From Dicyema japonicum (lineage: Eukaryota; Animalia; Dicyemida): a stretch of 53,971 bases of DNA. Shown in pieces: positions 1 through 53,971 of the stretch (position 1 is the stretch's first letter; each line of letters opens with the position of its first letter). Where the stretch lies: the NCBI GenBank assembly GCA_011109175.1, contig RDEW01000094.1, forward strand, positions 51,350-105,320. Direction: 5' to 3'. The position numbers and the translations under genes are program-made. The notes beneath the pieces are model-generated. The model did not search any database. It had not been told where the DNA came from and saw nothing but the letters and a program-made list of their open reading frames with translations.

Positions 1-2639
1 TTTTCTATATATTGATTCAATTTCTTGAAAATAATCCGTTCCATAATCTTCGATGTAGAACAGATAAGGCTTATAGGCCTATAACTAAGAGGATCTTTCC
101 TCGACTTTCCAGGTTTAGGGATCATCTTTACAATTGAGTGCTTCCATAGTGAAGGGGAATGTCCGAGCTTGAAACTTGCGTTATACATCTTTTGTAGAAC
201 AGATAGAAATTCATCGGATCCTTCTTTAAACATAGTCATCGGAATGCTATCAAATCCAGGAGCCTTGTTTTTGCACTCCCGTATAGCAGTCTTGACTTCT
301 GCCAAGGTGATTTCCTCTACCATACTATTCAGATCGTCTATGGAGTAATCCATAGAGCTAGATATATCTTCTGAGAATTTTTCAGATATAATACTGACTG
401 GGTCTACTCCCTGTATGTTTTCTAATTGTTTCCTGAATACTGACGGTACTCTGTCCAGGGGAATTGTTCTTCCATCTTGATCCGCCAGTACAATGTTCTT
501 TGCTCTCAAATTTTTGTTGGTCAGTCTGGAGTACAATTTCCAGAAGCAAGGATTCTTCCGGTGCACTTTCGAGGCTGCTTTCCTAACTTGGTTTTCGGAA
601 TACAACTTCCAGGCTCTTTGTATAACTTTTTGGATAGCATCGATATTATTTTTCAAAGTTATCCTGTCCCACATGTCCACACATCGTCTGTGTTTCGTCT
701 TCAGAGTATTCCTCTCGCGAATAAGACCCCGAATAGAGGGAGGGCAGGACTGATTCGTTTTCGGAAGGATTTTTGAGTAAATCTTCTTTGCATATAATCG
801 CAGATACATCGTAATAGTATTGGATAAATCTTGGTTGAAAGAATCCAACTCATTATGTGTAGAAAAGGAATAATTAATCTTCATTAACATACTCTTCGAT
901 AAATAATGACGATAATGTTCCCAGTCTACCGACGAGGTATCATAATACAGAAAAATGTCTTCAATAATATCCGGTTCCAGATTTATAGTCATCTCCATAG
1001 GGATATGGTCACTCCCTATATCCCAGAGTAACCTTGGCCTGTTTACATGGTCTAGTAGTTGTGGAGATACTAAGGCCAATCCCAGCATATCACCCCCATA
1101 GCATGAGAAATGGTTAGGTTCTTCGGACGTTAAGACTTCGACTCCAATTTCCCCGACCAAATCTGCCAGTAGTTGACCGTCCCTGTTGTTTCCATAACAT
1201 CCATAAGTCCTGTTTTTGGCGTTCAGATCTCCCACCAGGATCGACATTGGGTTTCTTTCGAAGAACTCGACAATTTTCACAGAGGACCGGGCCAAGTCCT
1301 TAGAATATAGCCCTCCCACGGTTATCCACGTTCCACCACATTGCACGTCGACAGACACGAATTCCGAATCGTCGGCCGATACAATGCAGTCGTTTCGAGT
1401 TTGCAATAGTTTATGAAAGAAGATTGAGGTTCCTGTTCCAGCAACTGCTCCATCTTTCCATGGAATGTCCACTGAGTCATATCCTTCCAGAATATAATGC
1501 CTTCCTTCTCGAATCTTCGTCTCGTTGACTACCAAGACATCTGCCTTGGCAGTCCTCATAAGTAGTGCTAGTTCATCATGCCTTTTCACCAAGGAGCGGG
1601 CATTCACCAGCACTAACTTTAGGATTCTTTTCAGATTTCTTTTTGGTGGCCCGGGCTCTCCATGGCCAGGTCCACCATTTCCCGTAAATCCACTCCCAAA
1701 GTAACACTAAGTTCTCTCAATCTTGTAATAATTTCATATAGTTCTTCTTTGATTCTTCCTGGTATTTTTCCTCTGGTTTGCCATGCCGATTTCTTTGGTA
1801 GATTAGCTGAAGACGGCTTGTTAACACTTGGACCAACAATTCTTTTTCGTGGTAGTGTCTCCACCTTGTCGTCTATGTCGTTCATAGGTTTCACATCTGC
1901 TTTTTGGATTTGGGGAATGAGCTTTCGCCTGGCCTCCACAAGCACAGGGCATCCTTCATACCTCGCATCGTGTTTGGCAGACCCACAATTGATGCATTTC
2001 CGTTCAGAATCCATATTTATAGTACATTTGGAGATATCGTGTTCTCCCGCGCAACGTAGACATCTTTGCTTTCCTGTGCACTGGTATGAGAAGTGACCTA
2101 TCTGCTGACATTTATAACAGATCGGCGGTCCTCTTCTCTTCCATTCGCAGGATATTTTGTTCACTCCAATGTAGAAACCACAACGTATTAACGATGTGGC
2201 TTCCGGTCTACTCTTAATCGTGGCCATCGCCATTGGCATGGGCCGCGATCCTTTGGACATTCGGGTCACTTTCGTAGTTGAAGGAGCCATTTCCTGTAGG
2301 TAGTCCAAGAGGTCGTCCTCCCTCACCCAGAACGGAAGGTTCCTCAGGACAATCTCAGATGGTTTGGCTGAGATTGCCCTAAAGTGGTGGTTGTCCAGAC
2401 CAAAGGGACAGGTCTCATTTATGGCCTCCATGTAGGTGGCCATGTGTGAGTTGTCTCGGAAGTCCAGACGGAAGGAGCCCGATCCTCTGTGGCTCATCCT
2501 CATGCATCCGTATTGGTCATAGAGGTATAGTGTGTTCGCAATCCTTATTGCACTGGTGGCGGAATTCACTGTTATCAGCACGGACAAGTTTTCTGTGGGA
2601 TTTGGTTCGTTTGATGGTTTATTCATAACTGAAGAGTCG
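1..2639 (-). mobile_element. Jockey/I-group-like LINE (family A), copy 1; 5'-truncated within ORF1, 3' part runs off the window
   Basis: Colinear with 13779-16417 at a constant offset of 13778 (no indels seen). Encodes gag-like ORF1 and the APE start of ORF2. Confidence 0.92.
1631..2626 (-). CDS. LINE ORF1 (gag-like, three CCHC zinc knuckles), N-terminally truncated
   Basis: CYKCQQIGHFSYQC, CLRCAGEHDISKC, CINCGSAKHDARYEGC; upstream IVLRNLP RRM-like segment. Confidence 0.9.
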   Translation of the reverse strand: MNKPSNEPNPTENLSVLITVNSATSAIRIANTLYLYDQYGCMRMSHRGSGSFRLDFRDNSHMATYMEAINETCPFGLDNHHFRAISAKPSEIVLRNLPFWVREDDLLDYLQEMAPSTTKVTRMSKGSRPMPMAMATIKSRPEATSLIRCGFYIGVNKISCEWKRRGPPICYKCQQIGHFSYQCTGKQRCLRCAGEHDISKCTINMDSERKCINCGSAKHDARYEGCPVLVEARRKLIPQIQKADVKPMNDIDDKVETLPRKRIVGPSVNKPSSANLPKKSAWQTRGKIPGRIKEELYEIITRLRELSVTLGVDLREMVDLAMESPGHQKEI

Positions 2640-2881
2640 AAAGTTACTAATATAGTCTGATCGATTCTTAAATAATGAAAAAAGTAAAATGAATATATCT
2701 TTTAAAGTTACTTTAAAAAAGACAAATAATAAGTGAGATAAACACAATATAATTTAAATAAATATGGTTTTTAATAATATAAATTTTAAAGACACAATAT
2801 TTTGCCATAAAGCATCTTTAACTATGATTAATTTAAATTTATAAAAAATTTTAAATCTAAATTAATGAATGCTGTAAATAA

Positions 2882-5800
2882 TTTTTTTTTTTTTTTTTTA
2901 AACAAAAATTTATTAACAATAAAATATTATTATTAACTATGGGGGAGAGCGGCTGCTGACATCACGGAGTAAGCGTTTCCGCGAATAACTGCGATACCAA
3001 TTCTTTGCCTCAGCCAGACCGCTTCCCGCACGTCTTTCTTGCGGTGGGCCAATTTTCCCCCGATTTCCTTTAGGAAAGAGGCTGTAATACTTCCAGCCGC
3101 ACCAGACGTCTCGATTGCTACCGGTACAAAACGGTAGCGGTCTCCAATTTCGCCATATTTTTTAATCTTGATTTTTCGGCCAGATCGGCTGCTGATCCAG
3201 CAGACTGCGCCGAGCTGAGCATCATCGAGTTCGAGAAAGAATCCACAACAGTGCAGTCCCATACGAGCGATTTTCCCTCAGTGAACGGAAAGATAGTTAA
3301 CCCATCCGGTCTTTTCCCATCTCCGCGGTCCAATCCCACAGGTTCCAATACTGCCGGGAAGCCTGCCGCTTCAAGAGCTCGCAAGACAATGTTGTTCATA
3401 GCAGCATGGCGGGGTGCTCTGCCCGCACTCCTTTTGCACGAGAGCGGGTGCAGCCCTTTGGCATCGACGATCCCTCCACAGCGACATTGGTGTTCGACGC
3501 AAACATCAGCTCCCAGGCGTTGTGCGATTCCAATCCGAATACAGTCATCGTCCAATAGGGTCCCCAGGGAGGAAGACGGGAGTGCATCCAGCCACGCTCC
3601 GCTCCCATGGTTGGCGGCGGACACGAGGCATGCAAGACGATGCTGGTTGGCCTCAGACTTTAGCACGTCGAAGATATTCTTGGAGTAAATATCATCCCAG
3701 TCACGTTGCCTCGAAGGATCGTTCGGCATATCCAAACCAGTTTCACACCATTCGCAACGAGCTTCGTCGAAGACTTTTTCCCAAGAGAGTCCGGTTGTAA
3801 TACGTAGGATTTCTTGGACCAAAAGGCTTCCACTTGAGAGCGATGACACATATGCTGGATAGGCGATCTCCAGCGCCGACCTGAGACCCGTTCCTCCGAG
3901 GCGTGTAGGAAGCTTGCATTGGTTCCAACTCGGCGCATCAAACTGGATGTTTAGAAGTAATTCAGCTGATTTTCTCAATGTCCTATCCAGTGACAGGAGG
4001 ATGTCACGATGTTTGAAGCAGGGAGAACATCGGAGAGCATATAGGAGTTTGGGCAAGCCGATGCTATTCTTCAAAAGGAAGAACGCTGTATGACCATCGA
4101 GTAAGGAAAGTTTCTCCGTGACTCTGGAGAGTTCATCCTCTTTTGTTTGTAGATGGCTCCGCAGTTCCTTTTCGTCAAGTGGGCACCCAAGAAAGTATGT
4201 CCGCTCCCTGGGTACGACAGTAATTCCAGGTAATACCGAGTTGAAAGACTCGACCACGTTGATGAAATCACTCTCCGAGTATGTGATATTTATTAGCTCC
4301 GATTTCTTTATGTTTATCTCAAGTCCGAGGTTTCGTAGTGCTGGCACGGCATGTGACAGAACGTCGTGTACTTTTCTCCACGGCCCTCCAATTGTGGCGT
4401 CATCGAGATACCAAAGGTTAAGTTGTGTGTTTATAGAGCGGACAATTTCATCGATGGCCAGAGCGAAGAGTAGTGGACCAAGTGGGTCTCCTTGTTGAAC
4501 TCCGGTCTCCGAACAGATAATCTTGTCCCCGAAAACCAGTGAAGAATTTGATCCGTAAGCGAGGAAGACAAGTGGAATAAGTTCCGGGGCTCGTTTGCTT
4601 GTAGTTTCGAAAATTTGATCCCTCCTCAATGAATTGAAGGCATTGCAGATGTCCAGCTTGACCCCAATGTGTGGGTTTTGTTCGTCATTCTGTCCAAAAA
4701 ACACCTCGCAGCATGCACTGCCGCCTCGCATCCGTTCCTTACACCAACTCCCAGTTGGAGGGGGAAAATTCTTCAGATATTCTCGGAGAGACAATGCTGC
4801 ATGCAATTTTCGCTGTCAATCTTCTGAAATAGTTGCCGACTGCGATGGGGCGGACCCCACCTTCAGGTTTTTTGAAGGCCAATAAATGTGCACTGAAAAG
4901 GAGCTCCCTTGCGTGGGGAGGAATATCTCCGTTCAAAATACGCATAACCAGTTTTGTAATTGATTTGACAAGGTTGCAGCCAGCTTCTGCAGTAGCCTCC
5001 GCCGTAAGATCTTTGATGTGACCAGGCCGCAAGCCATCGATGCCTCCACTGCTACTCGCCGCAAAGGACGAAATGCCGCGTCGCACTTCGCCTTCGGTGA
5101 CGGTCATCCTTGACAAATTTCCCGGAAGCACGAATGGGCGGTAATCCTCCGGAGCACATGGATGTTTATGTCTAAGTAGTTCTAGCACCTCAGGTGTCGC
5201 AGCCATAACAGTTTTCGCTGGCGACGACGCGCAACGCCGCTCGGACGTCGCCTTCGAATAGTTTGCGGTTCACTCTCTCTTTAAGTTTTTCCGGGCCATT
5301 CAAATAAACAGAGGATTGGAATCAGAATGTCTTGATTTCTTGACTTCCGTCTTGGTGAGAGAATGCACATAGAAAACCTGGATGTTCTTCTTCATTTTTG
5401 AGGAAAGGGAGTTTCCAAGTGTCGTGCTTTCCTCTGTATTCCGTTGATCTCCCTTTGAGTCGATAAATGGAATTCCAAGGGCCATCGGAGCAAAACTGAG
5501 GAGTTTTAGCCAGGCCTCCAGGTCGTCGGACGTGAGAGCATTGTCAATTGCAGAGGCCAGACATGTAGCCGCGGGGATCCGGACGGGTCTTGGGATCCTG
5601 ATTGGGATCTTCCTGGCTTTCCTTAGATCCGACAAGAAGAGCAAGAGGTTGTCCATATTATTGAAGTCTAGAGGCTCGTTTGGTTCAACGTGCTCGTTTG
5701 GAATGGTCCTCTGGGTTTTCCAACCAGTTCCCATGCAGACACTGCAGTTCCAAAGGCAGAGCGAGCACGCAGCCCGCTGAGACATCTTTATGCATCCAAG

Positions 5801-5975
5801 GTGGAAAAAGTCACGGCAAGACGAGCAGAAAAGTCCATATTTGCGTGCATTGGCAAAACCGCATGTAGAGCATGTAGTGTCCAGTCTCTCGGGTGTAATG
5901 TGTGTTGATCCATTGTATGAACGACGCTCCATGATGATACAATTATTCACAACAAGACCACACGTTTTATTTCCT
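2882..5975 (-). mobile_element. CRE-like non-LTR retrotransposon (PHD + RT + restriction-like endonuclease), near full length, frameshifted
   Basis: ORFs 5300-5950, 4739-5206, 3118-4806 and 2933-3262 chain together. RT motifs GVRPIAVG, GVQQGDPLGP, WYLDD; CCHC (CRCG..HPLSC); RLE KRPDG..WDCT; oligo(A) tail at 2882-2899. Confidence 0.88.
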
Positions 5976-6034
5976 TTTAATTTCTTACTTAGCTAACTAA
6001 TATATTTTTGCGGTTTTACGTCGCAACGGCGTAT

Positions 6035-8801
6035 GAATAACTAAATTTTTTTTTCTCGTGGCGTCATGTGGTTCACCTTTTGTGGTGGCGCTCAGTGTAA
6101 TAATACACCAAAAAGAACCATTTGCTCTTCCCCATCCAGACTCTTTATGCCTGGATGGTATGCCTCAACTGGAAACTCGAGATGTTGTTTGTTCCCCTGG
6201 ATTCTATTGCTTTCTGGAGATATTGAACAAAACCCTGGACCAAAACCCCTTGTTATTATGCAACTCAATGCTAACGGAATAAAAACAAAGATTCTGGAGT
6301 TACGATCTTTATTAACGAAGCACAAGATTGACATCTGCCTTATCCAGGAGTCAAAACTTTCTACAAACAGTTCAACCCCACTTTTTCCTGGATACATCTC
6401 TATCAGAAAAGACCGCATTGGACGTGGTAGCGGCTTACTCACAATTATCAGAAACGGTCTATCTTCCACGATGTAAGCTTGCATGTGGATGATTTAATTT
6501 TACACGACAAGACCGCGGAACAAATTTCTATTGATCTTATTAATGGGTCAGAACATCTAATTCTAATCAACATTTACATTCCACCGCCGGGATCCTGTCC
6601 TAATAACTATGTTCCGAAGCTCGACAAACTACAAGAAATTCGAAATGTGTTACTATGTGGGGATTTCAATGACAAACATCCGCATTGGCTTAGTACTCAG
6701 TCGGCAGACAAGAGGGGGAGTCTCTCGAAAAAATGGTGATTCTAATCACCCGAATATGTTCACAAGGACACTTATCCGAAGAAATGACAACCCAACCTTC
6801 CCCGACATATCCATTGCTTCCCCTAGGAATGCCCTGAGCCGATTCAATAACTCGCTTAGAATTAAAGCAACCTTCAAGGTCTACAAGAAAGCTGACTGGT
6901 CGAATTTCAAGCTCTTCATTGACAATAAACTAAAACACTTTGATCCCACCTCATTTTGCTCCATCGACAAAGCAGTGGACCATCTAAACCATGTAATCCT
7001 TCAAGCCGAAAAGTTGTTTTTACCACGTGCAGTTTACAAATCCTACAAGCCTACTTTGGACTTTGAGACTCGTCTCCTCATCAAACAAAGAAACTCCCTG
7101 AAGATGAATCATCTGCAAACCTCATCTGATTTGCAAAATATAAAATGCTTAAATCAGAGAATTACAAAGCTCATCAGAGAAAAGAAAGATAGGGCGTGGA
7201 AGCGCCTATTATCATCTATTGGACATATGAAATCCACGAGTCTTTTATGGAAAACTATTCGTCAAATCAAGCTAAACTTATCAGATGAATCAGAATATTT
7301 TTCTGCTCAAATACTGTGCAAGCTAAGAGATCTTTTACGTGTGGACCTGACGGCATTCCGGTAATTTTGTTAAAACACCTTGGTAATGCTGCAATCAATT
7401 CGATTACGTCAATTTTTAATTTGTCTTCTAACATGAACGTCATCCCATGCAAATGGAAGAATTCACTTATAATACCATCCTTAAACCAGGAAAACCGAGA
7501 ACCTCACCTTCTTCCTTCCGTCCAATTTCATTAACGTGCGCATTATCGCGCCTAATGGAGAAACTCGTACTGTGGAAAATTAAACCCCATTTGCCCGACT
7601 GCCACTTTCAACATGGTTTAAAATGTGAGCGTTCAACTACGACACATTTGACTTCACTGTCTCAATTTATATCAGAAGGGTTTCAACGTACCGAAACGCA
7701 ATCTACGGACAATAATGGTTTTCCTGGATATCCAGAAGGCGTTCGATTCTGTCTCGAGAATATTTACTCACGAAGATGGTTTTTGACACCACCATTCAGT
7801 CCGATTTGAAAAGATGGATAGCCAATTTTCTCTCCGGAAGAAGAGGACGTGTCTGTATAGGCCACGCAAGATCGAGGTCCCGTCTCGTACCAAATGGCGT
7901 CCCTCAAGGATCGCCCCTCTCTCCGGCATTATTCAACTTGTTCCTCAACAATTTACCCTGCCCTGGAGGACTAGATTCAATGCTTCTCACTTATGCTGAC
8001 GATTTAATCATCGCTAGCAGGAACAAATACGTGGGTACAGCAAAATCAGAGCTTCAATCACATATTGACGGCCTGAAAGCCTGGTTGAAGTTGAATCGTC
8101 TCTCCGTATCCAGGGATAAATCAACTTTTACAATCTTCACCACGGACAGAAAAGAAAAACATACACTGGACTTGAACATTTTTGGAGACTCCTTACCACT
8201 ACAGATTCGTCCAACTATCGTGGGAGTGACATTTGACCCTTTGATGACATTTTCTCAACATGTGAAGAACGTTATGACAAAGGGTCTCAGGAAACTTAAT
8301 ATAATCAAACCGCTCTTGAAGTCCAAACCCTCACAGGAATGCGCCCTCGTCGCGTTCAATCAACTCCTAAAACCGACGATTGAGTACGCTTGTGCCTCAT
8401 GGGCCTATGGAGCTTCGATATCAAATTCACTCAAGATCAATACCCTAATTGGAAAACTAGCACGTCAAACGAATCTACCCCCCGATCTTTTCCCTCCAAT
8501 GCTTGACCACGCCGCAATCAAAAATAATGGCTCCGGCTTCATCTGTCTGTGTGGCCAAGAAACAAGTCGTATCATCGATTCAAGGCTAAAGGCTTCAAAT
8601 ACACGAAATTTGGGGAAAACTTTACTCCTCTTCAAACCCTAATGAAAGATGATCGTCGTCTATTCAGGAAAGCCGTGGGTACTCTGGAGGAACACAGGAA
8701 AAACTTCTCGATCCTGTTGAGGCGTACCGGGATCACTTAATTAGTTGGATTACTCCTTCTTTCTTGGTGTTCCCTTTTCGGGGTTATTAAATAAAATAAA
8801 T
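6035..8801 (+). mobile_element. APE-RT LINE with an N-terminal 2A-like peptide, frameshifted; 10-bp TSD
   Basis: QLNANG/IQESK/GDFN APE motifs; GVPQGSPLSP and YADD RT motifs; (ATAAA)n tail; TSD AACGGCGTAT at 6025-6034 and 8802-8811. Confidence 0.88.
6189..6242 (+). other. 2A-like ribosomal skipping motif ILLLSGDIEQNPG|P
   Basis: Exact D(V/I)ExNPGP consensus, in frame and directly upstream of the APE domain. Confidence 0.85.
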
Positions 8802-8904
8802 AACGGCGTATTAACGGCAATATCAATTTTGACGGATCGTTCTAAACCTGAAATCGTAGTCAACCGGTCACAATAAATATTATAAAAATCGAAATTATTC
8901 ATTA

Positions 8905-9035
8905 AAACCCCTATCTTGACCCTAACTCAACCATTTCCTCACCCCTAATTTAACCAATTATATAATAACCCTAACCATTTACTAATCCAAATCATAACCT
9001 AATCCTAACCATTTCCTAACCCTACCCTACCTTAA
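8905..9035 (+). repeat. Degenerate (CCCTAA)n telomere-like tract
   Basis: Repeated ccctaa/cctaac/taacc units, e.g. taaccctaacc and cctaaccctaccctacc. Confidence 0.55.
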
Positions 9036-9269
9036 CTATAATTCTATCTATTAAGCTCTATCAACATAGGAGTTTAACCACATTTTATAGTTATTTAACC
9101 TTACAGATCAAGGGTTACCTTATTTTTGAATTATGAAAAAAGTAAACACACATGATGACTAAATTACAAAACAGAGAGGCGTAAAAATTTTAACTCGAGA
9201 TTATTTTAATTTGTGATATCAACACATCTTTTTCGCATTCACAATTCTTCACTTTTATATACCCTTTTA

Positions 9270-9600
9270 CTTCCATGAAATAGATAAGAAGGGATTTTCT
9301 TAGTGGAAGAATGAAAGCTTTTATCATAATTATACACTAAGTCCAAACATGAAATCCATTTTTTATTTTGTTGTATGAAATGTTTTTTTGTAACCAACGA
9401 GTCAACGTTTGGTTACAACGTTCTACTTGGCCTGGGATTGAGGATGCCTTGGACGACTAAACTTTTGTTTAGAATCTTCCAACAAGAAAAAATTGCCTTT
9501 CTTAATAAACCGAAATTTTTGCATTCGTGTAAAATTATGGTTGATGATCTTGCATTGTAGATATGAAACAATATCATTGTACTCTTGGCGAGTCTTGATC
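9270..9600 (-). pseudogene. Integrase-type (Ginger/KRBA2-like) transposase remnant, internally deleted
   Basis: With frameshifts reads RPRHPQSQ-QVERCNQTLTRWLQK...KWISCLD...HSSTKKIPSYLFHG, matching the integrase HPQSQGxVER core. Confidence 0.65.
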
Positions 9601-9714
9601 ATTCTTTAATATGCATTTTTCTAACACGGATAATTCGATTTATGAATAAATAGTGAATTAATTGGACGAACGGCTCCCCAAGTTTAAATTGATAAGGATC
9701 TTTATTTAACAAAC

Positions 9715-10560
9715 AATAAAAAAGTTAATATATTTATTAATCAACAACCTTCATCGCCTGCCTGTTCGCCAGCCTCCTCTTGCAGGTTCGATCTGGTTGC
9801 TGAAACAACTCCGAGACCGCATTGTCAAATTGAACCCTCTGCCCATATGGCATATCAGGGATCTGCCTCCTATACTCCAGTGTCAAGCTCTCTAGGGTCC
9901 GCTTTAACACAGTGGACTGTAGATAGGCCTGGAGCTTCCTATCTACCCCCAACTGCTTCAGATAACCCTTGTGATACTTTGTTGCAATTCCTTCCCACGT
10001 AATTACTATAGGAATAACGAGGACCTTGCAACCAAGCATCTGCCCCATCTCGTTTGCAAGAAAGTCATACTTCCTTTTTTCTCCACCTCCACAGTCTGCA
10101 AACGGTCTTGAGACGTGATGCAACCTCTATGATAAGGACTTGGCCAGACTCCTATCGTGTACCAAATGTCCGGTTTACTGTGCTTGACCTAGCACCGAGG
10201 TACGGATAACACTGTCTACCTTAATTTGGACCCTGGTGTTTTCTACTGCAAATTGCACCTTATGAGTCCGCAACTTTCTGGTGTGGCGAATACTTATTGC
10301 ATAGTAGAAGATGAAGACTCCTTACTACTTCGTTATGCCTGCACACATAGTCGTGGCAAAGCATGGATCCACATCGAGTGGCTAAATGATCAACCGACAT
10401 GCTCCTAGACTTACAGTGGAGACATGTATTTGTTGATCGACCCCAAAAAATATTGCGTGCTCCAACACGTACTTGGGAAATCCGTCCTAAAATAATCAAC
10501 CCATTACATTTATTAAGGTTGTAGCCAAAAAGTTCTTTCAGCAGATATAGGCCCGTCCTT
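9715..10560 (-). mobile_element. 3' fragment of an RLE-type (R2/R4-like) non-LTR retrotransposon
   Basis: CLHCKSRSMSVDHLATRC...RHNEVVRSLHLLLCNKY (CCHC), KPDI, EKRKYDFLANEMG...VIPIVITWEG. Confidence 0.8.
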
Positions 10561-11345
10561 ATTTCCAAAGTTGTGGAAGATGGTCGCTTCCAATATCTTG
10601 CTCCACATATGGGTGCTCACAAATTTTGCTTAGATTCTGAGGCATCACAAAAACTCCGAGCTTGTCCCCACTCCTTGGTGCAAAGTGATTAATTTCTGAA
10701 GTTAAAATTTCTTTAATCTCCATGTTTTTTACAAGGCATTTTCCATCTTGATTGGTTGCTACACAACCATAGTCAGTATGTTTAGCGTTCATGTCCCAAC
10801 AAGGATTGGATATTCATTGTTTCCATAAATTTGTCAACAATCCATGGATACTCTCTTAGTTTTTTAGAATAGATTCCTCGATAGTTATCTGATGCCCTGC
10901 TTTTCAAATCTTTTTCAACCGTAAATTTTCTCCCAATATCTTCCAAGGTTATTCTTCCAACTCATTGGTTTCAATCCACGTCGGAAGACCTTTAAGCATT
11001 ACTACTGAGGGTCTCGGCGTAGCTTTTTGTAATGAATGTCCATTAACTCCAAAAGTTTTCTTTCTTCTAGTTGATTCTGGAAACCTTCAAATCACTTGTA
11101 GTTTTAAAGTTCAGGAGAAATTCTCCTGTGTGTCGGCGCGATATTCGAGCCACTTGAGAGAATCCATACTACATAGAAGTATTGAATATTCGGAGTGCAC
11201 CCATACCGAGTTTTTTACTTGTAGGATAGCAGTAACACTGACTTCGCTTCTCAGAGTTTTTTAAAAATATCTTTATCTGGAAATATTCTCGTTTCCTCAT
11301 AGCAACAACGAAAGTAGTAGACCAATTTCTTAGATAGATAACATG
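10559..11345 (-). mobile_element. 5' part of a family-A-related LINE (element D): short 5' UTR, degenerate ORF1, deleted APE
   Basis: GVNGHSLQKATPRPSVVMLKGLPTWIE resembles ORF1 GLDNHHF..KPSEIVLRNLPFWV; MNAKHTDYGC and DIGSDHLP APE motifs; 5' UTR TAAGAAATT...TTGTTGCTATG resembles that of A. Confidence 0.65.
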
Positions 11346-12677
11346 ATTTATTCGCAAAACCCCAACTAACTAAACAAGGTAAGAGCCATAACTAAAGAGG
11401 AAAGCAAATTTGGGGTCGTTCTATATCGGGGCACTCTCATGAGACACCGTATGTCTCTTCTCCGTTAAAAACCCCAATTACAATTGCGAGTTTCCACAAG
11501 CAATGTAATAAATCACGGATTCTTCTTGTTTTTCTTTCGTATTCGTCATCAATTACAGATTGCTAAATCCAATCCATGTGCTCAATTTTAGTTTCGTTAT
11601 AATTAGAACTTCCATCTGATCGTGTGGCTATAGCAACCAGCACTGGAGGCCCATTTCGAAGAGAACGGGCATTAAATCAGGGTTATCTGACTACTTCTAG
11701 TTTTTTCGGTGGCTGCCCTCTCTTCTTAAGAGCACCGACTCTATTCCTGTGTTGAAGCTCTACTGTTTCTTTTTTAGAAGGTTTCTTATTATATGTCGTA
11801 TTCCAGCCAGTCTGCCCATACATTCTAAACTCTGACTTTAATTTCTTATTCGTTCCAGTTTTGGAAACTTCACTTTCTCCATTATGGCATTTTCTCGTTT
11901 TAGAAATAATTTTCATTCGATTCTTTCCTTTTTCTAAACTCTGACTTTAATTTCTTATTCGTTCCAGTTTTGGAAACTTCACTTTCTCCATTATGGGCAT
12001 TTTCTCGTTTTAGAAATAATTTTCCATTCGATTCTTTCCTTTTGGTCAATTTTGTTTTTCTTCGCAATGTTAGCTTCAACAGCCTTGGGGCATCTTCCAT
12101 ATTTAGTTTCGTTTATAATTAGAACTTCCATCTGGATCGTGCTGGCTATAGCAACCAGCACTGAGGCCCGTTTCCAAAGAGAACGGGCATTAATCAGGGT
12201 TATCCTGACTACTTCTGGTTTTTTTTTTTTTTTCGGTGGCTGCCCTCTCTTCTCTGTATTGAAGCTTCTACTGTTTCTTTTTTAGAATGTTTCTTACTAT
12301 ATGTCCTATTCAGTTTTAATTTCTTATTCGTTCCAATTTTGGAAACTTCACTTTCTCCATTATGGGCATTTTCTCTTTTTTAGAAGATAATTTTTCCATT
12401 CGATTCTTTCCTTTTTGGTCAATTTTGTTTTTTTTTTCGCTATGTTAGCTTCAACAGCCTTGGGACATCTTCCATAATTGGCAAGTCGATGGATGAACCA
12501 CAATTCAAAAACTTATTATTGTTTTTAACTGGACACTGCGATCTTCTATGTGAATCTGAACAAACAAAACATCTTTCAACCACATCTCCATTAGGCCTGA
12601 AGTATGTCTTCTCAAACTCGTAGTATATTCTTAGTCTGTGTAGCACAAGTGGCACCACTTTTTTCACCAGTGGCACC
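11346..12677 (-). mobile_element. Rearranged related LINE (element C): ORF1 knuckles and ORF2 start duplicated, then deleted through to the ORF2 C-terminus and 3' UTR
   Basis: CFVCSDSHRRSQC knuckle; two copies of ITLINARSL..EVLIINETK; C-terminal HGLDL..RDLLHCLWK matches the end of the 16769 ORF; AATAAA at ~11350. Confidence 0.7.
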
Positions 12678-12756
12678 ACTTTTTCGTCCAAATCAAATCA
12701 AATCAAATCAAATTTATTCCAAAGTAAGTAAGGAGTCAATTAAAGGGATTTTAATC

Positions 12757-12781
12757 GTGTCCGCCTTTGCGGCCTGGACAC
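12757..12781 (-). other. 3' UTR stem-loop of family A LINE
   Basis: GTGTCC..GCC-GCAAA-GGC-GGACAC, about 40 nt upstream of the AATAAA and tail. Confidence 0.55.
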
Positions 12782-12816
12782 TTCACACGTATCCCATCTC
12801 CATTGTAGTCGTCCAT

Positions 12817-15469
12817 TTAGTACGTATTGAGAAGCTGGTTGCCCAACCTTACTTCGATATCTATTTTTACCGGCCTGACAAGGCTATTCTCTTCCTCGGA
12901 GAGGCTTTCATGTAATTTCCTCCCCAGAGATATTTTTATCGCCGCTCGCCTTGTTTTCTCCAGGCGAGCGAGAATCCTTTCTCTCGAGGGAGTATAATAC
13001 CATCCCTCGCATCCATATATCAGTCTTGGAGAATCACAGTTTGGAAGATATAGAGCATTGTATCGGCGTCCAGCATAAGTTTTCTGGAGCAGAACATCGC
13101 TTGAACGGCCTTCTTTCTCCGCTCCTCGATGTCCTTCCGGTACGATCCTCTTCCATCCACTGCAATCCCCAGGTATTTCAGGCTAGAGACTCTCGGTATC
13201 CGTAGCGTATACATCTCTCTCTGGTGTCGATCCAGCCTGCATATTCGCAAGTAACTGGATTTTTCTGTGGATAGTTTCATCCCTCTCCTATCGCACCATG
13301 TCCGAACTCTGTCGACAAAAGCCCCGATTCGTCGCTCAGAGATGTAGGCCTTCAGAGATGAGTCTAGGATTAAGATGTCATCCGCATAAATCATCAGCTT
13401 GGTCCTAACGTTTTGTGGAGAAGGAAAATCTTCCATAAATACGTTGAATAATAGAGGGCTTAGAATAGACCCCTGCGGCACTCCCTTTTAAACAATATAT
13501 CTTCGGAATATCTTCCACCAACCACCACGTTTGATATTCTCCCAGTCAACAGGTTCTTCAGCCATAGGAACATTTGCCTTGATATTTTTGATCGAACCAG
13601 TTGACAGAATAGGCCTCGTGCCATACACTGTCGAAAGCCTTAGATATGTCAAGGCAGACAAGGCTCAACTGGCTCCTCTTCTCAAAAGCATTTGCAATCT
13701 CATAATTTAGAGAGTAAATGCAATTACCACGATCTCCCTGGCCGAAAACCCCATTGGTAACACTGTAGAAAATTACTCTTTTCTATGTATTGATTCAATT
13801 TCTTGAAAATAATCCGTTCCATAATCTTCGATGTAGAACAGATAAGGCTTATAGGCCTATAACTAAGAGGATCTTTCCTCGACTTTCCAGGTTTAGGGAT
13901 CATCTTTACAATTGAGTGCTTCCATAGTGAAGGGGAATGTCCGAGCTTGAAACTTGCGTTATACATCTTTTGTAGAACAGACAGAAATTCATCGGATCCT
14001 TCTTTAAACATAGTCATCGGAATGCTATCAAAACCAGGAGCCTTGTTTTTGCACTCCCGTATAGCAGTCTTGACTTCTGCCAATGTGATTTCCTCTTCCA
14101 TACTATTCAGATCGTCTATGGAGTAATCCATAGAGCTAGATATATCTTCTGAGAATTTTTCAGATATAATACTGACTGGGTCTACTCCCTGTATGTTTTC
14201 TAATTGTTTCCTGAATACTGACGGTACTCTGTCCAGGGGAATTGTTCTTCCATCTTGATCCGCCAGTACAATGTTCTTTGCTCTCAAATTTTTGTTGGTC
14301 AGTCTGGAGTACAATTTCCAGAAGCAAGGATTCTTCCGGTGCACTTTCGAGGCTGCTTTCCTAACTTGGTTTTCGGAATACAACTTCCAGGCTCTTTGTA
14401 TAACTTTTTGGATAGCATCGATATTGTTTTTCAAAGTTATCCTGTCCCACATGTCCACACATCGTCTGTGTTTCGTCTTCAGAGTATTCCTCTCGCGAAT
14501 AAGACCCCGAATAGAGGGAGGGCAGGACTGATTCGTTTTCGGAAGGATTTTTGAGTAAATCTTCTTTGCATATAATCGCATATACATCGTAATAGTATTG
14601 GATAGATCTCGGTTGAAAGAATCCAACTCATTATGTGTAGAAAAGGAATAATTAATCTTCATTAACATACTCTTCGATAAATAATGACGATAATGTTCCC
14701 AGTCTACCGACGAGGTATCATAATACAGAAAAATGTCTTCAATAATATCCGGTTCAAGATTTATGGTCATCTCCATAGGGATATGGTCACTCCCTATATC
14801 CCAGAGTAACCTTGGCCTGTTTACATGGTCTAGTAGTTGTGGAGATACTAAGGCCAATCCCAGCATATCACCCCCGTAGTATGAGAAGTGATTAGGTTCT
14901 TCGGTCGTTAAGACTTCGACTCCAATTTCCCCGACCAAATCTGCTAGTAGTTGACCGTCCCTGTTGTTTCCATAGCATCCATAGGTCCTGTTCTTGGCGT
15001 TCAAATCTCCCACAAGGATCGACATTGGGTTTCTTTCGAAGAACTCGACAATTTTCACAGAGGACCGGGCCAAGTCCTTAGAATATAGCCCTCCCACGGT
15101 TATCCACGTTCCACCACATTGCACGTCGACAGACACGAATTCCGAATCGTCGGCCGATATAATGCAGTCGTTTCGAGTTTGCAATAGTTTATGAAAGAAG
15201 ATTGAGGTTCCTGTTCCAGCAACTGCTCCATCTTTCCATGGAATGTCCACTGAGTCATATCCTTCCAGAATATAATGCCTTCCTTCTCGAATCTTCGTCT
15301 CGTTGACTACCAAGACATCTGCCTTGGCAGTCCTCATAAGTAGTGCTAGTTCATCATGCCTTTTCACCAAGGAGCGGGCATTCACCAGCACTAACTTTAG
15401 GATTCTTTTCAGATTTCTTTTTGGTGGCCCGGGCTCTCCATGGCCAGGTCCACCATTTCCCGTAAATCC
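12817..15469 (-). CDS. LINE ORF2 (APE + RT), no upstream ATG, broken by a few single-base frameshifts (~13720, ~13500, ~13020)
   Basis: VNARSL, VNETK, GDLNAK, GSDHIP (APE); YRPISL, QWGFRPG, DISKAFD, PQGSILSP, YADD (RT); last frame ends with TAA at 12817. Confidence 0.85.
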
Positions 15470-16566
15470 ACTCCCAAAGTAACACTAAGTTCTCTCAATC
15501 TTGTAATAATTTCATATAGTTCTTCTTTGATTCTTCCTGGTATTTTCCCTCTGGTTTGCCATGCCGGTTTCTTTGGTAGATTATCTGCAGACGGCTTGTT
15601 AACACTTGGACCAACAGTTCTTTTTCGTGGTAGCGTCTCAACCTTGTTGTCTATGTCGTTCGTAGGTTTCACATCTGCTTTTTGGATTTGAGGAATGAGC
15701 TTTCGCCTGGCCTCCACAAGCACAGGGCATCCTTCATACCTCGCACCGTGTTTGGCAGACCCACAATTGATACATTTCCGTTCAGAATCCAAAATTATAG
15801 TACATTTGGAAATATCGTGTTCTCCCGCGCAACGTAGACATCTTTGCTTTCCTGTGCACTGGTATGAGAAGTGGCCTATATGCTGACATTTATAACAGAT
15901 CGGCGGTCCTCTTCTCTTCCACTCGCAGGATATTTTGTTCACTCCAATATAGAAACCACAACGTATTAACGATGTGGCTTCTGGTCTACTCTTAATCGTG
16001 GCCATCGCCATTGGCATGGGCCGCGATCCTTTGGACATTCGGGTCACTTTCGTAGTTGAGGGAGCCATTTCCTGTAGGTAGTCCAAGAGGTCGTCCTCCC
16101 TCACCCAGAACGGAAGGTTCCTCAGGACAATCTCAGATGGTTTGGCTGAGATTGCCCTAAAGTGGTGGTTGTCCAGACCAAAGGGACAGGTCTCATTTAT
16201 GGCCTCCATGTAGGTGGCCATGTGTGAGTTGTCTCGGAAGTCCAGACGGAAGGAGCCCGGTCCTCTGTGGCTCATCCTCATGCATCCGTGTTGGTCATAG
16301 AGGTATAGTGTGTTCGCAATCCTTATTGCACTGGTGGCGGAATTCACTGTTATCAGCACGGACAAGTTTTCTGTGGGATTTGGTTCGTTTGATGCTTTAT
16401 TCATAACTGAAGAGTCGTACTTCGTTGGTTCATTGGCAGGTTTAGGAGGTTCTGCCTTTTGCGGCGTCTTGTTTTCCAGAGCAAATGACTGAGCAGTAGT
16501 AGCCCCCGGGGGACGAGAGGAGTTTCCATTTTTCGTTGAAACTTTCGCCTTTCTTGAAACAACCAT
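15409..16566 (-). CDS. LINE ORF1, gag-like with three CCHC knuckles (first ATG at 16566)
   Basis: Open frame; the track start at 16620 is a TTG lying outside the TSD. Confidence 0.9.
   Translation of the reverse strand: MVVSRKAKVSTKNGNSSRPPGATTAQSFALENKTPQKAEPPKPANEPTKYDSSVMNKASNEPNPTENLSVLITVNSATSAIRIANTLYLYDQHGCMRMSHRGPGSFRLDFRDNSHMATYMEAINETCPFGLDNHHFRAISAKPSEIVLRNLPFWVREDDLLDYLQEMAPSTTKVTRMSKGSRPMPMAMATIKSRPEATSLIRCGFYIGVNKISCEWKRRGPPICYKCQHIGHFSYQCTGKQRCLRCAGEHDISKCTIILDSERKCINCGSAKHGARYEGCPVLVEARRKLIPQIQKADVKPTNDIDNKVETLPRKRTVGPSVNKPSADNLPKKPAWQTRGKIPGRIKEELYEIITRLRELSVTLGVDLREMVDLAMESPGHQKEI
15423..15469 (-). promoter_or_regulatory. Candidate -1 programmed ribosomal frameshift signal (identical at 1645-1691)
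   Basis: G_GAU_UUA in ORF1 phase, 8-nt spacer, hairpin GGUGG(A)CCUGG / CCGGGCCACC; the -1 frame is open into the APE. Confidence 0.7.
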
Positions 16567-16610
16567 GGCAACCAAAATTCGGAAAAATTCCTTATTACTT
16601 TTTCGTCCAA

Positions 16611-17590
16611 GACAAGACAAATTTTATTTTCTAACAAACCCCAAAACTAATTACTGTAAAGAAACCAAAACCTGAACCAAAACTAATAAAGTGGGTTTGT
16701 ATTCATCGTGTAGGGTCATTTTATGAGACACCACATGTCTCTACTTCGTTTGGACCCCAAAAATTACATCACATTTTCCATAAGTGATGTAATAATTTTT
16801 CTATCTTTCTGACTTTCAGGTCGTAATCCTCTTCGATATTAGATTTTAAGTCCAGTCCATATGCCAATTTAATCGCAAATCTTCTGGACTTTTCCAATTT
16901 TTTGACAAAGACATCACTTTCTTTTGTTCTAAACCATCCTTGATAACCATATATCAAGAATGGTTCAACACACGCCGAATACACAAAAAGAAAAGTTTCT
17001 GGCTCCAAATGAAATCGAATTAAAGATTTCAACATTCCTGTAGCTTTCTTTCTTCGTGTTTTAATATGTTCCTTGAAAGATCCTCTTCGGTCTATCAACA
17101 ATCCGAGATACTTCAATGTTTCAGAGATTTTTATATCCCCAGTATTCACACATTGATTAATATTTTTTCTTTTACTTGCAATCCAAGTGACTGTTGTTTT
17201 TTCCCTCGATAGAGTTAACCCATTGTTTTGGCACCACTTTCCAATCTTAGTAATATGGGATTCCACTCTTTTCCATGAAATTTGTTTATTCATGCTTGAA
17301 TCAAGCACAAGAATGTCATCAGCATAAATAATCATTTGACTATTTACGCTCTCTGTTTTTGGCAAATCTCTCATTACGCAATTGAAGAGTAGCGGGCTGA
17401 GAATTGAACCCTGTGGAACTCCTCTTCGCAATTCAATTTTCTTTGAAATTAAATTTCCAACACGTATATATGACTTTCTTTTTGAAAGAAAGTTTTCTAT
17501 CCATAATAACGCAGTTTTCCAAATTTTCTGCTTTTGACAACGTATCACAAGTCCAAAGTGCCAAACACTGTCAAACGCAATTTCTATATT
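16611..17590 (-). mobile_element. 5'-truncated related LINE (family B): RT C-terminal half, 3' UTR, AATAAA, (TTGTC)2 tail
   Basis: AFDSVWH, GVPQGSILSP, YADD, KYLG; stop at 16769; 3' UTR similar to 11346-11490. Confidence 0.85.
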
Positions 17591-20500
17591 AAATTTAATT
17601 ATATAAATCAATGATTTATTGTCTTTCTTTAAAATGCATTTTATCATTAATTTTTTAAAAAATATATTTCTCATTAATAAAAAATAAAAAATATCCCTTT
17701 TTCCTTTTATGGGATCATGATTTTCCCTTTTCCTTTTGTGGGTGATCATTCTTTCAAAGTTTCCGCCAACTGACTCTTCAGCCAATTCGGCAATTTCTAT
17801 ATTAAATTTAATTATATAAATCAATGATTTATTGTCTTTTTTAAAATGCATTTTATCATTAATTTCTTAAAAAATATTTTCTCATTAATAAAAATATAAA
17901 AAATATCCCTTTTTCCTTTTATGGGATCATGATTTTCCCTTTTCCTTTTGTGGGTGATCATTCTTTCAAATCCGCCAACTGACTCTTCAGCCAATTCGGC
18001 AATTTCTATATTAAATTTAATCATATAAATCAATGATTTATTGTTTTGTTTAAAATTCATTTTATCATTAATTTCTTAAAAAATATTTTCTCATTAATAA
18101 AAATATAAAAAATATCCCTTTTTCCTTTTATGGGATCATGATTTTCCCTTTTCCTTTTGTGGGTGATCATTCTTTCAAATTACTGCCAACTGACTCTTCA
18201 GCCAATTCGGCAATTTCTATATTAAATTTAATTATATAAATCAATGATTTATTGTTTTGTTTAAAATTTATTTTATCATTAATTTCTTAAAAAATATTTT
18301 CTCATTAATAAAAATTAAAAAATATCCCTTTTTCCTTTTATGGGATCATGATTTTCCCTTTTCCTTTTGTGGGTGATCATTCTTTCAATTACTGCCAACT
18401 GACTCTTCAGCCAATTCGGCAATTTCTATATTAAATTTAATTATATAAATCAATGATTTATTGTCTTTCTTTAAAATGCTCATTTTATCATTAATTTCTT
18501 AAAAAATATTTTCTCATTAATAAAAAATAAAAAATATCCCTTTTTCCTTTTATGGGATCATGATTTTCCCTTTTCCTTTTGTGGGTGATCATTCTTTCAA
18601 GTTTCCGCCAACTGACTCTTCAGCCAATTCGGCAATTTCTATATTAAATTTAATTATATAAATCAATGATTTATTGTCTTTCTTTAAAATGCATTTTATC
18701 ATTAATTTCTAAAAAATATTTTCTCATTAATAAAAATATAAAAAATATCCCTTTTTCCTTTTATGGGATCATGATTTTCCCTTTTCCTTTTGTGGGTGAT
18801 CATTCTTTCAATCCGCCAACTGACTCTTCATCCAATTCGGCAATTTCTATATTAAATTTAATTATATAAATCAATGATTTATTGTTTTGTTTAAAATTTA
18901 TTTTATCATTAATTTCTTAAAAAATAATTTCTCATCAAAAAAATAAAAAATATCCCTTTTTCCTTTTATGGGATCATGATTTTCCCTTTTCCTTTTGTGG
19001 GTGATCATTCTTTCACGATTACTGCCAACTGACTCTTCATCCAATTCGGCAATTTCTATATCAAATTTAATTATATAAATCAATGATTTATTGGTTTTGT
19101 TTAAAATTTATTATCATTAATTTCTTAAAAAATATTTTCTCATTAATAAAAATATAAAAAATATCCCTTTTTCCTTTTATGGGATCATGATTTTCCCTTT
19201 TCCTTTTGTGGGTGATCATTCTTTCAAATTCCGCCAACTGACTCTTCAGCCAATTCGGCAATTTCTATATTAAATTTAATTATAAATCAATGATTTATTG
19301 TTTTGTTTAAAATTTATTATCATTAATTTCTTAAAAAATATTTTCTCATTAATAAAAATATAAAAAATATCCCTTTTTCCTTTTATGGGATCATGATGTT
19401 CCCTTTTCCTTTTGTGGGTGATCATTCTTTCAAATTACTGCCAACTGACTCTTCAGCCAATTCGGCAATTTCTATATTAAATTTAATTATATAAATCAAT
19501 GATTTATTGGTTTTGTTTAAAATTTATTATCATTAATTTCTTAAAAAATATTTTCATTAATAAAAATATAAAAAGTATCCCTTTTTCCTTTTATGGGATC
19601 ATGATTTTCACTTTTCCTTTTTTGGCGAATCATTCTTTCAATCTTTCGCCAACTGACTCTTCATCCAATTCTGCAATTTCTATATTAAATTTAATTATAT
19701 AATCAATGATTTATTGCTTTTGTTTAAAATTTATTTTATCATTTATTTCTTAAAAAATTATTTCTCATAAATAAAAATAAAAAATATCCCTTTTTCCTTT
19801 TATGGGATCATGATTTTCCCTTTTCCTTTTGTGGGTGATCATTCTTTTACACATTACTGCCAACTGACTCTTCATCCAATTCGGCAATTTCTATATTAAA
19901 TTTAATTATATAAATCAATGATTTATTGTCTTTCTTTAAATGCATTTTATCATTAATTTCTTAAAAAATATATTCTCATTAATAAAAAATAAAAAATATC
20001 CCTTTTTCCTTTTATGGGATCGTGATTTTCCCTTTTCCTTTTGTGGGTGATCATTCTTTCAAATTACTGCCAACTGACTCTTCAGCCAATTCGGCAATTT
20101 CTATATTAAATTTAATTATATAAATCAATGATTTATTGCTTTTGTTTAATATTTATTATCATTTATTTCTTAAAAAATAATTTCTCATTAATAAAAATAT
20201 AAAAAATATCCCTTTTTCCTTTTATGGGATCATGATTTTCCCTTTTCCTTTTGTGGGTGATCATTCTTTCAAAGTTTCCGCCAACTGACTCTTCAGCCAA
20301 TTCGGCAATTTCTATATTAAATTTAATTATAAAATCAATGATTTATTGCTTTTGTTTAAAATTTATTATCATTAATTTCTTAAAAAATAATTTCTCATTA
20401 ATAAAAATATAAAAAGTATCCCTTTTTCCTTTTATGGGATCATGATTTTCCCTTTTCCTTTTGTGGGTGATCATTCTTTTAAATTACTGCCAACTGACTC

Positions 20501-21400
20501 TTCAGCAAATTCCGCAATTTCTATATCAAATTTAATTATATAAATCAATGATTTATTGCTTTTGTTTAAAATTTATTATCATTAATTTCTTAAAAAATAA
20601 TTTCTCATTAATAAAAATATAAAAAAATCCCTTTTTCCTTTTATGAGATCATGATTTTCCCTTTTCCTGTTGTGGGTGATCATTCTTTTAATTACTGCCA
20701 AATGACTCTTCATCCAATTTCGCAATTTCTATATCAAATTTAATTATAAATCAATGATTTATTGGTTTTGTTTAAAATTTATTATCATTAATTTCTTAAA
20801 AAATATTTTCTCATTAATAAAAATATAAAAAATATCCCTTTTTCCTTTTATGGGATCATGATTTTCCCTTTTCCTTTTGTGGGTGATCATTCTTTCAATC
20901 CTGCCAACTGACTCTTCAGCCAATTCGGCAATTTCTATATTAAATTTAATTATTAAATCAATGATTTATTGTCTTTCTTTAAAATGCATTTTATCATTAA
21001 TTTCTTAAAAAATATTTCTCATTAATAAAAAATAAAAAATATCCCTTTTTCCTTTTATGGGATCATGATTTTCCCTTTTCCTTTTGTGGGTGATCATTCT
21101 TTCAACATTACTGCCAACTGACTCTTCAGCCAATTCGGCAATTTCTATATTAAATTTAATTATTTAAATCAATGATTTATTGTCTTTTTAAAATGCATTT
21201 TATCATTAATATCTTAAAAAATATTTTCTCATTAATAAAAAATAAAAAATATCCCCTTTTTCCTTTTATGGGATCATGATCTTTTTCCTTTATTGGTGTC
21301 ATTTCTTTCAAATCACCACCAATGACTCTTCAGCCAATTTGCAATTTTTCTTATTATATTTTAATTATATAAATCAATAATTAAGTTGTCTGATTTATTA
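17577..21400 (+). repeat. Satellite array, ~210-bp monomer, ~18 copies
   Basis: GCAATTT anchor recurs at 17577, 17790, 17999, 18210 ... 21138, 21341 (periods 203-213). Confidence 0.97.
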
Positions 21401-22399
21401 AATTACTCACAATTTTTTGCTTTTCTGAACACGTTTTCATCTTCTTCAATTGGTTCCGTTCTGGAACAGGACACCCTCTTAATTTGGATTTATTAGTCTC
21501 GGCATCGATCTGATTGCAATATCTTCCAGATTATTTCAGAATTCAAAAAATACCATCATGACCACACGTATATGGATTTTTAATTTTATCTCATTCTTGA
21601 GTAATCTCATCGTGACTAATGAGTTCTATACATGAGGTTATTATAGGTACCAAATTACGAATTCGACGGGAGGAGTTTTTGAAATGTCTATAGAAACGTA
21701 AACGTAATACTTCATTAGCTTACTTTGAGCGGGGGGAGATTCTGTTTCATTTGATATGCATAATTTGATTTGAGGAATAGTATTCCATAGTCTCGTGGGA
21801 TTAATTTCTCCAATTGATGATAAGATAGGTTCCTAAAGTTTCCTTTCTTAGCTTTTGTGTCGAATGTCTAATGGAAATGAGAAGAGGTGGATCGCACAAT
21901 TTTTGATCATCAGAATTTTATTTTTATGGTGGCAACCCTAAATTTTTATCGTAATTTCCCGCGTGCTAGATTATTTTATGTTATAGTTTTAAAAATTGTG
22001 GAAAGATTATTTGGAATATGAAATTCAATGATTCCTTGCGAAATAAATGCCCTGAACATCCAACGAGTAAGGAAATATAAGCTACTTTAGAAAATTCATA
22101 CTACACGTGGAGTTCACATGAAGGAGTCAACAAATCGAATATGAAATCAGAAAACGACATTTTACTTTGAAGTTTGTAATTTTCGAATCCTTCAAAAGTT
22201 TTAATTTCTTTTTATTGATGATATACCAGGTTTTTGCTTTTGGTAAAAATGAATGATTTCAGATAAATTTTATTGATCTAAAAATAAGTCTGCAATTGAA
22301 TTTTGAAGGATTCATGACAATTGAATCAAAATTTATTAACGTCTAATTTTAGCCTGGAAATGGCCGACTTAATTAATTCCTTACTTTTTTTCTTTTCTT

Positions 22400-22610
22400 T
22401 TTTTCTCATTAAAAAAATATCCCTTTTTCCTTTTATGGGATCCTGATACCCCCTTTTTCCTTTATTGGGACATCAATCTTTCCACCACACAACCAACTGA
22501 CTCTTCAGCCAATCGGGCAATTACTTGTGTTTATTATATTTTAATTATATAGATCAACAATTAAGGTGTCTGATTATTAAATTACTCACAAATTTGTGCT
22601 TGGCTAAATA
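22400..22610 (+). repeat. Solo diverged satellite monomer sharing the array's 3' flank
   Basis: Matches 21240-21470, including aattactcacaa and gttcc..ctggaacagga. Confidence 0.8.
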
Positions 22611-22849
22611 AGTTACTATCATCTTCTATTGTTCCGCTCTGGAACAGGAGTGTATATCCATTCGTCTCTGGATCAACCTATGACAACCTCATCCGTGCTT
22701 TTGTGGATCTGTTGTGGACTGCAAAGAGCTTCTGAGTGCTTTTATTTCTTTGTTTACCTTGAGCTTGTTCTACAAAACTATATAGTTACGTACATACAGT
22801 CGGAAATCGGAGTTCTCTTTCGATATCTTGTACTTGATGGCTACTCTCA

Positions 22850-23100
22850 ATGGACTTCAAGGCATCTTATGTCACTGATTGCCTTACTAACCTGTAGGCG
22901 GTTGACAGCTAATAAATGTGAAACACCAAATACCGGTCCCTCCCATAGATCACTCAGTCCCGGCATTGCAGACGTACGTTGTGCTAATTCATGACATTCA
23001 AATAGGTGATTGTTGTCAAAGGACAGAAGACATATACTTCGGTAGAAAGTGGTGGTTCCCACATCGTGGACAAGTCAGTTTTACCATGAGGTCCCTCGAA
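22850..23100 (-). pseudogene. Possible LINE ORF2 C-terminal CCHC remnant
   Basis: TCPRCG ... NHLFEC ... DLWEGP across a frameshift. Confidence 0.35.
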
Positions 23101-23329
23101 GAGATAATTCTGATTGGTCTATCGGAGGAAAGGGCCGGTGTAGATTTTATTATCGTTGAGTTTTCTGATGCTTCTCATAGAAACAGAACCGTGATACAGA
23201 CTAAGTAACAAAATAATCTTTAAAATAAATTTATGACGAACCATATGTATAATTAAAATTTAATTTAAAAATAATTAATAAAATAGAATAAACTACTAAA
23301 TTTATTAAGTATATTGTAACGACCCGGCT

Positions 23330-23530
23330 TTACACAGAGCGGTCTCGTTATTGTGTTCGTTGTCGACAATTCTGGAAAAGGTTGCGAAAATAAAATATTT
23401 TTCCCGGATTGACTAACTATACACGATATGGTTTTTTCGAACAGGCCGGGACACATGAAGACTGTACTTTGCTCGATGGACGTCCACAAAGCTTTTGACT
23501 CTGTGTCAAGGAGGATCCTTACTTGCAAAA
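23330..23530 (+). pseudogene. Degenerate LINE RT fragment
   Basis: LLCSLSTILEKV and MDVHKAFDSVSRRIL. Confidence 0.6.
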
Positions 23531-23583
23531 TTTAATTAATTTGAAAAGCACGTGACAAATATTTATAAAAACTAATGAAAATA

Positions 23584-25220
23584 CAGTAAATTCTCTCAAA
23601 TTTGCCGTTTTTGGTTCCAGCGAAATTGTGGCAAATTTGAGAATTGGCAGATTTCAGAATAATAATAATAACACAAGAGACCACGGTTACACAAACTAAC
23701 TAATCACGTGATCCCAGCACGCTCTAGCAGGGACCTCATCTTGGCCCGATGCTCCTCCATCGTGCCCACACTAGCACGTATTGGTCATTTAATTTATTTG
23801 AAGTTTAATTTATTTGAAGGCTTCCTCAACTGACATTTGTTTAATTGTTAAAAAAAAATTTTTTGTTAACAAAAAAAAAAAAAAAATTTATTTTAAGATA
23901 ATTAAACCATTTAAATTAATAAATTTATTTTTAAGGAAAACAATATTTTTAACCAAGGAAACAAAAATTAAATAAATTTTATTATAATAAAACTCAATTC
24001 CCAATTGCCTCTTATTTGAATTTTCAATATTTTCTTAATATTTTCTTATTGAAGTAATGAATTCTGCACCATTGTCATTTTCAATGTTTTTCTAGAAGAT
24101 AAATTTCAATCACTTGTAATTTTTCAGCCTTTTTTAATGACTCATGTACTTCTACACAACCGGATTCTTCTTGTTCCCCAATAGCAATTAATTTCTCTTC
24201 TTCAATTGAAGTCATCTATTTCCCGATCAATAGTGGCTTTAACTTATGTGACTGAAACTCTATCCTTGAAAATTTTATATCCGCCGAAAGGTGATTTGCA
24301 AATTCTCCGAGAAGGAATCAATTTATAAAATATTCCTCTCATCCAAATACCTTGAAAAACCAACAGTTTTAATGAAGAAAATAAAGTAAACGGTTACATA
24401 GAAGCTGCCTGACTGCGTGGCTATTCCCTATCAGGATAGCGTGCGAGATTCGCTTGAATTGCCAGCAGCGCTCACGAGGGTATCCTGTTCGTGTAACGAT
24501 CCGATTCCATAGACGACATAAGAATTGTAGCGTCGCAGGAGCAACGGAACAGAACGTCTCAACGGCGAGTAGAACAAAAAAAATCCTTGGTTATGACCGC
24601 GTACTTTTCCTGTTTCAACTTCTCGGCCTACTCAGCAGGAGAACAGGCTTCAGAAACACTCATCCAAATTATAAATATTTTCAGACAAGTAACTCTTTGA
24701 AACTTCTTCAAAATTCTTCAAAAAAACCATCAATGTCCACATGTTTTTTCAGTGCTTATTTCGCCGTGTAATTTGCGCATTCGAAATCCATGTCTTTTTT
24801 TAAATTTCTCAAAAAAACCCGTAAGAATTTTAAAATTAGTTAACGAAAGCAAATATTGTATCTTTTGATTCCATTAAATCCATCCAATCTACTAGATTTT
24901 CATCTAGCTCTAGAGATTCTCTTTTTAAAAACAGAAGATAATCTGTTGCATATCTTCTGACATGAAGCTGATTTATTGGTTTTTTATACCGCAATATTTC
25001 AACTTTTTGAGCAATTGAAAGTCTGGTGTAGCCTCCAACAGGAACATTGCGACCCATGCTTGTTTAAAATTATTTAAATTTTTAAAAAAATAAAAATAGT
25101 TTTTAAAAGTGTTGGCAACTTTCAGAATTGGCAAATATTATTGAAAATAGAAAAACTCGATAAAATGGCAAATTTCAGAATTGGCAAATTTCAGAGTGGC
25201 ATATTTGAAAGAGTTTACTG
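23584..25220 (-). mobile_element. pogo/Tigger-like DNA transposon, decayed
   Basis: TIRs CAGTAAA(T/C)TCT(C/T)TCAAAT(T/A)TGCC at both ends, TA on the left side; subterminal TGGCAAATTTCAGA repeats; RLSIAQKVEIL, ELDENLVDW, KFKKRHGF..LHGE, NIYNLDE. Confidence 0.8.
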
Positions 25221-25229
25221 CATATATAA

Positions 25230-28200
25230 TAATTTTTTTTTATTATAAGGAAAAAGAATAGTTAATTTTAATTTTAATTATTCAGCTGTTGGGAGATGCA
25301 TAAGCTATTCCCACGAACAACAGCCAACGAGAGCCTCTCTTTGAGTCATCTCGTCTCACGAAGATCACCAGTTTTGTCGGATAGTAGTTTTCCAAGATGA
25401 TTCAGGAACTTCAGCGTTTTAGGGCCAAAGTTCCCCGAAGTTTCAATCGCGACAGGTGCGAAAATGTACCTGTCGCTGATATCCGAATACTTAGCATTTT
25501 TCATTTCCTCTGCTTGAGAAGAAGGTCTGCCCGGTGAATTATTTTTTTTGCTTGGGGCGAAAGAGGCAGACACAGGTCACATCCCATACAAGGTTTCGCC
25601 CTCGCTCGAAAGGAAAGGAGGTCATGCCGTCAGGGCGTCTTCCGTTGTCAAATAGACCAGTCGGTTCGATCCGGCAACGGAATCCAGCCGATTCTAATGC
25701 CCTCTTAATGATGCCGTTCATTGCCGAATGTCGAAAAGATCTGCCAATTCCGCTCCGGCATGAGAGGAGGTGGAGACCCAGTTCGTCCGATAGACAGCCA
25801 CATTTGCACTTCGATTTGGTGCAAACAGGCAATCCGAGGTGTAGACATACAGCTGTACGAAGGGAGTCATCATCCAACAATCCACCAACTTCTTGACATG
25901 GGTAAACCCCAAGCCAAGATCCATCAACCGCCTCCCTCGAATTTTGGAAACAGTCCAGGCGATGTCCAGAGAGCCGGCTGACTAGGTTGGATGCCAGAGC
26001 ATTCCATCTATGGATCATCCAAGACGATTGTTGGTCTGGATTACGCGGCTCGCTAAGCCCTTCACTCCGCCTCACGTCCATGTATTCAACCAAGTCATTG
26101 GACAGTTTCCGAGATGGAAGCTTTGAAAGAATTGAGTCCACTTGGTTTTTGCATGAAAGTTTTGAGGCAAAATACGCCGGGCCAGCAATTTTGGCAGGGA
26201 GTAGTAAGACCGATTCCACCCAATGATATCGGTAATTGAGTCTGTATCCATCCAGGGGTGTCAAGGGAAACATTAAGTACGAATTCAGTACATCTTTTGA
26301 GGCAATCAGAGTATTCCATTAAAAGGGAATCACACTTATAACATGGTGCAGTCCTTAGTAAATTGTTTAATCTTGGAATGGACAAGCAGTTTCTCAATAG
26401 GAAGAGGGCAATATGGTTGTCAACATGCCGCAAACGGGTCTCAAAAGTACCGAGCTCTATTGTCTTTTCTTTAAACACGTCCACAATTCGGTCTTCGAAT
26501 ATAGGAGAACCAAGGAACAGAGACTCCCCAACTGGAACCGATGCATAATTTTCGAGAGTGTATTTAAACTGGTCATTGTAGAAAGTAGTCAGATCGGGAC
26601 TCAAATTGATCTTGATTAATTCACATTTGGCCTTGTTGACAGAAAGGCCAATCGCTTCGAATTCTGATATCAAACGACGACGTCCTCCAAAACTGTATCT
26701 GGATGTCCACCAATGATTCCGTCATCCAAATACCATAAATTTAAAGGTGATTTTAAGCATGCGGCTACTCCCTGGATCCCCAAAGCAAAGAGAAGAGGTC
26801 CAAGTGGGTCGCCTTGTTGAACACCAGTTCGTGATTTAATGATGGCATCGTGGAAAACCAATGATGATGGCTTAGAATATGAAAGCGAACAATCTCCCAA
26901 ATATGTGGTAAATTTTTTTGGCATAACTCCAATAAATGATCTCTCCTTATGGAATTAAATGCGTTCTTAAGATCTACTTTGCAGACAACAACGTCCTCTT
27001 TGCATTCGGACGACGACGTGAAAAAACTCCTCACTGCGTGGACACAAGCCTCTGCACCGCCACGAACTCCAACGCCAATCTGTATTGGACTGAAACTAGG
27101 AAGTAATCTTTGAACCCCAGAAAAGCAAGCGACTTTAGCTGCAAGTCTCCTAAACACGTTTTCAATAGCAATCGGTCTGACACCGCCGTCAGGCTTTCGG
27201 AGAGCAACAAGATTAGCAGAAAATAACATATCTCGACCGAAAAGAGACAAACATCCAGAAAGAATTTTGTTGATCAGTTCGCAAATAACATTCGAAAGAT
27301 CCTTTCCGACAGATCCCATCATTGGAGCTGTGAGATCACGTAGGTGACCGGGTCTCAAGCCATCGATACCACCTCCACTACTAGGACGAAATGAACGCAG
27401 GGAGGTGATTATATCTTCGTTAGAGGCGAGCAATTGTTCCTCGTGGAAAGGTTTAATAGTTCTCAAGTCTTCGGGGGATCCGGGTGTTTTTCTCGTAAAG
27501 ACAAGAGCGTTTCAGGGATGTTTTTAAGTGTCCCAGGATCACAAACTAATAGCCGTACAGCACCACGATATCGTTTTCCATAAGTTTCATCCTGATTAGT
27601 TTCTTTATTAAGCGAAGTTCCTCCGTTTTCGGACGCTTTGAACTCCGGGGTGCAATTTGAGTTGATTTTAAAGCAGTAAGTGACATTTTATGTTCATTTA
27701 GAAACAGTCTAACTCTCTTTTTGATATTCGTTGCGAGAGAAGTGGATGCTTCCGTTGGTCTTCTGATCCCAAGAGTGAGTGACGGGAAAAGGAAAAATTT
27801 GACCCATTCCGAAGAAACGGCGTCAGGCTTCAAAACATCCTTGATGGTGGAGATCAGAGCCTCGGCAACAGCAGTTCTCGCACCTTTGGGAATCTTCACA
27901 GGAATGGTCACGTCCGAGCGCGTTCGAGAGATCAGTTTCAGAGCTTCATCAGGATCTGCTACGAGAGGTCAAACGGTTCAATGCAAGCAGCAGATGAAAG
28001 GCATGGTTGGCAGTTCCATTTTGTCATATTGATAAGAGCCTTCTTGGACACTCCTACGCAAGACCTGTGATATCATCTTGAACAGGCTGCACAAGCGATC
28101 ATCCTTTTTCTCATATTAGTTACGTTGCACTTTTCACATGGATAGGTGTTTTCCTTCCTTTCTTCATTAGTCTTCATTGTTGTGTCTGTATTTTCGTAAC

Positions 28201-28240
28201 AACCACGTCGACAACACGATTAAAATGCACGACAGCACTA
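25230..28240 (-). mobile_element. Second, divergent CRE-like element (PHD + RT + RLE), frameshifted
   Basis: GVRPIAIE, DLKNAFNS, GVQQGDPLGP, WYLDD, RRPDG..WDVT; N-terminal CEKC..CAAC..YHRSC..WNCQPC at ~28000-28150; oligo(A) tail. Confidence 0.85.
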
Positions 28241-28449
28241 TTATATATAATAATTAAAAAATTAAAATTGCAGTGTTGAAATAATTAAAAAAAAGTAAAG
28301 TTAAAAAAATTAACCTTACAATTTATTTTTTTAACTTTATAATTTTTTTAAATATAAAGGAGAACGTTTATAAATAATGAAAAAAATGAATTTGTTTAAA
28401 ATTTAACTTTATTAACTTTATCACCCCCTAATTATAGTATATCATAAAT

Positions 28450-29400
28450 TTGATAATGGTGATTATTACACAAGATCATATTAACTCCCATCCTACAACT
28501 TTGACAGATGATGATCTTCAAAGTTCTATCAATTTTTGGTGGACATTCGAAAATGGATCCTAGGTGTACCAGATGCTTTCTTTCGTCATAACTTTGAGTT
28601 TCCAACTAGGACGTCATTTCTTCTATGTTTGCAAGAAGTTTGTTTCTTCCATCATTAAGCAAAGTAGACATTTCGTCAATAAATTTAAATCGACGCCTCA
28701 ACCATCTGAAGCTCTTGACAATCATACATGCAAATGGCACTTCCTTTGCTCTGTCCGGTTTAATATGTCTTTGAGTCCGTCACGTCGCCCATGCTCATGG
28801 GAAAAATAAAGCAAGTGCTTTCATACAGTAATTTCTCTTTCAACTATAAAATTGCCATATTTTGCTCATAAACACTCTGAAATTTCATTCTTTATTATTC
28901 ATTAATGTCAAATCAGACTTTTAATTTGATGGAAAATCATCTACTAACGCCGAACTGAGGTTTCTAAAAAGTCGTAAGTCATCTACTAACGCCGAACTGA
29001 AGTTTCGTTGTCGTCTCGAAACATGGGAAGTATTTAATTTTTCGCAGTTGTTCCATATGGGAATTTTTGAATTCCCTTCCATGATCTGTATGGAGAATAA
29101 TTGGAGATCCAATTATGCAAAAAAAATGCATTCAGGATTCGACATATCTTATTTGCAGATTTGCTAACGGCACTTTTACCACACCACTTTTCTACCATCT
29201 GTTAATTATATTGCAAAATAATTACCCATGAATAATTTTCATTTTGTGTGGAATATCACCTTACATCGACAAGATCTACAATGTCTCGCCCATAAGCAAC
29301 AATACCGTAATTACTGGTTTATTCGCAAGCATTCGCTTAGACAATAAGAATTAATAATTTCCCTGATAATAAACACATTTAGATACCACAGTAGCCACTT
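28450..29400 (-). pseudogene. piggyBac-like transposase remnant
   Basis: ANKP-NYGI (cf. PNKPxKYGI), LFMGNYF (cf. DNWFTS), C-terminal CPPKIDR..CQSC..LCNNH; termini not identified. Confidence 0.5.
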
Positions 29401-30552
29401 CACTGCGTCTTGCACCATAAATGGTAAGAACAATAAACTATGTAACGTCCAAAGTGATTTAGATCACGTTGAGCCTAATTTAAATCAACAAATATACGAA
29501 TAAATGTATTTTTGTTTTAATTCAGCTTCCTCAATACAAAAGAATCTCAACTCTCCCATTTTTAGTAATGTAGTCCGCGAATTCCTTGAAACTTTAAGCA
29601 TATCTGATTTTTTGCCCTTTTTCTCCAGTCAATGAATTCATCGAGATGTCCAGATTCACTGAAATTTTTTTTAATTGCCCTCGTGTTAATTCCACTAGGA
29701 CTATATTTTATAATTAATATTTTCAAAAAAACTATATAATAAGTTTTATTTTTTATTATTAATAATTTCTTCCAATGAAATGTTTTCTGAAAAAAATTTT
29801 TTTTTTTATTTTTCTCACCTCGCAGCTCTGGCGTCTCTGGACTGACATATTATCGATTCAGAATTGAGGGGATTATGATCACATTATGCAATCTAATGTA
29901 AAACGAGGATTTGCGAATATAAGGCATTCTTGTGTGTTGGTACAAACCTCCCCTTATGTTTTGATAGTGTAATACTATTCTACCCCACAATCAGAATTAT
30001 CAGTCCACCACAGAAAATTCTTCTGATTTTATTTCGTCAAGTGACCTGAATCTAGTAACCCTTTCAACAGGCTACAACACATTAACCACCACTCAATGAT
30101 TCCCTCAGTTTAGTTTCCAAAATTGTTGTAGTCCTTTATATCCACTTACTGAGTTCCAATTAGGATTACGTTTACTTAAGCACTTAAATCCTGAGATTCT
30201 GATCTGCAGAACCACCAACCTAATATAATAAACCTCCACCTATAAAGAAGTCAATAGTAAACAACTAATTAAGTGTATCCAGTTCCCATTGTCACAGAAA
30301 CAAAGTCCTCTCAATATCACACAAGCAGCATTAAACATAAAGACGTTTTGCGTGCGACCCTGGCACTGGGTGATCACATGACGCCACTCTATTAGAAAAG
30401 GGAAGAAGAAACAAATATAAATCTTCAAAAAAGTAGCCACATGGCGACACATTAACCACGTGGCTATTTATAAAAATAAATTATTTTATTATTATTATTA
30501 CTATAAAGGCCAATAAATAATTCAATCCAAGTGTTTTATTGATTATGGAAAA

Positions 30553-31895
30553 ATGATCTATGCCGAAGAAAAGCACGAAAAAGACATGTGTGCAATAGAG
30601 CCACGTCACCAGCTCAACCAAAAAAAAACTCTACGCAAGACACTATCACTTATAGTGCTGAACAGGATTGGATCTGACATCGAGAACTTTCTCTCTCACG
30701 GTCAAAGCGGATTCAGGTCAGGGAGATCTACAGCTGATGTGGTCTGGGGACATCGATGGCTTTGTACAACACATCAAAAGTACAAGGGGGCTATTAGCAT
30801 TCTTGGCATAGACATGTCCAAAGCCTTTGACTCTATACACAGAGGGAGACTTTTGGATATCTTGGAGAAGTTGGTTGACGAGGAAAGTGTCAGAATGATC
30901 CGTCTATTACTTGAAACAACGCAACTAAGTGTACGTTTTGGAAATTTGGAGTCTGACCCATTCAAGACAACGTTCGGGGTACTGCAGGGAGATTCCTAGT
31001 CACCGGTACTTTTTGTGACATATCTGGAGGCGGCACTCAGAGACTTCAGACTATTAATTGGCGATCTACCTCAAACTGAAGTGATTTATGCAGATTATAT
31101 CAACTATATATCCAGCGACGAGAAAACATTAAACTATATACGGACAAGGATGCCAGATGTCCTAGAAAAATGGTTCATCAAAATCAATACGGAAAAGACG
31201 GAGACAACTACCATACGCCGTGAACTAACCCGAACTGATGAAAAATGGAGATACTAAAAAATTGGGGTCGTTGCTGGAGACGCTGAGGATGTCACTAACA
31301 GGAAGATGTTGGCCGTCGCGGCCTTTAGAAAAATGGGAGTAGTCTGGAATCATCGTAAACAAATTAGCACACAATTACGTGTGAGACTATACAATGCCTT
31401 CGTGAAACCAGTCCTAATGTACAACGCTGCAACCTGGGGTGTCTCAGAAGCGGTAATGGACAAACTAGATGCCTTCCATCGTAAACAACTCCGACTGTTG
31501 CTTGGCATCAACTGGCCAAAAAAAATTACAAACAAGAATCTATACAAAGTATGTAATACAAGACCATTGAGTCTGGATATCCTTGAATCAAGATGGCGTC
31601 TGTTTGGTCACATCCTTCGAATGAGCCAGATGACGCCTGCTAAAATAGCAATGGAGAACTATTTCTGCCCAGAAGTGAATACCTCGTTCCGTGGAAGACC
31701 TCGCATAACTTTGCCAGAGGTTCTACACAAGGACCTGACCAATGTAGGACGAAAGCTGAAAACAGGAGATGATCTGGATACGCTCGGAATAACTGCCAGT
31801 AACCGCGGAGCATGGAGGAAGTTAGTCAAGAGAATTGTGGGAGAAAGAATAACCTGAAGAAAAATACGGCACAAGCGGAACCTTAATTAAATAAA
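30553..31895 (+). mobile_element. 5'-truncated RTE-like LINE (RT and C-terminus)
   Basis: QSGFRSGRST, DMSKAFD, GVLQGDS, YAD, RLYNAFVKPVLMY, RWRLFGHILR, RGRPR; internal stop and frameshift. Confidence 0.85.
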
Positions 31896-32985
31896 TTACA
31901 TTTTTGGTTCTTCGAAAGTGCTATTAATAATCTATGCCGAGGACAAAAAGGTGCGCCAGGAATTTGGTGGGATTATTGCTGTGATCGATAACCAGAAGAA
32001 TAGTTTTATAATTGGTGCAGGTATTTTCCGGAAATTAGACAATTTTTATATCCCCAGTAAAATAAAGGGCTTTTACATAGGATATGATTCCATTAGAGAT
32101 GACAATCTCTTAGTCAACTAGTATGGAAAGACTCAAGTGACCATCTAAATATATTTTCCAGGCATTAACTTTCTGGGGTAAAGAAGAAATAGACAAGAAC
32201 GGGGAGTGCTCATTTATATATGGCGGAACAGGCAAATGGGCTATAATTGTGAAGAGAAAAAGAATTTATATTTAAAAATTTATGATTATTATTTAACAGG
32301 TCAGCAAAGCAGAAGCAAATATTTGGCTGCTTATCAAGTAAAACCATTGAGATGGAATGCACTGATTAAAAATAACGTCACTTAATTTGAAATTTAATGA
32401 ATATATGATTTTGATGAAAGCCAAAGACAGTGGATCGTTTAATATTAGTCAAGGAATTGTGACTGAGTATCAATAGGTGGTTCCTGATAAAGGAATTTTT
32501 ATTAATGCATAACCAGTTTCTAAGTACAATGATGTTAATTTCTACATAAAAAGGGTTTAATGAAAACACGCATTAAAATCATAATCCGGTTAAGCCACAT
32601 GTCCGGTGAATAACAATTTTCAATAGATCATCACATAAAATATCGTGAAGGTCCTCAAATTTCTTGACTAAAAAACAATAGAAACCATCGCAACCAGATA
32701 TTTCCAATTCGGTGAACATTCGATTATGTTCTTGATAAAGTCACGTGTTATATCCACTGAGACTCTTCTACTCCAGTTATACATTTTCGACAACGTTGAA
32801 AGATCTCTGACGTTCAGCTTCTCTCTCACGGTTCCCAAAAAGATAAACACTCATCTTTCCAATTGACAAACAGTATGCTGAGCATCACTGGTTAAGACTT
32901 CGATGGAATCTCCTGTTTAATTCGAGCACATAATTCCTGAATGCTATTCTCGACTCATGAATTGTGAGTCTTTTTTTCAGTACTC

Positions 32986-34307
32986 TATACCATTTCAGGT
33001 TTAAAGTGGGTCTTACCAAAAGCAAAGTGGTACTTACCAAAAGCAAAGTGGGTCTTACCAAAATCAAAGTGGTTCTTACCAAAAGCAAAGTGGAACAAAA
33101 ATTATTTAATAAACCATGTCATCATTATTTAACACCGATGAAGCCAACCTCTGAATTCTAGCAATTACGGTGTTGCATAAAGATGGAGTGATTATACATA
33201 ATGAGTTAATCATACTTTCTTCTAACTTTTGAAGTCGAAACTCCGTAGTTGACAAAGCTTCTTGTCTCACACCATCCAAAATATTTTTCATATCTGTAGC
33301 AATGTGTCTTTTACATCAGCTTTAAAAACTGACCAAATATTCTCAATTGGGTTGAGCATACGGCTATAAAGACCCAATCTTAAAATTTTATTTCCGATGA
33401 ATTCATTATCTCTGACAATTTCTTCAATTCCTGAATGGCATGGAGCATTGTCTACTACTAGCACTACTGGAAAATTGTAAACTTCCCTGGCTTTTCGTAG
33501 ACAAATTCTCACCCATTCAGGCGGATTCTTTATTAAAGATCCACGTTGAAATCATAATGCAACAATCCAAGGGACCCGATGCAACCAATGAAATGTACAT
33601 TGGCACCTCGCGAACTTGTTGCAACGACATTAGCCCTTGTTCCTTTTTTGATCGACCCTTTTTACGGGATATGTGCATGTTTATATTTGTTTCATCCATA
33701 AATAATATTGGAATTTCCTCCGATTATATTCCCAATAATGAAGTAAATTTTTTTCTTTATTTAATTCACTATTTCCTTTCTCTGGTTCATACCTGATATC
33801 TTTCAAAGAATAACAGCACCGTCCAAGTGGACTCGAATGGTTTTTTTGAAACATTTAAGCTGAAATTAGAATTTAAAAGAATTCTCAAGTCTCAAGAGTA
33901 ATCCTAGGGTTAATTTCGAGTGTTCAACACAATAATCTTTATGTTATCAAGAAATTTTTGCTTTTGACCCCCTCGCTGATCAGGTTTGTTTTTTCAACCA
34001 ACGATAAGTAGTAGTTTTCGGAACATCGAGAGATTTTGCAAGTTCCCTCCAGTCACCATCTCCCTCATAAGCCCCGATAATAAGATTTTTCTTACTTGCA
34101 GCTTCAGACTTTTTTATTTGCGCAGGCATATGTATAAAAAAATGAAATATTTGCACAGACATGCAAATATATAGGTTTTTGCTTAGTCACTTTTGCAATT
34201 GATCTCGAAACTTTTGCAATTGAAATTAATCTTCATCCTATAACAAAAAAATAATTTTTGTTCCACTTTGCTTTTGGTAAGACCCACTTTAAACCTGAAA
34301 TGGTATA
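32986..34307 (-). mobile_element. Tc1/IS630-like DNA transposon (~1.3 kb), frameshifted
   Basis: TIRs TATACCATTTCAGGTTTAAAGTGGGTCTTACCAAAAGCAAAGTGG; HTH N-terminus, MDETN, VVDNAPCH...NPIE (35 residues between D and E). Confidence 0.85.
33003..33093 (+). repeat. 21-bp tandem expansion (AAAGTGGNNCTTACCAAAAGC x4) inside the left Tc1 TIR
   Basis: Four adjacent units with no spacers; one unit in the other TIR. Confidence 0.9.
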
Positions 34308-34979
34308 GTTTTGTCTGTAATGGCTGCAACTACGATGGCAAATTCTCCCTTTCGTGAGTTCTTATATCCATAAGATGCAAGTATATTCATCATTCTTTTT
34401 TATCCTCCTTACTCTTTAGTTTTTTCCAGTATTCTCCCTACATTACATAATGTTTGTAACTTCCACTTAGACGCCATATGTCATCCGTATATAATGTCTG
34501 TTACTTCGTTGAGGTCCCTGGGTCGTTGGGGATCCATATAATTTGCAATGGCTGCATTCAATGCAGTAAGCACATCGTTCTGCTTAGGGATCCCTCACCT
34601 TAAACAATTTCGTGACATTTGAAATGCTCTTTCAGGTCGAAAAACTCTCATTGAAGGTGTCGGCAATCAATTGCAATCCACCAAGAGGAATCTTCTCGAA
34701 TCTTATTTTGTAACAGCCAACGACTTCACTCGTCCACTGAAACTTGTCATTGTGACAAACAAGAGCGATCACTGTCCTCAGAGGTAGTGGGTGGTCGAGT
34801 ACAGGCTGTTGTGGTCCACCACTAACCCCAAGTGGTTCATGCAGCCCTGAAGCCAAATGTCCTACTTCGGATAATGTATCTCTTCCATCAAATCAGTAGG
34901 AAGGCCAACAGGATTTGTTTCCGTACTTGAGAAAACTGACATACAATCAACCACACCAGACACACACGTTTTTTTATTA

Positions 34980-37900
34980 CAGGTTTTTCCTATTTGTTTA
35001 ATAACTTTGTAAAAAAATTTACTAACTTTATCAAAATGTTTAATAACTTTGTCAAATATTTATGGGATTATTATATATTTATTGGACTATTAATAATATT
35101 GGTCAACGCGTATTTCCCACCGTTGAGTTCCTGCTCTTCCAGTGTTCCCAGATTGACTTTCTCACATCACTGAAGAATGTGATTATCAGTGGTGACTTCA
35201 ATGCGAAACACCTACTGTGACTGACAGGACAAACCTACGACAAAAGAGGGAAGATGATAATTGAGGACCTACACAGCCTATGTATACTCAACGATCCCGC
35301 ATTCCATACAAGAACACTTACTGGACGTAACAATAAACCTTCTTCTATCGACATCTCACTATCATCACCGTCCTTGTCCCCTCTTATTGACTGGTCAGTG
35401 AATATGACACCCGGAGTGACCACAATCCAATATGTTTGGAGGTCAAAACGGGGTCACGGATAAAAGGACAATGTCCAACGATAACTAATTACAACCTTGC
35501 GAATTGGGAAGGATTCAAGGATTACGTCGATAATTGCATTGGACTATTAAATTTCCCCATTGTTCCCTCCGTCGAACAATTAGTGAAATGGTTCAACTCC
35601 ATAAACGCTGCAAAAGAAGTACACTCCTATGGGGAGGCAACCTACGTCATCAAAACGTTTCAACACAACGACGAAACATCTGATCAGAGAACGAAATAAT
35701 CTAATGATAGTAAAATCGCCAACAGAAAAGAACATCAGAAAAATACGAGAATTGAACAGAGAGATCGACAACACATAAAGGCAGAAAATGCAAATAGATG
35801 GACGAGACTATCGAAGCTCTCTGCAAAAACCCCCCAATGCAGAGAGTGTGGAAGTGATCAAGAACATCAAAAGATCCTCCCCAGAGAGAAAAGTCGAAGT
35901 CTACATAAAACCAGACACTCTGATAAAATATTACACATCTATCTCCTACAAGAAATTTTCAAAAGAACACCAAGTATTTCTGAAAAAGATTGAACCGAAA
36001 CGCTCCGATGACCGGATCCTATTTATAGTCAGGATGTTCGGAGAGCCATATCCAACAACTCAGAGGCCAAGGACCAGACAACATAACCACATGTGAACTG
36101 AGGCACCTGGGCCATCGAGCCCTGGAACTATTAGCCTATGTCTAACCTATCCATTAACACAAATACAATCCCTGAAATATGGAAGAAGTCTCTAATCAGA
36201 CCTATCCGAAAACCCAACAAACCAATAGATGAATTATCTTCCTATCGCCCAATATATATTTTAAGTCCGGTCTCAAGGATCCTTGAAAGGCTTGTTTTGG
36301 AATAAAATACAAGACTCAATCTCAATACCTCCGACCCAGCACGGATTCCGGGAACCATTCGACACAACACACCTTAAAACCCTCACACAATTCATTGCGG
36401 AAAGATTTAACTCCCCCAAACCCCATCAGAGGACAGTACTTATATCCGTGGACATCACAAAAGCGTTCGACTCAGTCCCTAGGAAACTCTAACAAAGAAA
36501 ATATTGAAACCAACATCCATCCGAACCTGAAACTTTGGCTTGGAAACTTCCTAAATGGAAGACGAGCACAAGTACTCTGCAACAACATCAAATCAAGATC
36601 TCGCTATTTCCCAAATGGAGTCCCTCAAGGCTCCCACTATCACCCCAACTCTTCAATCTCTACATAAACGACATGCCACAAACCTGTAATGAAAACTGTC
36701 TAATCTCTCCTATGCCGACGAAATCACTTTTGCTCCAAGGACAGAAGCATTCAATCAGCGACTCAGTTCTCAACAAATGCTTGACAAGCTGGAACTATGG
36801 CTCTCGAAGGAGACTCGACACATCAGCACAAAGTTTTCTGTCACGCTGTTTACCACTTAACAAAGACAGCTCTGTATCGAACCAAAAATTTTCATGAAGA
36901 ACGAAGCTATTCTATTAACAAAACACCGAAGATTCTGGGAGTAACCTTTGATCAGGGACTCACCTTTACCCGACATGTTGAAAACAAAGTAACTTCTGCT
37001 CTGAAAAAATGAGAATTTAAAAGTGCTCTCAAAAACACTTAGAGACCAAACTGCGGTTTTGCCACGATTTTTGAAACAATTTATCCGACCAACGATAACG
37101 TATGCAAGTGCTTCGTGGGCAATGCAGATTTCACGATCCTCCTCATTGAAACTATCCGCAATCGAGGAGACTGCAATAAGGTTAAAGACCAGAAAACAAA
37201 ATCTAGCCCATTGAAAATTTCTTAATCGAATTACAACGGAAACTCTTAAAGGATGCTATTTTACCGAGCTGCCCTCTATTCCATACACTATCAAATATCT
37301 ACAATCATACAGAAATTTTGAGCCGATGGCATGTCCAATGAGATGAGCTGTTCAGGATTCTCGACCCCGGACTCGTCCTTACCTTTGTCGATCTGGGATC
37401 ACGAAGTTAGATGAGAGCTTTTATTTCTTTCTCTTGATACAGTGATCCTGGAGGTAACAATAATAATTGGATTATTAAGTTCCTATAAAAACAAATTTTC
37501 GCTCTAAATGAATAGTTACAGGAACAAAAATACTACTGTATCCGAGGATAACCGAAAACTTATAAATAAATATGAAGCAGGGTTGGCTTATTCAAAAATA
37601 AGCAAAAACATCTGTATTAACTACCAGACAGTTGTTTCTAGCGTTAAAATACAAAAATACTGAAAGTTTTGCCTGCATCAATTCACAAGAGCGAGCAATT
37701 AAAAAATGTTGTATTAGGAACTGGCGTCCAATTAATTTTTAACGTGTATAGAGTATGAATTGTATTTTTGCCTCCTTATACTCCTCAACTTAGTCAAATT
37801 GAAGAGTTTTTTTCCGTTGAAAAAATAACATCAAAAAAAAAATTGTAGGAACTCTAAGGAATTAATAAACGCAATCCAAAACATCAGAGAAATTTCATCA

Positions 37901-38160
37901 GATGTGTGCAATAATTTGTAATTCCACATGCAGAGCTATTTAGTAAAGCATTGGCTAATGAGGAATTTTAATTTACTGTTGTTTTTTTAATTAATTATTA
38001 AATATGTTTTTTAATTTGACCTATGACAGTTACTAAACATTTTGACAAAATTATTAAGTATTTTGACAAATTATTAAAAATTTTGACAAAATTATTAAAT
38101 TTTCTGACATTGTTAATAAATTTTATTATAAAAAAAATTTATTAAATAAAAAAAACCCTG
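34980..38160 (+). mobile_element. Tc1/mariner-like element with TA TSD and subterminal repeats, interrupted by a LINE
   Basis: TA|CAGG(G)TTTTT ends; inverted TTAATAA(C/T)TTTGTCAAA arrays; HTH (EDNRKLINKYEAG) and LPPYTPQLSQIEEFF remnants at 37500-37850. Confidence 0.7.
35094..37465 (+). mobile_element. 5'-truncated APE-RT LINE nested in the Tc1-like element
   Basis: GDFNAKH, DITKAFDS, GVPQGS; TSD ATTGGA(C/T)TATTAA at 35081-35093 and 37466-37478. Confidence 0.8.
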
Positions 38161-38185
38161 TATTAATACAAATATAAATAATGAA

Positions 38186-40632
38186 TCACCCATTGCCATA
38201 AATGGTAGAACTGTGAGTAATAATGATAAAATACTGAAATTGTCGTGAAAATAAATAAGTTGCACAATCATGCCCACATCCAGAAGGACAGTAAGTGTTA
38301 GTTTCAAACCACTGTGTCATGTGATTCAGATGTCCTCCGTGTTTACATCCTTGACACCACGTGGTCAACCCAATAACCGGATTATTACTATAATAAACAC
38401 AAAAGTCACCATAAACTGCAAATAACCAAATAATCACCACATTTCTTGCATTTTGTTGATTTTCGCTCCATGACATCACAACTTGGCTTATTCATGCACC
38501 TCAATCGAAAAGTTGTGTTATTCTGAATTTCTTCCCCAATCTCAGAGAAACCCCCGAACTTAATGACCTCTGCTGAGACCATAAAGAGTTCGAATTTCTT
38601 TAACAAATCTCATAATAAGCAAATCGTGGACCAATATAGTTCATAATAAAATTCACCGCGTCTTTTCTTTTCAGAAAATCACCAAACCAGTCCATCCCCA
38701 ATGTGAGAATCATCGTGGATGCCATTTGAATGTCCCCCTCGAATAATTCCGGGAAGTACCTTCTCCACATAGTCTTCAATCGTGTCGACTGTGGATTCAA
38801 TAAGTACCCTACGAGCCTTAAACCTCGAATCAGTCTGAAGGGTGTTGTGAACGACTAAAAATAAGGCGAAAAAAACCCGTAAGCTGATCCTCCTCATTCA
38901 GAGTACTATAAGTGTACACTGGCTCTGTTTCATTGATAGTCTTCCTGCGTGTAATGGACACCTTTCTGAGATTGCGAGTAGTGAATAGTTTGAGGTCGGT
39001 TATCTGTCCCCTCTGGTATTCTTCCTGATAGTTTATACACTCCTCTAAGATTATTACCAGAGACAACCGTAAATTGACGATTCGTTGGGTTCCTCTTTAC
39101 TAGAGGCTATATATAGAAAATACGGAGTTTAAGCGAATTTATGACCTGCTTTAAAATCAACCAAGAAGCTTCGACTTCATCACGACCGAGTTTTTTGGCT
39201 ACGTTAGCGTTGTGTTGACATAAATAAAAGGGGTCACTTCCGTAGAACTTTAGTTGTTCAGCAGACTTGACAAACCAATCATTGGACTCCAGCTATGATA
39301 AATCAAACAAGGGTACTTCAGTCCGTTTTAGCGTAGTCTCTACTTTAGACCTACTCCAAGAAAGTTTCTTCTTGTCAGGTTTTTTTCGATCTGTTGTCTT
39401 TTCAAGATTGTAGGTGGTACAAGTCATCATTCCATCAATTTCAATGTCGATGCAATTCCTACTATATTGTGGTGGTGAAATTCTTTGAGCTTTTTGTAGA
39501 ACAAATCTGATCAACAAGTTACTGAGTCCACCAGAGAATAACTCCTCCCCAGACCGACCCCTCCAAGCAATGTCCACTGAAAGCTGTTACCACCACATAC
39601 TTATTTTGGTTTCCATATCAGAATGAATCACTCCATATGGAGAATATGGGTTCATTAGGTCCCAGATATTGATCATATTCTTATAGGTACCAGATAGGGT
39701 AGTGAACTGAGTCCTATGATTAAAAAAACGGTCTTACCTGTAACCAGGTCTCCATCTTACTTTAATGATATCTCCAGACCCAGAATTGATCTTGTTGACC
39801 TTTTCGGCGCTGTGGTCAAGGTCCCAAATCTTAAAATAAGATAAGTCTACAAAAATATTATTTTGTCCCTTTCCTGTAGAAACAATCACATTGTGGTCAG
39901 GATGCCAATCTATGCTATTAATTCGGCCAGTGTGAGCATGAAAATGACACACGTGTCTTTTAAAATTCCTTGAATCCCATATTTTGATTGATCCGTCAAT
40001 TAGAGCTGTGGCAATTAAGGATGACCCTGAATGTTTAGAGAATCTAACATCAGAGATTGCTAGCTCCTCTTGGAAAAATCTCTGGTTTCGTTTCACTCGT
40101 TTGTCCTTTAAGTCACAAATACTTCAACCATTATTTTAACCGCTCCTTTTTGGAAGGCCATCAATAGGTTGTGTTTGCTGAGTGGATCAAACGTTATGTG
40201 CGTGACTAGTCCATCCTTACTTGTCTTTTTGTCCACTAGTCGTCATAAATCAAGAGAACCTGTACAAGGTGACCGGATTTCTGCTCTGTTAATGTCCCAG
40301 TAAAACGCATTTCCTGAATCGTCTAGTGAAGCCAATACGTTGACTAAAGTGGTAAACTTGTAACTACCATTCTGTTTATTCCAACTAATGTCAGTGATAT
40401 TCTCAATTATCCCCCCTTCCGTGAAAGGTCGTAGCAGATTATGCAGTAGACAGAGACTGCCTGAACAAGAGTCTACCTTGTAGACTGAGAGTACTGAAAT
40501 GAATATCTTTAACACCTTTGCGACCTCCAATACCACAATAAGTTCCGGTTTTATCAGCAGTAAGCACATTAATGCACCATGGAAGTTGCTAGCGTACACG
40601 AGTGGCTTAAGATCATAGTCAGGCATCATCAT
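38186..40632 (-). CDS. WDR24: GATOR2 complex WD40/RING subunit (SEA2/RTC1 orthologue), ~706 aa spliced, micro-intron rich
   Basis: Spliced translation gives WFVKSAEQ..LCQHNANVAKKLGR..SWLIL, YVEKGDIQMA..ILTLG, YIDLLKKF and CSLC..GLTTWCQGCKHGGHLNHM..WF..CPSGCGHDC, all matching the WDR24 motifs I recall. Introns: 40494-40515, 40344-40367, 40236-40259, 40106-40128, 39830-39850, 39714-39737, 39577-39600, 39293-39316, 39107-39123, 39045-39067, 38855-38876, 38738-38759, 38609-38631, 38388-38409. Confidence 0.88.
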
Positions 40633-40766
40633 TCGTAACTACCACTATTATGTTATTATTTTTAAATATTAATTTTACTTTATTTCAAAAAAATAAAATG
40701 ATTTTGCTGAAATTACGTTTCAAACGATTTAGATCACATATAATTAAATTAATCAAGAACAAACCT

Positions 40767-40791
40767 TGACGAGTGACGAGTGACGCCGTCA
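40767..40791. promoter_or_regulatory. TGACG cluster (TGACGAGTGACGAGTGACGCCGTCA) ~135-160 bp upstream of the WDR24 ATG
   Basis: Three TGACG plus an inverted CGTCA in AT-rich DNA; retained in the other arm. Confidence 0.35.
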
Positions 40792-40984
40792 TCAGTGGAT
40801 ACTCACTCCGTGACTGGATTGTCAAAAAGGACCCACACACAAGAAAACGAAAAAAAAGTGAAGATCAATCCTTGGTTCTACAATTAGTTAAAATTAACTG
40901 TTCTTTACTTAAATAAAGTGTGTGTTTTGCCTATGCGGAGCAATAAATATTATAGCTTTCTTGAAAAGGCTAAAAAAGAACAAA

Positions 40985-41690
40985 TCTGGGAGCCTGGGTT
41001 GAATTTGAATCGCCCCTCCATATCCAGAGATAAATCAGCGTATCTACCTTCACCACACACAGAAAAGAAAAATATACACTGTATTTGAGCATATATGGAG
41101 ACTATACCTATACAGATTCATCCAACTATTCTGGGAGTGACTTTCGACTCTTTGATGACATTCTCTCAACATTTGAAGAACGTTATGACAAAGGGTCTCA
41201 GGAAACTGAATATAATGTAACCGCTCTTAAAGTCACGGGAATGCGCTTCGTCTTGTACCAATCAACTTTTAAAACCTACGGTAGAGTATGCTTGTGCCAC
41301 ATGGACTTATGGAGTTCCAATAATCAAATTTGTACAAATCAATTTCCTAACAGCCAAAGTGGTACGTCTTAACGAATCTACCTGCCAATCTTTCCCCCAA
41401 TGCTTGACCACGCTTCAATCAAAAACAACGCTCCAGTTTCATCGGTTTTTGTGGTCATGAGACAATTAGTTTCTTCCATTCAAGACTATAAGCCTCAAAT
41501 TCACGTAAATTGGGAAAAAACACACCACTCTTCAAATCTTGTTGAAAGGTGATCGTCGTTCAAACAGGAAAGCAATGGACCTTGTGGAGGAACACAAGAA
41601 AAACTCTTGAATCCTAAATGAGGTGTTCCAAGATAACTTATATAATTGGTTTACTCACTCTTTCATGATGTTCGCTACACGGGTTATTGA
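40985..41690 (+). mobile_element. 3' fragment of the 2A-LINE family
   Basis: Aligns to ~8075-8780 (SRDKS..RKEK.TL; GVTFD; GAACGTTATGACAAAGGGTCTCAGGAAACT). Confidence 0.8.
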
Positions 41691-41999
41691 AAAATAATAA
41701 TCAAAAACAAACTAAAAATAAGAAAATGTTTAGTCATTGCAGATGTGGAGCACACAGATGGAATGAGAAGATCAATGAGCCATAAATGGGTTCCAGCTGA
41801 GACAGGTGAAAAAATTGACGCCACAGGATAAAGGAGGAAGAAAAATAAAAGAAAAAAAAATCTTGAATCAAAGAGCCACTTGGCGTAATATTTATGTCCA
41901 CGAGGGTTATTTTTATTGACGGAAATTTGACAAAAAACGATATGGAGTGAATTGACAGCATACCGCATCATGCACCAGAAGGCACTCAATAAATAAATC

Positions 42000-42309
42000 T
42001 TTCATGATCAACACCTTCAGCAATGATTAATTCGTTTTGTTTAAAAAATATTTTCTCATTAATTCCCTAAAAAAAAAATTTTTTTCATTAATAAAAAAAT
42101 ATCCATTTTTCTTTTTATGGCATCATGATTTTCCTTTTATATTCTTTGGATATCAATCTTTCACGATCACCGCCAACTGACTCTTCAGCCAATTGGGCAA
42201 ATTCTATAATAATTTAATTATACAAATCAATGATTAATTAGTTTTGTTTAAAAATATTTTATTATTAATTTCTCAAAATAAATTATCTCATTAATAAAAA
42301 TATAATAAA
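42000..42309 (+). repeat. Diverged 210-bp satellite monomers
   Basis: ccaactgactcttcagccaatt core, same orientation as the main array. Confidence 0.85.
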
Positions 42310-43732
42310 TGTCACCTGTTGAGAACGATTCCAGGTTAAGTACGATCCGTAAAATCGATATTGCCGTCAAAATCGTTTAACCGAATGACTGAAAGTAACG
42401 ATTACCGGTTGAAACGGTTAAATAAGACCAATTAAGTAACGGAACTTTACAAACCATTATATTACTGCCGTTCGGACAGTAAAAACAAGCGGGGCGGTTA
42501 GTCTGATCCAATCTTAAATAATGAAAAAAGTAAAATGAATATATCTCTTAGAGTTACTTTATAAAAGACAAATAATAAGTATTTGTTATAAAGCATCTCT
42601 AACGATGATAATGATGTATAAGCTATAAACCCTAATAAAATACATTTTCCTAAACATTTCCAACTATGATCGAATTCTAAGATACTTATTAAATGTATTT
42701 ATAAAAAGTAAACTAACTGATTGTCGTCGTATGTACGCACGTTCCGAAATTTTCCACCTAACGGGAGGAGACAAATTCCTACACTTCGCTACATACTACT
42801 CGTAAAACAAATATGAAATGTGATAGTGCTACATACTCCCGATGAATTGTATTTATTCGATTCTACACTATGCTACATACTTATGTAAATTATGTTTATT
42901 AGATGATGTTTTTGTACTAATATTAACTAATAACAAAGTAATCATTTTTAAAATATTAACATCAAAATTAATTTTAATCGAAAATCATTTATTTTGTAAA
43001 TAAATTAGCAAGTCTCTGCTATTTCTTAATAATAGTTCTTTCGCATTCACATATTATCATCCAGTAAGAGAGAATTCTATAACGTAATAAATATTGACGT
43101 TAATATGCTCATTCAGAGCACCTCTACGAGTCAGAACGTACTCATCTAACAACCTTGTCTCCAATTTTTAAAACCGTTAATCGTTTATCCACAACTTAAC
43201 ATCTTCTTAACATCCTTTCCTCCACAAAATTGAAAAACTCGACAGTCTTAAATTCAACTAAATTTATTGAACCTTTCTCCATTTAACTTCAATTTACGTC
43301 AAATAAAATGACGAACTGACTTTCATTCTTATCATCTTCATAATCGCCTGTATCGAGTTGATGAATAATAAATTAAATTCTCACTCCGTGAAATGAATTC
43401 TTTCTTTCGAGGATCAAATAAATTAATACCAACATTAATACAAATAAATTAATACCAACATGAAAAAACAATATAACGAGGTGGTTTTTTTCTCTTATTT
43501 CATTAGAGGTAAACCATTCTAAAAAATAAAATTTTCTATATAATTCAAATTTATAAAAAAATTTTAAATATAAATTAATGAAAGCTAAGAATAATTAAGA
43601 AATTTTAATTTCTTACTTAGCTAACTAATATATTTTTGAGGTTTTGAGTCTCAAGGGCGGATCAGCGGCAAAATAAATTTTGATCGATTTTACGGATCGT
43701 ACTCAACCTGAAATCGTTGTCAACCGGTCACA
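42310..43732. mobile_element. Non-autonomous TGT...ACA DNA transposon (Ginger-like), ~50-bp TIRs, 5-bp TSD ATAAA, inserted in a satellite monomer
   Basis: TIRs 42310-42359 and 43683-43732; the flanks rejoin to a satellite monomer; weak LKIGDKVV remnant on the minus strand at ~43150. Confidence 0.7.
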
Positions 43733-44434
43733 ATAAATATCTCTTTTTTTTCTGGGATCATGATCTGCCTATTATCCTTCAATGGGAAATAATCTTTCAT
43801 AATCACCGCCAACTGACTTTGAGCCAATTTGGCAATTTCTATGATAATTTTAATTATATAAATCAATGATTTATTTTTTTGTTAAAAATTTATTTTATCA
43901 TTAATTTCTTAAAAAATATTTTTCTAATTAATAAAAATATAAAAAATATCCCTTGTTCCTTTTATGGGATCATGATTTTTCCTTTTCCTTTTGTGGGTGA
44001 TCATTCTTTCAAGGTTTCTGCCAACTGACTCTTCAACCAATTGGGCAATTTCTATATTAAATTTAATTATATAAATCAATGATTTATTGCTTTTGTTTAA
44101 AATTTATTATCATTAATTTCTTAAAAATATTTTTTCATTTATAAAAATATAAAAAATATCCCTTTTTCCTTTTATGGGATCATGATTTCCCTTTTCCTTT
44201 TGTGGGTGATCATTCTTTCAAAGTTTTCGCCAACTGACTCTTCAGCCAATTCGGCAATTTCCATATTAAATTTAATTATATAAATCAATGATTTATTGGT
44301 TTTGTTTAAAATTTATTTTATCATTAATTTCTTAAAAAATATTTCTCATTAATAAAAATATAAAAAATATCCCTTTTTCCTTTTATGGGATCATGATGTT
44401 CCCTTTTCCTTTTGTGGGTGATCATTCTTTCAAG
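43733..44434 (+). repeat. 210-bp satellite, ~3.3 monomers, ending at the assembly N
   Basis: Same monomer as 17577-21400. Confidence 0.92.
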
Positions 44435-44435
44435 N
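44435..44435. other. Single ambiguous base, probable scaffold join
   Basis: The only N in the window; lies exactly between satellite and the right arm. Confidence 0.8.
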
Positions 44436-44861
44436 CTGTGGTGAAGGTAGATACGCTGATTTATCTCTGGATATGGAGGGGCGATTCAAATTCAACCAGG
44501 CTCCCAGATTTGTTCTTTTTTTAGCCTTTTCACGAGAGCTATAATATTTATTGCTCCGCATAGGCAAAACACACACTTTATTTAAGTAAAGAACAGTTAA
44601 TTTTAACTAATCGTAGAACCAAGGATTGATCTTCACTTTTTTTTCGTTTTCTTGTGTGTGGGTCCTTTTTGACAATCCAGTCACGGAGTGAGTATCCACT
44701 GATGACGGCGTCACTCGTCACTCGTCAAGGTTTGTTCTTGATTAATTTAATTATATGTGATCTAAATCGTTTGAAACGTAATTTCAGCAAAATCATCTTA
44801 TTTGTTTGAAATAAAATAAAATTAATATTTAAAAATTATAACATAATAGTGGTAGTTACTA

Positions 44862-47304
44862 ATGATGATGCCTGACTATGATCTTAAGCCACTCGTGTAC
44901 GCTAGCAACTTCCATGGTGCATAAATGTGCTTACTGCTGATAAAACCGGAACTTATTGTGGTATTGGAGGTCGCAAAGGTGTTAAAGATATTCAATTCAG
45001 TACTCTCAGTCTACAAGGTAGACTCTTGTTCAGGCAGTCTCTGTCTACTGCATAATCTGCTACGACCTTTCACGGAAGGGGGGATAATTGAGAATATCAC
45101 TGACATTAGTTGGAATAAACAGAATGGTAGTTACAAGTTTACCGCTTTAGTCAACGTATTGGCTTCACTAGACGATTCAGGAAATGCGTTTTACTGGGAC
45201 ATTAACAGGGCAGAAATCCGGTCACCTTGTACAGGTTCTCTTGATTTATGACGACTAGTGGACAAAAAGACAAGTAAGGATGGACTAGTCACGCACATAA
45301 CGTTTGATCCACTCAGCAAACACAACCTATTGATGGCCTTCCAAAAAGGAGCGGTTAAAATAATGGTTGAAGTATTTGTGACTTAAAGGACAAACGAGTG
45401 AAACGAAACCAGAGATTTTTCCAAGAGGAGCTAGCAATCTCTGATGTTAGATTCTCTAAACATTCAGGGTCATCCTTAATTGCCACTGCTCTAATTGATG
45501 GATCAATCAAAATATGGGATTTAAGGAATTTTAAAAGACACGTGTGTGATTTTCATGCTCACACTGGCAGAATTAATAGCATAGATTGGCATCCTGACCA
45601 CAATGTGATTGTTTCGGCAGGAAAGGGACAAAATAATATTTTTGTAGACTTATCTTATTTTAAGATTTGGGACCTTGACCACAGCGCCGAAAAAGTTAAC
45701 AAGATCAATTCTGGGTCTGGGAATATTATTAAAGTAAAATGGAGACCTGGTTACAGGTAAGACCGTTTTTTTAATCATTGGACTCAGTTCACTTTCCTAT
45801 CTGGTACCAATAAGAGTATGATCAATATCTGGGACCTAATGAACCCATATTCTCCATATGCAATGATTCATTCTGATATGGAAACCGAATTAAGTATGTT
45901 ATGGTAACAGCTTTCAATGGACATTGCTCGGAGGCGTCGGTCTGGGGAAGAGTTATTCTCTGGTGGACTCAGTAACATGTTGATCAGATTTGTTCTACAA
46001 AAAGCTCAAAGAATTTCACCACCACAATTTCGCAGGATTTGCATCGACATTGGAATTGATGAAATAATGACTTGTACCAGCTACAGTCTTGAAACGAAAA
46101 CAGATCAAAAAAAATCTGACAAGAAGAAACTTTCTCAGGGTAGGTCTAATGTTGAGACTAAGCTTATACTGACTGAGGTACCCCTGTTTGATTGATCATA
46201 GTTGAAGTCCAATGATTGGTTTGTCAAATTTGCAGAACAACTAAAGTTCTACTGAAGTGACCCCTCTTATTTATGTCAACACAACGCCAACGTTGCCAAA
46301 AAATTCGGTCGTAATGAAATTGAAGCTTCTTGGTTGATTTTAAAGCAAGTTATAAATCTCCTTAAACTCCGTATTTTCTATATATAGCCTCTAGTAAAGG
46401 AGGAACCAAACGATTCGTCAATTTACGGTTGTCTCTGGTAATAATATTAGAGGACTGTATAAACTATAAGAAAGAATACCAGAGGCTAAAGATAACCGAC
46501 CTCAAACTATTCACTACTCTCAACCTCAGAAAGATGTCCATTACAAGCAGGAAGACTATCAATGAAACAGAGCCAGTGTACACCTACAGTACTCTGAATG
46601 AGGAGGATCAGCGTACGGGTTCTTTTCGCCTTATTTTCAGTCGTTCACAACAACCTTCAGACTGATTCGAGGTTTGAGGCTCGTAGGGTACTTATTGAAT
46701 CCACAGTCGACACGATTGAAGATTATGTGGAGAAAGTACTTCCCGGAATTATTCGAGGGACATTCAAATGGCATCCACAATGATTCTCACATGGGGATGG
46801 ACTGGTTTGGTGATTTTCTGAAAAGAGAAGACGCGTGAATTTTATTATGAACTATATTGGTCCACGATTTGCTTATTATGAGATTTGTTAAAGAAATTCG
46901 AACTCTTTATGGTCTCAGCAGAGGTCATTAAGTTCGGGGGTTTCTTCTGAGATTGGGGAAGAAATTCAGAATAACACAACTTTTCGATTGAGGTGCATGA
47001 ATAAGCCAAGTTGTGATGTCATGGAGCGAAAATCAACAAAATGCAAGAAATGTGGTGATTATTTGGTTATTTGCAGTTTATGGTGACTTTTGTGTTTATT
47101 ATAGTAATAATCCGGTTATTGGGTTGACCACGTGGTGTCAAGGATGTAAACACGGAGGACATCTGAATCACATGACACAGTGGTTTGAAACTAACAACTT
47201 ACTGTCCTTCTGGATGTGGGCATGATTGTGCAACTTAATTTTCACGACAATTTCAGTATTTTTTCATTATTACTCACAGTTCTACCATTTATGGCAATGG
47301 GTGA
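44862..47304 (+). pseudogene. WDR24: WDR24 duplicate with inactivating lesions
   Basis: Acceptor AG>TG (45779-45780), AG>AA (45916-45917), GGA>TGA (46253-46255), frameshifts near 46400, 46760 and 47190. Confidence 0.8.
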
Positions 47305-47328
47305 TTCATTATTTATATTGTATTAATA

Positions 47329-50300
47329 CAGGGTTTTTTTATTAATAAATTTTTTTAAATAATAAAAATTTTTTAACAATGTCAGAAAATTTAATAATTT
47401 TGTCAAAATTTTTAATAATTCGTCAAAATACTTAATAACTTTGTCAAAATGTTTAATAACTGTCAAAGGTCAAATTAAAAAACAAATTTTATAGTTAATT
47501 AAAAAACAACAGTAAATTAAAATTCCTCATTAGCTAATGCTTTACTAAATAGCTCTGCATGTGGAATTACAAATTATTGCACACATCTGATGGAATTTCT
47601 CCGATGTTTTGGATTGCGTTTGTTATTTCCTTAGAGTCCCTACAATTTTTCTTTTTGATGTTATTTTTTCAAAAGGAAAAAAACTTTTCAATGTGACTAA
47701 GTTGAGTAGTATAAGGAGGCAAAAATACAATTCATACCCTGAACACGTTAAAAATTAATTGGATACCAGTTCCTAATACAACATTTTTTAATTGCTCGCT
47801 CTTGTGAATTGATGCAGGCAAAACTTACTGTATTTTTGTATTTTAACGCTAGAAACAACTGTCTGGTAGTTAATACAGATGTTTTCGCTTATTTTTGAAT
47901 AAGCCAACCCTGCTTCATATTTATTTATAAGTTTTCGGTTATCCTCGGATACAGTAGTATTTTTGATTCTGTAACTATTCATTTAGAGCGAAAATTTGTT
48001 TTTATAGGAACTTAATAATCCAATTATTATTGTTACCTCCAGGATCACTGTATCAAAGAGAAAGAAATAAAAGCTCTCATGTAACTTCGTGATCCCAGAT
48101 CGACAAAGGTAAGGACGAGTCCGGCCGGCGGGTCGAGAATCCTGAACAGCTCATCTCATTGGACATGCCATCGGCTCAAAATTTCTGTATGATTGTAGAT
48201 TTTCGATAGTATTTGGAAATAGAGGGCAGCTCGGTAAAATGCATCCTTTAAGAGTTTCCGTTGTAATTCGTTAAGAAATTTTCAATGGCTGGATTTTGTG
48301 TTCTGATCCAATTATCTTTATTCCGGTCTCCTCGATTGCCGATAGTTTCAATGAGGGGATCGTGAAATTGAATTGCCCATGAAGACTTGCATACGTCATC
48401 GTTGGTCGATAAATTGTTCATAAATCGTGGCAGGGTCACCAGTTTAGTTTCTAAGTGTTTTTGAGAGCACTTTTAAATTCTCATTTTTTCAGAGCAGAAG
48501 TTACTCTGTTTTCAACATGCCGGATAAAGGTGAGTCCCTGATCAAAGGTTACTCCCAGAATCTTCGATGTTTTGCTAATAGAGATAGCTTCGTTCTTCAT
48601 AAAGACTTTTGGTTCGATACAGAGCTGTCTTTTGTAAGTGGTAAACATCGTGACAGAGGACTTTGTTGCTGATGTGTCGAGTCTCCACTTCGAAAGCCAT
48701 AGTTCGAGCTTGTCAAGCATTTGTTGAGAGGACTGAGTCGCTGATTGAATGCTTCTGTCCTTGGAGGCAAGAATGATATCGTCGGCATAGGAGAGGATTA
48801 GACAGTTTTCATTACAGGTTTGTGGCATGTCGTTTATGTAGAGATTGAAGAGTTGGGGTGATAGTGGGGAGCCTTGAGGGACTCCATTTGGGAAATAGCG
48901 AGATCTTGATTTGATGTTGTTGCAGAGTACTTGTGCTCGTCTTCCATTTAGGAAGTTTCCAAGCCAAAGTTTCAGGTTCGGATGGATGTTGGTTTCGAAT
49001 ATTTTCTTTGTTAGGAGTTTCCTAGGGACTGAGTCGAACGCTTTTGTGATGTCCACGGATATAAGTACTGTCCTCTGATGGGGTTTGGGGGAGTTAAATC
49101 CTTCCGCAATGAATTGTGTGAGGGTTGTAAGGTGTGTTGTCGTCGAATGGTTGTCCCGGAATCCGTGCTGGGTCGGAGGTATTGAGATTGAGTCTTGTAT
49201 TTTTCCAAAACAAGCCTTTCAAGGATCCTTGAGACCGGACTTAGAATAGATATTGGGCGATAGGAAGATGGTTCATCTATTGGTTTGTTAGGTTTTCGGA
49301 TAGGTCTGATTAGAGACTTCTTCCATATTTCAGGGATTGTATTTGTGTTAATGGATAGGTTTAGATATAGGCTAATAGTTCCAGGGCTCGATGGCCTAGG
49401 TGCCTCAGTTCACATGTGGTTATGTTGTCTGGTCCTTTGGCGTCTGAGTTGTTGGCCTTGAATATGGCTCTGCGAACATCCTGACTAGTAAATAGGATCC
49501 AGTCATCGGAGCGTTTCGGTTCAATCTTTTTCAGGAATACTTGGTGTTCTTTTGAAAACTTCTTGTAGGAGATATCTGTATAATATTTTATCAGAGTGTC
49601 TAGTTCTATGTAGACTTCGCATTTTCTCTCTGGCTAGGATCTTTTGATGTTCTTGATCAACTTCCAGACTTTCTGCATTGGGGGGTTTTTGTAGAGAGCT
49701 TTCGATAGTCTCGTCCATCTATTTGCATTTTCTGTCTTTATGTTGTTGTCGATCTCTCTGTTCAATTCTCGTATTTTCCTGATGTTCTCTTCTGTTGGCG
49801 ATTTTACCATCTTTAGATTATTTCGTTTTCTGATCAGATGTTTCGTCATTGTGTTGAAACGTTTTGATGACGTTGGTTGTCTCCCCATAGGAATGTACTT
49901 CTTTTCGCAGCGTTTTAATGGAGTTGAACCATTTCACTAATTGTTCGACGGAGGGAAGTGGGGAAATTTAATAGTCCAATGCAATTATCGACGTATCCTT
50001 GAATCCTCTCCAATTGCAAGGCTGTAATTAGTTATCGTTGGACATTGTCCGTTTATCCCTGACCTCGTTTTGACCTCCAAAATATTGGTTGTGGTCACTC
50101 CGGGTGTCATATTTCACTGACCAGTCAATAAGAGGGCCAAGGACGGTGATGAAGTGAGATCTCGATAGAAGAAGGTTTATGTTACGTCGAGTAAGTGTTC
50201 TTGTATGAGATGCAGGATCGTTGAGTATACATAGGCTGTGGAGGTCCTCAATTATCATCTTCCCTCTTTTGTCGTAGGTTTGTCCTGTCAGTCACAGTGG

Positions 50301-50533
50301 GTGCTTCGCATTGAAGTCACCACTGATAATCACATTCTTCAGTGATGTGAGAAAGTCAATCTGGGAACACTGGAAGAGCAGGAACTCAACGGTGGGAGAT
50401 ACGCGTTGACCAATATTATTAATAGTCCAATAAATATAAATAATAATCCCATAAATATTTGACAAAGTTATTAAACATTTTGATAAAGTTAGTAAATTTT
50501 TTTACAAAGTTATTAAACAAATAGGAAAACCTG
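47329..50533 (-). mobile_element. Inverted-arm copy of the Tc1-like element with its nested LINE (48025-50418)
   Basis: Reverse complement of 34980-38160; RT ORF 48481-49056 (DITKAFD, GVPQGSPLSP, YADD). Confidence 0.8.
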
Positions 50534-51180
50534 TAATAAAAAAACGTGTGTGTCTGGTGTGGTTGATTGTATGTCAGTTTTCTCAAGTACGGAAACAAAT
50601 CCTGTTGGCCTTCCTACTGATTTGATGGAAGAAATACATTATCCGAAGTAGGACATTGGCTTCAGGGCTGCATGAACCACTTGGGGTTAGTGGTGGACAC
50701 AACAGCCTGTACTGACACCATACCTCTGAGGACAGTGATCGTTCTTGTTTGTCACAATGACAAGTTTCAGTGGACGAGTGAAGTCGTTGGCTGCTACAAA
50801 ATAAGATTCGAGAGGATTCTTCGTGGTGGATTGCAATTGATTGCCGACACCTTTAATGAGAGGTTTTCGACCTGAAAGAGCATTTCAATGTCACGAAATT
50901 GTTTTAAGGTGAGGGATCCTAAGGAACCGATGTGCTTACTGCATTGAATGCAGCCATTGCAATTATATGGCCCCAACGACAGGGATCTTAACGAAGTAAA
51001 AACATTTATACGGATGATATGGCGTTTTAAGTGGAAGTTACACATCATGTAATGTAGGAGAATATGAAAAACTAAAAGAGTAAGGAGGTAAAAAAGAATG
51101 ATGAATATACTTGCATCTTATGGATATAAGAACTCCGAAAGGGAGAATTTGCATAGTAGTTGCAGCCATTACAGAAAAAC

Positions 51181-51534
51181 TATACCATTTCAGGTTTTAA
51201 AGTGGGTCTTACCAAAAGCAAAGTGGACAAATTATTTTTTTGTTATAGGATGAAGATTAATTTCAATTGCAAAGTTTCGAGATCAATTGCAAAAGTGACT
51301 AAGCAAAAACCTATATATTTGCATGTCTGTGCAAATTTTCATTTTTTTTAATTGCCTGCGCAATAAAGTTTCTGAAGCTGCAAGTAGAAAAATCTTATTA
51401 TCGGGGCTTATGAGGGAGATGGTGACTGGAGGGAACTTGCAAAATCTCTCGATGTTCCGAAAACTACTACTTATCGTTGGTTGAAAAACAAAAACAAACC
51501 TGATCAGCGAGGGGGGGTCAAAAGCAAAAAAATT
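51181..51534 (+). mobile_element. One TIR plus HTH start of the Tc1/IS630 element, truncated at the arm boundary
   Basis: Reverse complement of 33953-34307. Confidence 0.85.
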
Positions 51535-52599
51535 ATACTGGAAATCTTCACAATCCGTGGAGCATGACTTTCAGTGGTCTTCTTCTTTGTGGGTCTAATT
51601 GTTATTGAGATTGCATGAATATCGAGGATTTATCATAAATAGTTATTCAACAAAAACATCAAAGACGTCTTTGGGTTAATAAAACTAAGGGTTAAATATT
51701 TTGATACTATCCGAGGATTTTTTGTTTGTTCCACCTGTGATTGAACGTTGTTTGTTAATTATTAATCCGTATTATTTCGTTGGAAATAAACGGAATCTAT
51801 CTGATCGATTGTAGACATCAATAAAGTCTTCCACATGGCATGATATTGATGGCCTATGGATTTATGGTTGAAATAGACCTAAAACATTAAAATGGCTAAA
51901 CCCTTAATTTCATATTCTTTCATTCATAACGATTCGCAAGATTTTTAATGCTCTCAGAGGTCGTGATACAATGTATTCTCCAGTGTGCCATAATTATCAT
52001 ATAATGAGTCCAAGTGTACTAATTATTTCAGAAAGATTTTAGAAGTTAATAAGATCATTGATATTTGATAATAAATCCCAAAGTTTGTTGTTGGTTTGAA
52101 GAAATACGTTGTGTCAAAACAACTTCAACATTTCTATATTAGCTAAATTTACTTTAGAATACTCACTAGAGTGAGCAATATTAATTCTAAAAGTATGTAC
52201 AATATCTTACGTCTTCTCGATCTTATTGTTTATTTTAGAAAAACAATATTTTTATACCAAGTTTTGCGGACACAATGTGCAGGCAGTTGTCATCAAAATG
52301 TTTTTCACTTTGAGGTGAATATCAAAATTAACTTTGGTTATCATTGGGATATGTGCAGCTTTAAAAACGGTTTTTAATATTTCAAAAGATGTCTTTATTC
52401 ATTAAAAGATTATTTATTATTTTTTTCGATATCTCTTTCGAAAAGTGGAATCAATCAGCTAACTGATAGCACGAAATAGCATCATTTTATATAATTTACA
52501 CTTTGAGTTATTTCATTAAAAGTATGCGAGTATAGCTCCAAGTAGTATTGCAAGAGATGTGTTAATAAAAAATTTTTTTTCAATTTTGTATTAAAAAAT

Positions 52600-52860
52600 T
52601 TTTGGGTAATCAATTATTATTAAAACAAAATATCAGAATGATCTCCGTCGAATATCGACGTTGACCAACTCTAAAAACTGCCGATTCTTACGTGAGACAT
52701 GGCTTTTTAGTGTAGTTAGGGGTCAAAGTTTATTTAGAAAACGAAGAGATTACTCTTGTTGTCCATGTTGTCTCAACAACGATTGGGTAGAACGTGAATC
52801 GATCGAGTAGCGTTTAGTAATTTTTCTTTTTGTCCTCATTGTTTTTTTGCGGATATGTGT
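52600..52860 (-). pseudogene. Old CRE-like 3' end remnant
   Basis: EDKKKNY*TLLDRFTFYPIVVET...ESAVFRVGQR resembles DRYRFVPVAIETSG...EAVWLRQR. Confidence 0.55.
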
Positions 52861-53971
52861 GTTACCGCGCTTCGAAATTGTGAATGGGCCAAAAAGGGTT
52901 GACCAAGTAGCCTTAAATTAAAAATTAGCCAATAATAAAGAGAATGACTTTTTTAATAGAAAAAATTTCAAAATGTGGCCAATTTTCGGAGGTCGATTGT
53001 ATTCATATTTCTTCATTGATTTCCAATTTATTGCAAAAGATTAGCAATACAGCCCCATTTTCAAATCGTATCACTTTCGATTTGCTCAATTGATTTTTAA
53101 CCCATAAGACTTGAGTCAGAATTCAAAGACTGGTCTTTAAGGTATTTGACGATTTGGTCATTTTGACATATATTGGAAGATATCTCGAATCGCTGCATTA
53201 TAAATTAAATCAGCTTTCCGACATTTTCTGATGAAAATATGAGTGACATTTTCATAACTTTTATCTCACTTTCAAATTGATTAACGATCTTACGTATCTC
53301 TATGTTTCAATTGTAAGCGACAGGGTCTCAGATGCTATAGTAATGTTTCTTTAAATTATACTTATGAAACACTGCAATTATTCATCGGATGGAAATTCGA
53401 ATAATTAGTTCTTGAGAGCCGTCTTGTCATTCTGGGTTTGCCCTTCTAAAGTCCTACCGCCTAATCAAATTGATATCTTTGATTACCAGATGTCTCAACG
53501 GAAATCGACTGAAGGTGAACTGATCCTATACACAGTATTTCTTCTTTTCGAATCTTCAGTAATACTCGCTGAGAAACCTCTAAAGTGATGACTTGAGTAG
53601 ATTGCTTTTAAAGCTTTCCTTTATTTGTCGTTATTCCACTCAGCCTCTTGCTATCCATTGCCAAGTTCGATGGGTCCAATGCAAGTGAATCGGAATAACT
53701 GATATTCCCGAGTTGGCAAGTAGTCCGGAATAGTTTATGTTCTGAAATAACGGAATGACGACTTTGTAGATGAGAACAGAGCTATTAGTACTCGGAAACA
53801 AGAGCCACAAAATTATGAAATTATAATTTCGTAGTAGAATGTAGCTAAACGAAAATAACGTCCGCAAATATTTCTAACCAAAAAAAAACGAGAAGACAAT
53901 CCATAACATGAGCGATTCGGGTTTTCAAATAAAATATGGTTTTCATAGTCTATCACATTTCTGTACCTCAG

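Follow-up and report, generated by a model that had tools for sequence, protein, structure and literature searches.

How LINEs translate their second open reading frame is an acknowledged open question (PMC3894237, PMC5009743), and the worked-out cases use either reinitiation, as in SART1 and L1, or 2A skipping. A -1 programmed ribosomal frameshift (-1 PRF) is well known and has already been asserted for the Dictyostelium elements TRE5-A and TRE3-A, for which a review, in the part available to us, gives a -1 frameshift as required for ORF2 (PMC5911963); the kind of mechanism considered here is thus not new. According to an excerpt of PMC5009743, insect flaviviruses and umbra-, diantho- and mesoniviruses accept G_GA at X_XX. 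Our literature search found no published dissection of a -1 frameshift signal in a LINE. The pro-pol shift site of MMTV is G_GAU_UUA, the heptamer that is the subject of this report.

This heptamer lies in a LINE of Dicyema japonicum, two copies of which occur in the window, i.e., the whole stretch of 53,971 nucleotides that was analysed (contig RDEW01000094.1). The best reading of its ORF1/ORF2 junction, with a probability of roughly 0.65, is a -1 programmed frameshift that would give an ORF1-APE-RT fusion, because ORF2 is in the -1 frame, a stop lies upstream, no AUG precedes the APE motif and the heptamer is unchanged in diverged relatives.

The element and its ORF1/ORF2 junction

The features of the element are collected in Table 1. 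Copy 2 is flanked by a 14-bp target-site duplication (16610-16597 and 12691-12678; 2 matches vs. 0 expected), its AATAAA near 12718 is followed by a 3′ tail of short (TTTGA)n repeats, and a self-comparison of the window revealed no long terminal repeat, as is characteristic of APE-type LINEs. The coding content agrees with this class. ORF1 is predicted from domain matches to be a CCHC-type nucleic-acid-binding protein (its own zf-CCHC match, E 0.0036, is below the curated cut-off, and its relatives carry PRE_C2HC and CCHC), and ORF2 matches PF14529 (E 3e-9), PF03372 and, in the 3′ piece, PF00078 (E 8e-17), i.e., an APE endonuclease followed by a reverse transcriptase. As assembled, ORF2 of copy 2 is interrupted by stops and frame breaks beginning at 13724. 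The nearest ORF2 matches are only 23-32% identical, and the element may belong to the Jockey / I group of LINEs. Copy 1 differs from copy 2 at 47 of 2639 nt, which, together with the intact target-site duplication, indicates that the family is young and multi-copy and that its ORF2 was made recently. A second family in the window, distant and decayed, lacks both an AUG and the G_GAU_UUA heptamer.

Table 1. Coordinates within the window of the LINE copies and of the features at the ORF1/ORF2 junction
Feature	Position	Strand	Remark
LINE copy 2, whole insertion including the 14-bp target-site duplication	12678..16610	minus	
LINE copy 1, extending beyond the window and lacking the 5′ end of ORF1	1..2639	minus	98.2% identical to copy 2
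ORF1, 385 aa, three zinc-knuckle-like motifs (PRE_C2HC/CCHC-type ORF1), ends TGA	15409..16566	minus	
ORF2, 5′ portion (APE, linker and beginning of RT), in the -1 frame relative to ORF1	13724..15484	minus	
TAG stop of the -1 frame, upstream of the slippery site	15485..15487	minus	
Slippery heptamer G_GAU_UUA, ORF1 phase	15463..15469	minus	
Spacer, 8 nt	15455..15462	minus	
Predicted stimulatory stem A, 10 bp, bulged A, 11-nt loop	15423..15454	minus	
CUGA: CUG in ORF2 frame overlapping the ORF1 stop	15409..15412	minus	UUGA, AUGA or AUAA in relatives
Predicted hairpin B, start of APE coding, downstream of the ORF1 stop	15341..15393	minus	
Predicted hairpin C, 12 bp, four-base loop	15305..15332	minus	

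The preliminary description of this locus had placed ORF2 in the -1 frame with an overlap of about 75 nt after a TAG and its first ATG downstream of the endonuclease motif VNARSL, and both observations were borne out: the overlap is 76 nt, the TAG stands five codons before the heptamer, and the first ATG (15337) is codon 50. The -1 frame comprises 581 open codons, encoding APE and the start of RT, without a start of its own. The coordinates given earlier for the heptamer, the 8-nt spacer and the 10-bp stem also hold, on the minus strand. The heptamer, GGATTTA in the DNA, conforms to X_XXY_YYZ as the accepted G_GA variant rather than with three identical bases, and it is one of two in-phase slippery-type heptamers in the 386 ORF1 codons, the only one to open a long -1 frame (581 codons vs. 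11).

Stem A, whose arms are 15454-15444 and 15432-15423, begins at a distance from the heptamer within the 5-9 nt usual for a 3′ stimulatory structure, as predicted by folding. Its minimum free energy is -18.1 kcal/mol (z -2.07, a value reached by 7 of 200 shuffles), and the pair probabilities are 0.85-1.0 for eight of the nine pairs printed and 0.63 for the innermost. Taken alone the stem is unexceptional, since by z-score its best 60-nt window comes 19th among the 264 windows of the element, and the heptamer alone recurs in 442 of 2000 dinucleotide shuffles. Their combination, however, is beyond chance, since heptamer and stem occur jointly in 5 of 2000 dinucleotide shuffles and 1 of 5000 ORF1-synonymous resamplings. 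A search of Rfam gave 8 matches, all below the gathering score, and hence no family match. Hairpins B and C are stronger than stem A (z -3.4 to -4.6; all three together -5.2), and ORF1 itself contains several stronger hairpins (z to -6.4). Pairing of the stem A loop with 15376-15367 as a local pseudoknot ranked only 8th (-10.2) and is not supported. Rejected were a 2A-like reading of GEPGP, as the D(V/I)ExNPGP motif is absent by eye, and transcriptional slippage, the longest homopolymer in the overlap being five A.

Conservation of the cassette among relatives

The earlier argument for a signal rested in part on the identity of the cassette in the two copies. The 47-nt cassette is indeed identical in copy 1 (1691-1645, with the heptamer at 1691-1685 and the stem at 1676-1645), and the ORF1 proteins do differ at about a dozen residues (14 of 336), as had been said. 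This identity is nevertheless weak evidence for a frameshift signal because the copies differ at so few positions: its chance probability at the overall divergence is 0.43, although the junction does lie inside the longest invariant run, of 386 nt.

Read contigs of family members, of which 894 were aligned, support a frameshift better than the two-copy comparison. They come from four runs and at most two samples; three of the runs represent one sample, possibly the source of the window itself. In one lineage of nine contigs, read by hand, all 11 letters over 15471-15461 are identical, whereas 12 of the 19 flanking letters differ; the Ser, Leu, Gly and Arg codons are all synonymously changed (4/4), and the Val-Asp-Leu codons are not (0/3). 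Conservation of the heptamer among diverged relatives was found, at the nucleotide level, in this lineage read directly and in alignment borders at 15470-15474. In 4 of the 32 pieces listed, one of them from a second study, the similarity extends over stem and heptamer and breaks off at 15470-15471, leaving 42-261 nt upstream without alignment, and 7 of the 24 loose-end rows listed begin at 15456-15474; among the contig rows listed, conservation thus starts at the 5′ edge of the heptamer. The spacer varies among relatives in its last letters and keeps its length in the gapless pieces that were listed. No substitution in stem A appears among the variant rows listed (40 of 153); a 1-nt deletion at 15428 in its 3′ arm is present in three runs, in a single contig of each. 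The heptamer has a predicted partner in the free RNA (15416-15411), and common variants at 15413 and 15402 break this pairing and its outer helix, so RNA pairing does not explain the conservation of the heptamer.

The surroundings of the heptamer are more variable. At the position of the TAG, three further lineages, read by hand in loose ends, carry TAA, TGA or TAG, and a fourth shows no stop in the 30 nt seen. The codon over the ORF1 stop is CUG, UUG (17 X1 contigs), AUG or AUA, and there is therefore no fixed AUG; the ATG at 15337 is changed in 20 X1 contigs. In wider searches, no close relatives were found in viral contigs or, with ORF2 alone as query, in metagenomes, and a search with the ORF1 alignment yielded just 35 loci, all of them distant. 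No long fused ORF1-ORF2 protein occurred among 2092 candidates, which is weak evidence; possible fusions were flagged in 7 of 150 ORF1 matches, but the four that were inspected appear to be gene models merged over gaps and were not counted.

A frameshift weighed against other routes to ORF2

In the proposed frameshift, ribosomes translating ORF1 would pause at predicted stem A, 8 nt beyond G_GAU_UUA, and a fraction of them would slip back one base into ORF2, the Asp and Leu tRNAs presumably slipping in tandem from GAU_UUA to GGA_UUU. The product would join about 368 ORF1 residues to about 900 ORF2 residues at LGVDL/TGNGG or LGVDF/TGNGG; these transframe peptides had been anticipated, except that the R in one version offered (RTGNGG) is wrong. 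The ratio of fusion to free ORF1p would be low and fixed, and the efficiency could be low because G_GAU_UUA has a P-site mismatch. Such a fusion would tie the enzyme to its own RNA-binding protein.

The principal alternative, which we regard as unlikely though by some way the most credible of the rivals, is termination-coupled reinitiation. Ribosomes that have terminated at the ORF1 UGA (15411-15409) would begin again at the CUG that overlaps it (in relatives, UUG or AUG) and make a free ORF2p starting immediately upstream of the APE domain, with help from the downstream hairpins in the manner of SART1 or from upstream stem A in the manner of HvV190S. The CUG is nine codons upstream of the Val of VNARSL, in the place expected for an ORF2 start; an NUG over the ORF1 stop is an automatic consequence of UGA in that frame. 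In a more distant lineage, whose contigs are less than 80% identical over the cassette, an in-frame AUGA stands at this place in two of four consensus rows, and an ATG lies within 16 nt of the ORF1 stop at 12 of 15 distant LINE junctions. Nine of these 15 junctions are in the -1 frame, and an in-phase heptamer is present in none of the six with a stop-proximal ATG and in two of the three without, those two being kin. Stem A is separated from the UGA by 11 nt. In the two strong downstream hairpins, the common variants at 15344 and 15321 leave the affected pairs intact as G-U, whereas a variant at 15330 disrupts a hairpin C pair unless compensated. A UGGGA at 15476-15472 resembles the 18S-complementary TURBS motif, but it is changed in the relatives visible among the read contigs. 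According to excerpts of PMC10275272 and PMC5972666, SART1 requires downstream structure and HvV190S upstream structure, and near-cognate TURBS restarts reach up to ~45%; L1 ORF2 tolerates AUG loss, as cited in an excerpt of PMC1965478. However, reinitiation predicts neither the invariant GTG GAT TTA among changed synonymous sites nor a conserved tract that opens at the 5′ boundary of the heptamer, with stem A 8 nt further on. The putative start codon, moreover, has C, U or A as its first base.

It is very improbable that the signal is incidental, with the region conserved for protein or RNA packaging and ORF2 made via internal entry or a subgenomic RNA, or no longer made. The stronger hairpins inside ORF1, the frequency of the heptamer alone in shuffles and the broken downstream part of copy 2 would fit such a reading, but the joint chance of heptamer and stem is at most 0.0025, a start at the first ATG would lose the first APE motif, that ATG is polymorphic, and the family appears young and multi-copy with an ORF2 recently made. 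Still less credible is a short intron in the overlap whose removal would join ORF1 to ORF2 in frame. Eight GT-AG stretches of length 3n+2 are possible on paper, and one donor is at 15471, where conservation begins; however, the donors are not of the GTA/GTR type, and four of the eight acceptors are GAG. Reverse transcription of a spliced RNA would be expected to leave spliced copies in the genome, but the four joints listed among the 894 contigs, which show presence rather than absence, match none of these stretches.

The Gag-Pol-like fusion by -1 frameshift put forward in the preliminary description thus stands as the best-supported, still conditional reading; that account had overlooked the CUGA, hairpins B and C, the lineage with AUGA and the precedent of TRE5-A and TRE3-A. 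A broader proposal, which we offer tentatively and at somewhat less than even odds, is that one LINE lineage has a complete retrovirus-type -1 signal and that an AUGA stop-restart is retained by a sister lineage of this organism, so that LINEs would switch between the mechanisms and ORF2p would be covalently tied to ORF1p, like Gag-Pol. If the frameshift is real, a non-LTR element would have a defined -1 PRF signal, cis preference could be explained simply by an ORF1-ORF2 fusion, and an ORF2 without an AUG in a repeat library should not be assumed to be dead. The 60-nt frameshift cassette and the putative stop-restart signal lie within 110 nt and are separately mutable.

Comparison with described systems

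TRE5-A and TRE3-A are likewise APE-type non-LTR elements with two overlapping ORFs; the part of review PMC5911963 available to us gives no slippery site, stimulator or measurement for them, whereas in the Dicyema LINE a heptamer, a spacer and a stem are laid out. The CCHC-type ORF1 is a further difference. In luteo- and dianthoviruses, the stem loop has a long-distance partner. For the Dicyema loop, in contrast, no such partner was found at the 3′ end of the element, the best duplex being -14.1 vs. a shuffled mean of -13.2, with 31% of 200 shuffled loops pairing as well.

The signal itself resembles those of viruses with a G_GA-type X_XXY_YYZ, i.e., pea enation mosaic umbravirus (G_GAU_UUU), dianthoviruses, insect-specific flaviviruses and mesoniviruses, which, in an excerpt of PMC5009743, share the 8-nt spacer, a 3′ bulged stem and the fusion of a structural-protein ORF to a polymerase ORF; unlike these, it sits in a non-LTR retrotransposon. 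Two other cases in excerpts of PMC5009743 and PMC5405496 are less alike: Drosophila HeT-A is a non-LTR element said to frameshift, but within its gag gene and with no RT, and for Paramecium LINE groups 1-2 a +1 shift or reinitiation has been suggested, unlike the -1 shift proposed here.

SART1 of Bombyx mori, with its UAAUG stop-restart, and the victorivirus HvV190S, with its upstream pseudoknot, likewise have, as far as excerpts describe them, a -1-frame ORF2 and a start-like codon overlapping the ORF1 stop, and the Dicyema LINE has predicted RNA structure on both sides of that stop, hairpins B and C corresponding to the downstream structure of SART1. In the near family, however, the overlapping codon is CUG (both copies) or UUG rather than the AUG of SART1, AUGA being confined to part of the more distant lineage, and a conserved in-phase heptamer lies upstream, correctly spaced.

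The LINE junction and its surroundings

The window is a repeat-rich part of a eukaryotic genome and holds two copies of a LINE (table). Copy 2 is flanked by a target-site duplication of 14 bp (2 matches vs. 0 expected) and has a 3′ terminus of short tandem repeats; its ORF2, encoding APE and RT, is disrupted from 13724 onward. The three nearest single-domain relatives of ORF1 are from Octopus sinensis (31–36% identity). The host gene in the inverted duplication encodes WD40 repeats and, at the C-terminus, a RING/zinc-ribbon domain; it is presumably WDR24/Sea2-like and looks strongly diverged, with interruptions that are either very short introns or indels of the assembly.

Features of the window
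Feature	Position	Strand	Remarks
LINE copy 2, cassette-bearing	16610–12678	minus	target-site duplication at both ends
ORF1, 385 aa, zinc-knuckle motifs	16566–15409	minus	likeness to PRE_C2HC/CCHC-type ORF1 proteins
TAG closing the −1 frame	15487–15485	minus	
Slippery heptamer G_GAU_UUA	15469–15463	minus	ORF1 phase
Stem A, predicted	15454–15423	minus	
Predicted ORF1-internal hairpins	16250–15980	minus	60-nt windows 16175, 16250, 16010; z −6.4, −6.1, −5.7
LINE copy 1	1–2639	minus	98.2% identity with copy 2
AT-rich repeat, 82 bp	2653–2734, 42499–42580		copies 93.9% alike; adjoins site where copy 1 loses ORF1 5′ end
RT elements	3118–5992, 25539–27511	minus	C-terminal zinc motif, RPDG endonuclease-like motif; PHD finger upstream in one; taken to be CRE-like
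Decayed distant LINE family	12310–12100, 11810–11590	minus	two pieces
AT-rich tandem satellite	17577–21404		unit ~210 bp, copies ~92% alike; also 42021–42320, 43732–44433, 22372–22650
DDE_3 transposase fragment	33288–33551	minus	PF13358, E 1e-7
Inverted duplication, 7 kb	33955–41057 / 44437–51530		94.6%; includes LINE piece and host gene

ORF1 and ORF2 overlap by 76 nt, and the first ATG of ORF2 is codon 50. The heptamer is followed by an 8-nt spacer and a predicted 10-bp bulged stem (stem A), and all junction elements listed in the preliminary description were found in the sequence. ORF1 contains two in-phase slippery-type heptamers, and a long −1 frame lies open beyond G_GAU_UUA only. Stem A by itself is moderate (z −2.07; rank 19 of 264 windows) and is predicted to be stable in all contexts folded. 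A slippery heptamer alone is frequent in shuffles (442/2000), while heptamer and stem together occurred in 5 of 2000 shuffles and 1 of 5000 resamplings of ORF1 codons, nulls that used a heptamer set of our own definition and a −17 kcal/mol threshold picked after the site was seen. The cassette is indeed identical in both copies, as first described, but this is weak evidence, since 47 nt would be identical by chance with a probability of 0.43; the longest invariant run, 386 nt, contains the junction. The hairpins within ORF1 are predicted to be very strong and exceed those of the junction; an Rfam search gave nothing above threshold.

Conservation and distant junctions

Five runs from one organism and two studies contain the stretch. 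Four were aligned at 80% likeness, yielding 894 contigs from at most two samples, one perhaps the window's own source; the contig results below draw on the rows listed, which number 40 of 153 for variants, 24 of 177 for loose ends and 32 of 898 for pieces. Among these, a loose-end consensus of nine contigs spans the heptamer with 15471–15461 identical and 12 of 19 other letters changed, in one comparison made by hand against the window; nearby Ser, Leu, Gly and Arg codons are synonymously changed in 4/4 cases, Val-Asp-Leu in 0/3. Four listed pieces, one from the second study, match through stem and heptamer and end at 15470–15471, with 42–261 nt unaligned upstream, and 7 of the 24 listed loose ends start at 15456–15474. 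In run X1, summed contig depth, which is not copy number, is ~90,000 over the stem vs. ~3,000–5,000 over upstream ORF1, and points the same way. Three further lineages have a stop closing the −1 frame at the codon used in the window (TAA, TGA, TAG), which leaves the overlap as the one place of entry into ORF2; the first ATG of ORF2 is altered in 20 X1 contigs. Counting against the frameshift signal, a 1-base deletion in stem A turns up in three runs, in a single contig each. Free-RNA folding predicts the heptamer paired to the stop region, plus an outer helix; common variants at 15413 and 15402 disrupt these pairs, and RNA pairing thus fails to account for heptamer conservation. One second-study contig omits 34 nt of ORF1 (15488–15523) just upstream of the cassette, with ends that are not GT-AG, and matches 15440–15488 with one difference.

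A survey covered 35 distant loci, 23 of them with APE downstream. Eight were dropped, for a stop within the ORF1 match (L004, L007, L012, L013, L020) or as broken or ambiguous (L021, L034, L035); the 15 kept include several kin. In 12 of these 15 the ORF1 stop has an ATG no more than 16 nt away, so AUG coupling is the norm for this LINE type. Among the nine −1-frame junctions, in-phase heptamers occur in 0/6 with a stop-near ATG and 2/3 without. The two bearers, metagenome LINEs that are kin, have them shortly before the ORF1 stop (L003:616–622, C_CCU_UUU; L006:946–952, U_CCU_UUU) with weak downstream folds (z −1.2, −1.7), and with ORF2 in the −1 frame are a candidate second frameshifting family. 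In the decayed family within the window, the ORF2 head is similar (GQPPKK...INARSL) and AUG is absent; the hairpin is weak (z −0.75), the position corresponding to the heptamer lacks GGATTTA, and A_AAA_AAG lies ahead of TAG in the +1 frame.

Frameshifting or restart at the ORF1 stop

We consider −1 frameshifting from ORF1 into ORF2, as originally proposed, still the most likely mechanism (probability about 0.65). A fraction of ribosomes on ORF1 would pause at stem A, slip from GAU_UUA to GGA_UUU and resume at ACG in ORF2, making an ORF1–ORF2 fusion of ~1,280 residues; the others would terminate at UGA 17 codons on. Frames, stops, the lack of an AUG, heptamer, spacing and conservation among the listed contigs are visible in the sequences; the stems are predicted, and slippage, product and product ratio are inferred.

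The original proposal overlooked a serious, though less probable, rival with its signal 50 nt from the frameshift site, namely stop-restart, in which ORF2 is begun at a start-like codon overlapping the ORF1 stop. A CUG in the ORF2 frame does overlap it (CUGA, 15412–15409), 11 nt past stem A, and the two hairpins predicted downstream of the stop are stronger than stem A (all three together, z −5.2). A more distant lineage (contigs below 80% likeness upstream of 15393; four consensus rows listed, agreement 0.69–1.0) has in-frame AUGA in two rows; the others show AUAA and, in a single contig, out-of-frame AUGA. However, UGA in this frame relation automatically yields NUG and the first base varies (UUGA in 17 X1 contigs), so that in the near family the overlap is poor evidence of a start, and restart leaves the invariant heptamer unexplained. 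Frameshifting and restart need not exclude each other. Eight GT-AG stretches could, on paper, bridge the frames as a short intron, but none is among the four joints listed for the 894 contigs. Long-range pairing and a local pseudoknot of the stem loop were unsupported by pairing analysis.

Relation to known recoding systems

The cassette is a clean candidate for retrovirus-style frameshifting that lends itself to direct testing. The MMTV pro-pol shift site is likewise G_GAU_UUA, though a literature search on this point brought no confirmation. In the portions of the literature consulted, several groups of viruses are said to accept G_GA as the first triplet and HeT-A to frameshift inside gag (both PMC5009743), a review describes −1 frameshifting as required in Dictyostelium TRE5-A and TRE3-A (PMC5911963), and possible +1 shifts are mentioned for Paramecium LINEs (PMC5405496). 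Titles and abstract openings, in literature mostly without subscription papers, gave no tested −1 signal in a LINE. APE-type LINEs with 2A peptides are also described (PMC3894237); in the window, a 2A-like motif, LLLSGDIEQNPGP (~6200–6270, plus strand), directly precedes the APE start QLNANGI of another LINE. Together with the proposed −1 frameshift, this motif would give two recoding strategies among the window's LINEs. Restart-assisting structure, in the accounts consulted, lies downstream in SART1 and upstream in HvV190S (PMC10275272, PMC5972666); the start-like codon on the ORF1 stop, with its predicted structure downstream, has the SART1 layout, and with stem A upstream that of HvV190S.
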